Part shown: positions 1-64,000 of the stretch, in pieces
Numbering within the stretch: the stretch's first letter is position 1
Layout: each line of letters opens with the position of its first letter
Assembly: GCA_965240325.2 (NCBI GenBank)
Contig: OZ251244.1
Location: 992,001 to 1,056,000, forward strand
Source: Rebecca billardiae RCC1528
Lineage: Eukaryota; Protista; Haptophyta
Length of the DNA stretch: 64,000 nucleotides
Reading direction: 5' to 3'
The notes under the pieces: model-generated
What the model saw: only the letters and a program-made list of their open reading frames with translations
What the model was told of the DNA's origin: nothing
Databases searched by the model: none
Position numbers and translations under genes: made by a program

Positions 1-1401
1 GCGCTCGAGGGCACGCCGATCGAACCCTGGCTCGATCTCGCTGAGCGCATGGGCACGTCCTTCGACTTCTCGCGCTTCGCCGGAAGCGACTCAGGCGACA
101 CCCTCGCGGCACTCGCGTGCCACGCGGAGGCTCTGAAACGCCGTGGGGCCGGGGCGACGTGCCTGGCAGCGGCGATCGCGTGCGCCACGGTGCTGACGCA
201 GCGCGTCTCCCTCCCTCACTTGCGCTACGACGCGCTGGCAGACGTCTACCAAACCTTGCGCGGGGACGAGTACTCGTTCCTCACCAAGGTCCGCGTCGCG
301 CGCGCGCGCTTCGTGCTCCCGCCCCCCCACGGCGCCGACGGCGCGCGCGCCGACGCGACGTCGGGGGGCACCGCCAAGCAGCAGCAGAAGCAGTCCGCTG
401 CGCCGTCAGCCGACGCGCGCATCCCGTACTTCGAGATCCAGGCAGTGTCCGAGGACTGCATCGCCCTGTACAACCAGGTGGAGGGGGCTGATGCGGGGTC
501 GCAGTGGGCGCCCAACCCGGCGGACTTGCTCTCCTTCATGTTCGTGCCCGGAAACACGCACTCGTGGAGGTATGAGGAGATGAGAAACCGCAAGTCACAG
601 AAGCGCACGCGCGGCGTGCCGAAGCCCGCGGGCAACTTCTGCACGCTCTTCTTCACAGTGTGCACGTACCCGCCCATGCAGGGAGCTGGCGCGCCGCCCC
701 CCACGGAGCGTGGCCTGAGGGACGAGACTGCCTCCATCACCGACTTCCGCGGGCTGTGCTTCACCATCATGCAGGACGAGAAGCCGAGGGGCAATGACGT
801 GCTGTGGACGCACCCGGCTGCCCCCGTGCCGTCCCGCGCTGCGGGCGGCGCCGAGGCGCCGAACGGCGCCGACGCGCCCAAGATGTACGCGGGGCGCCTG
901 GACGTGCCGTGGCACCCCCCCGCGCCCGCGGACGCGCCCGCGGCTGCCGCCGCCACCGGAGCGCGCAAGCGGCGCGCTTCCACGCAACGGGCTGCCGCGC
1001 CCCCGGATGCCGCGACCACCCGCCCGCCCACCACGCGCGCGCCCGCCCGGGGCGCCGCGCCGGCCGGGGGGAAAGTCGCCAGACGTGGCGCTGCCCAGCC
1101 GCGCGCCTCGCAAGCCGACGTGCCCACCATCAACCTCGACGAGCACGGGCGCGGCGACGACGAGGTCGTCGAGGCTGTCGCGGCGCGCCTGTCGCGGATG
1201 ATCGAACCCGTCGCGGCGCGCCTCGACGGCATCGAAGAGCGCACCGCCGGCATCGAAGAGCGCACCGCAGCGGGCCAGCGCGAATTGGCCGCCATGCGCG
1301 CGCGGCAAGACGATCTCACACGCATGCTGGCACAGACCGGCACTGTCCTTGAGCGCTTGGTGGCAAGGACCGAGCCGCGCGAGGGCGCGAGCCGGCGCTG
1401 A
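1..1401 (+). CDS. Orphan protein probably encoded by the MULE, convergent to the transposase; 5' end likely outside the window
   Basis: The frame is open from base 1, with first ATG at 49. It has a complex globular-looking region (IPYFEIQAVSEDCIALYNQ...GNFCTLFFTVCTYP...DFRGLCFTIMQDEK), a basic low-complexity linker and a C-terminal coiled coil (ARLDGIEERTAGIEERTAAGQRELAAMRARQDDLTRML). No family recognised. Confidence 0.7.
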   Translation, partial: ALEGTPIEPWLDLAERMGTSFDFSRFAGSDSGDTLAALACHAEALKRRGAGATCLAAAIACATVLTQRVSLPHLRYDALADVYQTLRGDEYSFLTKVRVARARFVLPPPHGADGARADATSGGTAKQQQKQSAAPSADARIPYFEIQAVSEDCIALYNQVEGADAGSQWAPNPADLLSFMFVPGNTHSWRYEEMRNRKSQKRTRGVPKPAGNFCTLFFTVCTYPPMQGAGAPPPTERGLRDETASITDFRGLCFTIMQDEKPRGNDVLWTHPAAPVPSRAAGGAEAPNGADAPKMYAGRLDVPWHPPAPADAPAAAAATGARKRRASTQRAAAPPDAATTRPPTTRAPARGAAPAGGKVARRGAAQPRASQADVPTINLDEHGRGDDEVVEAVAARLSRMIEPVAARLDGIEERTAGIEERTAAGQRELAAMRARQDDLTRMLAQTGTVLERLVARTEPREGASRR

Positions 1402-2195
1402 CCGTGCGAGCGACCGCTGGGCGGAGGCGGTGCGCCGAACGCACGTCGGCTGCGGTGCTGCCGAGGGCGCACACCGCCGCCAGCAGTGCGCCGCCGCCGT
1501 CGCTGCTCACGCGCTGGGCGCACGCGCCCGGGCCGGTGGGGCGGCGCGGCGGCGGCGTGCGCGCGCACCGCGCGCCCGGCCAGTGCGCGACACCGTGTCG
1601 CACTTACCCGTGCCCATCCATACTGGTGCGCGCCGCGCGACGGGCTTGCGCGTCTCCGGTGCGCGCGGCACCACGCCCGTGCACACCGCCTGACCCCCCG
1701 TTGCTCACCGGTGCCTGCGCGCCGACCCGGTGCACCGTCTGACTGCGCGCGCATGCGCATGCGCAGTGACCTTGCCCTTGCCGTATTCCGCCATGCAGTT
1801 GCACCCGCAGTCCTTGGCCGACGGTGCTCAATCGGCCGGCTTCGTCCGAGTGCGCGTCGTCCGCACAGACAGTGCTTCCCGCCGCGAGTTGGCGTGTCAC
1901 CTTCAGTGTCACCTGCCTAAGTAGGAGTACACAGCCGCTGGTGCCGCCGATGCGGAGCACCCTTATCACACAGCTCCCCGTGCCGTCTGAGCCTGAGGCA
2001 GCCCTGCACTTGTCCGCGGGCGACTCAGCCCCCGACCATCTGAAGCGGCACGAATTCACCGAGCCCCCATCTATGCACCCATCGACATGCAGTCCCAGTC
2101 ACGCACATCCCACATCTCTTCCCCCGCACGTGCCCAACTCCCCGTAACGTGCCCGTCTCCCACTGCGGGGCACGGACGCCACTTCATCCGCCAAT

Positions 2196-5100
2196 CTACT
2201 CGCCACTGCCGCCGTCGGCGCCCGCGGGCGCGTGCGCAGACGCGCGCCGGGCGCGCTCCCGCGACAAGCGCGCGAGCAAACGAGTGGCTGAGTGCTCCTC
2301 GTACCCGTCAAGGCGGGAGTCCAGTGCCGGCTGCGCGAGGACACGGTCGTCGTCCGCGCTGTCGTAGTCCATGGGCTCGCCTTCCGCGGGGTCCTCGGGG
2401 CCGGCGGGCGAGTGCAATGAGAACACCCGCGTGTTGAAGCGCCGCGTGGCGCCACGGTAGCGAGTGAGCCCGACCTCGTCCACGCGCGAGAGCAGCATGC
2501 GGTCGGCCATGTGTGGCGCCAGCGTGGGCTGATACTCCGACGCCCCGTTGTGGGTCTCGTCGTCCTCCACGAGCGCACGCCAGCGTGCACGCGCCTTCGC
2601 GCAGTGACGCTCCGCGCACGCCGCCACGTACGGCCAGCGCCCTTCGCCGCCCGCGGAGAGCGCGCGCGCGGCCGGCGCGGCGTCCGCGCCGGTATCCACC
2701 ACCGCGTGGAAGTGCCCTGGGTGGTACACGACTGCCACCCAGTCAGTGCCCATGGTGCCGAGGTCGAGCCTGCGCAACGCGTGCACGTCCTCCTTCTTCG
2801 TCAGGTCGAAGCTCCCCTCGGAGAAGCACCTCCGGCGTGTGGTGCTGTCCGCCGCCGCATCGCGCGCTCGCTTGGGCGCCCGCCACAACGACACCCGCGG
2901 GAACAGGTTCACCTTGTCTGCGTCCATACGATCGCCGCGCGCGGTGAACGCCAGGACGTGCACACCCAGCGCACGCGACGCGCTGCCCTGCGTCTGCGAG
3001 CCTGGCGTCCACTCGCCACCGCGGCGGAATTCCTCCCAGGCCGAGTCGTAGTCCGCGCCGCCACGGTACAAACGCGCGGCGTACCGCAGGCTGGTCCGGT
3101 TCGTGCCCGCCCATCGGCCCTCGAGCTCCATGTCCTGGCCCGTGCCGCGCTTGCGCAGCTCGTCGGCGCGCACGGCCAGGACGCCGGCGAGCTCACGCTC
3201 CGCAAGCTCGCCGTCCATGGGCTGCCCATCCCACATCGTCGGCCCGCACTCGTTGGGGCCGGTCGGGTGGAAGAACGACGCCATGTAGGACACCGTCGCG
3301 GAGCGCGCGCGCTTGGCGCGCACGTTCATGCGCTGCATAAGCGCGTTGCGCGCCGCGCGCGTGGGGGCCGCCGCGAGGGCGGCCGAATCGTGCGCAAGGA
3401 TAGCGTGGAAGAAGCAGTCCCCGTCGCCGGGCACGTCCACCTCGCGCACCGTCGGGCCGAACAACGTCTTCAGCACGTAGGCCACGGTCGGGGCCCTGAA
3501 CCCACCCCGACCGTCCCCGGCGGGCGACCACCATGGCAAGCCGGTGGCAGACGTCGCCAGCAATGGCGCCTCACGCGCGCGCGCGCGGCTCGCGTCCCAC
3601 CGCGCGAGTGGGAGGCCGAGCTCGGGCATGAGCTGGGCTGCGGCCGACGGCGGCTCGTGCGCGGCGGTGCCAGGCAACCCAGAGCCTTCGTCCGCCCCGG
3701 CCGGACCCGCCTCCGAGCGCCCCGGCCGCGCGCGCGCTGCGAACTGGGCGATGATCTTGTCGGGAATGCTTCTGGCGGTCTTCCAGGCGGTGCGCAGTGT
3801 GTTGTCCAACGACGTGTGCGCGGGCGCCCGCTCGCGCGCACGCATGAAACGGTTGGCCGACGCCTCGCCCACGCCGGCGGCGCTCGTGACCACCCTCCTG
3901 ACCGCGACGTGGCGGTCGCCGAGAGCGGCGTATGCCGCCTCAGCCTCCGCCATGACGTTCGCCGCGCCGGGCGCTGGCGGGGCCACCCCTGGCGTGCCCG
4001 CGCAGGGAGGAGGGCCTGCACCGTCGCCGTCATCCGCGGGCGCCGTTGGCACGGCACCCGGCGGTGGCACTGCACCGCCGCGCGCGTGAGCTGCGTCGGT
4101 GCCCGCGCCCGCCCCCGTCGAGGTGCGTGGCGGCGCGCCACGCGACGCCGGCGGCGCTGCGCCGAAGCGCACTGACGGGCCCGGTGGAGCCTGGGCCGCG
4201 TACGCCCGCGCGCTGTGTGGCTTCTTGCGCGGTTTGCGCGGCTGGCGGGCGGGCTTCGCGGGCGCATCACCCGCGCCGGCGGAGGCGTCAGGTGTGCGCG
4301 AGCCACCTGGCGCGCCAGAGGCGCGCGCGCCCCCGCCGCCGCACGCACCGTCGCCGCCGCCAGCGCGCGCACGGGGCGCGCCGGGCCCGCGCGCGTACGC
4401 CGCCTCCTGCGGCCTGGCACCCGTAGGCGGCGCCGCAGCCGGCGCGCCTTCCTCCTCGGCACGCCACGCGCGCAGCTTCTTCCACGCGCCGGCGACAAGG
4501 AGGAAGTAGCAGCACGTGCACATGTACAGCCCACTGTCCATCGGACCCAGATGCCACACGTACTCGCATTGCGCGGGTGCGTGGATGAAGCACGCGCACC
4601 CCTGGCACGTTAGCCTGGGGTCCACCGGGGGCGCGCTGGCCGGCCACGCAGCGCCGAGGTCGTCGGCTTGCGGGTCGTAGCACGCGCAGCAGCGCAGCAG
4701 GGCCGCCGTCCTCGCGTCGAACGTGGACCAGGCGCGCAGCCGCTGGTTGAACGTCTGAGGCGCGGCCACGGTCCCGCCCACGCGCACGTTGACGTTGCGC
4801 GTGCAGAGCACGTCCTGGAGCGCGATGCCGTACAGGTGCGACGGGAGTTCACTGAGCACCTGCTCGAGCGTCGAGTTCGCCGCTTCGCGCACGCGCGCGG
4901 CGAAGCCGCCGTCGGCGGTCAAGGGCCGCACGTACGTTTGCGTCGAGCGCCCGATGGGCACTGAGTCGTACTCGGAGCGCGAGTGCGGCGCGCGGCGGGC
5001 GCGGCCTCCGCGCGGCCCTCGCTCCCAGAAGCTGGGCGCGCGGTCCGCGTTCGCCGGCCTGCCCGCGCGCGCGGGCATCGCCGGCACGGCGACGTACTCC

Positions 5101-8100
5101 GCCAAGAGCGATTGCAACTGCTGTGACGGTAGCAGAAGGGGCTGCACAGCGTCCTCGAGGCGCCGCGGCGGCGTGATGACGTCCAGCTTCGTGATGGACA
5201 GCACTGCGCCCGTCGGGGCTTGCGTGACGCCGAGCCCGACCTGCGCGTACCAAGTGGCGCTGCGCATGTCCTCGGGGAGGAGCGAGCACACCGGCTCGTT
5301 CACGCGGTTGCACACGAGGCAGAAGTGCAAGCACGGCAGGCGCTTGCGGCGAAGCAGCCCGCAGCACAGGAAGTTGTCGAGGTGCACAAAGCGCTCTTTG
5401 GACTGGTCAGTGGTGCTCAGCACGCGGTAGCAACCGGCGTGCTCGCCGTCGGCGACGAGGTTGCACTCGGCGCCGCCCATGGCGCGCGCGTCCTGCACTG
5501 CGCCGCGCACGTACGGCACGTGCCGCGGTGGCAGCCCGTGCAGGTCGCGATCGGGGTCGGGGTTGAGGGCGTGGCGCACGGCCACGGCGCGGTGCGTGGC
5601 GAAGAGGCGGTAGAGGTTGTCGTGCAGGTCGAGCAGCATCCACACCGGGCCCTGCGACTTGCGCACAGGGAGCAGCCACTTCATGAACGACTCCGCGGGC
5701 GCGCCCGTGACGTAGCCGCGCATCCACACCGGCGCGAAGACAGGGAAGAGCTCGGCGCGCGGGATGAGATCGATGATGCGCTTGCCCGACTCGGGCATCT
5801 CCGCCCAGGCCCGGTCGAAGTCCTCGACGTACAACGCCTGGACGCACCGGTCGAAGACCTCCAGGATCTTGTTGACGTCGTTCGCCGTGTGCGCGTACCC
5901 CGTGATGAAGTTGTCCCGCTTGTGGAAGGTGCACAGGAACAGGTGCCTGCGGGGGCAGAGGAGCTTCCACGCGCCGCGCAGGCCCTTCTGCCCGTCGGAG
6001 ATGGTGACGGAGTCGTCGACGTTCCACACGTCGTCACCGCCCAGCTCCTGCTTCAAGTAGCGCACGTGCGCGCACCACGAGTCTAGGCACTCGACGTCGA
6101 CGATGTACGACACACAGAGCACGAACAGCTGCCCGTTGGCGTTCACTGCGAGCGTCACAAAGAGCATGCCTGTGACGCGCGCAGGTGGCACCGGCGGAGA
6201 AGGCCGGGGTGCGGGTGAATGTGCGTGCCAGGGCGGGTGTGCATGTGTGTGTGTGCGTGGGTGTGCGGCCTGCAGGACACGGAAGGGGGGAAGGGGGGAA
6301 GGGGGGGGGGGGGGTGGGGGGCGCACACCGGCACGCTTGCCACCGCCGCTCGCCGGCCTGTGCAGGTGGCACGCGTCGCTGAACACGGCGCGGTTGCCCT
6401 TGGCCAGGAAGTGCTCACGGTAGAGCTGCTTGGCCTGCTTGGGCACGTAGTGGAAGCCACCGACGGCCTTCTTCCCGCGCACCTCGTCAATGGCGCGCTT
6501 CACCGAGGGCTCCTCCGGGTCGAAGGGCCGCCTGGCGCCGAGCGGCACCGAGCGCTGGGCGCTGTCGTGCACACGGCGGAACATCGCGAGCACGTCGCTG
6601 TGCACTGTGTCCGCGGCGAAGACGATCGGCGCGACCGCGTTGCCCTCCGCCGAGAGCCCGGCGGTCACTGCCACCAGGTCGCGCGACATGGCGCTGTCGT
6701 CGCCGTAAATCTGCTCGCGCGCGACGGCGAGCGCCCTGCGCACGAGGCTCTCACCCACCTTCTCCGGGACGAGCGCGCGCGCGACGGCCTTGCTCTCCGT
6801 GACGCCGTACGCCAACTGCGCGTGCGTGGCGCCGCGCTCGCGCAAGCGCGCCCGCCAGTCGTGCTCGACGGCCTTGCCCAACTGCTTGGCGGAGTAGGGC
6901 CACACGCGCACTCGCGCCTTGGTCCGCGACCGACTCGGCGAGGTGACTGGGTTCGCGCGCGAGCCGGCGCCGCCGGCGTTGTTGTAACAGTCCGGGCTGT
7001 GTGCGGAGGATGCCTCCACGTACCACGCCGGTCGGCCCCACACGGCGTGATCCGGCGCGGGGCCCACCTGCACACGGAACGCGCAGTTCGGCGTGGTGCA
7101 CGTCACCCTCAGCTTGGAATGGTCCAGTTGGGCGGACGGCGGCATGATCCGCCGGTGCACGGCGCACTCCGCTGCGAGGGTGATGGCGTCCGCGAGGCGC
7201 TCGAAGCGCGTGCCGGGTCGCACGAGTGTGTCGCTCGCCAACGAGGAGTCACGGACCACCTCCGTGTGCGGGCGTGGCGGCCTCGAGCCCAACACCTTCC
7301 AGCCTTCCACGGGCGCGAGCGCATGGTGCTGCCCCGCTCTGGACTGCTTGGGCAGTGGGTGGTACTCGGCATCTCCGCCGTGGTGCTGTGGCAAGGGCTG
7401 GCCCTGCGCGCCTGCCGCGGCGCTTGCGCCTGGGACGGCCGTGCGCGTGGCGGGCGTAGGCTGCGCGCACGCGCCGGACGGGGGGCACGTCACAAGCGCC
7501 GCGAGCGGGTCGTGCGCAGTTGACGCACCGGCTGCGCCAGCGTGGGCGGAGCCCTCCCGAGCGTCGTCGGACACATCGTCGCGGTCGCCGCTGGGACAGA
7601 AGCGCGCGCTCTCGTCCTCACAGAGCATGAGTGGGTCGGTGGCCTCCCACTCGTCGATCCGCGCGAGCGCGGCACTGCCGGCGTCCGGCTGCGAGATGAC
7701 ACCACTCACGGCCCCCGCGCCATCCTCGCTGAGGAGGAGCGTCTGCCAGTCCGCGCTCAGGACGAAAAGGGGTGCGTTGCCGCTCGCAGCTGCACGCGTG
7801 TGCGCCGAGCGACTGCGGCCGAGGTCCTGCACAACAGTGCCCACTGCCTTCGCAGCCTGCCGTTGTTCGTCGGTCGCCGTCGCCGCGTGAAAGTGGCCTC
7901 CGACATGAGCGGCCTGGCCGGGTCGGAATGCCAGCCTGAGCTCGTGTGGCGCCAAGTGCAGGGTACCATGTGGTGGCCGCGGCAGCGGCATGTCCGCGTT
8001 GTCCGTGCCAGGCCCACCGACGGCGCGAGCCTGGACGTTCGAGGCCAAAACGCCCGCGAGCGCGCTCGGTCCGGCGCCGTCGACGCGCTCCTCGCCCAGG

Positions 8101-11100
8101 CGCACGGCGTTGCCGAGCACGCTCTGCGTCGGCGCGGCCGTGCAATGCGCAACCGCGGCGGCAGTGCCACCGGCGCCATGCGCGCCAGTCGCCTCGCCGC
8201 CGTCTGGCACATCGGCGCTGCCGGGGGACCCTTCGCGCAGCACGCGCGCATTGGCGTGCGGACCACCTCCGCCGCCGCCGCCGCCGTCACAGCCCGTGGA
8301 CGCCGGCGCGCCATGCACCGCCACGACGACACACGGGCTCGTGCAGGCGGCGGAGGCGTCCGCCTGCGTGCACAACAGCGGCGCCCGCGCAGCGGGAGGG
8401 GGGGCAGGCCAGGGGCAGACGGGTGGCGAGCTGCTGATGGCCCCCGGAGGACGTGGGCCGGCGTCGGCGCCTGGCGCGCGGCCGTCCACGCCGCGCGGCG
8501 TCGGTGTCCCCGGCCCTGCACGGACAGGGCCCGTGCCGTGCGACGTGTCGCGCTGCCCGTGCGGGCCCGCAGGTGGCGAGCGGGCTGCAGCTGTCAGCGA
8601 CGCGTCGCCGTTGTCAGCACCGGGGAGCGCGAGCAGAAGCGCCGAGTGCGCCCATTGGCGCTGCGCGCGTTCTGGCGGCACATGCACGCACTGCGTCACG
8701 CCGCGCAAGAGCTCCTCGGGATCGGCCGTCGGCGCGTCGCCCAGCGCGTGTTGGACGCAGTCGGCCACGTACTGCTGGTGCTGGGGCGAGCCCATGTTGA
8801 ATGCGGGGAATGCGCCCTGCGCGTCGCCAGGCGCGCCAGCGCGCAGCTTCCGGCTGTACAGGTGCCGCAAGCCCGATTCGAGCGTGAGGACGAAGCGATG
8901 GGGCGTGAGCGGCGCAGGCGCAGAGACGAGAGCTGCAGGCGAGGCTGCCGGCGCGGCCAGCACCATCGGGCTGCGGTGGCCGCCCGCCGCGCGCAGCGCG
9001 GCGGCGAGTTCGGGCGACCCGAACAAGAACACAGCCTTGATGACATCGCCGTCGAGAGTGTGCGCGCGCCGCGGCTTTTTCCCCGACATGTCGCTGTGCG
9101 CAGGGGCGGTCCCGCCCCGCGGCGCCTGCGCCGAGCGGTGGTACAGCATGGACGGGAAGATGTGCACGGTGCCTGCCACGTCGCCGCCCTCCACGTCGCC
9201 GCCATGCAGCGGAGCGGCGACGGGGTGTCCGTCCGGGCCCGCGTCCAGGAGCTCGAGCGGGTAGGGGTTCCCCCCCGTGAGGTGCGACGGCACGTGCACG
9301 ACGAGCACGGCCGTCCAGACGTGGGGGTCGTGCACCATGTCGCTGTCCACGTGCCAGCCGTATGTGGTGGCCTCGCCCGCTGCGGTCTGGCCATCGCTGG
9401 TTGCGCCCGCGTGCGCGTCCGCAGGCGACGGGCGCGCGAAGACGTGCCACGCAGTGAGAACGGGGCTGGAGTGCTCCACGTCGAACACCGCCTCCATGAA
9501 GGCCTGCAGTGTAGTCACCACGTCCGCGAATGGTGGGCAGTCCAGCACCGCTGTCGGCGTGCCCGCCTCGGCGCCATGGTCGCCCACCCCCCAGCGGCGC
9601 TGCTCGGCGGCGACGCCGGCGGCATCGGCGGAGTGATAGGCGAGTGCAGTGCGGATGAGGGCATGGTCCGCAGCGTGGAGGGGCATGGAGGCGTCGCCCG
9701 ACCCGCCTAACCTGGCGTGGACAAAGACGTAGTCGCGCAACGCCTGCACAGCGTGTGGTGGTATGCGAACGCTGTGGGCAGTGGCCGCAGCGTCGCCGAA
9801 GGCTCGGCGAAGCGCGTGCTGGACCGCCAAGTTGTGCACGAGCATGTCGCACAGGCTCAGGGACGACGCGGGGGTGTTCGGCGGGGCTTGGCGCGGTGGC
9901 GGTGCGCGCAGGGCCGGTGAGGGGTCCTGCGGCACCCCCGGCGGGCGAGGGCACCCCGCCGAAAGAGCGCCTGACACCGCGCTCACGGCTTCTCCGGACA
10001 CGCGCGCGGCGGCGCCGGCGACGGCGTGCGCGCCGACCAGAGTCACCACCAGCGTCACCGGCGGCATCGCCACCGCTGCATCGGCCACCAAGGCTTCGGC
10101 GAACGTCGCGTCGAGGAACGGGTGCAGACGTGCGCCCACGCCGACGTGCACCAGTGCGGGCGTGAGCGGGATGACGACAGCCCACACAGTGCGACGCTCG
10201 AGGACGGAGATCGCGTGCAGCAACGGCCGCGCCAGCCAGCCCTCGCACAGCGCACGCCCTTCGCACGCGTCGAGAAAGGCCGTCAGCCCAGCGCGGCCGT
10301 CGTCGCCGACGTCAGACACGGACGCGCGCAGCGCCCGCGCGGCAGCGACCCGCCGGTCGCAGTCTGCACCGTCTGCATCGTCGTGGACTGCGTGGCCGGC
10401 CGCACGGCGGCACTCGGCGTCAGCGCGCAGCGCTTGGTCCACAGCGCGCAACCACGTGGCGCGCGCGCGCAGCAGTTCCCGCCAGAGCAGATCCGCCCGT
10501 TGGCCCGCCTGCACCGACGAAGACGTCTCCATGTAGAGCGCGTGGTCCGCAAGCGGCGGCGCGGGGGCCAGCGCCCCACGTAAGCTCGTGTACGCACGGG
10601 TACGCAGGTGGTCTGCCGCGTGCGCGTCGGACACGCCGGGGGCTGACGCCGACGCCACGCGCACAAAGGCGGCGAAGAGGTCTTCGCGGCATCCGGCGTC
10701 GGCGCCGAACACCGCGCGCGCGTAGTATTCCACGGCCGGCGCCGGCTTAGCCCCTGTGCCACCCGCTCGCGGATCCACAGTCGAGAACACGCCGTGTATG
10801 TCCCCCGCGTCCGGGCGGGGCGCGCACAGCGCAGCGAGCGCCACCTTCACCTGCAGAGGCGAGCTCGCCCATGCCGCACGCACCGCGATGGCAGCAGGGG
10901 CGCGAGGCAACGGCGGCGGCGACCCCTGCCGCCGCCGTTGCGCCGGCGCACCCCTGCCCACAGAGCCCCCCCCCGAGTCCGAGGTCGGGTCGTGACCTAG
11001 CAACCCACCGCCGGCAGCGCCTCCGGCAGCGGCGCCGTGCGCATCGCCAGGCGGGGGCGACGACACCGGGTCACACCCAGCTGGGCACAGCGAGGTGGGC

Positions 11101-11918
11101 ACCGGCAAGTGCTCGGCGCCGGGAGCGCCGGCGCAGCCGGCGCCATGCATCGCCGCAAACGCCAGGGCGCGGAACCACAGGGCAGCAGACGACAGCCTAG
11201 ACAGCCTGTCGCAAGAGCCGCCCATGTCGCCGCCCAGGTCCAGTACAGCCTCGGCTGAGGCCAGCACACCGACGCACTCGGTGAAGCAGAGAAGCGCCTC
11301 CGCACTCGCCAGATCCGACACCACCGGCGGCACGCAGCCGGTGCCACCAACACGACCACCAGCCTGGGCGGCGCTCACCGAGCCCAGCACGCACAGCACG
11401 AGGACCAAGCTGAACTCCCACGGGGTGTTCTGTGGAGTCATCCGCAGAGCATTCAGCGCGCTCTCCGCTCCGCTGACGAACTCGTCAATCCGCAACGCGC
11501 GCACAGTGGTGCCGTCGACGCGCCTGGGCTGCACCACGTCAGATGACGCCTCCGCCTGCGCGCGACAGATGCACGGTGCGCAACAGATGCACGATGGCGG
11601 GCAAAAGGGGCGGGGGGGGGGGTGGGGGTGGGGGGCGCGGGGTGCGACGTTGGAGGCACCGGCACGCACGTCGGTGCAGGCAGTACCCTCTGCCAGCCGC
11701 CCGCGCGCAGCACCGCCACCCAGCCGCGCGCACCATCGTCCTTGCGTGCGCAGCAGTTCCGTCGTACAACCACCAAAGCGGGCAAAGGGCGACACCTGCG
11801 CGCGCGTCCGGAGGCCACGCGCGCGTGAGGCGGCGCGCGCGCAGGCGGCGGCATGTTGTGCACGTAGCTTGCGCGTAACGCCGCACGAACCAGCTCCGCC
11901 TGCGCGCGCGCGCGCCAC
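2196..11918 (-). CDS. Multidomain Mutator transposase: OTU-like, 2OG-Fe(II) oxygenase-like, Mutator zinc DBD, DDE, SWIM, PHD-like, OTU; true start codon uncertain
   Basis: DBD ~6985-7220 (GTRFERLADA...RVTCTTPNCAFRV...WYVEASSAHSPDC). DDE core ~5640-6460 (VFSDACHL / GMLFVTLAVNANGQLF / TISDGQKGL / HLFLCTFHKRDNF / TGAPAESF). SWIM ~5320-5400 (CCG...LPCLH). Cys/His finger ~4510-4700. OTU ~2690-3460 (VPGDGDCFFHAI...YHPGHFHAV). 2OG-like ~9015-9780 (GWHVDSD...IFPSMLYHRS). In-frame GT-AG introns predicted at 6170-6328 and 11556-11669. Confidence 0.9.
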   Translation of the reverse strand: MARARAGGAGSCGVTRKLRAQHAAACARAASRARGLRTRAQVSPFARFGGCTTELLRTQGRWCARLGGGAARGRLAEGTACTDVRAGASNVAPRAPHPHPPPRPFCPPSCICCAPCICRAQAEASSDVVQPRRVDGTTVRALRIDEFVSGAESALNALRMTPQNTPWEFSLVLVLCVLGSVSAAQAGGRVGGTGCVPPVVSDLASAEALLCFTECVGVLASAEAVLDLGGDMGGSCDRLSRLSSAALWFRALAFAAMHGAGCAGAPGAEHLPVPTSLCPAGCDPVSSPPPGDAHGAAAGGAAGGGLLGHDPTSDSGGGSVGRGAPAQRRRQGSPPPLPRAPAAIAVRAAWASSPLQVKVALAALCAPRPDAGDIHGVFSTVDPRAGGTGAKPAPAVEYYARAVFGADAGCREDLFAAFVRVASASAPGVSDAHAADHLRTRAYTSLRGALAPAPPLADHALYMETSSSVQAGQRADLLWRELLRARATWLRAVDQALRADAECRRAAGHAVHDDADGADCDRRVAAARALRASVSDVGDDGRAGLTAFLDACEGRALCEGWLARPLLHAISVLERRTVWAVVIPLTPALVHVGVGARLHPFLDATFAEALVADAAVAMPPVTLVVTLVGAHAVAGAAARVSGEAVSAVSGALSAGCPRPPGVPQDPSPALRAPPPRQAPPNTPASSLSLCDMLVHNLAVQHALRRAFGDAAATAHSVRIPPHAVQALRDYVFVHARLGGSGDASMPLHAADHALIRTALAYHSADAAGVAAEQRRWGVGDHGAEAGTPTAVLDCPPFADVVTTLQAFMEAVFDVEHSSPVLTAWHVFARPSPADAHAGATSDGQTAAGEATTYGWHVDSDMVHDPHVWTAVLVVHVPSHLTGGNPYPLELLDAGPDGHPVAAPLHGGDVEGGDVAGTVHIFPSMLYHRSAQAPRGGTAPAHSDMSGKKPRRAHTLDGDVIKAVFLFGSPELAAALRAAGGHRSPMVLAAPAASPAALVSAPAPLTPHRFVLTLESGLRHLYSRKLRAGAPGDAQGAFPAFNMGSPQHQQYVADCVQHALGDAPTADPEELLRGVTQCVHVPPERAQRQWAHSALLLALPGADNGDASLTAAARSPPAGPHGQRDTSHGTGPVRAGPGTPTPRGVDGRAPGADAGPRPPGAISSSPPVCPWPAPPPAARAPLLCTQADASAACTSPCVVVAVHGAPASTGCDGGGGGGGGPHANARVLREGSPGSADVPDGGEATGAHGAGGTAAAVAHCTAAPTQSVLGNAVRLGEERVDGAGPSALAGVLASNVQARAVGGPGTDNADMPLPRPPHGTLHLAPHELRLAFRPGQAAHVGGHFHAATATDEQRQAAKAVGTVVQDLGRSRSAHTRAAASGNAPLFVLSADWQTLLLSEDGAGAVSGVISQPDAGSAALARIDEWEATDPLMLCEDESARFCPSGDRDDVSDDAREGSAHAGAAGASTAHDPLAALVTCPPSGACAQPTPATRTAVPGASAAAGAQGQPLPQHHGGDAEYHPLPKQSRAGQHHALAPVEGWKVLGSRPPRPHTEVVRDSSLASDTLVRPGTRFERLADAITLAAECAVHRRIMPPSAQLDHSKLRVTCTTPNCAFRVQVGPAPDHAVWGRPAWYVEASSAHSPDCYNNAGGAGSRANPVTSPSRSRTKARVRVWPYSAKQLGKAVEHDWRARLRERGATHAQLAYGVTESKAVARALVPEKVGESLVRRALAVAREQIYGDDSAMSRDLVAVTAGLSAEGNAVAPIVFAADTVHSDVLAMFRRVHDSAQRSVPLGARRPFDPEEPSVKRAIDEVRGKKAVGGFHYVPKQAKQLYREHFLAKGNRAVFSDACHLHRPASGGGKRAGVRPPPPPPPSPLPPFRVLQAAHPRTHTHAHPPWHAHSPAPRPSPPVPPARVTGMLFVTLAVNANGQLFVLCVSYIVDVECLDSWCAHVRYLKQELGGDDVWNVDDSVTISDGQKGLRGAWKLLCPRRHLFLCTFHKRDNFITGYAHTANDVNKILEVFDRCVQALYVEDFDRAWAEMPESGKRIIDLIPRAELFPVFAPVWMRGYVTGAPAESFMKWLLPVRKSQGPVWMLLDLHDNLYRLFATHRAVAVRHALNPDPDRDLHGLPPRHVPYVRGAVQDARAMGGAECNLVADGEHAGCYRVLSTTDQSKERFVHLDNFLCCGLLRRKRLPCLHFCLVCNRVNEPVCSLLPEDMRSATWYAQVGLGVTQAPTGAVLSITKLDVITPPRRLEDAVQPLLLPSQQLQSLLAEYVAVPAMPARAGRPANADRAPSFWERGPRGGRARRAPHSRSEYDSVPIGRSTQTYVRPLTADGGFAARVREAANSTLEQVLSELPSHLYGIALQDVLCTRNVNVRVGGTVAAPQTFNQRLRAWSTFDARTAALLRCCACYDPQADDLGAAWPASAPPVDPRLTCQGCACFIHAPAQCEYVWHLGPMDSGLYMCTCCYFLLVAGAWKKLRAWRAEEEGAPAAAPPTGARPQEAAYARGPGAPRARAGGGDGACGGGGARASGAPGGSRTPDASAGAGDAPAKPARQPRKPRKKPHSARAYAAQAPPGPSVRFGAAPPASRGAPPRTSTGAGAGTDAAHARGGAVPPPGAVPTAPADDGDGAGPPPCAGTPGVAPPAPGAANVMAEAEAAYAALGDRHVAVRRVVTSAAGVGEASANRFMRARERAPAHTSLDNTLRTAWKTARSIPDKIIAQFAARARPGRSEAGPAGADEGSGLPGTAAHEPPSAAAQLMPELGLPLARWDASRARAREAPLLATSATGLPWWSPAGDGRGGFRAPTVAYVLKTLFGPTVREVDVPGDGDCFFHAILAHDSAALAAAPTRAARNALMQRMNVRAKRARSATVSYMASFFHPTGPNECGPTMWDGQPMDGELAERELAGVLAVRADELRKRGTGQDMELEGRWAGTNRTSLRYAARLYRGGADYDSAWEEFRRGGEWTPGSQTQGSASRALGVHVLAFTARGDRMDADKVNLFPRVSLWRAPKRARDAAADSTTRRRCFSEGSFDLTKKEDVHALRRLDLGTMGTDWVAVVYHPGHFHAVVDTGADAAPAARALSAGGEGRWPYVAACAERHCAKARARWRALVEDDETHNGASEYQPTLAPHMADRMLLSRVDEVGLTRYRGATRRFNTRVFSLHSPAGPEDPAEGEPMDYDSADDDRVLAQPALDSRLDGYEEHSATRLLARLSRERARRASAHAPAGADGGSGE

Positions 11919-12056
11919 ACGGCCGTCGCGCGCGAGTTCGCCAGGAGGCGGGCGTGCACATTATGCAAACCAACGGAGGCGCACGCGGACAGAGCGCGTG
12001 CGCGCGCGCCGGGAGGCCACGCGCGCGTGAGGCGGCGCGCGCGCAGGCGGCGGCAT
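11808..12056. repeat. Subterminal ~45-bp direct repeat pair of the MULE
   Basis: GGAGGCCACGCGCGCGTGAGGCGGCGCGCGCGCAGGCGGCGGCAT occurs at ~11810-11854 and ~12012-12056. Confidence 0.8.
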
Positions 12057-12250
12057 CGCGCGCCTCCCCCGCTCCCCCCGCCCGCAGCCCGACGCGCGCG
12101 CGCGCGCGCGCGTCGGGCGCGCGCGCGCACCTCGTTCGCGCGAGGTGCGCGCGTGGGGCGATGGGGGCTCTTCGGGGCTTTTTTGCGGGCTCCGAAGAGC
12201 CGCGAGGGGCCCCGCGGCCGAAACAGCACGCGAGGGCGTCGAAACGACGC

Positions 12251-12512
12251 GAACCCCGTGTTTGATTAAGTGTTTCGCCGGCGGGGTTCATTTCGCGGGT
12301 ACTGCGCGTAATCGGCGACGTCAAAAGACGCGATTGCGCCGTTTCGGCGCAATCGCGGGGTTCGGTATCTTCGTGCGCGTGGCTTGCCCGAATGTTCGAC
12401 AATCGGACTTCTGGGGTACATCGCGTCCGGAAAAGCCCCTCGCGAGGTTCTGGCCGATTTGGCGGGATTCTGCACAAGCCGCCGCGAATCGGCGGGGTTC
12501 TGAACTTTTCCC
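12251..12512. repeat. Candidate right terminal inverted repeat region of the MULE
   Basis: GCGGGGTTC occurs at 12281, 12355 and 12492, with an inverted GAACCCCG at 12251. A perfect 13-bp-stem hairpin spans 12329-12357. The region ends in ...TGAACTTTTCCC. Confidence 0.6.
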
Positions 12513-13145
12513 TATATAATAATACGACCGATGACATATATCATTATTAATCATTATTACGCGCACGACTCCGAGGCTCACTCACAGTCACGTGCTGCCG
12601 CGTCAGCCTCCGCGGTGGCGGTTCATGACTACTGTTTGCCGACTCCCTCCCCGGGACGGCCTCTGTCTGGGCGGATAACGACTATATACGGTGCTGCTGT
12701 GAGTGAGTGTGCCACTACCGCCAGTGACCGTGTCTGGTCAGCCAGATCGGCCGCCGTCGTGACCGCTCCGTGACTAGTGACGGCGGACCTCACGCCGTCA
12801 CGGGCGCCTAGTGACTCTCGACCACGGGCAGCTGCCGCGGACGCGGCCGGACGGCTGGTTGATAATGCCAAGCGAGCCTGGGACGATCAATATATGACCG
12901 CGTTCCGCGGTCCTTTTCTGCATAGAATCAACGCAGTTGGGGGCCCGCGGTGGCCGTGCAATCGCGGCTCTCCGCCGTAGTGGCAGTTCGCCAGTTGAAG
13001 TCGGTTCTGAGATGACTGAAGCTATTAGTCCGACCGTCGCCCTGCCTGCGCGACCGCGAGACTCATTCACACTTCACACAATCACAGCAGCGGACCTGAG
13101 ACCGCACCCGGCACCGGTCGTCAAATCGGACGTCCGTCTGACAAC

Positions 13146-13291
13146 TAGCTGCCAAATGTCCAACTGGCTGATCAGCTCGGATCCGACCCGTCCGCGATCG
13201 TGCCATCGGCATCGGAATTACTACTAGTAGCTGCCAAACTGTGTCCAACTCTGGCTGATCAGCTCGGATCCGACCCGTCCGCGATCGTGCC
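13146..13291. repeat. Near-tandem ~60-bp duplication
   Basis: TAGCTGCCAAA-TGTCCAACT-GGCTGATCAGCTCGGATCCGACCCGTCCGCGATCGTGCC occurs at 13146-13204 and 13228-13291. The second copy has small CTG and CT insertions. Confidence 0.85.
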
Positions 13292-14639
13292 GAGTGAGTC
13301 GTGCCGCGGAGCTCGGAGTACTGAAGGAGTCGGGTGTGACAGCAGGGTGCTTTAGCGCTGCGGCCCGTGCCAGCCAACGACCAGACGTACTCTGGCCACT
13401 TGACCCGTTGCACGGGTGAGTGACCGTACGCCCTGCCTAGTGCCTACCGCGCGCGCCGCGCGACCGGCGACTCGGGGTGATGGAGAGCGGATGGCGACAG
13501 CAGCAGCAGTCCTCATGAAGACGATGAAACTGGCGGCACGGGTGCACGAGGTGGCAGGCGAAAGCGCGCCGACGAGACCGCATTTGACACACCTGAGCCG
13601 CACGCGCGTGCCGTCGCCGAGCGGCGAGCGCTGCAAACGCGCAACCGTACCGCGCGCGCCACGACTACGGCGCGGCACTAGCTGATGCAGGCCGTACTGC
13701 CGGCACTGCTTCTGCGATCATGCGCCACGGTCGCAGCTGACTGCGTGAGCAGCAAGCGGGAGGCGGGTCCGGAGGCACGTGCAGGCGCCGTCCCGCATAT
13801 CCGCCATCGCCCATCGGCATCGTGCCGGGGCACGTCACCTCCGACGATCCGGATGTGGCCCAGTCCGGACGTCACGCGATCCGGGAAGACGAGTACGATT
13901 CGCTCGTAACGAACCGTTACACTAAAGTCACGGCCAGGCTCACGTCCCGTCCATCGATTACTTATGGAATCAGCTGGGCGCGCTCTTTTTCGGCCTAATA
14001 GACCTCTCTATGCGATCTCAAAAACTCGAAACTCGGTCTCCGCCAGCCCTAAAAATCGCCCCCCGTTCCTTTTTTTTCGCCGCCCCCCGTCCCTTTTTTC
14101 TTGATGATCAAAGATCTTTTTGAAACGTGGTTCGGGCCCGCTGGTGCGGGCTCCACGCTGCGCGCTCCGCCCTGCACCGCGGGCCATTAATAGCTTGGTG
14201 TCAGCTCTTAGATCCTACACGATCGACTCAGTTATTGTAGTGCCAATAACGCCGCCACATATATAGCGCGCGTATATGATATGATGATACATCATCCGTC
14301 ATCCCGGATGAGCCGTATTACTATTATTATATTATATATATATATATATTAAATTTAATATCCGAGCGCTGGCATCGGAGTACTACTCTACTACCGGACC
14401 GTCACTCCGTGCCCGCCGCTGCGGTCACGGCGTCGGGCGTACTCGTGCCGAGTACTCCGTTGAGTCCGTATTCGTAAGACTGTGCTGATTGTCAGATATT
14501 GATACGACATCATTCAGCGCAGTCGTGACTCAGCAGTACGTGACGCGACGCGACGATATCGATATCATATGCTGCTGATGATGACGACGCGACTAGATAG
14601 ATGACATATTGACAACGACTACGACGCGCGCGCCTAGCC

Positions 14640-17600
14640 CTAGAAGCCGCCGGTCGCGTTCCGCCTGAGCGGTGCGGCGCCGGACGTGGCGGGCTGATGG
14701 CCGTACAGCGCCGCGCCGGTGTGGTGCTGCTCGACGCTCGGCAGCGCCGCGACCTCCGGCAGCGTGCCGCTGCTCACGTGCCGAAGCGCCGGCTTCTGGT
14801 TCGGCCCGCTCGCCGTCGCGCCGCCGCCCGGCCCGGAGAAGGTCATGCGGCGCGAGTGCGAGCTCGGCCGCATGGTGGTCGAGCCCTTGCGGATCAAGCC
14901 GGCCGCCTGCGCGCCGCTGTGCAGCTCGTTGGTCGAGCGCACGCGCCCGCCCCTGCGCGGCGCGCGCGGGGCGGAGGGCGGGTGAGCGGCGGCGGCGGCG
15001 GCGCGCGCGCTCGCGCGCGCTCGCGCGCGCTCGCGCGCGCTCGCGCGCACCTGCCGAGCATGGGCGGGCCGGCGGGCGGCGCGGAGGGCGCGCCGCCGTG
15101 CTGACCCAGATCCCACTGGGTGGCGCCCGACCCCGCGCCGGGGCCGAAGGCGGGCCCCGGGTCTGAGGCGCGCAGCCCGGCGTTGCTATGCCCGATCCCT
15201 GCGCGGCAGCGGCGGCGGGGGTGGCGGCGGCGGCCGGCGTGGCGCGCGGTCAGCGTGGCGCGCGATGGCGCGCGATGGCGCGCGCGGCGCGCGCGGCGCG
15301 CGCGGCCCGCGTGTGTTGCGCATTGATGGGCGCAGCGCGCGCCGCACCGACGCCGACCAGCCCGACGTTCTGAAGGGCGCCGCCCATGCCGCAGCCGAGC
15401 GTGGCGCCCGCGGCGGTGGGCGCGAGCGGCGGCGCGCACGGCGCGCTCGAGCCGCCGCCGCCGCCGCCGCCCGCCATGTCCAGGCTGACGGCTGCGAGCT
15501 TGAGCCCGACCTTGCTCAGCGTCGGCCCGCCGCCCGCGCCGCCGCCCGCGCCGCCGAGTCCGACCACCGTCGCACCCGGGTTGAGTCCCGCGCGCGCCTC
15601 GCCGCCGAAGACGAGCTCGACGCGCTCGCGCTCGTCGGGCGTGATCGGCCGGCCGTCGATCACCTCGACCGAGCTCAGCCGCTTCACCAGCGTCGGCCGG
15701 TACAGCTGCTTCCGCGCCACCGGGTTGCCCGCCGCCGACAGCCGCAGCAGGCCGCCCAGAGAGGCCAGCTTCTCGAGCTCGGAGACGTCCACGATCCGGT
15801 TGGCCGACAGGCTGAGCACCTCGAGGCACGGCAGCGGCGAGGGCGGCTCGAGCGTGCGCAGCTGGTTCTCGTCGAGCCGCAGCTCCGCCAGCCGCTCCAG
15901 CCCGGCGAAGCACTCCGCCTCGAGCACGCGGATCCGGTTGCGCTCGAGCGAGAGCTCCCGAAGCTTTGCCTGCGCTGAGAAGATTCTCGCCGGGAGGCGC
16001 GCAATCTCGTTGCCGCCGAGCCGCAGCGAGTGCAGCGAGGGCAGCTGGGCGAGCGGGAGCGCGTGGAGGTCGGCGATCTGGTTGGCGGTGAGGTCGAGCC
16101 GCTCGAGCACCGGGCTCACGTGCCGCAGGCTCGCGAGCGGCCGCGCGAAGCCGCCGCCGTCGGGCGGCGCGCCCGGCGCGCGCGCGCCGCCGCCGCCGCC
16201 GCCGCCGCCGTGCGCGGCCGCCGCCGCGCCCGCCGGCGTCGACGGCGCCGTCGGGCCGCCGCCGGCCGTGAGCGCGTTCGAGCTGAGGTTGAGGACGAGG
16301 AGGGTGGGCAGCGGCTGCAGCGAGCCGAGCTCGCTCAGCTGGTTCCCCGCCAGGTTGAGCTCCGCGATGCCGGGGAACGCCTCAGCGCCCACGAGCGACA
16401 CCTCGCGCAGCTTGGCGGCCGACAGGTCGAGCACGTGCAAGTGTGGCCACGCCGCGCCCGCGCCCGGCGCGCCCGCGGCGGGCGGCCCGGCGCGCGCGAC
16501 GATCAGCTCGTGGGTGAGCTTCCCCGCGAAGCGCTCCTTCGCGACCGACTGCTCGTGCGAGTCCACCGCCGCGCCGTCCAGCACCTTCAGCCGGCGCAGA
16601 AGATACAGCGCGTACAGGCGGTACTCGCTGTCGCCGCAGAGCGGGTTCCCGGAAACGTCCAAGATGATCAGCTTGGGCAGCCCCTTGAGCCGGTGCGCCT
16701 GTGCGCGGAACAAGCAGTCCGGGGGGAGGAGCACGCGTCCGGGGGGCGTGCGGGCGCGGCGCGAGGGAGGGCGCGCGGCTGCTGAGCGCGCGCGCCGAGC
16801 CGCCTCGCGCGCCGCCGCGCGCCATCCGCCGCGCCGCGCGCGGCCGCGCCCGCCCCTCCTCCCCTTCGCCTCTCGCGCGCGCGCGCGCCGCGCTCGGCGC
16901 GCGGGTCACGGCGCGGCGCGGCGGCGTCGCGCGCACCTCGCGCAGCGCGGCGATGGCGTTGTTGCCCGCGTACAGCTCCATCAGCCCGACGAGCTGCTCC
17001 ACGCCGGCGAGCGTGGCGATCTGGTTGTCCTCCACACTGACCTGCGTCATGCTCTCGAGCGGCGCGAGGCCCTCCAGCGAGGTCAGCCGATTCTTACCCG
17101 CCTCGAGCTTGCGGAGGCAGCGCAGCGCGCCCAGGCCGTCGAGCCGGCTGACCCGGTTGTCCTCGAGGTTGAGCTCCTCGAGGCCGGCGCAGCACTCGAG
17201 GCCCTCGATCCGGGTGAGCTCGTTCCCGGCGAGCGAGAGAACGCGCAGGTGCACGAGGGAGTCCAGGCCGTGCACGCGCTTCAGGCCGAGGCCGTCGAGG
17301 AGGAGGTGCTCGACAGCGCGCTCCCACTCGGAGCCCGCGGTGGCGGCGTTGGCGCCGCCGCCGCTGCCGCCGATGGCGCCGCCGACGCGCCCGTCGGGCT
17401 CGGCGGCGGCGGCGGGGCCGGTGGGCAGCCCGGCACTCAGCCGCGCGCCGGACGGCGCCGCGCCGCCCGCGCCGCCGCCCGCGTCGCCGCCCGCGCGCGC
17501 CGGCGCGGCCGTGAGCGCCACCCCCTGACTGAGCAGCTCCGCGACCGTGCGCGGGCGCGCGGTGCCGGAGTAGCTCGAGTTGGGGAGGCTCGGCGGGTTG

Positions 17601-19045
17601 CGCAGGTAGCTGTGCGCCTGTGGGCGCGAGGCGGGCGTCGCGCGTGTGTCGCGCGCCGCGGCGGGACGGGTCGGTCGGCGGCGCGCGCGGCGGGCTGCCC
17701 GCCCCCCCCGCCGCGCGCGCGACAGCGCGCGCGGGCGCGCGCACCTGCAGCAGCGTGGGCGTGATGGTGAGCAGCCCGCCCGCGTCCGCGCCCGCCGCGA
17801 GCAGCAGCTGCCGCTCGTCCGCGCTCACGGCGGCCCCGTCCAGCTCGGTGAGCGCCGGCAAGCGCGAGAGAACGGTCAGCCGGTATCCCCTCGTCTCAGC
17901 GAGGGCGTTGGCGCGGAGGGAGAGGCGGTGCAGCGTGCCGCCGCAGCACGCGCGCAGCACCGCCGCGTCCTCCAGCCGGTACAGCAGGTTGTTGTGCAGC
18001 AGCAGCTCCTGCAGCCGCGCGCACGCCGTCAGCCCCTCGACGCGCTTAATCAAATTAAAAGATAAATCGAGGTGCAGCAGCGAGTGCAACTCCTCAAGCC
18101 CGCGCATCGACTCGATCTCGTTGAAGCTCAGGTCGAGCGAGGTGAGCGAGCGGCACTCGGGGAGGGCGAGCCCGTCGATCACGCGCACGCCGTGCCCGTG
18201 CAGCCCCAGGTGGCCCCAGCCGCCGCCCGCCGCGCCGCCGCCGCCGCCGCCGCCGCCATTCGCAGCGAGCGCGCCCGCCGCGGCGTCGTCGCGCGCGGCC
18301 GCCGCGACGGCCGCGGCGGCCGCGCGCACCGTGTCCTCGCCGAGGCGTGAGAAGCGCGCGCGCTGCGGCAGCGCGGGCGGCAGCGCGAGCGCCGCCGCGC
18401 ACTCCGCGTCGTACGTCGGGCTCGGCGCCTCCGCGTCCGCGCCGCCGCCGCCGCCGCCGCCCGCGTCCGCAGCGTGCAGCGCCGCCGCTGCGCCTGGCCC
18501 GCACTTGCGCACAAAGTCGGCGAGCGGCCGGGCGAGCGCGCCGACCTCGGCGGCGGACATGCCGGGCCCCGCGTCGACGAGGCGCGCGGGCAGCGCCACC
18601 GCCTCCCCCGCCCCGCCGCCGCCGCTCGCCGCCGCGGCGTATTCAAACTCCACCACGTACTCCGTGAGCGCGAGTGCCGGATCGAAGAGAAACCATTCGC
18701 GCTGCCTACCGTCGTCCGGTCTCGCCTGGCGGAAGGCGGAGTGGTGCGAGGGGTAGTCGGCGGAGACGACGGCGCCGTCGCGCGCCGCTGTGCGCGACGC
18801 GTCCTCCGGCGCGCACTTCCCCAGGAACACCTTGCAGATCAGTAGCTGGCCGCGCAAGACGCCGGCAGACTCGAGAGCGAGCGCGCCCGCGCCCGCGCGA
18901 GCAGGCCCGCCGGGCGCGGCGCTGCCGCCGCCGGCGGCGGCGGCGTCGCCGCCCGCCGCCTTGGCCGCGGCGGCCTGCAGCCTGGGCAGGTCGGCGAGCG
19001 AGATCGAGTTGGTGAACGCCCACGCCGCGCTCGTCGAGCCCGCGC

Positions 19046-19077
<32 letters not shown>

Positions 19078-21225
19078 TGCTCCGCCGCGCGCCGGCGCGC
19101 TCGCCGGCGCGCGCGCCGCGCGCGCCCGCTCGACACGACGTCGAGCGGGTCGGCGTCGTCGTCTGACGCGTCGTCGTCGGCGGGGCGTGGCGGCGGTGCC
19201 GCCGCCGCCGCCGCCGCCGCGGCGGCGGAGCCCCCCTCCTCCTCGCCGTCCTCCTCCTCCGCGCCCCCGCCCTCGTCAGCACTCATCCTGTCGTCGGCGT
19301 CGAAGCCCACAGCCGCGCCGTCCGCGCCGCGCCGCGCGAGATCGCGATCTCCGCGGAGGTCGCGGTCGCGCGCCGCGGCGCGGAAGCCGACCTCGGCGAT
19401 GCGCAGCGTCTCCGCGTCGCGCTGCGCGTTCTCGGTGGCGTCCGCGCCTAGGATCAGCGGCGGCGCGCCCGGCGGCGCGCGCGCGCCGCCGCCGCCGCCG
19501 CCGCCCGCCGCCGCCGCCGCGGCGAGCGACTCTCGGTGCGCGCTGAAGCCGGGCGGCGCGCCCGCGGCGGAGGTGAAGAGGTACTCGAGCGAGCGCTTGT
19601 ACGTGCCGTCCGACGGGTCGACGATCGCCTCGAGCGCCGCCTCGAAGCACGCGCGCAGGTGCCGGTTGTGCACGCGCGTCACGCGCGTGACGCGCAGCCC
19701 GGCCACGCCCGCCGCTTCGAAATCTTTGGGGAAGAATCTCGAGTGGACGAGATCGACGCAGGAGGAGTACCACACGTCGCGCGGCGAGCCGTCCTCGAAG
19801 CGGACGTTCCCGCCCGTGTCGAGCTCCACGAGCAGCCGCGCGATCGCGCCGTCGCGCGCCGCGCCCGCCGCCGAGAGCAGCTGCGCGTGCGATCGCTCCA
19901 ACTGCTCGAGCTGCGATAGCTTGCCGCCGATCGCGCGGCCGAGCGCGCGCTGCTTCGCGCCGAGGTGCGGGTCGAGGGCGGCGGCGGGCAGGCGCTCGAG
20001 GGCGGCGGCGCTCTGCAGCCGCGGCGCCAGCCCCGTCCGCTCGGCGATCGCCGCGCGCACGTCCGCCTGCTGCCGCAGCAACACGTTCAGGTTGAGCTGG
20101 AGTGCGGCCGCGCGCGCGCGCTTCGCACACGCGGCCGCGCTGAGGCCGGACGAGACGTGCCGCTTGACCGTCTTGATGCGCATGTTGTAGTACATCTTCT
20201 TCTTGAAGAAGGTCGCCTCCGCCAGCGCGCGCACCTCGGCGGACACCGTCGTGCCGTCCAGCGACAGCAGCGCGGGCACGCAGTACAGCGTGTACGTGGC
20301 ATAGTTGCACAGCGCGCACACGGGGTTAGGGCCGTAGTGCGGGTCGGTGAGCGTGAGCGCCTGCAGGCTGCGCAGGCGGCCGAACGCGGGGATCTCGCGG
20401 AACGAGCCGATGCGGTTCGCCGCGAGGTTCAGCTCCTGCGCGAGCGCGGCGGGCGCGGCGCGGCGCGGCAGCGAATGCGAACGGCGAGTGAGCGGACACA
20501 CGGCGCGCGGCGCGCGCGCGCGCACGGCCTTGCCCCCCGCCGCCGCCGCCTCGGCCCACTCCCTCTGTGGGGCACCCCGGCGCGCGCGCGCGCGCGCTCG
20601 AGCCATCCCGACGCGGCGCGGCGCCGCGCGCGCGCCCGCACGTGCACACACGCACACGCACGCACGCACGCGCGCGCCCAAGCGCACACGCACGCACCTG
20701 CAGCGCGGGCTGTGCCTCGAGCTCCTCGCCTGCGCTGTGGATGCGGTTGCGCGCGAGCCAGAGGGAGCGGAGGCGGAGGTTGGACGAGAGGCGCTCGATG
20801 CGCTCGATGTGGTTCTCGTTCAGCCAGAGCGACTCGAGCTCGACCAGCCCCTCCAGCCCCTCGATCCTCCGCAGCCGGTTGCGCGAGAGGTCGAGGTGCA
20901 GCAGCGCGCCGCACGCGCGCAGGTTTGGAATCTGCTCGAGCTTGACCTCGGTGATGGTGAGGCGCTCGAGGCGGCGGGCGTTGTGCAGCCCGACCACGCG
21001 CGGGATCGTCTGCAGCGTCACCACCAGCTCGCGCAGGTTGTGGAAGTCCGCCAGCGGCGAGAGGTCGGTCACCGTGTGCATGAACAACTCGAGCCGCTCC
21101 ACCTCGGCGGCGCGCGCGCGGAAGACGGGCTCGGTGAGCGCCTCGTCGTACGGGGCATCCGCGTCGGGGTGGTATGCCCAGTACAGGAAGAGCTGGCGCC
21201 CCTCGCCCACCAGGCGGCCTGCCAT
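14640..21225 (-). CDS. LRRC9: Leucine-rich repeat-containing protein 9 homolog (multi-exon)
   Basis: Many SDS22-type LRRs, plus central motifs typical of LRRC9 (AEATFFKKKMYYNMRIK; ELDTGGNVRFEDG...WYSSCVDLVHSRF; SLEYLF; WFLFDPALALTEYVVEFEY). Introns predicted at 20436-20697, 17618-17744 and 16699-16936. Terminal exons below ~15350 are less certain. Confidence 0.85.
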
Positions 21226-21430
21226 GGCCCCCGGCGCGCTCCGCGGGAGCGTCGCCCTTGACGTTGCAAGGCCGCGCTCTGCGCCCTTACGCGATCTCGC
21301 CGCTGGGGAGATCGCCAGGACAATGGCGGCGCAGGCTTGGTTGGGTTTGAATATTGCTGCTGCCGAATTTGACCGCGGGAACAACCCTAACCCCCTCTAT
21401 TTCTTTGGCGGGAACTGGCCGGCCCGCACG

Positions 21431-23780
21431 ATGTCGCAGGCCCCGTCCGCGTCCAACGTCGCGGAGGAGTGGACGACGACGACCGACGTGGCGCGCGACC
21501 TGCACCGCGCGCTCGTCTCGTCCGAGGCGGCCTCCTCGTCGGACACCGGCCCCGACCATCTCGCCGCCTCCAAAACCCTCCCGTCCTTCCTGCCGAGCGA
21601 CGAGCGGTCGGCGGCTCAGCGCACGACCGAGCCGGGCGGCTTCCGGCGCGAGTTCCTCCGGCGCAGGGCGGAGGAGGCGGGCGAGCCCGTGGACGAGGCG
21701 TGGCAGGCGTCGCTCCTCGACCAGATCGACGCGCCGCGCCTCATCAGCCGCCTCGCCGCGTACTCCGTCGCCCCGTTTGGTTACGAGTACGACGAGGACG
21801 GCCACCGCGTGCCGCGCTCGGCCGATCGGCGCGTGAAGGCGGACGCGAGCGACATGGAGGTGGCGATCGCGATCTTCAAGTCGTTCGTGGGGCAGGGGAT
21901 CATGTTCATGCCCTCCGCCTTCCGCTACGGCGGCTGGCTCCTCTCGACCGTCGTGATGCTCTGCACCGCGTACGCGTCCACCGTCGGCATCGAGATGGTG
22001 ATCTCGTGCTACGCGGTGCACCCGGGGATGATGGGGGACATCGCGCAGAGCGTGGCGGGGCCGGTGGGCAGGCTGGGCGTCGACGTCTCGCTCGTGGTCT
22101 CGCAGTTCGGCGTGTGCTGCGCCATCCTCATCTTCGTCATGCGCACGGCCGAGGTGGCCATCCTCGACGGCGGCGGCGGCGGCGCGGCAGCGGCGGAGCC
22201 TGCGGCCGCGCAGCCGCACGGCGGCGGGCTCGCGGCGAACGCCGAGCACGCCTTCCGGCAGCGCTGCCTGCTCCTCAGCCTGCTCGTGGTCGTGCCCCTC
22301 GCGTGGGTGCGCGACCTCTCGAGGCTCGCGCTCCCAAACCTCGTGGCCAACCTGTGCTCACTCTTTGGCCTCGGCGTTGCATTCGTGTACATGGCTCTGC
22401 AGCTCGCGAGCGCGGGCGTGCCCGCGGACGTGGATGCGGCCAGGCCGGAGGGCATCGCCATCTTCGTCGGTGCGGCCGCCTGCCGCTCGCGCGGCGCTTG
22501 CGGCGCGTGCCGGGGGCTGGGCCGGGCGCGTTGGGAGTGCGGTCCGGCCCCTGCGGGCGTGCATGCGCCGCGTGGCGCGCCTTGCCGGCGCATGCCGCCC
22601 GTCTGGCGCGCGGCGCGGCACACACACGGCGCGCTCATGCGCTCGGTGCCCGCCCGCGCGCCTGCCTTCCTGCACCCCGGCACTGCGCCGCCACTGCCGC
22701 TCGCCGCGCCTGCTGCCGCGCCGCGCGCACACGACCGCACCGGCTCTCGCCTCGGCCGGCTGCTGCTGCTGCGTGTCGCCCTGCCGCCGGGCGTGCAGGC
22801 ATGACGTGCTTCATGTTCGAGGGCATCCCGCTCATCCTGCCCGTGTACGAGAAGATGAGGAACAAGCGGAACTTCTCGCGCCTCTTTGGCCTGGTCTTCT
22901 GGAGTGAGCGCGCAATTGTTATTTAATAATAAAAAAAACACCTTCTGGCCTCCCTCCACGCCGCGGTGCACGGGGCGAGCGCTGGCCTGCGGGCGTGTGC
23001 GCTGGCCTGCGGGCGTGTGCGCTGGCCTGCGGGCGTGTGCGCTGGCCTGCGGGCGTGTGCGCTGGCCTGCGGGCGTGTGCCGCGCGCGCCCCCGCCTGCT
23101 CACGCGCGCGCCCGCGGTGCCGCCCGCCTCCGGCTCCCCTGCGCCACGCACGCCGCGCCGCGCCGCGCCGCGCGCGCCCATGCTCCGCGCTCTCCCCCCC
23201 TCTCTCCCTTCGAGCAGTCAGCATCGCGGGCCTCGAGACTTCGTACGGGCTCGTCGGTTACCTGTCGTACGGCGAGGCGGTCAACCCGGTCTCCATCCTG
23301 AGCATCCCGCGCACGCCGTTCACGCGCTTCGTCCAGCTGCTCTTCGGCGCGGCGGTGGTCCTCGGCTTCCCGATGATGTTCGTGCCCGCGACTCGGATCG
23401 TCGAGTCGTACCTCTGGCCGGGCGTGCCCGAGCCGGCGGCCGGGAGCGGCGGCGCGCCGATGCCGCTCGAGCCGCGCCGCTCGAGCCGCGCGCGGCTGCA
23501 GCGCACGGTCACCAAGAGCCTGCTTCGCACGCTCGTCGTGCTCGGCCTCGCGGCCCTCTCGCTGTACGCCGTCGACTTTGTGACGCAGTTCCTCGCGCTC
23601 GCCGGCAGCCTGTGCTGCGTGCCGCTCGCCTTCCTCTACCCGGGCTTCCTCTACCTCAGGCTGGTCGCGCACACGACCGCGCAGCGCGCCCGCGCGTGGG
23701 TGCTCATCGCGGGCGGGCTCGTGCTGATGCCGCTCACGCTGTACCAGGTGATCACCGAGCAGCGCGCGCATGCGCAATAA
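21431..23780 (+). CDS. Amino acid transporter, Aa_trans family (AVT3/AVT4/SLC36-like)
   Basis: Motifs PGGFRREFL, IFKSFVGQGIMFMPSAFRYGG, SQFGVCCAILIF, CFMFEGIPLILPVYEKM, YGLVGYLSYG, LAGSLCCVPLAFLYP. Introns at 22470-22798 and 22904-23217. Confidence 0.9.
22981..23080. repeat. Intronic minisatellite, 5 x 20 bp
   Basis: Five perfect copies of GCTGGCCTGCGGGCGTGTGC. Confidence 0.95.
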
Positions 23781-23835
23781 TAAACGCGTAGCAGCTACTT
23801 GATGATACGCGTACGTCTCAGCACTGAGACATCAT

Positions 23836-23837
<2 letters not shown>

Positions 23838-23909
<72 letters not shown>

Positions 23910-23935
23910 CTCTCTCTCTCTCCGTCTCTCTCTCT
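23838..23935. repeat. (CT)n microsatellite
   Basis: Long, slightly interrupted CT run. Confidence 0.95.
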
Positions 23936-24129
23936 ATATATACGCCGTATAGCGCGCTATATGAATATATATATAGAATAATCCGGTGGGCGCTGGTGTC
24001 AGGCGGCTGCGGTGATATGTACGATGATCCGTAGATATCCAGATGCCCGCGACGCCTGCGCGTCATTCTGCGAGCGATTGATACTGTCGCTGGCCGGCCG
24101 GGACGTGAGGCAATAATATGCGCGGGCGG

Positions 24130-24654
24130 TCAGTGTGTGCGAGCAGCCGCCTTCGCCGCCGCCGCTGGCGTCGGTGGCGCGTGGAGAGGAGCCCAATCCC
24201 AGGCGAGTGGGACGGAGAGCGCGACGCTGTGCACGTTGAGCCCCTGCGACATCGACGGCTGGTTGCGCTCGAGCGCCCAATGGCCGACCGGCACCTGGAG
24301 CGCCCACGAGAGCGTCCAGCTGGCGGCTGCAAGGGCGAGCGGGTGCGACCAGTGGTGTGCGGCGCGTGCGATGGCGTTGGCGAGCCATGCGAGGGCGAGC
24401 ACGCCCACGGCGAGCGCGGTGCTCACTGCGCGTGGCCTGCCGCACGCGAGGACCGCCCCGGCGAGCGCCGACTGCGCCAACCATGCCAGCCGATGGTCGT
24501 GCACGGCGAGGACGAGGAGCACGCTGAGCCATTCGATCGGCACGCACACGACGTGTAGCCACCAGTTCCCGCGGTGCGCGTGATGCGCGCGGTACAACGC
24601 GAGCTCTCGCGCATACACAGCTGTGAGCGGAGCCCGCGCCACGGACGACGCCAT
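24130..24654 (-). CDS. DUF962/Mpo1-like small membrane protein
   Basis: LYRAHHAHRGNWWLHVVCVP and WALQVPVGHWALERNQPS match the Y..H...N..H..gvP and Q..GH...E...P motifs of DUF962. Confidence 0.8.
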   Translation of the reverse strand: MASSVARAPLTAVYARELALYRAHHAHRGNWWLHVVCVPIEWLSVLLVLAVHDHRLAWLAQSALAGAVLACGRPRAVSTALAVGVLALAWLANAIARAAHHWSHPLALAAASWTLSWALQVPVGHWALERNQPSMSQGLNVHSVALSVPLAWDWAPLHAPPTPAAAAKAAARTH

Positions 24655-24823
24655 TGTCGTTGACAAGTGAGATTCGCGATCAAGTCCGGACGTGACTTGA
24701 CTTGGCCGGCCGGCCTGCTTCAGTTCAGACTTCAGAGTGCTGGCCGGCCTGCTGATGACACGGAAGCTCGGCACCGCCGCCCTCCGTCCTCTCCGAGACC
24801 GATCGATCACCGCCGGCACCGTG

Positions 24824-26765
24824 ATGGCGATTGCCGCCATCGTCGCCGCGGTCGCGCTCGCCGGCGCGTCGAGCGCGGGTCCGGCTCTGCCGCGCGGCGC
24901 CGCGGCGCCGCGGCTCGGTCCGCGCGTGCGCGCGGCACCCCTGCGCGCGTCGCCGCGCGCCTTTGCCGCGCCGCCGCCCGCCGACGAGGCGGAGGCGGCG
25001 GTCGGCACGGGCGGCGGCGGCGGCGGCGGCGGCGGCATCCCGCCGTGGGTCCTGCCGTTCGCCGTGCCCGCGCTGGGCGGCGCGCTGTTCGGCTTCGACA
25101 TCGGCGCGGCGAGCGCGGTCGTGCGCATCCTCGGCTCGCCCGACGTCGCCACCGCCGCCTTCGGCGCGCCCCTCTCCGAGATCGAGCTCGGAAACGTCGC
25201 GTCGTTGCCGCTGTTTGGCGGCATGCTCGCGTCGGCGGCGATCGCGTTCACGGGCGACGGGAAGATCGGCCGGCTGTTCGAGCTGCGGAGCGCGGCGGCG
25301 CTGTACGCGTGCGCGAGCGCGCTCACCATCGCCGCGCCCACGCTCCCCCTCCTCTTCGCCGGCCGGCTGCTCACCGGCGCCGGCCTCGGCATCGCGCTCC
25401 ACGCCGCGCCGCTCTACATCGCCGAGACCGCGCCCTCCGAGCTGCGCGGCCGGCTGGTGGCGTACAAGGAGGCGGCGATCGTCGCGGGGATCGTGCTGGG
25501 CTACGCGGCGGGCGCGGTCACGGGCGACGCCGCCGCGTGGCGCGAGACCCTCGCCCCCGCCATCCCGCTCGAGGCGGCCATGCTGGCGCTCTCGCTGTCT
25601 CTCCCCGAGTCCCCTCGCTGGCTCGCGCTGCGCGGCCGCGACGCGGAGGCGGCCGACGCGGTGGTCTCGCTGCAGCGGTGCGAGCGGTCGGAGGCGGAGG
25701 CGCAGGTGCGCGCGATCGGCGCGAGCGCGGCCAAGAAGCGCGCCGAGGCCGCCACCGCCGCCGGCGCCGACCCCGTCGCCGCCGCGGCCGAGGTGGGCGA
25801 GGCGCCGTCCCTCGGCGAGATCCTGCCAAAGCTCGTCGGCGAGAAGGGGAACCGGCAGGCGCTGGTGATCGGCTGCGGGCTGGTGCTCTTCCAGCAGCTC
25901 TCGGGGCAGCCGTCGGTGCTGTACTACGCGAACCGGCTGCTCGAGTCGATCGGCCTCGGCTTTGTCGCCGCCGTCGGCGTGGGCAGCTTCAAGCTGGTGA
26001 TGACTCTGGTCTCGGCCTCGCTCGTCGAGTCTGAGGCGTGGGGGCGGCGCCCGCTGCTGCTGGCGGGCACGGCGGCGATGGCGGTCTCGCTCACCGGCCT
26101 CTCGCTCCTGTACGCAACGTCGGGCGCCGCGCTCGCCGCGGGCGGCGCGGGCGCGGCGGGCGTGCAGGCCGCCGTCATCCTCCTCCTCTTCCTCTATGTG
26201 GGTGGGTACCAGGTCGGGTTTGGGCCAATCACGTGGCTGATCCTCTCGGAGATCTTCCCGCTCGCCGTGCGCTCCCCCGCGGTCTCGATCGGCACACGTG
26301 CGCGCAGGCGGCGGGCGTGCGCGCGTGCGTGTGTGCGCTGGAGGAGCTTGCGCGGGGCTGGGGGCGGGGGCGAGGTCGGCGCGTGTGGCAGGAGGGCGGG
26401 GCGTGCGCGCACCTCCCCTCCGCTCGCGTGCGCGCGGCCCAACTCCACCCGCCACCGCGCGCGCGCGAGCACCGTCGCGCCCCGCCCTGCCCTCCAACAC
26501 ACCATCCCCGCCCCCTCCCTCCCTGCCGCCCTCCTTCCTCCCGCCGCCGCCGCCGCCGCCCCGCACAGTGCTCAACTTCGGCTCCAACTACATCGTCGGC
26601 ATTCTCTTCGAGATCGAGCGCGCGGCCGTGGGCGAGCCCGCACTCTTTGGCGGCTTCGCCCTCGTCGCGCTCGCGGCTGTGGCGTTCATCTACGCCAAGG
26701 TGCCCGAGACGCGGGGCCTCTCGCTCGAGGAGATCGAGGCGAAGCTCACCGACGGCGAGTTCTGA
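24824..26765 (+). CDS. MFS sugar porter (D-xylose-proton symporter-like) with N-terminal targeting presequence
   Basis: Motifs GGALFGFDIG, LYIAETAPSELRG, PESPRWL, FQQLSGQPSVLYY, WGRRPLL, GFGPITWLILSEIFP, VPETRGLSLEEIE. Intron at 26298-26568. Confidence 0.92.
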
Positions 26766-27745
26766 CGGCGACTCTGACGGATGCTGAGACGACGCCGACG
26801 CCGACGGACGAAGCCGCCACGCGGCCACGACGCGACGGCCGGATTCGGCCGGCGCAGGCATGGCAGGTACACTGACTCTGCTGCGCCGGCACACTGACGC
26901 TTCTCTGCGCGGTGCAGCAGAGCCAGGTGAGTAGGCACTCTCAGAGACTCTGAGTCGTCGCACTGATGACGCGCGACGCCTCAGCATGCCTCAGTGAGTC
27001 ATATGATGCCGATGCGGCTCATGCCTCATCCGCTCATCGCCTCGGGCCGCGGCGGCAGCACCGCCGCGTCGCGCTGCACTCTGACTCATCACACTGTCTG
27101 ACTGGGCCTGGCCGTGGCGGTGACGATGTGATGTGAGACTGCGAGAATAGCAGTGTGATGATGACTACTACTGACTGAACATGACGATGCGCGGCGCTGG
27201 CTCACGCAGGACCTCGGGCTGCCGTCAGTATTATTAGTATTATTATCATAATCGCGGCTTGCTGCTCCGACGGGCACGGCCACGGCAGCAAAGCAGCCAT
27301 TAATCAGTTCAGTGTACGTGCCACTAGTATTGCCCCGCCGGCGAGTAGTCGTAGTCGGCTGGTTAGTACGCATTGCGCTGTCTCCCGTCGCGGATATCGG
27401 CGGATGACGCCGGAGCCTGCCGGCGGGATGAGAGTGCTGCGCGCGGACGACCGTACTGCGCGGCAGGTAGGCCGGACGACGCGGCGCGCCCGGTCGTCAT
27501 GACGTGAGCAGAGCCGCTCCGCAGAGCGGTGCGTGCTGAGCGGCACTGACCGTCGGACCACCAGGCGCCAGCCTGGCCCAGCCTCGAGCCTCCTGCAGGG
27601 GCGCGGCGGCAGACTGGACAGTTGTGCACTGCGGGCGCGGCGCGTCAAAGTGCTACGCTGTCCGCCCACCGCACATCACTGCGCACATCACTCAAGAACA
27701 TCGTTTATAAGTGGGCTGTGGGGCCGTCGACAAAGGCACTCACCC

Positions 27746-29206
27746 TCAGCGGGTACGAGCACGCCACGCCGTATAGACGTACGCGGGAGTGTGAATCCGT
27801 TGGGTGGGCTCGTCTCGCTCGGCTGCGCTCATGCCGAGGCCGAGTGCAGCCGACCGCCTGCCGCACGAGTACACGCTGCCGTCCGCACTCACAAACAGTG
27901 AGTAGCCCTGGCCGAGCGCGCAGCCCACCACACGAGCTTGGCGGAGGGCCACCACGCGCACAGGAAGCTCGGCGAACGTGCGTTCGTGCCCCAGCCCGAG
28001 CTGGCCGTTGCGGCCCTCCCCAAACGCGTGCACGCTGCCATCTGCGCCCAGCACAGCGCTCACGGAGTGGCCCGCACTCGCACGCACTGCGCGCACGCCC
28101 GCGAGCGCCTCGACGCGTTTGGGCACGCGCTGCAATGCCCCGTCACCATGCCCGAGGCATGCAAGCGCACTCCCACCAAACGAGTGCAGGCTGCCCTCTG
28201 CGTCCACCACCAGGCTGTGGTAGGCACCCGCGCTCACGTGCGCGGCGCACACGCCAGCAAGCGCCTCGATGCGCCGCGGCGTGGGCTGATTCTGCTGGTT
28301 GCCGTGTCCGAGCTGGCCAAAAGCGCCACGGCCGAACGAGTAGACGGCGCCGCGCGTGGTCAGCAGCAGCGTGTGTGCATACCCCGCGGCCACGCCACCC
28401 ACGCGCACGCCATCCAGCGCGTCGATGCGCGTCGGCTCCCACCGGTCCTCCGTGTCGCCGTGGCCGAGCTCGCCGCACGCGTTGCGGCCCCAGCTGTACG
28501 CACGGCCCGCGGCAGTGAGCGCGAGGCTCTGAGAATGGCCGGCCGAGATGGCGACGACGGGCTCGCTCGCGGGTAGGCTGACGAGAACGAGTGAACGCCG
28601 GCCCTTCTTGTCACCCAGCCCCAGCTGGCCGTACTCGTTCTTGCCGCAGCCGTACACGGCGCCGGCCTCGCTCAGCGCGAGCAGGTGGTTGTGGGCAGCT
28701 GCCACGGAGCACATGCGCACCGCGCTGAGGGAGGCGACGCGCGTCGGCCAGCGCACTGCAGGCGTGCCCGGGTGGCTAGAAGCCGCGTGCGCTCGAAACC
28801 CGCCCATCAGCTGCGCCGGCACCGCCTCCTCCCCGCACGTGTGCAGCCCGCCCTCCGCGTCCACAAACGCGCTGAAGCCACAGCCGACCGCCAGGGGAGG
28901 CGAGTGTGCGCATGCGAGCTCGAGCACCCGCTCACGAACGAGCAGCTCCTCCGTCCACGTGCGCACTTCCGAGGGCAGCGATGCCAGCGGCGTGCGCTCG
29001 TGCCTGCGCGCGCGGGCGCAAGCGCGCTCGCGCAGCACGCGCTCGACTGGTGAGCACCCGCCGGGTGGCGTGGCGTGGAAGAGGCGCGCGGTGGCGTTCA
29101 GGCTGGCGAGGTCGCGCGGCGGCAGGAACACGAGGATGCGGTCGACCATTTCTAGCGGCAGGTCGTTGAGCGCGAGGCGCGGGGTGCGCGTCCGTGCCGT
29201 GGCCAT
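27746..29206 (-). CDS. F-box + RCC1 repeat protein (intronless)
   Basis: N-terminal LNDLPLEMVDRILVFLPPRDL (F-box-like), followed by repeated VYxxGxNxxGQLGxG / SAGxxHSL RCC1 blades. Confidence 0.88.
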   Translation of the reverse strand: MATARTRTPRLALNDLPLEMVDRILVFLPPRDLASLNATARLFHATPPGGCSPVERVLRERACARARRHERTPLASLPSEVRTWTEELLVRERVLELACAHSPPLAVGCGFSAFVDAEGGLHTCGEEAVPAQLMGGFRAHAASSHPGTPAVRWPTRVASLSAVRMCSVAAAHNHLLALSEAGAVYGCGKNEYGQLGLGDKKGRRSLVLVSLPASEPVVAISAGHSQSLALTAAGRAYSWGRNACGELGHGDTEDRWEPTRIDALDGVRVGGVAAGYAHTLLLTTRGAVYSFGRGAFGQLGHGNQQNQPTPRRIEALAGVCAAHVSAGAYHSLVVDAEGSLHSFGGSALACLGHGDGALQRVPKRVEALAGVRAVRASAGHSVSAVLGADGSVHAFGEGRNGQLGLGHERTFAELPVRVVALRQARVVGCALGQGYSLFVSADGSVYSCGRRSAALGLGMSAAERDEPTQRIHTPAYVYTAWRARTR

Positions 29207-30986
29207 CGAGTCGAGCGCGACGACGAGATGAGGCTGAGCTCGGGCTGAGACGCTGAGTGCCCGAGTGCAGAGGACAGGGCAACTTGGACTCTGGACAGGG
29301 CCTGTCCAGGGTCAAGCCTTCAAGGTCTGATTCCGCCTCAGATTCCTCCAATTGCTATAAGTGGGTCGTGTCCTGTGCATTCGTGAGTCTGACCTGACAC
29401 CTGTCCGGTCACCGGTGAGTCACTGAATGTCCCGCCGTCACCGTCCGAGCCAGCGTGACTGTGATCTTGTAAGTACGTGTGACAGTCCACCCGGCGGGCC
29501 TGGCCCTCCCAGCTGGGCCTCGGCCCGCGGAGCGTCCACGTGCTGCCCTGGCGGCCTGAGTGAGACTGAGTGAGTGTCGCGGTCTGTGTAGTCGTGCATC
29601 AGCCTCTCGCCGCCGGCTCTCGGGCCTCGCTATCGCGTCGGACGCAGTCTCGCCTCAGTTAATAAATGACAATAAATTTTTGATGAATAGTTTACATCCG
29701 CGTGTCAGACCCGGCTGAATACTTCTACTGAGTACAGTCAGCCTAAGTGATGGCATGCAGATATTCTGACTGATATGTCACGGCTGAGCGCCGCGCAGAA
29801 GGCAGATTCTCACTATTTCTCAGACTAGCCGCAATGCACCATTGCGCGTCACGGTCACGCCGGTGCCGGCGGTGTCAGCTCCATCCAGCCTGCGAGTGCC
29901 GGTCAAACAAAGACTAAAAGAGTGCTGCCGCCCTGAGTGGCAGCGGCCTTCGAGCCCGCTGAGGCCGTAGGCGTAGCTCTGCGACGCAGGGCCGATTGGG
30001 CGATTGGCTAGCTTGCTCAGCATTAAATGTGCGCAATCGGTTTAATTTTCCTGACTCCTCACTCCTGAGCCTGAAGCCCAAGCAAGACGTGTCACGTGAC
30101 TACTGAAGTCCGTGGTCCATTGAATCTGTCACACAGTAGGGACGACCTTACGTATCAGGAACCTGCACAGGTCCCTCACTCAGGGGCCTGCGTATGATGA
30201 ATGAAATACGGATGACGATTGACGTTATTACGCCTTTTCCAAGAGCCTGCGGGTCCAAGGCGGCAAGGGCGGTCCTGGCATGGCACTAGCTACTGTCTGC
30301 ATGTAGTACTGTACTACTGAGCAAGCCTAGCTGCCTTGAGCTAGGCCAGTTAGATGAGCCGATGCCATACCGCCGGTGCCAATTGATTCCGCGGGGCCGC
30401 GCCACTCACACTGTCCGCGATGTCGTCCCGAGACCCGATGTGATCAAGTCCAGCGATCCGATCGATGAAGTCAATATCGATCGGACGATATATATATATA
30501 TATGAGGGCGATGTCGCCATCGTCATATATAGCAGCGCGCGCGAAATAATCCGGCCACTCCGGTGCTGACTACTGGGCACCTGCTGTGACTACTCTGAGT
30601 ACTCACTACTCTCAGACGATATGCCGACTACTGACGAGTCACTTGAATAGTCAGAGTTCAGGCCGCTGATGATGATACTCGCTATGCCCGCGCCGCCGCG
30701 CCAGTGGGCCCGGCCGCCAGGATGTCATCGTCGTCTTACGGCAGCGGGCGCGTGCATCATTAATATCCCGCGATGAACTACACACACATATATATATATA
30801 TATATATGTACACATCATTACGTAGTCGTTCATCACTCGTTGAAGCGGGCAGGCCTCGTCCAGATGGCCGCAGCCCAAGCAGACTGCTCTGAATCACCGT
30901 GGACACGCTGGTGGCTGGAGCCTGCCCACGTGGTCTTGCCGCCTGCTCCGATTGCAATTCGCATGTCTGAGTGTGCCCGCCGCGCG

Positions 30987-32539
30987 CTAGCTCGCCGCCG
31001 CCCACGCTTGCCTCGGCGCCGCGGCCGACGCGGCCGGCCCACCGCGCGCGCTGCCGTCGGATGCAGCGACGCCCGCCGACGCCACGGTCACGGCCCCGGC
31101 CGCGTCCGTGGCGCTCGCGCCCGCCGCCGCCGCGTCGGGCGGCGGCGCCGCGGCGGCCGCGCCGTGGTGGTGCCCGTGCGCCAGCCTGCGCGCGCGGTCA
31201 AAGCTGCAGAAGTCGAGCGCGTTCGGCTGCGGCAGCGCGTGCTCGAGCACGTCCGAGCCGTCCTCGGCGAAGCTCGAGTAGTGCGCGAGCATCACCAGCG
31301 AGGCGTTGGTCGCCAGCCGGCCCTGCTGCCCGCCGTCGAGCAGCAGCTCGTAGTGCACCGTCGACGGCTTCATGCCCGGGTACTCGTCGAGCCGCACGAC
31401 GCCCTCGACGCGGAGTCTGACTGCGGAGCGCGCGTCGTCGGAGACAACCTGGAAATCGCCCCACACCGCCGCGCCCAGCTTGCGCAGCCCGTGCTCCGCG
31501 CCGCCGCGCGTGCCCGCCTTCGCCAGCACGCGCGCGACCACGGGCGGCGGCCGCCACGTCGTCAGCAGCACGACCCGCCCGTCGGGGCAGAAGCGCAGGT
31601 ACCGCCAGTATTGGGCCTGGCGCGCGGGCGCAGGAGAGTGGGCACGCGGGCGGCAGAGGGCTCAGCGGCGCACGCACGCACGCGGCGGCGCCGTGCAACC
31701 CGGGCACCGGCCGCGCGCCCAGGCGGCCGCGAGCGCAGCACAGCGCGCAGCAGCCCCGCCCCGCGCGCCCACGCACACCCCGCCCGCTGCCAGAGCCCTC
31801 GCTGACGCCCCACGCGCCGCCCTCCTCCGCGCCCCGCGCCCCCGCTTGCCGCTGCCAACTCTCGCGCCGCGCTGCTCGCGGCCGCACCTGTACGAGCTTG
31901 CCCTGATAAAAGTCACGGCCGGCCTCCTTCATCCCGCGGCCCTCGGGCATGCCGCGCGTGTACGTGGTCACCTCCACGTGGTACACGCCGTCCGTGCGCA
32001 GCCGCGGCCGCGTCAGGAACTGCGCCACATGCCGCAGCCGCGCCGGGCCGGGCGCAGCGCGCGCGACGGCGTGAGAAGGCGCACGGCGGCGGCGACGGCG
32101 CGCGCGCGCGCGGCTCGAGGGCGCGCACCATTCGCCTCCAGCTCCAGCCGTACTCGAGCAGCACGTCCGTGCACGGTACGAACCCCGGCAGCCGCCACGC
32201 CTTGAGGCACCGCGCTTCCCAGAGGGCTGGGTTGGCGGTCGCGCGCTGCAGCGTGGTGCAGACCATGCCGAGGCGGCCGAGGTCGAGGAACGGGAGGGAG
32301 GTGCAGATCTTCACCCACACCTCCTCGCCCGGGGCGAGGCCAAAGCCCCGGTCCTCCTCGTCCGCCGACGCGCCGCCGTTGGAGGTCGCCGACGGCACGC
32401 GGTACAGACCCAGCCACGGTCGGTCGAGGGAATTGCGCAGGATCTGGCCGAGCGGCGGGCGGACGAGCGCGCTCGGCAGCTCGTCGGCCTCCCTCTCCGC
32501 GCCCACGGCGTCGTGGATCTCCTCCTCCGCCTCCGCCAT
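30987..32539 (-). CDS. F-box protein, FBXO9/Hrt3 family (multi-exon)
   Basis: F-box (EEVWVKICTSLPFLDLGRLGMVC...LWEARC), then WSWRRM-FLTRPRLRTDGVY and YWRYLRFCPDG motifs, split by GT-AG introns. Confidence 0.8.
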
Positions 32540-32792
32540 GCGCACCGCGGTCGGGGCTGCGCGGGGGTGAGCACGCTCTGCCTGCTGCCACCCTCCCCTG
32601 CTGAGGAAGCGCGAACTCGGCCACGGATTCGCGCCCGCCCGCGGCCGGCCGGGCGGCCGTCTGCCCGGGGCGCAAGCTGAACCTTGATGCGCGAAGTGCG
32701 AACAGGCGCGCTCACGCTCGCTCAGCGTGCACGCGGATTCGCGGCCATCGCGGGATCCGTGCGCGGCCGTGCGCGTCCTCATCCCAGCGCGC

Positions 32793-33986
32793 ATGTCGGG
32801 CCTCGAGGAGCCCTCACTCACGCTGCTGCTGCAATCGCCGAGCGACGTGCTCGCTCTCGTCCTCTCCACCGTCCTCATCACCTCCGCCCTCGTCGTCGTC
32901 CAGTCGCTCGCGCGCGGCGTGGAGGAGATGGCGGCGCTGGGGCCGCACGGCGCGCGCGCGGACGGCGCGCGCGCCGAGGGCGCGCAGGCGAGCGGCGGCG
33001 GCACGCGAGCGCGCGGCCTCGCGGGATTCTTCGCGCGTGGCGCACCCGCCGACCCACCGGCCGCCGCCGACGCCGACGCCTCCTTCGACGAGCGCGTGGA
33101 GCAGGTGCGCGCGCTCGTGAAGGCGGCGGGCGTGAGCGACGACCCGGACGACCCGTCGCCGCACTCGGCGGACCGGGAGCTGCGGCGGTACCTGCGCGCG
33201 GTGGGCGGGTCGAACGTGGAGCACGCCGCGCGGCGCGTCGTGGCCACCCAGCGCTGGCGCCTCGAGCACCGCCCGTGGACGTGGACGTGCACCTTCTGCG
33301 AGAAGAGCGCCGGGCACCACACGTGGCGGCAAGTCGGTTACGACCGTAACGGCCGGCCGGTGGTGTACTCGTGCCTGGCGCAGGCGGCGACGCACAGGTA
33401 CACCGCTGCGTGCGCCGTCGAGCACATCGTCTTCGCGATCGAGCAGGCGGTGCGCACCATGCCCGCCACCGAGTCCGGCTGGGTGTGGGTGTGCGATTTC
33501 TCCGGATTCTCGATCCGCGCGGTCGACCTCTCGATGACCGCGGCGGTCGTGCGCGTCGTCGCCGAGCACTACCCGGAGCGGCTGGCGCTGTTCATGTGCG
33601 TGAACGCGCCGCGCGTGTTCGTGCCCGTCTGGCGCGCCATGCGCGCCTTCACCGACCCGGTCACCTTCCGCAAGGCCGACTTTGTCTGCGGCGAGGCGAC
33701 GACGCGGCAGGCGCTGCAGGAGCTGGCCGAGACCGAGCTGGCGGAGTGGCTGCTGGCCGAGCTGTCGCTCAACCTGCAGCGCCCGCTGCCGCCGTCGCAG
33801 TCGAAGGGCGGGTTCTGGCGGCCGCCGCCGGAGGGCGTGGCGCACGACCCGCGCGCGTGCCCCTCGTTCGTCGCGCAGCACATCGCGCCCGCCGAGCGCG
33901 GCGAGGGCTGGCGACTTGGCCACCTGCCGCACCCAAACATCCGGCAGGCGTGCGAGGAGTGCGCAGCCGCCGCCGCGGCACGGTGA
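32793..33986 (+). CDS. CRAL-TRIO (Sec14-like) lipid-binding protein with N-terminal membrane anchor
   Basis: Motifs LRRYLRA, TQRWR, GYDRNGRPVVY, WVWVCDFSGFS, HYPERLALFMCVNAPRVFVPVWRAMRAFTDPVTFRK. Confidence 0.9.
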   Translation: MSGLEEPSLTLLLQSPSDVLALVLSTVLITSALVVVQSLARGVEEMAALGPHGARADGARAEGAQASGGGTRARGLAGFFARGAPADPPAAADADASFDERVEQVRALVKAAGVSDDPDDPSPHSADRELRRYLRAVGGSNVEHAARRVVATQRWRLEHRPWTWTCTFCEKSAGHHTWRQVGYDRNGRPVVYSCLAQAATHRYTAACAVEHIVFAIEQAVRTMPATESGWVWVCDFSGFSIRAVDLSMTAAVVRVVAEHYPERLALFMCVNAPRVFVPVWRAMRAFTDPVTFRKADFVCGEATTRQALQELAETELAEWLLAELSLNLQRPLPPSQSKGGFWRPPPEGVAHDPRACPSFVAQHIAPAERGEGWRLGHLPHPNIRQACEECAAAAAAR

Positions 33987-34265
33987 GCGTTGGTTGGGCC
34001 TTGGGACCGCCGACGCGCGCCGTGCGTCCCGGGCGCCAGCCAACGTTCTGATCGCCGCGGAGGGCAGCGCTTGCAACGCTCGGCGCCAGCTGCTGGTGGA
34101 GTGCCCGAGTGGCGGTGGTGCCGCGGGCGCCGGTACCTTATGATTCACCCCGGATGGCTCCTAATCCGATGGCGAGCTGCTCAGGCAGCGGCTGACGTGA
34201 GTCAGTCGCGAGCTTGGCAGCAACACTGATGCATTGACGATATACGGTGCAGCATATTACCGCGG

Positions 34266-34268
<3 letters not shown>

Positions 34269-34340
<72 letters not shown>
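34269..34340. repeat. (CT)n microsatellite
   Basis: Perfect CT run of about 70 bp. Confidence 0.95.
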
Positions 34341-34341
<1 letters not shown>

Positions 34342-34854
34342 AGCTCTGCTACTAATTAATGTGCCGCCGGCGGTGGCTTAGTAGCCTGCATGTGACGGTA
34401 GGCTGGCAGTTCAATGTTCATCGGACCGTGCTGCTGCCTCCGGCCCGCGGGCACTTCAGCAGCCCGCACTAGCGCCGAGTAGCACCAGTGATGACGACGC
34501 CGTTATATTATATATTGTCAACACCAAGGAGCACACGAGGGCACTGTCAGCCACCACGAGTCCACGCCTCGGTACGTCGTCCGAGCTCGGAGCTGCTCAC
34601 CGGCACCGCGCGCGGGCGCGCCGGCCGCGCTTGGCGCTGCCGTGGCGCCCGGCGCCGCGGCCAGAGGAGTGAGCGCGGGGGCCCCCGGCGGGCTCCGCTC
34701 ACTCAGTGCCGCCGCGGGGCTGCAGTCTGCGCACTGACTCAGTCTCATACTCCCAGCATCATCTTGGACAACGGCGGTGCAAAGCACCCCGCCCTCACAT
34801 TTCATTATCATGCAATAGTCCCAGGTGCGCAGCCTCAGATCACACGGCAGATGA

Positions 34855-35610
34855 TCACACCAGCCGCTCCGACCGCGTTGTGGTCGAGAATGGCACCATT
34901 CGCGCAGCCTTCGGGGCCCGACGGCGCTTTGGGCCCCGGCGGCGGGCATCGCCACCTTCGGACCCCGAAGGAGGCTCCTCCTGAGACTTGGGGCGAGCCA
35001 CGAAGCGTCCGCGTGCGCCACGCTCCCTCCGCCACCACTCTGAGCCGCCGCCTGTGCCATCATCATCGCTCCCACTGCCCCCACTGCCATCCTGATCGCT
35101 CCCGCCTTCGGGCCCCGAAGGCGGCTCCTCCTGAGGCGTTGGGCGAGGCACGAGGCGCCCGTGTGCGCCACGCTCCTGCCCCCGCCACCACTCTGAGCCG
35201 CCGTCACTGCCGGCCTCCGAGTCGCCATTTTTCGGCTGCTTGTTCCTGCGCCGCACATGATGTGACTGCGACTTCGAGCTCAGGAATCGCCCCCTCTTAC
35301 CTCGGATGGAGTGGATGTACCTGGGCTTTCCTTCTGGCTGGAGAGCGTCCGTGGGCCGCTTCTCCACGTCCGCTCCCGACTCTGCCTCCTCCGCCGCCTG
35401 ATCCGCCACCTCGATCAGATGCTCCAGCTCGGCGGCGCGCGAGACGTCGCCGTGCAGCATGAGCAGCATCGCAGCGTCGTCGACGGCCTGCCGCTGGGTC
35501 TTCTCCTGGAGGCGCGTTGACTTGCCGGGTGGGCCGATCGGAGCGGGCAGGCCCAGCATGCCCACTCTCCGCGAGGCCTCGCCACCTTCCGCGCCGCCGG
35601 GGGTGGCCAT
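34855..35610 (-). CDS. Orphan basic protein, tandem paralog 1
   Basis: Begins MATPGGAEGGEASRRVG. Nearly identical to 35894..36472 over the first ~110 aa. Has a duplicated GGSEWWR..ERGARGRFV unit. Confidence 0.55.
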   Translation of the reverse strand: MATPGGAEGGEASRRVGMLGLPAPIGPPGKSTRLQEKTQRQAVDDAAMLLMLHGDVSRAAELEHLIEVADQAAEEAESGADVEKRPTDALQPEGKPRYIHSIRGKRGRFLSSKSQSHHVRRRNKQPKNGDSEAGSDGGSEWWRGQERGAHGRLVPRPTPQEEPPSGPEGGSDQDGSGGSGSDDDGTGGGSEWWRRERGARGRFVARPKSQEEPPSGSEGGDARRRGPKRRRAPKAARMVPFSTTTRSERLV

Positions 35611-35893
35611 ATGGTACGCCCACCGCGTCGGAGGGTGGCCGGCCGTCGCGGTCGGTTGGAGGCTTGGAGGCCGACGCGACACGGACCACGAAGCATTTTG
35701 CTTTTTATTGCCTGTGGCTGTGTGCTAGCAAGGACCCGCTAGCTACGGTACGTTGCCGTTGGTACTCACTCAGTGTTCATGACTCGACGCCCCAGTGATG
35801 TCCGGGCCTGATCGCTGATGCGCTCAAGCAGTCGTGCTCACACGATGCCAGTGCCACTGTCGTGATGCAGGCGTGCGGCGCAGCCGCAGCGCC

Positions 35894-36472
35894 TCACCCG
35901 GCTGCAGGCTCGAGCGGCGCTGCCAGCCCCGACCGCGTCGTCGTCGAGAATGGCACCATCTCCTTCGAGGGCTCTTCCTGAGACTTGGAGCGAGCCACGA
36001 AATGTCCGCGTGCGTCACGCTCCCGCCACCGCCACCCATCTGAGCCGCCGCCACTGCCCGCCTCCGCGCGCGCAGCCTCCATCTTCGGCGGCGTCTTGCC
36101 GTCCCTCCTCTCCGCCAGTGCCTTCGCCCTCTTACTCATGAACCGCCCCCTCTTACTTCGGATGGAGTGGATGTACCTGGGCTTTCGCTCTGGCTGGAGA
36201 GCGTCCGTGGGCCGCTTCTCCACGTCCGCTCCCGCCTCTGCCTCCTCCGCCGCCTGATCCGCCACCTCGATCAGATGCTCCAGCTCGGCGGCGCGCGAGA
36301 CGTCGCCGCGCAGCATGAGCAGCATCGCAGCGTCGTCGACGGCCTGCCGCTGGCTCTTCTTGCGGAGGCGCGTTGACTTGCCGCGTGCCCGTGGGCCGAT
36401 CTGAGCGGGCAGGCCCAGCATGCCCACTCTCCGCGAGGCCTCGCCGCCTTCCGCGCCGCCGGGGGTGGCCAT
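35894..36472 (-). CDS. Orphan basic protein, tandem paralog 2
   Basis: Paralog of 34855..35610; the reading frame is conserved in both copies despite indels. Confidence 0.55.
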   Translation of the reverse strand: MATPGGAEGGEASRRVGMLGLPAQIGPRARGKSTRLRKKSQRQAVDDAAMLLMLRGDVSRAAELEHLIEVADQAAEEAEAGADVEKRPTDALQPERKPRYIHSIRSKRGRFMSKRAKALAERRDGKTPPKMEAARAEAGSGGGSDGWRWRERDARGHFVARSKSQEEPSKEMVPFSTTTRSGLAAPLEPAAG

Positions 36473-36565
36473 GCCCAACCGCGTCGGCCGGGTCCCACGA
36501 ATTGCCCGCCGGCGCGGAAGTCCCGCACACGTCGGTGTGCCGATGAAACATTTTGCTTTTTGTGT

Positions 36566-37329
36566 TTAATTTTTGTGACGATAATAAAACTGTGCCCTGG
36601 CGGGCGGGGGGGTCGGCGGGCCGTGCCAGTGCTGTCGCAATGTATCCTTTGCGGGTTCGCGTCTTTCCACATTTGCTCGTGGCCGTGGGTGACTGATCAT
36701 TGACAGTCGAGTGCAAGGACCAGTGACACGTGAAGTTGGCTCCCCGACGAGTTCACGGTCTGTACTCTTAGAGTATTGTATGCGCATCAGCGAGGCCCAC
36801 ACCCACGAGGGAATGTGCAGCACGCGGGGCGGGGCGGGTAGCCCGTTGCTCCGCGCGAGCGCGGGTACGCGCTGTATGTGCCGCATCTCGACCGCGATGG
36901 CGTAATCGAGCGCCTCGCCGCCGACGAAGCCGCCAGAGTAGATCATGTGCATGTCCTCCTGCCGCCAGCCGAGAGCGGTCGTCGCGAGGATGCTTGTCGA
37001 TGTCGGCTCCAGGCATGATGGGCTCGGCGCAGGTCGCGTTGACGTCGTACACGGCCACCACGCTGAGCACGAGCGCGTTGACGTTCACGCGGTCGTCGCT
37101 CTTCGCATCTTCGACAGGTCTGGCGCTCGCGTGCTCGGCGGCACGAGGAGCTGTTGGTTGTGCGCGCGCGCGCGCACAGCGACAGCGTGTGCCACTCGCA
37201 ATCGAGAGTGGGCAAGCGCTGCTCACGCGAGCACACGAATCGCAGCGCATCCGTCACCGGCGTGACGACTTCCGCCTCGTCCCGCAGCGCCTGCGCCATG
37301 GACGAGGCCATGGCGCGGCGATGTTGCAT
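36566..37329 (-). pseudogene. Fragmented coding-like sequence, weakly resembling the start of a Ulp1/C48 protease domain
   Basis: Three successive short frames with protein-like composition. The last reads EDMHMIYSGGFVGGEALDYAI...VLHIPSWVWASLM. No catalytic H/D/C region is seen. Confidence 0.3.
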
Positions 37330-38496
37330 GCTCGACGTTTCATCTCTCTGCGGATGGCATCACGGGCTTGTCTGTGTCGCGCTGCGGCGAGGGTCGCCAA
37401 CTCGCGATGACACGGTTGCTGCCACGGCGACAGACCCGGGAGGTGCGTCCGCTGCGCGTCGTACGCCGTTGGCGCTGCGCTTCCGTCGCATTGGTCACCG
37501 TCGACGCCATGCAGGCCGGACGTGGGCTTCGGCCGAGGGACCGGACCGCGAGCAATGACTGAGTCCGGTGCGCGGATTCCGGCGATCGAGTTCAAGGCCG
37601 CGCCAAATCTTGCGTCGCGTGCGATGGCGCTTCCCGCCCGCGAGACGCCTCGTGATGAGTGCTTTCTCGCACCGAGCCCGACGCGCGACGGTGGATCGCG
37701 CGAGGCGGTCATCGTGCGCAGCGCATGATGCTATGGCCGGTGCGAGCTTTCGACGTGCACGTCGGGCGAGGATCGCCCCAGGTCGCACGATCGTGTCGAC
37801 GCGCCGAGCGTACCGCTCCAAACGCGTCGATTTAGCCCCCGTTCGACCTGCACGCGAGACGACGAGGGCAGCAATCGCGAATCGGGCGAAAACACGTCTC
37901 GGGAGTCCTCGTGCGATGTCCGCGCCGGCGTTGGATTTGGCGCGCGCGGCCCATGCGCTCCGCGCCAGGCGCCAGATGGTTTTCGGCCGAGCGTCCCCAG
38001 TGGGAGCTGCGAGGGCGCCCGGTAGTGAGCGAAGCGATTTTCTTTTCTCTGCGAGGCGATTTTCTTTTTTTTCCTTTTCTTTTTCTTATCTTTTTCCCGG
38101 GCACTACAAGGGGCGGACCTACGGCCCGCCATATGTGTGCCGAGCCCGATGAAAGCCACGCGAGTCCTCCGGTCGTCGTGGCGCCTCTGTCAATCAAACC
38201 GACACTGACACTGCGCGCAGCCGGCAGCGGCATCTGGCCCGCTGTCCCGCCGCATCGGCGTCGACCATCATCGCCTGCCGTGCTCAGACAGTCAGACGAA
38301 GCCTGAACGGCTGAACGCGCCGCCGCGAGCGAGGCCTCGTGGCACCAATCTTCAGCTGGCAATCAGCCTGCAGGCCCGGCCGACCCGGGCCAGTCGCTCC
38401 CGGGCCGAGCAGCGGGGCATTCGCTGGCGACGCGAGCCACACGGCCCGACGTCCGCGGACGTAGCGACCCCGCGTCCAGTGGCCACCGACCGAGCC

Positions 38497-40282
38497 TCAG
38501 CCGGTGCAGCCGATCTTATTGTTCTTCTTAAAGTCGTGCTGGTGCAGCCACAGGTTGATCGAGTATTTCATCCCGCGCGTGACGGGCTCGGCGATGTGCT
38601 CGGTGCGCTCGTCGCAGTCCTCCGGCAGCTCGTCGAGCACCGACGGCCACAGCACCGCCCGCCCGCGCTTCGGCTGCACCTGCAGCCCGAGCCTCGGGAA
38701 GCTCGTCTGCCCGCCCTCCTCCACGTCCGTCAGGTACAGGAACAGGGTGAGCACGCGCGCGCCGCACGGCATCTCGCGGTGCGCGGGGATGTAGTCGTTG
38801 TGCGCCCTGTAGTACTGGGAGATGTCGTACCGCAGGAACTGCCGAGGCGCACGTCGGCACAGCCGGGCGGAGCGCACCGGCAGTGCACGCAGCCCGAGCG
38901 GGAGGGGCGGCGGCAACGGCAGGGGCGCCGTGCGCGGGAGGCGGCGGCGGCAGGGGCGTGCGCGCGGGAGGCGGCGCTCTGCGCGTCAGCCGCGCAGACC
39001 CCTCGCGCCGCGCGCGCGGCGCCGCGCTGCGCACCTGCGGGAACTCGTGGTTCGCGTCGGGGACGCCCGTGACGCTCTCCGCCCGATCCCGCAGCACCTT
39101 CACGGCGGTCGTGTTGAGGCAATCGTCCTCACACCTGCCGCGGTGCAGGCGGAGGGGCGGCGCACGGCGCGAGCGCGCGCGCCAAGCGGTCGGCGCGCCG
39201 CGCGCGCGCCCAGCGCACCGTTGCGTGCGCCGCGGAGCGCGTGGCGCGGCCCGGCGCGCCGCGCTCCTCCCGCGCTCGCGCCCGCGCGCACGCCCGCTTG
39301 CCAGCCGCACCCCCGCGGCCGCGCACCAGTTGGTCCACGAGGTCCGGTAGTCGGACTGCGTCGGGATGAGCGTGCCCTCCTCGTCCATCTTGCCTGTGCC
39401 CTGGCTGGGCGTGAAGTGCTTCTCGCCCTCGCGGCGCGCGACGTCGAGGATGGCCTGCGCCTCGGCGTCGGAGAGGAAGCTGTCGAACACGACGACCCAC
39501 GGGTCCCGCGAGAGCACGCGCGGCTGCAGCGGCGCCACCGCCGGGTCGTGCTCGATGCGCTCGAACGTCTTTTGCATGTCGCCGGCGCCGAGGGCGAGCG
39601 GCAAGTCCGGGTCCTTCTTGCACCGCTTGCCGAAGTCGGCCCAGTCGCACGTGGCGCAGGAGAGCGCGCAGTGGATCTGCATGTACCTCGGGTTCGCGTC
39701 GCACTCGCCCGTCTTTGCCCAGAACGGGCACTCCGCCGCTTTGTCCTTACACTTGGGGTTGGCGCGCCTTCGCGCCTCGCGCGCCGCCTTGCCCCACGGC
39801 GCGTCGTCGCCGCCGTCCTCGGGCTCGGGCGCGGCGGCGTGCGTGTGGCACACGTCGCACGCGCGCGGGCACCGCGCGTGCATGAACTCGGGGTTCTTCT
39901 CGCACTCGCCCATCTCGCGCCACGCCGCGCAGTGCTCCTCATAGTCTGCGCACGACGCGTCGTCGGCGGCGGCGGCCGCGTGCCGCTCGCGGTCGGCCGG
40001 GACGGGCGAGCTCGCGGTCGGCGTGGACATCTCGCTCATGCGCGCGTCGCGCCCTGCCGCTCGGCCGCCACGCTGATGCTCGGCCGCGCCGCCGCCGCTC
40101 AGGAGCGGCGCCAAGGCCTCCCACGCGCGTCCGTCGCGCGCGACCGCGGCCGCGAGCAGCGCGACGACCGCGGCCGCGCACACGCCGGCGTAGATCATCC
40201 GCGCCTGCGGCTCGCGGGCAGCCGCCCCCTTCCCCGTCGCCCGCGCTGCGCCCTTCGCCGCGGGCGACTTTTTCTTCGCCAT
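38497..40282 (-). CDS. Prolyl 4-hydroxylase with two ShKT domains (multi-exon)
   Basis: N-terminal TM segment and two ShKT domains (CADYEEHCAAW...GECEKNPEFM...CPRACDVC; CKDKAAECPFWA...C). Catalytic motifs LSRDPWVVVFDSFLSD, YRAHNDY, LFLYLTDVEEGGQTSFP, TEHIAEPVTRGMKYSINLWLH. Confidence 0.92.
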
Positions 40283-40528
40283 CGTGCCTGCCGGTGGGCA
40301 GTCGGCGGGTCGCGCGCGCCACGCGGCTGGAGCGTTGGCCAGAGGCGCCCGACCGGGCTCGCGACGGCTCGACTCCCCTCGCTGATCAGACCCGGGTGAC
40401 TTACAAACGGCGCTTACTCGCTTTTGTAGGAAAAGAGAGAGAGTTACCCGCCCTCGGCCCTGGTCCCACATCAGAACGATGGCGGAGGGACTCCTGATGA
40501 GTCCAGGATGAGTCAATGACGCAGATCA

Positions 40529-43500
40529 TCAGTGATGCATGACGGCGAACAGGTCGGAGCCGCGGCGTTGGAACGCGGGCGGCGGCAGCCGCGTCGCCGG
40601 CGGCGTCTCGACGGCGCGCGCGGCGAACGCGAGCGCGGTGAGCAGCCCCTGGCCGTGAGCGAGCGCGATGCACAGAAGCCAGACGAGGACGCCCGCCGAG
40701 CCCGCCGTGGACATCTTCTCGCCCGCGCCGGCGGAGCCGGCCTGCGCCCACGCGCCGAGCTCCGACGCGAAGAGCGCGGTCTGCAGCACAAGCCGCACGC
40801 CGAGCGACGCGAGCACCACCAGCTCCGGCACGCAGCCGTCCGCCTGCGCGAGCTGGCGCATCGCCTCGCGCCGCGAGGTGCGGGCGCCGTGCCGACCGAC
40901 CGCGCCGCCGCCGGGCGCGGGCGCCGTGAAGCTGCCGCCGTCCGCGTCCGCAGCGCCCGCGGCTCCCCGGCGGCTCGCCGCGTCTCCCGCGTACTGCGCG
41001 CTCGGCGCGGCGGGCAGCGTCCGCGCGCTCGCGTCGGCCGCGCCCGCCGCCGCGGCCGAGCGGCTAAGCACGGCGCCGGCGGCAAGGGCGGCGAGCACGA
41101 GCGCGCACAGGTTAAAGGCGAGCTCGAACGCCAGCTGCGGCACGCCGCCGATGATCCAGATCGAGTACATGTACTCAGGCATCAGCGCTCTGGGCGGCGG
41201 CGCGGGCGGGCGGAGCGCGAACGGCAGCGTGCCCAGCGCACACAACGCGCCGATCAGAGCGGCGGCTCGCGAGCAGCGCGGGCGCCACGGGCGCGCCGCC
41301 GCGGCGGTGGTGGCGGCGGCGGCGGCGAAGGCGGGCCGTGGCCTCCTCGCCGCGCCGCCGCTCGGCGAGCCCTCAACGAGCACGGCGCGCGCGGCCGCGA
41401 GCAGCGCGGCGCTGCGCCGGCCGGGCGCGCGCGCGGCCCTCGACGGCAGCAAGGGCTCAGCCGCGCCGCGCGGCCCAGACCGCTCCCCCGCCGCGCCCGG
41501 CGGTGTGTCATCGCCGTGCCCGCCGGTCTGGCTGGGCATGCCGCCCGTCGTGGGCGCGAGCGCGCCCGCCGAGCCCGCGGAGAGCAGCGAGCGCTCGCTG
41601 CCGAAGCCCTCACCGCCGCGCTCGGCGCGCTGCTGCTCGGCGCCGCCGCCGCCGCCGCCGAGGCGGAAGGTCAGGAGCAGGCTGCTGAGGCGCGCCGCGT
41701 TGGCCAGCGCCCAGAGGCAGCGGTGCGTGGCCGAGCCGGGCGCGCTCGCGGCCGCGCGCGAGCACAGGAGGCAGAGCGCGGAGAAGAGCAGCTGCGCGCG
41801 CAGCAGCACGAGCGCCGGCGCCGGGAGCAGCCGGCAGCCTTCGAACGCGCCGCCGAGCGCGCGCACCCAGCGGCTGGCACCGGCGGCGCGCGCGGCGCGC
41901 GCGAGCTTGGCGCGCGCGGCCGGGCACACGGCGCGCACGGCGCCGCGCGCCGCGGCGGGCAGCGCGAGCGCGGCGCACGCGCCGAGGGAGGCGACGAGGC
42001 ACCCCGAGGAGAAGGCGGCGCACACCGCCCGGAGCCCCTCCGCGTCCATCGCCATCAGCACCGCCGACGAGCCGAGGATCAGCGGGAACGACGCGCCGAG
42101 CGTGATCGCGATCGCGCGAGATGCAATCTCGGGATGGTGGTCGTACGCGGTCGCAAGCGCCGCGATCCACGGCGCGGTCGGCAGCAGACCGTAAATCCAT
42201 GCGAGGCTGGACCACGCGGCGGGCCCGGGGAGCGCGCCGCCGCCGCCGCCGCCGCCGCCGCGCGCCGGCACCAGCTGTGTCAGGCCGTACGAGACGACCG
42301 GCACCACGGCGAGCTTGATCACCACGAGCGCCGCCACAGCCAGCCACCCCAGCTGCTGCTCCGCCCTCGCCCCCGCCGCGGCCGCGGCCGAGCGCGCCGC
42401 GCCCGCCGGCCTCGCGAGGCTCAGCCCGAGGGTGAAGAGAGCCGTCCCCGGGAACGCGCCGCCCAGCACGCCGAGCACCTCGTCGGCGAAGCGCGGCAGC
42501 GCGCGCCGCTCCCCGCCGGGCGCGGCGCCCGTCGTCGTCGCGCCGAGATCGTCGAGATCGTGCCGGAGGGTGCGGAGATTGTAGTGGAGATTGAGAGCGA
42601 GCCCGGCCGCGACCGCGACCGTCGAGATGTTGGTGACGAGCGAGAGTCCGGTGGAGCACAGGACCGAGGCGGCGCGCGCGAGCGGCTCGAGGGCGGCGCG
42701 CAGCCGGCGCGCGCGCCGCGCGCGCGCGGGCTCGCGCGGCACCGCGCCCCGGGACGCGTCCTCCTCGTCCTCGTCGCGATCTGAGCCAGCTCGGCCCGAG
42801 GCGGTGGCGCGGCCGGCGGCGCCGCCGCCGCCGAGCGGCCGCGGACGCAGCGGCTGCGCGTCGACGGCCGCGAGCAGCCCGAGCAACGAGTCGGTCGAGT
42901 CGCTCGCATCCACCGCCCCCACCTCGTCGGCGGGCTCGCCGCCGTCGAGGGCACGCAGCTCGGCCGGGCGGAGCGGCGCGCAGCAGCCGCGCTCGGCCGC
43001 GTCCGCGGCGCGCTCGGCGCGGAGCGGCGGCGCCGCGCGCTCCGAGCCGGCGCCACCGGTGCCGTCGCACTGCGCGGGCACCGCCTCGAGCGACGCCGCC
43101 GAGCGCCGACCGCTGCCCGAGCCATCGTCGGCATCGCTGGCGGCGCTGGCGGCGGCGGCGGCGCGCAGTGCGCGCGGGGCGGATGTGCCCGCCCCGAACG
43201 CGAGCGAGGCCATGAGCGAGCTCAGCATGGCGGTGCTCGGCGCGGCGGAGACGCCGCCCTTGGGCGGCGGCTTGCTCGCGTCCAGGTCCATCAGCGCGAA
43301 GAGCAGCGGGTTCACCGCGAGGCTCTGCAGCGCCGAGAGCAGCACGACCTGGCCGGTGAGCGACGGGAGGAGCGCCTGCATCAGCGGCATCCCGAACGCA
43401 ATGTCGTTGCCGCAGGTGGCGAGCAGCCCGCCCAGGCCGACGGAGCACAGGCGCGAGCCGCGGAGCAGCCGCGCCGTGACCAGCCCGCCCAGCGCCGCCG

Positions 43501-43747
43501 TGAGCAGCTTGCTCAGCAGCATCGCCAGCAGGAAGAGCACGTTGATCGACGCGAGGTCGATCGTCGCCATCGACCGGAAGAGCATCGCCGGCAGCGCGAC
43601 GAACGAGACGAAGTGCGAGAGGGCCGCCGAGTCGAGCTCGGGGTGGCTCACGCCCGTCGTGTACCCGACGAGCAGCACGCTCGCCTGCACGCCGAGCACG
43701 CGCAGCAGCACGAGGCTGTCGCCCGCCGGCTGCGCGTCCGCCGCCAT
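40529..43747 (-). CDS. GPR155/LYCHOS-like protein: PIN/AEC-family transporter domain fused to an extra multi-TM domain
   Basis: AEC (Mem_trans) motifs FVSFVALPAMLFRSMA, NDIAFGMP, QSLAVNPLLF, TALFTLG, IKLAVVP, IYGLLPTAP. About 7 further hydrophobic segments follow, ending in HGQGLLTALAF. Confidence 0.75.
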   Translation of the reverse strand: MAADAQPAGDSLVLLRVLGVQASVLLVGYTTGVSHPELDSAALSHFVSFVALPAMLFRSMATIDLASINVLFLLAMLLSKLLTAALGGLVTARLLRGSRLCSVGLGGLLATCGNDIAFGMPLMQALLPSLTGQVVLLSALQSLAVNPLLFALMDLDASKPPPKGGVSAAPSTAMLSSLMASLAFGAGTSAPRALRAAAAASAASDADDGSGSGRRSAASLEAVPAQCDGTGGAGSERAAPPLRAERAADAAERGCCAPLRPAELRALDGGEPADEVGAVDASDSTDSLLGLLAAVDAQPLRPRPLGGGGAAGRATASGRAGSDRDEDEEDASRGAVPREPARARRARRLRAALEPLARAASVLCSTGLSLVTNISTVAVAAGLALNLHYNLRTLRHDLDDLGATTTGAAPGGERRALPRFADEVLGVLGGAFPGTALFTLGLSLARPAGAARSAAAAAGARAEQQLGWLAVAALVVIKLAVVPVVSYGLTQLVPARGGGGGGGGALPGPAAWSSLAWIYGLLPTAPWIAALATAYDHHPEIASRAIAITLGASFPLILGSSAVLMAMDAEGLRAVCAAFSSGCLVASLGACAALALPAAARGAVRAVCPAARAKLARAARAAGASRWVRALGGAFEGCRLLPAPALVLLRAQLLFSALCLLCSRAAASAPGSATHRCLWALANAARLSSLLLTFRLGGGGGGAEQQRAERGGEGFGSERSLLSAGSAGALAPTTGGMPSQTGGHGDDTPPGAAGERSGPRGAAEPLLPSRAARAPGRRSAALLAAARAVLVEGSPSGGAARRPRPAFAAAAATTAAAARPWRPRCSRAAALIGALCALGTLPFALRPPAPPPRALMPEYMYSIWIIGGVPQLAFELAFNLCALVLAALAAGAVLSRSAAAAGAADASARTLPAAPSAQYAGDAASRRGAAGAADADGGSFTAPAPGGGAVGRHGARTSRREAMRQLAQADGCVPELVVLASLGVRLVLQTALFASELGAWAQAGSAGAGEKMSTAGSAGVLVWLLCIALAHGQGLLTALAFAARAVETPPATRLPPPAFQRRGSDLFAVMHH

Positions 43748-44003
43748 GGCCTACAATATGACGCGTGATGCGGTGACGGCCGGGCAAATTGCAAATTCGC
43801 GGGCCTTCGGCGGGCTTCGCATTGTCAGCTTCGAACTCGCTGCCACTGCAACACTTGAATCACGTTGCAACAATAAGCGGAAAGTCATCATGTGAAGCCG
43901 CGGCGAGGACACGGACGAAAATAGCGGCAGGCAGCCACGGTTCGACTCCACGACTCTGGCGCCGGCCCGCGCGCCACACGGCGCGGCGGGTGCGGCCGCG
44001 CCC

Positions 44004-44384
44004 CTAGCGCGGCTGGCGCGGGAAGTTGAGCGCGGCCCTCGCCACGCCCGCCACCCCGCGCGCGCGCGCCGACAGGTACTCCGCGCTCAGCGCCTCCGCC
44101 GTGTTCTCGGACGCGCGCAGCTCGGCGACCAGCCCTCTGATCGTCGCGCCGAACGCGTCGGACAGGCGCTCCTCCATCACGGCGCGCTCGCGGCGCTCGG
44201 CGGCGAGCTGCGCCTCGAGCGAGGCGAGCCGCTCGGCTACGGTGGCGCGCGAGGAAGAGAGGAGGAACGAGAGCCGTGCGTTCTCCTCGCGCAGCCGGCG
44301 CGCGTCGTTGCGCGCGTCGCGCGCATCCGTCTCGAGGGCGCGCATCGCCGAGCGCATGCGCGCGAGCTCGGCGGCGGCGGCCGC

Positions 44385-44415
<31 letters not shown>

Positions 44416-45444
44416 GCGTCGGCGGGCTCGTCGGCGTCGGCGGCGTCGGGCGCGTCAGCCTCGCCGTCCGACTCCGCGTAGCCCTCGAGCTCGGCGTCGG
44501 CGTACGCGTGTTGCAGCTCCTCCAGCAGCACCTGCGCCGCCTTGGCCGCGCGGCGCAGCACGTTGGCGCGCACCGACTCGCCGAGCGTGATTCGCTTGGT
44601 GAACGTCACGTCGGCGAAGACGGCGACGTCGACGAGCTGGAGCATGGCGCCGTCCGGGGCGGCGGCGTCGAGGAGGGCGGAGGCGCTCGGCAGCGTCGCG
44701 TCGCCCTCGGAGCGCGCGCTGCCGCCGCCGCCGCCTGCCGTCGCGGCGGCGCCCGCGCGCGGCAGACAGGGCGCGCTGCCGGCGGACGGCGGCGCGATCG
44801 GCGGCGGAGTGGCCGAGCGGCCTCGGAGCCGCTCGGGGTCGGCGGGGGCGGGCGGCGCGGTGCGGCGCGAGGCCGGCGGCGCCGTGGGCGGCGGCGGCGG
44901 CACGGGCGGCCTGCCACCGCCGCCGCCGCCCGCGCCCACCGCGCTGAACACCCACACCTCCTCCAGCGCCGCGTGCTTTCCGCTCGGCACGTCAAGCGAC
45001 TGCGCGCGCCGCTCGAGCACGAGGGTGGTCGGGGAGAGCGTGTGCAGCGCGTGCGCGACGGAGACGGAGGTCTCCGCGGGGAGGAGCGGCTTGGGCGGGA
45101 GGCGCATGCGCATCTGCACCTCCCGCCGCACCGTGCGCACGCCCGACGCGCCGCCCTCCGCCGCGCCCTGCCACTCCCCAGCCTGCACCTGTTCGTATCC
45201 CATGCGGCGCGCGAGCCGGCGGCCAAACGCTCCGCGGGGCTCGTCAATCTCACGGAGGGCCTTCCGGCAGAAGGAGAGCGGCACGGCGAGGCGCTGGCGG
45301 CAGGCGAGCTCGCGCGCGTCTGGCGCGCCGCGGAGCGCGCTCACGCCCTCGGGCAGCGCGGGCTGCGTCGGCGCCGCGCTCTCGGCCGCGCCGCCGCCGT
45401 CGGTTGAGGGCGCGGGCGACGATGATGGCCGCTGCTGCCGCTGC

Positions 45445-45477
<33 letters not shown>

Positions 45478-45626
45478 AGCTGCTGCGCGACGCTGACGCT
45501 CGGCACGCCGGGCGCGGCGCCGGCGGGCAGCAGCGGCGACGCCTCCCTGGGCAGGCTCGAGCCCGACGCCCCGGGGAAGCTGCCGCCGCCCGTGGACGGC
45601 GCGCGGCCGCCCGCCGCGCGCGGGCT

Positions 45627-45694
<68 letters not shown>

Positions 45695-46421
45695 GCTGCG
45701 CTGCAGACGACACTGAGCCTGCGAGCGACGAGTCGTCGTCCGAGCACTCGCTCCCGCCGGCGGCCGCGCCGCCGCCGCCGCCGCCGCCGAAGAGCGCGCC
45801 GAGCCGCGCCCGCGGGCCGTGCCGCTTCGAGCCGCTCGTGCTCCCGCCCTCCGACGGCGGCTGCGCCAGCGCGGGCTGCGCCTCGCGCAGCCAGCGCGAA
45901 CTGACCGTCAGTCGCAGCCGGCCCGCGCAGTGCTCGAACGCGAGGTCGAGGTCGGCGGGCGCGGAGGAGACCGAGGCGATGGTGGCGAGGTCGAGCGGCG
46001 CGACGAACTTGCGCACGCCCGACCCCGCCGGCGCGTGCAGCTTGAGCACGAACGTGCTCAGCTTGGGCGCGCACCGGAGCGCCGCCAGCGACTGCCCTGC
46101 CGCCGCCGGCCCGGCGCCGCCCGTCGGCGCCGCCGCGTAGAGCGTCGCGACGAGCGAGGCGGGCCCTTCCCAGCGCGCGCCGTGCGCGCGCGCCGAGCCC
46201 CCGCGCGCGGTCGCGCCCACCTCCACCTCGCCCAGCCGCACCTTGTGCGGCCCGCGCACCCACGTGAGCGCCGCGCGCGTGCCCGGCGCCGCCGGCACGT
46301 CGAGCGTCGCGGCGAGCTGCTCGCACGTGAAGAGGAAGCGGAGCTTGGCCGAGCCGGAGATGGGCCGCGTGAGCCGCTCGAGGATCGCGCCGCGCGCGCG
46401 CGCCTCGGGCCGCTCGGCCAT
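44004..46421 (-). CDS. NT-C2 + VASt (StARkin) domain protein with C-terminal coiled coil
   Basis: NT-C2-like N-terminus (LTWVRG...ARWEG...ATLY...PKLSTFVL...LDLA...LRLTVSSRWL). VASt-like region (RREVQMRM...LVLERRAQSLDVPSGKHAALEEVW). Also poly-G and poly-Q linkers and a heptad-rich C-terminus. Confidence 0.75.
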
Positions 46422-46840
46422 GCCGACGACCGCGTGGGTTTCGTCGGCGTTGGCCACGCCGCCGCCGCCGCCGCCTTGGCCCGACGAGTTGCTTGCTTTC
46501 GCGCCGGGCTTGATCCTCTTCGGTGCTCTGTGCACGCTACAAAGCACGATGGCGGAACGGCCACGACGGCGCGCTGGACATCTCGAGTCGTCTGTCGACT
46601 CGATGGCACTGCTCATCAGCAGCACGGCCATCACGCGAGTGCCTCGGCACTCGCACTCCCACGCGTCGGCCACTCAACACGTCGGCCATGCTGCGGCAGC
46701 AGTACGGTGCAACTTGCGGCCCCGGCAGGCGGGCGGGCACCGGTAGGGCGCGGCGTTCGCGCGGCGCGCGGCCTCCAGCCGGCGGAGGGCTCGCCGCCGA
46801 GGCGAGGCCGCGTGCCCGCTGCACGGCCACCGGCCCGCGC

Positions 46841-48977
46841 CTAGTCCGCCGTGCCGACGAACGACGGCGCCGCCTGCCGGTACACGCCCGCGTCCGCGTC
46901 CGCGAACGCGCGCTCCGCCTCCTCGCGGTGCCGCGCGCGCCACTCGTCGTCCAGCCGGTCCGGGAGCTCGCCCATCGGCCCGGACGGGCGGAAGGAGTAG
47001 AGGTAGGCGAACTGCGCGGGGAACACGAGGTACTGCAGCACCGGCTTCCAGAAGAAGGTCAGGTACGACTTCCAGTTGGTGCCGCGCGCGTCGTGCGGCG
47101 ACCAGGGCGTGTCAAACAGGTTGATGATCAGGTCAGACGCGAGCCGAGATAGAATCTGGACGACGGCGGTGCGGCCGATGCGCGCGCGGTAGTAGGCGGC
47201 GAGCGCGGCGCGCACGCGCTCGTCCGCGCTCCCGCCCTCCTCCGCGCCCAGCGCGAGCGCGAGCTCCTCCGCCAGCACGTACGCGTCCTCCACCGCCTGG
47301 CAGCCGCCCTGCCCCAGGTTGGGCATCATCGGGTGGACCGCGTCGCCAAGCAGGGTGACGCAGCCGTCCGTCCACGAGCGGAAGAGCTCGGGGCGGCGGT
47401 CGTACAGGTCGCGCTGCTCGACCGACTCCTCGGGCGTGAGCGAGAGCACGTGGTGGATCTCGTCCGACCAGCCGGCGTGCAGGCCCTGCGGGCAGCGCCG
47501 TGCCGCGCGCGCGCGAGCGCGCACGCGCCGTCAGCGACAGGCAGAGGCGCGCGCGCGGCGCGGGGCGCGGGGCGCGCGCCGCGGTGCGTACGGCGGCATG
47601 GAGCGCGCGGCCAGGTGCACGCACACGCGCGCGCCGGGCGGCTGCCATGCCGCGCGCTGTGCGTGGGCGCGTGCCAGCGAGGCTCTCATTTTTGTATTCA
47701 TTTCGCGCCGTTTTTTTTTGTGCGCACCTTGAGATAATCGAGAACCGAGTCGGGGCCCGCGCCGTCGGCGCCGGGCGCGCCCGCGGCGTCGGTGCCCCAG
47801 CCGCTGCGCGCGCGCTTCATGCCGGGCGGCGTGGCGAAGAAGGCGTACCTGCCGTGGCGCGCGCGCGCGGGCGCGCGGGCGGGGCGCGCGGGTGGGCTGA
47901 GCTGAGCGAGGCGCGCGCCGCGCGGCCGGCCCCCGCCTGGTAGTGGTAGTGGTAGGGTTTAGGGTTAGGGTTAGGGTTAGGGTGGGTTAGCCCCCGCGCC
48001 TAGTGCAAAGGTGCGCGCGCGCCGCACCACTGCACGCGGCCCTGCCCGACGTCGGAGGTGACAAAGTAGCGCTTCGGCCCGATGTACACCTTGTACCCGG
48101 TCTCGTAGTAGTCGGGCAGCCGCATCACCGCCTCGCCCGCGTACACCGTGTAACCCGAGTAGGTGCAGCCCTGGCGGGTCGTGCCGCCGTCGCGCGGCTT
48201 CTTGAGCTCCTCGCCGTACATCTGCGCGCGCACGGAGGACCAGATGCCGTCGGCGCCGACGAGCGCGTCGTGGCGCACGGTGCGCCCGTCGGAGAGGCGC
48301 ACGTGCACGCCGCCCCCCGCCCCGCCCTGCTCGTACCCCAGCACCTCCACGCCGTTCCGGATAAAGTCCGGCTTGAGCTCCGCGCACGCCGCGAGGAGCA
48401 GCTCCTGCAGGTCCGGCCGGTCGATCACGCCCGTGTACGGGAGGCCCCACAGCTTGGCGCACGCGCGGAGCGGGAAGCGGACGTACCAGTCGGCGCGCTC
48501 GCTCGGGTCCCACAGGTACGCGAGCGAGTCGCCGCCCAGCTGGAAGCCCGACGCGCGCAGCCCGTCCTTGATGCCGCACGCGCGAGTGCCCGTGAAGGTG
48601 AACTTGCTGAGCACGCGGCGGAAGAGCGGCTCGTCGACGGCGTGGAGCGTGGAGAGCGCGTTCGAGGCGAACTGGATGGGCCCGCCGAACCGGCGGAACT
48701 CGTCCGTCCGCTCGTACACCGTCACGTCGATGCCCTTCTTCAGCAGGCAGAGCGCGGTGCACAGGCCGCCGACGCCGCCGCCCGCGACAGCGACGTGTGC
48801 GCGCGGCGCGCCGGATGCGTCGGCGGCGGCGTCGGCGGCGGCGAGGCGCGGCGCGGCGCGCGCGCCGACGCGGCGCGCCACGCCGCGGAACATCGGGCGC
48901 GCCACGCTCGCGCCGCCCGCCACCGCCGCCGCGCAGCACGCGAGGACCGCCACGAGTGCTGCGCCCATGGCGGTCAT
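46841..48977 (-). CDS. ZEP: Zeaxanthin epoxidase (FAD monooxygenase), plastid-targeted
   Basis: Motifs VAVAGGGVGGL, FGGPIQFASNAL, GIKDG, TGVIDRPDLQ, LVGADGIWSSVR, YSGYTVY, RYFVTSDVG, LLGDAVHPMMPNLGQGGCQAVEDA, with a signal-peptide-like N-terminus. Introns at 47849-48027 and 47486-47727. Confidence 0.92.
47938..47990. repeat. Interstitial telomere-like repeat within a ZEP intron
   Basis: (TGGTAG)3 followed by four perfect TTAGGG copies at 47959-47982. Confidence 0.85.
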
Positions 48978-49316
48978 TTAATGAGCGCGCTTTCCCGGGT
49001 CGGTGGGCGAGCTGAAAAGCGATGACCAGCCGAACGAAGGCGGGTAAAACGGGCCTGATGCCCAAGGAGGCAAGGACTTACGACTGCTCAGGTACATTCG
49101 TGCGTATTCGGACATATATGGATTCGCGAGTGCCCGCGCGAGAACTCTCCCGCCGTCGAGCGTCCGAGATGAAGCGTCACCCTGCCGCCGCCGCTGCGGG
49201 GCGCGCGCCCGGACCAGGGCAAGCGAGAGCTCCTGCTTGCTTTGCTGGCAGACGCGCTGTGTGAGCAAGCGGCCTGCTGCTGCACGCCGCGCGCGGGGGT
49301 GACGGCAGTCGGCGCG

Positions 49317-51032
49317 ATGCTGAGCGCGTGTGCGACGGCGATGCGCGGGGTGGCGCGCGCGCCGCGCGGCGGCGCGGCGCACGCCTCGGCGCGCGCCACG
49401 CTCGCCGCCGCGCGGCGGCTCTCCTCCGAGGCCGTGCAGCGCGCGGCGCCGCCACTGCCCGAGTTGCCCGACCTGCACGCGGCCGACGACGGCGCGGCAA
49501 AGGACGAGGGGCTGAAGCCGCGCGAGGTGGTGAAGCAGCTCGACCGGTACATCATCGGACAGGCCGACGCGAAGAAGGCCACCGCCGTCGCCATCCGCAA
49601 CCGCTGGCGAAGGCTGCAGGTGCCGCCGCCGCTGCGCGATGAGATCACACCAAAGAACATTCTCATGATCGGACCCACCGGCGTGGGCAAGACGGTGCGC
49701 GCGCGCGGCGCGCGCGCGGCGCGCGTGGCGCGCGCGCGTGCTCGCCTCACGCCCCGCCCTCCCCGCCCGCGCCCGCCGCCCGCCGCCGCGCAATCTCGCG
49801 CGCAGGAGATTGCGAGACGGCTCGCCAAGCTGATCGGCGCGCCCTTCATCAAGGTCGAGGCCACCAAGTTCACCGAGGTGGGGTTCGTCGGGCGCGACGT
49901 GGAGCAGATCATCCGGGACCTGGTGGACCACGCCATCCTGATGGTCCGCGCGCAGCTCGTCGAGAAGAAGCGCGCCGAGATCGCCATCAAGGTCGAGGAG
50001 AAAATCCTCGACCAGCTCGTCGGCGAGAACTCGACGACCAACCGCGACTCCTTCCGCGGGCTGCTGCGGCAGGGGCTGCTCGACTCGCGCACGATCGACG
50101 TGGAGGTGCCCGAGCCGCGCCGGCAGTCGGGCTTCGACCCCGCCTCGCCCAATGGCAACTCGCAGCCCATGAACGAGATCATCCTGCGCTTCGACAAGCT
50201 GCTGCAGCAGGGCGGCCGGCGCTCGGAGCGGCGGCAGATGACGATCGCCGAGTCGCGGCCGGTGCTGGAGGAGGTGTTCTCGGACAAGATGATCTCGGAC
50301 GAGGACGTGAAGAAGGCGGCGGTGCACGCGGTCGAGCAGGAGGGCATCGTCTTCATCGACGAGATCGACAAGATCTGCTCGCGCACCGAGTACCGCGGCT
50401 CGGCGGACGCGTCCTCGGAGGGCGTACAGCGAGATCTGCTGCCGCTGATCGAGGGCTCGACCGTCTCGACCAAGCATGGCAACATCAACACGGACCACAT
50501 CCTCTTCGTGTGCTCGGGCGCGTTCCACCAGTGCAAGCCCTCCGACCTGCTCGCCGAGCTGCAGGGCCGCCTCCCCATCCGCGTCGAGCTGCAGCAGCTG
50601 TCCGAGGACGACCTCTACCGGATTCTGACCGAGCCGGAGACGTCTTTGGTCAAGCAGCAGGTGGCGCTGATGCAGACGGAGGCGGTCGAGCTGAGCTTCA
50701 CGGACTGCGCGCTGCGCCGGATCGCGCAGCTCGCCGCGCAGGTCAACCGCGACGTGGAGAACATCGGCGCGCGCCGGATACACACCATCATCGAGCGGTG
50801 CGCGCGCGCCGCGCCGCCGCGCCGCGCCGCGCCGCGCCCGTGCCGCGCCGCGCCGCCGGGCTGAGCGGTGCGCCGGGCGCGCGCGACGGCGTGTGCGCGC
50901 AGCGTGATCGAGGAGATCTCCTTCTCGGCGTGCGAGCACGTGGGCGAGGAGATCGAGGTGGACGCCGCCTTTGTCGACCGGCAGGTCGGCGACATGGTGA
51001 CCAAGACAGACCTCTCGCGCTTCATCCTCTGA
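49317..51032 (+). CDS. hslU: HslU (ClpY) ATPase subunit, probably mitochondrial
   Basis: Motifs [101 protein letters not shown]. Arg-rich presequence. Introns at 49695-49805 and 50798-50902. Confidence 0.96.
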
Positions 51033-51653
51033 GCGGGAGATCGCAACCTCCCCGCGAGATCGCAATCTCCCGCGCGCGGGGCGCGCGAGCGGGTCGGCGC
51101 GCGCCGGCGGGGCGGGGCGCAGCAGCTGCCGGCCGCGTGCCGCTCGGCCGGTGCGCCCCGCTGCGCGCCGGCTCCAGGGGCGGCGCATGCGCTCAGTGTG
51201 CTGGCCGCGATCAATCGCCAGCGGCTGGCATGGCCGCCGCGCTGCCGTGCACGCGGCCCGTCTTGTCCGCGGCCGCGGTCGCTTGACGACGCTCTGGTTG
51301 CGCGCGCACTGCACAGCCGCGGACCGCGGCGCCGCCGTACCGACGGCGGGCTCCGCGCGGCCTCCGCTCACGGCTCGCCGCGGAATCGTGCCGCGTGCGC
51401 GCGTGTCAAGGCTGACGGAGTGAGGCAGTGAGCACGTACGGCGATTGGCCCGCTGTCGGACGGTCCGCCAGCCAAGGCTTAGGCAGCCAACGGCCCGACG
51501 GGCACCTCACAGACTGGCTGCCGCGACCGCGTCTGCGCGGTCCGGGTCGGTGACGGTTGGCACTCGCGCTGACGGCCCGACGCAGACGATTAGCCGCGCT
51601 GATGCGCGCGCCGGCCAGCTGTCCGCGTGCTGCTGAGACTAACTACATGCGTA

Positions 51654-52659
51654 TCCCCTTACCGCAGTTCACTTTGCTTCGTATGGTAAATGGTTCAAGC
51701 AAAGTTGACGGCGTCCGCTGAGGGCGCCCTGCGGCCAGTCAGGGCGCCTTTGGGCGCTGAACGCCGCATGACACTGTGCAGGCATGGTCTAGCTACCCTC
51801 AGACAGCCGCCAGACTGGTCCCTCCAGCTACAATGCCTCCACGATGGCATCGCGCGGCAGCGCGCCGCGCTGCCGTACGGGCGTGTCGTGCCCGCCAGGC
51901 TGGCCGTGTGCCCGCGACACCCGGCTGCACGCCTTGCAGCTGCTTCAGGCAGGTAGGCGATCGGTCGAGATGGCTGTAGGCGGTGTACGTACTGCACGCG
52001 CTGGTCTGCGCGCGTTCACCTGACTCGTCGCGCTGAACTCACTCACCTGCCAGTCGCGCGTGACACGCTTGGCGGCTTGCCGCACGAAGCAGCCGCAGGC
52101 CGCGCGCGCGGCGTGATTGCCGAGTGCAAGTCAGCCAGGAGCTCGGCGGGATGGGCGGTCATGTTTCTTCGTCTGTTTCGGTGTCGATCACATGCGCGAC
52201 GCGCGCGCCCCGCTGCGCAAGTACACCCTCCTCATCGCCGACGTCACACAGGAAGCCGCATGATGGATCTCGAGCTCGGAGAGCAGCGTCCGAGCACCAC
52301 AGGCACTGACTGGCAGCCCGAGAGCCGACCGGCGGGTGACGTCCTTCACCCCGCCTGATGCGGTACCGCGTGCGGCACCATACCGCAGCGATACGAGCAC
52401 CTCAGAGGCGAACTGAGCACCCCTCAAAACTTTGCTTCTGGGCGTGCTCAAACACTCGTTTGGCACTCCGTTTGGACGCCGTGGCACCGGAGAAGGGGGA
52501 GGGCGGCGGCGATGAGGCTCGGGTGGCCCACGAACATGCTCACGAAGATGCCTCTCAGCCATCGCGCGCCCTCTCGCGGCGTCCACCTGCCCGCCGAGCA
52601 CGCACCCGCGGGGGCGAACCCATCTTTGCTTCGTATAGAAGCAACCTGCGGTAAGGGGA
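51654..52659. mobile_element. Non-autonomous TIR element (Tc1/mariner-type TA target duplication)
   Basis: Perfect 14-bp TIRs TCCCCTTACCGCAG (51654-51667) and CTGCGGTAAGGGGA (52646-52659), each flanked by TA. CTTTGCTTCGTAT occurs just inside both ends. No transposase ORF. Confidence 0.8.
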
Positions 52660-52779
52660 TACGTCGTCACGCACGCACTACAATAATTGCGCATGCATCA
52701 TCAGGTTTCGTCATCGATAGCTACCAGCTCACAGCATGGCGGCGGCCGCCCGCCGCTAGATGAGGCCCCTGCGCGAGAG

Positions 52780-53974
52780 ATGCTCCCGGCGGCGCTCTGC
52801 GCCGCGGCGCTGCTCGGCGCGCCGCGGCCCGCGCCGCTCGTGCCGCCCGCCGACCTCGGCCCACGCCCTCGCATCGGCGTGAGCGAGCTCTTCCGCAATC
52901 TCTTCGTCGCGCCGCCGCCGCGCGCAGGCGGCGCGCGCGGCGGCGGCGGGCGGAGCGGCAGCGGCGGCGCGGACGCGGTGCTGCGGAGCGCGGCGTGCAA
53001 GGCGCGCCGCCGCTTCGCGCCGTGGCTCGCCGAGCCCCCGATGCGCGCGCCGCGCGGCCGCGCGCTCCTGCCGCCGATGGCGGCGCTGGCAGCGACGATC
53101 CTCTCTCCGTCGCGGCTCTTCAACGCGTCGCGCCGGCTGTGCGCCGGGCGCGGCGGCGCGCTGGTCTCGCGCGCGCGGGGCGCGCCGCCCGACTTCTGCG
53201 TGCACGCCGCGCTCGACGGCCCCGGCCCGCCCAAGCTCTTCGACCAGTACTCGCACGAGCGGCTCATCCTTGCGCGCGCGCTGCGGCGCGGCGCGCCCGT
53301 CTGCGGCGCGGGCGCGCGCACGATCGGGGCGCTGCGCGCGGCGGCGGAGGCGGACGCGCCGGGCTGGTGCGAGGTGGACGTGGTGCTCGTGCCGTCGGCG
53401 AGCCTCCACTTCTACGCGGTCGGCGGCGCGCAGTCCGAGTGGCGCCAGGGCCAGTGCGTCACGCGCGCCGTGGTGGCGCGCTATTGGTCGGCCGTCGCGG
53501 CCGTCTACTTGCGCCCGGCGGCGCGCGCGGCCGGCGGCGCGCGGCTGGTGGTGGTGGTCGAGCCGCACGCGTGGACGAGCGAGGCGCAGACGGCGAGCCT
53601 CGGCGCGCTCGCCGCGCTGCGCCCCGAGGCGCGGGCGCGGCTGCTCCTCGGCACGACCATGAGCTCGATGCCGCGCGGCGCGCGCGCACTGTTTGGTGGC
53701 GCGCGCGGCGGCGCGGGGTCGGGCGGCGCGCGCGACGGCGCAGGTGGCTCGGGCTGGGGAGGCGGCTGGCGCGATGGCGCGGAGGAGGAGCTGGAGCGGC
53801 GCGAGGCGCTGCTCGGCGCGGCCGCGGCCGCGTCCGCGCAGCCGCCCGCGCACTTTGGCGGCGGCCCGCTCCTCGTCACCGTCCCCTACTACGTCGGCGT
53901 CGAGCGCGCCGCCGATTGGAGCGCCGCCGATTCGACCGCCGCCGGTGCCGCCGGCGGCGGCGGCGACGATACCG

Positions 53975-54011
<37 letters not shown>

Positions 54012-54906
54012 CGGCGGTGCGCGCGAGCGCGCCCGCCGGCCGCTCAGCCTGATCTACGACGCGAGCGTGAAGCAGGCCGGCTACTCTGGCGCCGCGCCGG
54101 CCGATGCCACCCATCCGGACGCGGGCCTGGGCTTTGGCGCGGGCAAGCAGTACGTGAGGCCACTGCTCGAGCGCGCGCTGCGCGCGGCGGGCGCGGTGCG
54201 CTGCGCCGGCGCGCAGAACGGCACGGCGGTTGGCGCGCCGTCGGCGACGCGCCTCGCGCTGTGCCGCGCGCGCGCGCCGCGCGCCGCGTGCGCCGCCGTG
54301 TGCCACGCGCCGATGTACGACTCGCTCGCGAGCGCGGTGCTCGCCCTTGAACCGCCCGGCGACACGCTCGGGCGCTCGCACGCGTACGCGGCCGCGGCGG
54401 CGGGGTCGGTGCTCGCGCTGGTCGAGGGCGGGCACCGCGCGTACGACGAGGGCGAGCCGACCTGGTGGGCGTGGCGCGCGCCGCGCGCGCGCGGGGACGC
54501 GGCCGGCGCGGCGCCGAGCGGCGGCGGGGCGCGGGGCGGCGAGCGGGCCGCCGCTCGGCTCAGCGCGGGCGGCACGCTGCAGCTGCGGTACGAAGCGTTT
54601 TCACTCCTGCTCTCCGCGGCGGAGGTGGCGCGCGCGGCCGCGGCGCAGCGCGCGCCCGAGCCGCCGCCGCCGGTGCCGCCGTGGGCGCGCCGGCTGCTCG
54701 CGCTCAGTGCCGACGGGCCGCGGCTCGCGCGCATGCGCGCCGCGCTGCGCGCCGCCACGCCCTACCTCCTGTACTCGCCCGATGGCTGCGCGGGGCCCGA
54801 GGGGGCCATCTGCGACGCCGCCTCTGCGTTCGAGGCCGTCGTCGCGCGCGCGTGGCGCGCGTGCGCGCGGCTGCGGCGCCCGCCCGCCGTCGCCGCCGCG
54901 CGATGA
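52780..54906 (+). CDS. Exostosin-like glycosyltransferase (GT47), divergent
   Basis: Motifs LVTVPYY, RRPLSLIYDAS, YVRPLL, MYDSLASAVLALEPPGDTLGRSHAYAA...GSVLALV, RMRAALRAATPYLLY, with a signal-like N-terminus. Confidence 0.7.
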
Positions 54907-55467
54907 CGCCGGCACTGCGCGCTGTGATGAGCCCGCCATCGGTCGCAGCGCAGCAGCTTTCGCTGCTGGTTTCGTGCGTGGCTCGGATATGATGAGTACA
55001 CAGCAGCGCAGCCCGCCGCCCGCGCGGGCCGTCACTACATCACTGGGCGGCGACACCGCGACACTCGACAGGGGCGCCGCACGCCCGCCGGCGCGGGACT
55101 CTCACAGAGTGTGAGAGACAGACTGACGAGTCACTCGTCCGTGTCCGGATCGATCGACGATGATGATGATCGATATCGACGTACGACTATACTAGCTATA
55201 TACTACTGAAATGCCGCGCCCGGCTGCACTATATAGTGAGTCATATTGAATAAGGCCTGCTGAGACGCGATACGCTCAGCTGAGCATGCCGCCAGTCGGC
55301 GCTTGCTGCCGTCGGCGTGCCCGCGTGACGCAGCGCAGCACGCGGCAGCGACGGCGCCGCCGCCATACACGGCGCCGTCGCGCGACGCGCGGCGCGACGG
55401 CCGCCGCGAAGATCGGCCGCACGGCCGGCGCGCACAGCGCTGCACCGGCGCGCCGCCGTGGCGACGC

Positions 55468-56728
55468 TCAGCTACCGAACGCGGCCCAATCGTCGTCGTC
55501 GCCGCCGTCGGCGGCGGCGGCCTCGTTGGCGAAGGCGAGGTCGGCGCCGCCGACGAACGACGCTCCCCAATCGTCCTCGTCCTCGTCGTCGTCGGTGGCG
55601 GCGGCCGCCGCGCCGGGCCGGCCGGTCGGCGCCGTGCTCGCGGCTGAGGCGGCGGCGGCGGCGGTCGTCGGCGGCGGCGGCGTGCACAGCGGCGCGGCGG
55701 CCGCGGCGGCCGCCGCGCCGCGCGCGCCGCCGGCCGACCCCGCCGCCGCGGCGGGCGCGCGCGCGGGCGGCGGCGGCGAGCTGAAGGCGAAGGCAAAGGC
55801 GTCGTCGCAACCGCCGCCGCCGCCGCCACCGCTCGTGCTCGGCGTCGCGTCGCGCGCGCGCGCCGGCGCGCGCGCGGGCGTGGGCGCCGCCGTCGTCGCG
55901 GGCGTCGGCGCGCCGCAGCTGCCGAGCAGGCCGAGCAGGTCGGCCTCGGGCACTGCGCACGCCGTCGCGGAGGGCGCCGGAGTGTGGACATCAAAAATGT
56001 GAATCAGCTCCGAGCCCAGCAGGTCTGCATGCGGCGGTGGTGGCCGCGCGCCGCGCGCGGAGGCGGAGGGCGGGCCAAACAACGCACCGTCGTCGTCGTC
56101 GTCGTCGCCGTCGTTGTCGGCGCCGCCGCCGCGCTCGAGGTCGCGCCCGCCGCCGCCCCCGCTCCCACCGCCGCCGCCGCCGCCATGCTTCTTGCCCTTC
56201 TCTGGGAGCGTGAACGCGGCGCGGCGGCCGCACGACGCGCGGCCGACCGCGCACAGCACGCAGAGACCACAGAGCATCGCGAGCGCGCACACACCGCCCA
56301 CCACCGCCTCGGCCGGCACGCCCTCGGGCAGCGGCAGCGAGGCGAGCAGCTGCGCGACGCTCGGCTCGTGGCTGAGCGCGATCGTCGCGTTGGCCACCAG
56401 CCCGGCCGTCGCGTGCGCGGCGGCCGACGCCGTCGCGAGCGCCGCCGCCGCCGCGCCGGGCGGCGCGTCGGCGGGCGCGGCGGCGGCGTCGGCGGCCGCG
56501 GCCGCGGCCACGCCGCCGCCGTCGGGCGCGCTCGCGCGCGGCTCGGCCGGCGCCGGCGCCGGCGCGGCGGGCTCGTTCGACTCCGCGTCGAGGTCCGTCT
56601 CCTCGTCGCGCGCCGCCCACGGCGCGCCGCCGCCGCCGCCGGGCGCGCCGTAGCGCTCGCGCGGCGGCTTGGCCGGAGGCTTGGGCCGGCGAGCGGGCTG
56701 CGCGCGCGGCGGCCATTGCTCATCGTCA

Positions 56729-56761
<33 letters not shown>

Positions 56762-59700
56762 AAGTCGTCCAGCCCGCCGGCCGCGCCGCCGGCCGCGGCG
56801 TAGCGCTCGCCGCCAAAGCGGTCGGGCCGAGCCGGCTTGGCGTGTTTGCTCGGCTTGCCAGCGGACCTCGGCCAGCCGCCGCCGCCAGCGCCGCCGCCGG
56901 ATGCGAACGGCTTGGGCCGCCCGGCGCGAGGCGAGAAGCGCCCGTCTGCGTCCGCGTCGTCGAAAGGGTCGCGGCCGACGCCGCTCCGGCCGTCGCCCTG
57001 CGCCGCCTCCTCCTCCTCGTCGCCGCCGCCGCGCGGCGCGCGCGCACCCGAGGCGGCGCCGTACCCGCCGCCGCCGCGCGGCCCGCGCTTCACGCCGCCC
57101 GGCCTGCGCACGCCGCCGCCGCCGCCGCCGCCGAGGCGCGAGCCCGGCGCGCGGCCGAACAGCGAGTCGCCGCCCTCGTCGGCGCCCTCGCGCTCCCACG
57201 GCGCGCGCGCGCCCGCGTCGAAGCGCTGCTTGGGCGCGGCGCGCGCGTACGGCGACGAGCCGCCGCCGTACGCGCCGCCGCCGCCGCCGCCGAACCGGCC
57301 GCCAGCCGCGCCGCCGCCAAAGCCGTCGTCGCCGGCGGCGTCGCGCTCGAAGCCATAGCCTGCCGAGTGCTGGCGCTCGCGCGCGCCGCCGTACGGCGCG
57401 GCCCCGCCGCCGCCGCCGAAGCGCGCGCCGCCGTACGCGCCGCCGCCGCCGCCGGACCCGCCGCCAAACCGCTCGGCCGCCCCGCCGCCGCCGAAGCGCT
57501 CGCCGCCGCCGTACTCGCCGCCGCCGCCGCCGCCGCCGCCAGACGGCGCGGGCGCGGGCGCGGGCGTGCCAGGCACGGGCCAGCTCGGCGCGTCGTCCTC
57601 GCGCGGCGCGGCCGCGCCGACTGGCTCGCGCTCGGGCGGGCGGTAGCGCTCGGCGGGCGGCCCGTCGCCAGCCGGAGCGGCGTCTGGCGCGCGCGCCGCG
57701 CCCGCGCCCGCGCCCGCCGCCGGCTCGGCACGTGCGTACGGCGCAGTGAGCGCGGCGGGCAGCGCGGGCGCGGGGCCGCGCTCGCGCGCCGCGGGCACCA
57801 CCGCGTCATCGGGGCCGACCTCGCCCGGCTGCGGCGACTCGTCGGAGGAGTCGGTGCTCGGCGGGCGCGCGATGACGTCGGTCGGGTCGGGCGGCGGCGC
57901 GTCGTGCGCGCGCTCGAGCGCGCTCGGCGGCGTGCCCTCGGCGCCCGCGTAGGCGGCGGTGGGCGCGTGGCTGCCGCCTCCAGCCTCGGCCGCGCCGCCG
58001 GCCTCGGCCGCGCCGCCGGCCTCGGTCGCGCCGCCGGCCGCCGCCGCCGCGTCGGGCTGCGCTGGCACGGCGGGCGCCGCCGGGCGCACCGCCGCATCCG
58101 GCACCGCCGCATCGGGCTGCGCTGGCGCGGCGGGCGCCACCTCTGCCGGCGCCGCCGCGGCGGACGCCGCCTCGGTCGCGCCCGCCTTCAGAGAGCCAGC
58201 AGCCGCGGGCTCGGCGACGCCGCCGGGCGCGGCGCCATCAGGGCTGGGCCCGTCCGCGGCCGCGGCCGGCTCCGGCGCCATTGGCGCCGAGGGCGCGCGC
58301 GCTGGCTCGGCGGGCGCAGCGCCGGCGCTCGGCGCGAGCGCCGCGGCAGGCGCAGGCGTTGCGTCGCCCGCCGCCGCCTCCGGAGCCACGGCCGGCTCCG
58401 CGGCCATGGGTGCCGCCGCGCGAGCCAGCGGCGGCGCCGACGCAGCGGCAGCCGCCGGCTCGGCGCCGGCGCCCGCCGGCGCGCCCTCCGCCGGGGCGGG
58501 AGCCTCGGCGGCGAAGTGCGGCTCAGACGCCATCGGCACGGTGCCCGGCAGCGGCGTCTCTGTGAGCGCCACCTCGCGGGCGGCGTCCGGCGCGATGACC
58601 GGGGCGGCGCCAGCACCAGCTGCCGCCGGCGCGGCCGCGGCCGTCGGCGCCGCCGCGGCAGGCGCCGCGTCAGCGACGGCTCCGGCAGCCGGCAGCGCCG
58701 GCGGCGCGGCGTGCGCGGCGCCGGCGACCGTCGGCGCGCCCGCGGCCGGCGCCGCTTCCGCCGCAGCCGACGCCGGCCCGACCGCCGGGCCGACGGCCGA
58801 CGACGCGTCTGCTTGCGCCGCCGCCGCCGCTGCGGGCGCGCCCGCGGCGGGCGCGGCGCCGGCCGCTGCGGCGATCGGCGTCGGCGCGGCGGGCGCTACC
58901 GCCGGCTCGGCCGCGGCCGGCGGCGCGTCGGCGGCCGTTGCCGTCGGCGCAGACATCGGCGCCGCGCCCGCCGGCGCCCGCTCCGTCGCGCCGCCCTCCG
59001 AGCCGGCCGCCGGCGCGGCCGCAGCCGCGGCCGCACCGGCCGGCGCCGCCGCCGCCGCCGCCGCAACCGCCGGTGGGGTGCCTGCCGGCGGCGACGGCTC
59101 GGTGGGAGCCGGCGACGACTCGGCGGGAGCCGTCGCCGAGCCAGCTGCCCGCGGACCCGCGCCCGCCGCCGCCGCGGCGGGTGCCGGCTCGGCGCTCTGC
59201 GGCGCCTCCGCCGCCGTCTTGGTCGGCGCAGCAGCGGGCGCAGCCTCCGCGGACGCGGGCGCCGCCGCGCCGGCGGGCGCGGCGTCCGCTGCGGCAGCCG
59301 TCGGCGCAGCGTCCGGCGTCGGCGCCGCCGCCGCTGCGGTCGGCGCGGCGGCGGGCGCGGCCGCGGTGGCCGCCGGCTCGCCCGCCGCCGGGGCCGCTCC
59401 CGCCGCCGCCGCCGCCGTCGGCGCCGCCGCGGCGGCGGGCTCGGCCTCGGCAGCCGCTGGCGCGCCCGCCGCCGGGGTCGGCTCGGCAGCAGGAGCGGTC
59501 TGCGCCGTCGCTGCAGGCGCGGAGGCGGCTGGCACGGCCTCGGCGGGCACGGGCGCGCCCGCAGCCGGGGCTGCGTCGGCCGGCGTGGCGCCCGGTGCCG
59601 CCGCGGCCGCCGCCTCGGCATCCGCAGGCGCGCCGCCCATCGGCGCAGCGGACGCGTCCGCGGGCGGCGCGCGGGCGGCCTCGGCGGCAGCCGGCGCGCC

Positions 59701-61911
59701 ACCGGCCGCCGGCGCGAGCGCGACGGGCTGCGAGCCGGCGGCAGGCGCCGCGGGCTCGGCCGGCGCCGCGGCCGGCGCGGCGTCGGCCGCGCGCGCGGGC
59801 GCGTCCGGCGCCGCCGCGCCGCCGGCGTCGCCGCCGTCCGCCGTCGCGCTCGGCGCGGCCGCCGCGCCGCCCGCCGCCGCCGCCGGCGTCGAGCTGTACT
59901 GCGCGACGACGGCGGCGGGCAGCGCGGGCGCGGGGGCGCGCTCGCGCGCCGCGGGCACCACCGCGTCCTGCGGGCCGACCTCGCCCGGCTGCGGCGACTC
60001 GTCGGACGAGTCGGTGCTCGGCGGGCGCGCGATCACGTCGGTCGGGTCGTGCGCGCGCGCCTCGGGCGCCGCCTCGAGCGCCGCCGTCGGCGCGTGGTGT
60101 GCTTCGCTCGGCGCGGCGGCGGGCGCGGCGGCGGGTGCAGGCGCGGCGTGCGCGCCGGCGGCGGCCCCGCCGGCGTCGGCGGCGGGCGAGGCGTCGGCGG
60201 TGGGCGCGGCCGCCGCCTCAGCCGGCGGCGCAGCGTCGGCCGGGGGCGCAGAGGACGCGCCGGCCGCTGCGGCCGGCGGCTCCGGAGCCGCCGCCATCGT
60301 CACCACCGCCATCGGTGCCACCATCGCCGCCGCCGAGCCCACCTCCGGTGCCGCCGCCATCGCCACCGCCGAGCCCGCCGCCGGGCCCGCCACAGCCGGC
60401 GCCGGCACCGTCGCCACCGCCATCGGTGCCACCATCGCCGCCGCCCTCTCCGCCGCCGGTGCCGCCGCCGTCCCCACCGCCGAGCCCGCCGCCGAGCCCG
60501 CCACCGCCGGCGCCGGCACCGTCGCCACCGCCATCGGTGCCACCATCGCCGCCGCCCTCTCCGCCGCCGGTGCCGCCGCCGTCCCCACCGCCGAGCCCGC
60601 CGCCGAGCCCGCCACCGCCGGCGCCGCCACCGTCACCACCACCATCGGTGCCACCATCGCCGCCGCCGAGCCCACCTCCGGTGCCGCCGCCATCGCCACC
60701 GCCGAGCCCGCCGCCGGGCCCGCCACCGCCGGCGCCGGCACCGTCGGCACCACCATCGGTGCCACCATCGCCGCCGCCCTCTCCGCCGCCGGTGCCGCCG
60801 CCGTCCCCACCGCCGAGCCCGCCGCCGAGCCCGCCACCGCCGGCGTCGCCGCCGTCGCGGAGGCGGCGGCTGCGGCCGAGGCTACCGGCTCCGCGGCGGG
60901 TGCGGGTGCGGCGGGTGCGGCGGGTGCGGCGTCGGGCGGCGCGCGGCTGGCGTCGGGCGGTGCGCCCGGCTCGGTGGACACGCCGGCGCCCGTCGCGCTC
61001 GGCGCGCCCACGCCGCCCGCCGCCGCCGCCGGCGTCGAGCGGTACTGCGCGACGACGGCGGCGGGCAGCGCGGGCGCGGGGCCGCGCTCGCGCGCCGCGG
61101 GCACCACAGCGTCCTGCGGGCCGACCTCGCCCGGCTGCGGCGACTCGTCGGAGGAGTCGGTGCTCGGCGGGCGCGCGACGACGTCGGTCGGGTCGTGCGC
61201 GCGCGCCTCGGGCGCCGCCTCGAGCGCCACCGTCGGCGCGTGGCCGTCGTCGGCGCCACCGGCCGCGCCACCGGCGGCGGCCGCTGGCTGGCCTTGGGCC
61301 GACGCTGCGCCCGGCGCGGGCGCGGGCGCAGCGTCGGGCGCGGCGGAGCCCACCGCGGGCGCAGATGCGTCGGCGGCCGGGGCGGTGGCCGCAGGCGCCG
61401 CGGGCGAGGCGGCCGCGGGAAGCGCCGCCGCGCCCTCCGCGGCGGCTGGCTCGGACGCCGCCGCAGCAGCGGCGGATGGCGCGGCCGGCGCCGCGCCGGC
61501 GCTGGCGGCCGCGCCGTCGGCCGCGGCGCCGCTGGGCGCCTCCGGCGCGTCGGTGGCCGGCGCGACGGCCGCGGGCGCCGCGGGCGAGGCGGCGGCGGGG
61601 AGCGCCGCCGCGCCCTCCGCGGCGGCTGGCTCGGCCGCCGCCGCAGCAGCGGCCGACGGCGCGGCCGGCGCCGCGCCGGCGGTGGCGGCCGCGCCGTCGG
61701 CCGCGACCGGCGCCTCTCGGGCGGCCGGCGGCGTGGAGAGCGCCGCGCTAGTCGCGGGCGGGGTGTCTGCGCCCGCGGCGGCCGCGACGGGTGCGGCCGT
61801 TGCGTGGGCCGGCTCCGCAGCCGCGACGTCGCCCGCGGCGCGCGGCGCGGCACTTGGAATCATTTCCGCGCGCGCGAGCGGGCCGGCGAGCGCGACGGCC
61901 AGAGCGAGCAT
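55468..61911 (-). CDS. Giant Ala/Pro-rich single-pass membrane protein with internal repeats
   Basis: Signal peptide (MLALAVALAGPLARA), then a ~1900-aa low-complexity ectodomain with a thrice-repeated ~50-aa unit. TM segment VVGGVCALAMLCGLCVLCAVG and an acidic tail with DLLG and DDWxxF-like motifs. Confidence 0.75.
60284..60858. repeat. 12-nt-period repeat block with ~120-bp higher-order units
   Basis: Repeated CCACCATCGGTGCCACCATCGCCGCCG-type units. They read AAAMVAPMAVATVPAP in the host ORF and (SPPP)n on the plus strand. Confidence 0.85.
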
Positions 61912-63230
61912 TGCTGCGACGAGGGGCCGCCGCGACGCGCCGGAGCGCCGGTGCCCGGCGCAGCACCGCCGGTGCAGCATGGCGCCTCGCCGCGGGGGTT
62001 CCGCCTCGTTGGCGCAGGCGGGCGGCGCGAGGGCGCGAGTGGCGAGCTGCGTTGGGCAGGAGTTGGGAGTCGTCGGCTTCAGCCGCCGCGCCCGGAAAGG
62101 CCGCGTCCGCCCGTCCGGTATGCGGTATCCGATTCATGCGCGCATCCCGACGCACCCGCGCGAGCTCGTTGGGCGCGCTCCGCCTCGGCCGGGCTCCCAG
62201 ATGACGCCCGTGTACCCTCGCGCCGAGCCGCGTTCAGCCGCATCGGAAGCACTGGCCTCATCCCTCGGGCCTAGCTCCGCCCGGCCACGATCCGACCGAC
62301 GGCGAGACCGCCACCCGACTCGGCGGCGGCGCACTCTCACGATCCCCCGAGCGGCTGCACGCCACGCCGACGGGCGAGACGGTGCCTTCGGTCGCGTGCA
62401 TGGAGGCTCGCGCGAGCCTGGTGAGCATTGCGTTCAATGCCATCGGCAGTCGTGGGCCGAGTGGCCGTTTCAGCCCGCCGGCGGCGCCACCGGGCGCCGG
62501 ACGCGGCACCGTGCGGTCGAGACTCGTTTGCCGACGCCGGCGGACCGTGGAGCCCATCGGGTGCGTGGCTCATCGGCCGTTCGTTGCATTCGGAAGGCGA
62601 TGCCGCCATCGCCGTGGGCGAGCGCGCCGCCTCCAGCGTCGCCCATCGCGTGTACTAGTACCGCCTAGCCTGACGCGTCTGGCGGGTCAACCGTAGCGGG
62701 CCGTATACTCCGTACTGTGAACTACTCTGTGTCAGTCAGTCCGAGGCCTCCAGCGGTGTCGGCTGTCAATCAAGCAGTGAGACTACTTACATCAGCTGCC
62801 GGTGTCAGTGACTCATCAGCAGTCTCAGTGCGCGGTCGTGCGAAGGCGCCGAGAAGTGCGCGCATAGAGCTCGTCATTGATGCTGCGCGCTGTCTGACAC
62901 TTGGCCGGATGACGACAGCCGCCGCCGGGCCCAGGGGCTGAGCAGGGCAGGGCCGCACTGCGGGGCCTCGTGCGTAGCCTCCAGCTGACGCTCCGCAGCT
63001 CAGCCGCCTCGGCCCGACGAGGCGCTGCCCACCCAGCGGGCCGCGCGCCGCAGCGCAACGTTATTGGCGCAGTGTACATGCCGCCGCCGACGCGAGCTAT
63101 CGCCGCCGTGCGGCGGAGGCCAGGGCGTTGCGCGCGCTCGTCGCGAGCGCCGAGGGCGCGTCGCGCGGCACCGGCACCGCGTCGCGGCCGGCCGCGCGCG
63201 TGGCAACCGCCGCCTGGGCGGGCCGCCCGC

Positions 63231-64000
63231 CTACTCGTCGGCGGCGGGGTCGATGTCGTCCACGCCCGCGATGCCCGCCTCCTGCAGCTTGGCGCGCAGC
63301 TCCTGCGCGCCGAGCCGCGGCGGCGGCGGGCGGGCGGGCGGGCGCGGGCGCGGGCGCGCGGCGACAGGCAGCGCGATCGGTCGGTCAGTGTGTGGGGGCC
63401 GGCCGGCCGCGCGCTCGGGCGCGCGCGGCGGGCGCGCGCGCGCGCGCGCACCTTGACCAGCTCGTTCTTCTTGGCGAGCATGGTGCGCACGTTTTTGAAC
63501 TGCGACGACGCCTCGACGCGCGCGCTCAGCTGCGCCTCGGCGCCCGCGAGCTTCGCCTCAAGCTCGGAGACCGAGGCCTGCGCGCGCTCGAGCTCGGCGC
63601 GGAGGGCGGAGCCGGCGGCGGCGGCGCCGCCCGCGCCCTGCTCGCGCAGCGTCGCCGCCTCCTGCCGCGCCGCGCTCAGCTCCTTGGTGCTCGCGAGCAG
63701 CTTCGAGCGCAGCTCGTCCACCATGGGATCGCTGCCGCCGCCGCCGCCCGCGCCACCGCCCGCGCCGCCCGCGCCGCCCGCGCCGCCGCCGCCCGCCGCG
63801 CCCGCCGCCTCCTTCGCCGCGGCGAGCTCCTCGCGGCACGCCTCGAGCTCGCGGCCCAGCGCCGTCTTCTCGCGCAGCACGCCCTGCAGCTGCGCCTGCA
63901 GCTTCATCAGCTTCTCCTGCGCCGACGCCGCCGACTCCTTGGCTGAGTCGAGGTCGCGCGCCGACGTGCCAAGCGTCGGCAGCGCGCGCGCGAGCGGCTT
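63231..64000 (-). CDS. LZTFL1: LZTFL1/BBS17-like coiled-coil protein, 3' part only
   Basis: Coiled coil ending SSQFKNVRTMLAKKNELVK-ELRAKL, resembling the LZTFL1 C-terminal N.k..L.KKN..ik.LR.rL motif. Intron at 63303-63451; stop at 63231. Confidence 0.65.

Follow-up and report, generated by a model that had tools for sequence, protein, structure and literature searches.

The window analysed here, a 64-kb stretch of DNA from a GC-rich algal nuclear genome, opens with a candidate transposable element that reaches to position 12512. The element is cut by the window's left edge, with its left end beyond position 1, and ordinary host genes adjoin it in the window. It contains a giant minus-strand frame, a convergent ORF and a putative right terminus (Table 1).

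Table 1. Features of the candidate element. Residue i of the giant frame starts at position 11918-3(i-1).
Feature	Residues (aa)	Position	Strand	Basis
Convergent 450-codon ORF, coiled-coil-like C-terminus, no known family		49..1401	+	Coding composition
Giant stop-free frame, 3,240 codons (9.7 kb)		2196..11918	-	ORF and codon periodicity
OTU-type papain-like cysteine protease	~2817-3080	2679..3470	-	Cys loop, central block, His motif
Candidate OTU catalytic residues	D2832, C2835, H3069	C 3414-3416, H 2712-2714	-	Sequence motif
Linker 2, low-complexity Ala/Gly/Pro	2475-2670	3909..4496	-	No codon periodicity
PHD-like C4HC3 Cys-rich cluster	2410-2470	4509..4691	-	Motif alone
SWIM-like zinc motif	2183-2200	5319..5372	-	Cys/His spacing alone
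RNase H-like DDE transposase core	1700-2110	5589..6821	-	Pfam, NCBIfam and language-model matches
Putative DDE triad	D1848, D1975, E2076	6375-6377, 5994-5996, 5691-5693	-	Read against family consensus
Probable in-frame intron, 159 nt, GT...AG, C-rich		6170..6328	-	GC3 dip and splice-like boundaries
MuDR-type (WRKY/GCM1-like) zinc DBD	1565-1650	6969..7226	-	PF03108 and ligand pattern
Linker 1, low-complexity Gly/Pro/Ala	1075-1370	7809..8696	-	No codon periodicity
Candidate P4H-type 2OG-Fe(II) oxygenase-like module	~840-990	8949..9401	-	Motif layout and language model
Candidate 2OG ligands	H856-x-D858, H927, K961	9345-9353; H927 9138-9140	-	Read from sequence
N-terminal region, no recognisable domain	160-690	9849..11441	-	Coding composition
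First in-frame ATG of giant frame	160	11441	-	
Putative right terminus and subterminal region		12150..12512	-	Composition break, clustered motifs

The giant frame, the convergent ORF and the terminus

The single stop-free frame of the original prediction was recovered at full length, and the other two sense frames of the same stretch contain 34 and 25 stops (59 in total). Counted from its first ATG, the gene spans about 3,080 codons. Long stop-free frames are nothing unusual here; at 55.5-62.3 kb of the window, both strands carry ones exceeding 2,000 codons. Because long open frames are so frequent, the evidence for coding is codon periodicity and not the absence of stops. GC3 periodicity resolves three coding blocks in one frame (aa ~120-1074, 1370-2470 and 2670-3235), with GC3 of 0.81-0.94 and GC2 of 0.42-0.62. 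None of the shuffles of the 915-codon N-terminal block was stop-free, and the block follows the order GC3 > GC1 > GC2, as does the host RCC1-repeat gene of the window. GC3 is lower in the N-terminal half (0.81-0.85) than in the MULE core (0.92-0.94). A purely GC-driven ORF was rejected on the strength of codon-position composition and the shuffle tests.

Both low-complexity linkers are aperiodic. Linker 1 separates the N-terminal half from the MULE core by 296 codons, has a GC1 of 0.81, GC2 of 0.67 and GC3 of 0.78, and remains stop-free in 1.8% of shuffles; it may be either a disordered linker or one or more introns. Linker 2 (GC1 0.84, GC2 0.80, GC3 0.79) is stop-free in 20% of shuffles. The joint chance that both stay open is about 0.004, before the 1-in-9 odds of frame sharing are counted. 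Within the DDE core, the frame is likely interrupted by one in-frame intron. GC3 drops to 0.64 there, compared to 0.88-0.94 on both flanks, and the putative boundaries read GCCG/GTGTGC ... GTCACAG/GC, with slashes at the splice points. In the core, the intron would follow the first catalytic Asp and precede the next conserved strand.

The convergent orphan gene that had been proposed looks coding. On the plus strand, its GC1 of 0.70 exceeds its GC2 of 0.59 and its GC3 is 0.88, whereas an overlapping antisense ORF at 246-1760 has GC1 below GC2, which is not coding-like. The ORF may be the element's second gene or a neighbouring gene.

At the other end, composition changes abruptly at 12512, and GC in the terminus is about 0.60-0.65, compared to 0.72 inside the element. 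The outer end reads GGGAAAAGTTCAGAACCCCGCCG on the minus strand. Exact copies of GCGGGGTTC occur three times in the 64-kb window, where 0.97 would be expected, and all of them fall at 12281-12500, in the last 230 bp; variants of this motif and two hairpins accompany them. We found no second terminus or inverted partner of 12150-12512 within the 64-kb window, and a paired TIR and an 8-11-bp TSD were not seen there. The MULE-like terminus claimed earlier thus keeps its composition break and its three motif copies but has no partner end in the window. A right terminus at 12512 is plausible, and it may be a TIR.

The transposase core and the C-terminal domains

Four sub-threshold profile matches fall on the middle block in the expected order, PF03108, then PF10551, then PF00872; all MULE and OTU profile matches reported here score under the curated threshold. 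PF03108 (DBD_Tnp_Mut, E 0.064) covers aa 1566-1618 through profile positions 4-56 of 67, and candidate zinc ligands of the DBD can be read from the sequence as C1607, C1612, H1640 and C1644 (C-x4-C...H-x3-C). PF10551 (MULE) matches the DDE core at E 5.7e-4, its 20.7 bits lying below the gathering score of 27.6, and the first 14 profile positions are unmatched because the probable intron splits the domain. PF00872 (Transposase_mut, E 0.056) matches with PF10551 at aa 1917-2013, and the NCBIfam IS256 transposase also matches the DDE core (E 0.082). A protein language model (Atlas) scores the core at 0.92 with 199 shared features, and all of the neighbour clusters listed carry MULE.

The D-D-E triad, as assigned against the family consensus, looks intact, and it can be read within a colinear series of zinc DBD, DDE core and SWIM-like motif. 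Judged by its sequence, the middle block encodes a Mutator (MULE) transposase, though a divergent one. The profile matches, domain order and MULE-only listed neighbours bear out the zinc DBD and DDE domain of the original prediction.

Two cysteine clusters follow the core. The SWIM-like residues C2185, C2186 and C2196-x-H2198 form CC-x9-C-x-H, a non-canonical version in which CC replaces CxC, located after the DDE core as expected. SWIM is also present in many of the MULE clusters that neighbour the core in Atlas. The PHD-like cluster has eight ligands at near-canonical spacing (C2410-x2-C2413-x24-C2438-x2-C2441-x4-H2446-x4-C2451-x15-C2467-x2-C2470), with H-x4-C in place of the usual H-x2-C. 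Both fingers had been predicted, and both retain their motif spacing but lack a profile: Pfam returned no SWIM match on the giant frame and no PHD match at E <= 10.

The C-terminal block carries an OTU signature. DVPGDGDCFFHA lies at aa 2827-2838, with exact 11-residue identity to solved nairovirus OTUs, and a phmmer search of the PDB matches this loop (DVPGDGDCFFH) to nairovirus L-protein OTU domains at E 0.002. When the Cys loop is excluded, a 64-residue central block (aa 2936-2998) still aligns in order to viral OTU at E 0.012 in a five-sequence set. A His motif, YHPGHFH (aa 3065-3071), pairs with the viral His motif beyond a long insert that separates it from the central block. Family profiles respond little to this region: in Pfam, PF02338 has no match and PF10275 (Peptidase_C65) reaches E 0.28 only, and hhalign aligns just the 18-column Cys loop. 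An outside set of OTUs, drawn from giant-virus and nairovirus-like contigs in a viral-contig scan with the OTU piece, consists of Cys-loop matches only. The loop, the central block without the loop, and the His motif in order support an OTU cysteine protease here, as predicted, with putative catalytic residues in place.

The original prediction had a second, N-terminal OTU-like region, within aa 160-690, which we rejected. An HMM built from viral OTUs gives a single match on the frame, at aa 2825-2860 (28.7 bits), and the proposed N-terminal spot lacks a catalytic Cys. Of the two claimed OTU regions, only the C-terminal one is supported.

The N-terminal half

Upstream of linker 1, the frame has coding composition and no database relatives. 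Residues 160-690 have GC1 0.78, GC2 0.62 and GC3 0.81 and no match in Pfam. An exhaustive phmmer search with aa 380-1120 against 1.84 billion representative proteins returned 0 matches. One contig in a public run, approximately 83% identical over 10082-10230, is a diverged copy of part of this half, and 9 of the 11 differences listed there fall at third codon positions. This bias points to purifying selection on the N-terminal frame. The three public DNA-like runs are of very low depth and yielded only scattered 151-nt pieces and a poly-G artefact; the single contig is the one candidate further copy among them, and the 64-kb window holds no other copy or paralogue of the element.

The N-terminal half may, with somewhat better than even probability, contain a prolyl-hydroxylase-type 2OG/Fe(II) oxygenase-like module. 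Almost all of the language-model neighbours of this region are PF13640-clan clusters (scores of 0.92-0.93 and 143-155 shared features, from two look-ups that overlap each other). For alignment, we used the PiuC of cyanophage P-SSM2, a PF13640 protein, together with 78 relatives (79 sequences in total). H856-x-D858 and H927 can be read as a His-x-Asp...His metal triad and K961 as the basic 2OG-binding residue. In one MAFFT L-INS-i run, four blocks of the candidate module line up with cyanophage PiuC, ligands included; in a second MAFFT run, the HxD is displaced by two residues.

Other methods returned no relationship. No 2OG oxygenase matched at E <= 10 in Pfam, PHROGs, NCBIfam or the PDB, hmmsearch --max finds nothing, and hhalign against the 79 PiuC relatives gives a probability of 0.4%. 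The Smith-Waterman score has a z of 1.5; it is matched by 39 of 500 shuffles and equalled by other tiles of the ORF. AlphaFold models reach a pLDDT of 35.6 from the single sequence and 38.2 with the PiuC alignment, neither a confident fold. A viral-contig scan with the region found nothing, and among 50,697 phage records tblastn with the 2OG core produced one chance match. Motif layout and language-model neighbours are the sole support for the 2OG identity, and the oxygenase-like domain of the original prediction is thus unconfirmed by profile, PDB or alignment, with pLDDT at 35-38.

More broadly, word-indexed protein searches found no relatives of the MULE piece, the OTU piece or the 2OG core, although poly-Pro words probably overwhelmed the query with the MULE piece. 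Scanning metagenomes for the MULE core and for the 2OG region gave only pattern matches, none of which was confirmed.

The element as a whole and known systems

Positions 1-12512 of the window are probably the right-hand part, at least 12.5 kb long, of a giant autonomous Mutator-like (MULE) DNA transposon. Directly supported are the stop-free frame with its coding periodicity, the sequence of MULE matches along it, the OTU signature and the features read at the terminus. On indirect evidence, we favour the N-terminal half as part of the element because it lies in the same frame, the linkers are stop-free, the terminus lies upstream of it, and its diverged copy is biased toward third-position differences.

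It could instead be that this half (aa ~160-1370) is host-derived and plays no role in the element's life cycle, either as a captured fragment like those in Pack-MULEs or as an adjacent gene joined in frame, and that the '2OG' motifs are coincidental or vestigial. MULEs are known to capture genes (PMC6431247), and the half lacks relatives and domain matches, has a GC3 (0.81-0.85) below that of the core (0.92-0.94), and is set off by the aperiodic 296-codon linker. We nevertheless consider a host origin unlikely: the half shares its frame with the core across a linker that only 1.8% of shuffles leave open, the putative terminus is upstream of it, and the mainly third-position differences of the diverged copy suggest purifying selection.

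A domesticated, immobile host gene at a single locus, derived from a MULE transposase as in FHY3/FAR1 and MUSTANG and since enlarged by extra domains, would account for the intact and very long frame, the ordinary host genes alongside, the lack of a second terminus in the window and a codon bias like that of host genes. Such a gene is quite improbable given the intact-looking D-D-E triad, the 360-bp end region rich in repeat motifs where a TIR is expected, and the diverged copy in the read data. Least of all do we credit the idea that the frame is mostly a by-product of 72% GC, with true coding limited to the MULE core and, perhaps, the OTU and the remainder non-coding or decayed. Such a GC content makes stop codons rare, the window has its open frames of more than 2,000 codons on both strands, and neither linker shows periodicity; yet the N-terminal block has no stop-free shuffles and the codon-position order of the RCC1-repeat gene, the other sense frames hold 59 stops, and the differences in the diverged copy again lie mainly at third positions. 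Overall, the core of the original prediction holds: the element is Mutator-like and very large, and its transposase frame encodes an OTU protease as well as a PHD-like cluster of cysteines.

In the giant transposon that we favour, one very long minus-strand gene, interrupted by one or more short in-frame introns and containing both low-complexity linkers, would encode, from N to C terminus, a lineage-specific half of ~1,400 aa, a zinc DBD, a DDE core, a SWIM-like motif, a PHD-like finger and an OTU protease. The DBD would bind the repeated GCGGGGTTC-type subterminal sites, and the DDE core would carry out cut-and-paste transposition. The OTU might release the working parts of the polyprotein by cleavage, a role suggested for Medicago MULE-OTU fusions, or alternatively strip ubiquitin-like modifiers from the transposase or chromatin. 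The PHD-like finger could help tether the complex to chromatin.

The original prediction went further and proposed a chromatin toolkit. In an extended version of this idea, a family of giant algal Mutator elements would bring its own chromatin or anti-silencing toolkit within the transposase polypeptide: a PHD-type reader, an OTU deubiquitinase and an active Fe(II)/2OG hydroxylase. Unlike the TET/JBP genes of fungal transposons, which are separate, the toolkit would act in cis, either on the transposition complex itself or on chromatin where the element inserts. The OTU protease and, by its motif, the PHD-like cluster survive from this proposal, but its main prop, the dioxygenase, is unconfirmed by profile, alignment or structure. 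The toolkit idea depends for the most part on that enzyme, and we hold it doubtful.

Should the whole frame prove to be a single protein, it would rank among the longest cut-and-paste transposases known, and for ~1,400 of its residues 1.84 billion representative proteins contain no relative. OTU proteases are repeatedly associated with transposons, and the element contributes an algal example, which makes an old question testable: do these proteases process a polyprotein or remove ubiquitin-like modifiers? An in-frame 2OG oxygenase, if true, would be a new kind of transposon-borne enzyme, distinct from fungal TET/JBP genes.

Each of these components can be set beside published systems. In fungi, KDZ and other DNA transposons carry genes for 2OG dioxygenases of the TET/JBP type, which are thought to counter epigenetic silencing (PMC12730594). 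The study describes these genes as often near transposons or encoded by them, and a search of it did not turn up the word 'fusion'. They are a precedent for a DNA transposon with its own Fe(II)/2OG dioxygenase, whereas the present candidate module would be P4H/PF13640-like and part of the transposase frame, and is unconfirmed. OTU cysteine proteases are encoded by Ginger1 DNA transposons (PMC2836005) and Helentrons (PMC6431247), making OTU a recurrent accessory domain of eukaryotic DNA transposons. Neither group uses a Mutator DDE transposase; Ginger1 has a Gypsy-like integrase and Helentrons a Rep/helicase.

Rehavkus elements (PMC6446971) have a PHD finger, and MULE transposases in Ciona and C. 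elegans have a C-terminal one (PMC1702500). Like them, the present element places a candidate PHD-type finger C-terminal to a Mutator-superfamily catalytic core; unlike theirs, its finger is read from Cys/His spacing alone, has H-x4-C and lacks a Pfam match.

MULE transposases with a C-terminal OTU-superfamily protease form an expanded group in Medicago truncatula, where the protease was proposed to process a polyprotein (Babu, Iyer, Balaji and Aravind 2006, PMC1702500). The claim that the present combination is undescribed as a MULE family is therefore partly right: MULE with OTU and MULE with PHD are already published (PMC1702500), and the novelty lies in the element's size and its orphan N-terminal half of ~1,400 aa. 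Compared to the Medicago proteins, the present one is several times longer, has those extra N-terminal residues and the PHD-like cluster, places its OTU ~600 residues from the core, and comes from an algal host; no database protein is detectably related to it. The two share one domain order within a single polypeptide, predicted in the present case, from a WRKY/GCM1-type DBD through a MULE DDE core and a SWIM or, here, SWIM-like motif to a C-terminal OTU. On present evidence, the solid part of our reading is an unusual yet recognisable variant of published MULE architectures.

The giant frame and its coding signal

The minus-strand frame running from 11918 to 2196 contains 3,240 codons without a stop. 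Because stop-free frames come cheaply at about 72% GC, the composition of this putative Mutator-like (MULE) element (window 1-12512), we used codon-position bias rather than the absence of stops as the criterion for coding. Frames exceeding 2,000 codons also occur on both strands of a region at 55.5-62.3 kb. This region (55468-62274) is made of GC-rich short-period (~12-nt) repeats and could encode a giant protein of low complexity; its stop-free frames indicate that ORF length by itself means little in this genome.

In a profile computed at 150-nt steps, GC in the giant frame is highest at the third codon position and lowest at the second in three blocks. GC3 is 0.81-0.85 in the N-terminal half (aa ~160-1370), 0.92-0.94 in the transposase core and 0.90 in the OTU region, compared to 0.83-0.97 in host genes of the same window. 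Shuffled versions of the linkers were stop-free in only 1.8% (linker 1) and 20% (linker 2) of cases, the 915-codon N-terminal block gave zero stop-free shuffles, and the remaining two sense frames contain 34 and 25 stops. Therefore, three coding blocks joined without a stop in one frame are not a chance product, and the 9.7-kb frame of the original prediction is real.

Within the DDE core, a 61-codon Pro/His-rich stretch, in which GC3 drops to 0.64, separates the first catalytic Asp (FSDACH) from the next conserved strand. From these features and the border sequences, we infer an in-frame intron of 159 nt. The "single ORF" would then be a gene interrupted at least once, by an intron in which no stop happens to occur.

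Features of the element and its surroundings (nucleotide positions in the window; aa, residues of the giant frame)
Feature	Position	Strand	Basis or remark
Periodic coding blocks	aa ~120-1074, 1370-2470, 2670-3235	-	codon-position GC
Linker 1, Gly/Pro/Ala-rich	aa 1075-1370	-	codon periodicity absent
Linker 2, Gly/Pro/Ala-rich	aa 2475-2670	-	codon periodicity absent
Candidate zinc ligands, DBD	C1607, C1612, H1640, C1644	-	read from sequence
Candidate catalytic triad	D1848, D1975, E2076	-	read from sequence
Predicted intron	6328-6170, 159 nt	-	borders GCCG/GTGTGC and GTCACAG/GC
SWIM-like motif CC-x9-C-x-H	aa 2185-2198	-	read from sequence
PHD-like cluster, eight ligands, near-C4HC3 spacing	aa 2410-2470	-	motif alone
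Convergent ORF	49-1401	+	GC1 0.70, GC2 0.59, GC3 0.88; coding-like
LRR protein	17097-20693	-	host gene
Amino-acid transporter	20567-22801	+	host gene
Sugar transporter	24737-26872	+	host gene
RCC1-repeat protein	27749-29206	-	host gene
ShK-domain protein	38531-40516	-	host gene
Mem_trans protein	40532-43747	-	host gene

Transposase core and C-terminal protease

Four transposase profiles match the giant protein in canonical order, all under curated cut-offs: PF03108 DBD_Tnp_Mut (E 0.064, aa 1566-1618), PF10551 MULE (E 5.7e-4, aa 1919-2001) and PF00872 Transposase_mut (E 0.056) from Pfam, and the NCBIfam IS256 transposase (E 0.082). A protein-language-model look-up of the MULE block scored 0.92 with 199 of 256 features shared, and MULE was present in all neighbouring clusters listed. 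The MULE piece had no database protein match at E 0.001 or better. Judged by sequence, the middle block is a predicted Mutator transposase and the element a divergent MULE; the zinc DBD and DDE domains originally proposed both held up. The proposed SWIM domain is readable as a motif, and the proposed PHD-like finger has suitable Cys/His spacing but no Pfam profile match.

At the C-terminus, a PDB search paired DVPGDGDCFFH (aa 2827-2837) with OTU domains of nairoviruses whose structures are solved (E 0.002). An HMM of an outside OTU set, composed of viral contigs recovered through this Cys loop, had a single match in the giant protein (aa 2825-2860); with the loop removed, its sole match was at aa 2944-2996, where expected. 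BLASTP without the loop aligned aa 2936-2998 with a viral OTU over 64 residues, pairing YHPGHFH with a viral His motif. Pfam OTU profiles have no significant match in the giant protein, probably because a long insert lies between central block and His motif. With Cys loop, central block and His motif in order, the C-terminal block is the putative OTU protease that had been predicted. The further "OTU-like" region proposed near the N-terminus was rejected: the viral-OTU HMM has no match there, and the proposed catalytic position has no cysteine.

Four giant-virus contigs in IMG/VR (L003, L004, L005 and L007) carry ORFs from ~4953-4983, encoding proteins of ~670-1,256 aa in which an N-terminal OTU bearing the same VPGDGDCFFH loop precedes an acidic linker and, after it, a P-loop region (GVGKT) resembling helicases.

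The N-terminal half and the element boundary

The 2OG-Fe(II) oxygenase-like domain of the original prediction (aa ~840-990) is unconfirmed. When aa 667-1020 and the overlapping stretch aa 800-1010 were each looked up with the language model, nearly all neighbours were PF13640-clan 2OG-Fe(II) oxygenase clusters, with scores of 0.92-0.93 and 143-155 shared features, a range rated by the tool as "chance hit or distant relative". In a MAFFT L-INS-i alignment with PiuC proteins of cyanophages, four blocks matched up (YGWHVD; a hydrophobic strand with GG at its end; G-x-VHIFPS-x3-H; K-AVFLF); a second run displaced the HxD by two residues. Profile, alignment and fold tests stand against the domain. 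The module had zero matches at E <= 10 in Pfam, PHROGs, NCBIfam and PDB, the N-terminal query bearing it had no relative among 1.84 billion representatives searched exhaustively, and its core found nothing among phage records. Against a verified PF13640 family (PiuC of cyanophage P-SSM2 and 78 relatives), hhalign gave a probability of 0.4% and hmmsearch --max no match. A Smith-Waterman shuffle test yielded z 1.5, with equal scores from other tiles of the giant ORF, and the AlphaFold models had a pLDDT of 35.6 when given the sequence alone and 38.2 when the PiuC alignment was supplied. On balance we think it somewhat more likely than not that the module is genuinely a distant oxygenase domain with a double-stranded beta-helix; in that case it would belong with the protein hydroxylases (P4H) and not with TET/JBP.

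The original prediction had named an adjacent host gene as the alternative source of the N-terminal half. Indirect evidence favours its belonging to the element: it shares the giant frame, its linker to the transposase core is stop-free, and the only candidate terminus, 12512, lies upstream of it. Moreover, a contig ~83% identical, from a low-depth public run, spans 10082-10230, and nine of its 11 listed differences fall at third codon positions of the giant frame (estimated binomial chance ~0.001), which argues that the N-terminal half has a second, diverged copy that evolved under purifying selection. Contigs of all three public runs stack up at 11607-11642, where depths in the deepest run add up to ~150,000; their loose ends are poly-G, marking the pile-up as a low-complexity artefact rather than a sign of copy number.

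Position 12512 marks a sharp switch to the AT-patchy sequence typical of intergenic DNA in this genome. The terminal 360 bp contain three exact GCGGGGTTC copies, compared to 0.97 expected in the whole window, along with variants and hairpins. The predicted MULE-like terminus thus has a candidate at this end, but no partner end, and with it no pair of TIRs or target-site duplication, was found within the window. One hairpin of this putative terminal region has a near-perfect 13-bp stem (CGCGATTGCGCCG ttt CGGCGCAATCGCG) and a second is imperfect (12329-12357 and 12155-12212). A direct ~45-nt duplication (GGAGGCCACGCGCGCGTGAGGCGGCGCGCGCGCAGGCGGCGGCAT; 11810-11853 and 12014-12057, 204 bp apart) extends from upstream of the giant frame into its 5' end.

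The convergent orphan gene of the original prediction also looks coding, whereas its antisense partner is not coding-like in composition; a family search gave only weak coiled-coil-like matches. It may be a second gene of the element or a neighbouring one. Ordinary host genes adjoin the element (15000-44000). Long (CT)n microsatellites lie beside AT-rich TATATA patches at 23808-23960 and 34237-34370, with similar AT-rich patches at 12513-12560 and 14250-14350; this pattern appears typical of intergenic DNA in the genome.

Comparison with known elements

We conclude that the giant gene is real and looks intact, and that it encodes a multi-domain Mutator transposase and lies at the end of a large element. 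The proposed "chromatin toolkit" is possible but is based on the unconfirmed oxygenase, which also drives the claim of novelty. Medicago MULE transposases with a C-terminal OTU-superfamily protease, for which polyprotein self-processing was suggested, were described in 2006 together with MULEs bearing a C-terminal PHD finger (PMC1702500), and OTU proteases occur in Ginger1 elements and Helentrons (PMC2836005, PMC6431247). The combination is therefore undescribed only in part: the scale, the orphan N-terminal half and the algal host are new, as would be an in-frame P4H-like oxygenase, if confirmed. As in the Medicago elements, the OTU protease here lies at the C-terminus of the MULE transposase. 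Fungal DNA transposons are reported to carry 2OG dioxygenases as TET/JBP genes (PMC12730594), whereas the candidate here is in-frame and P4H-like.
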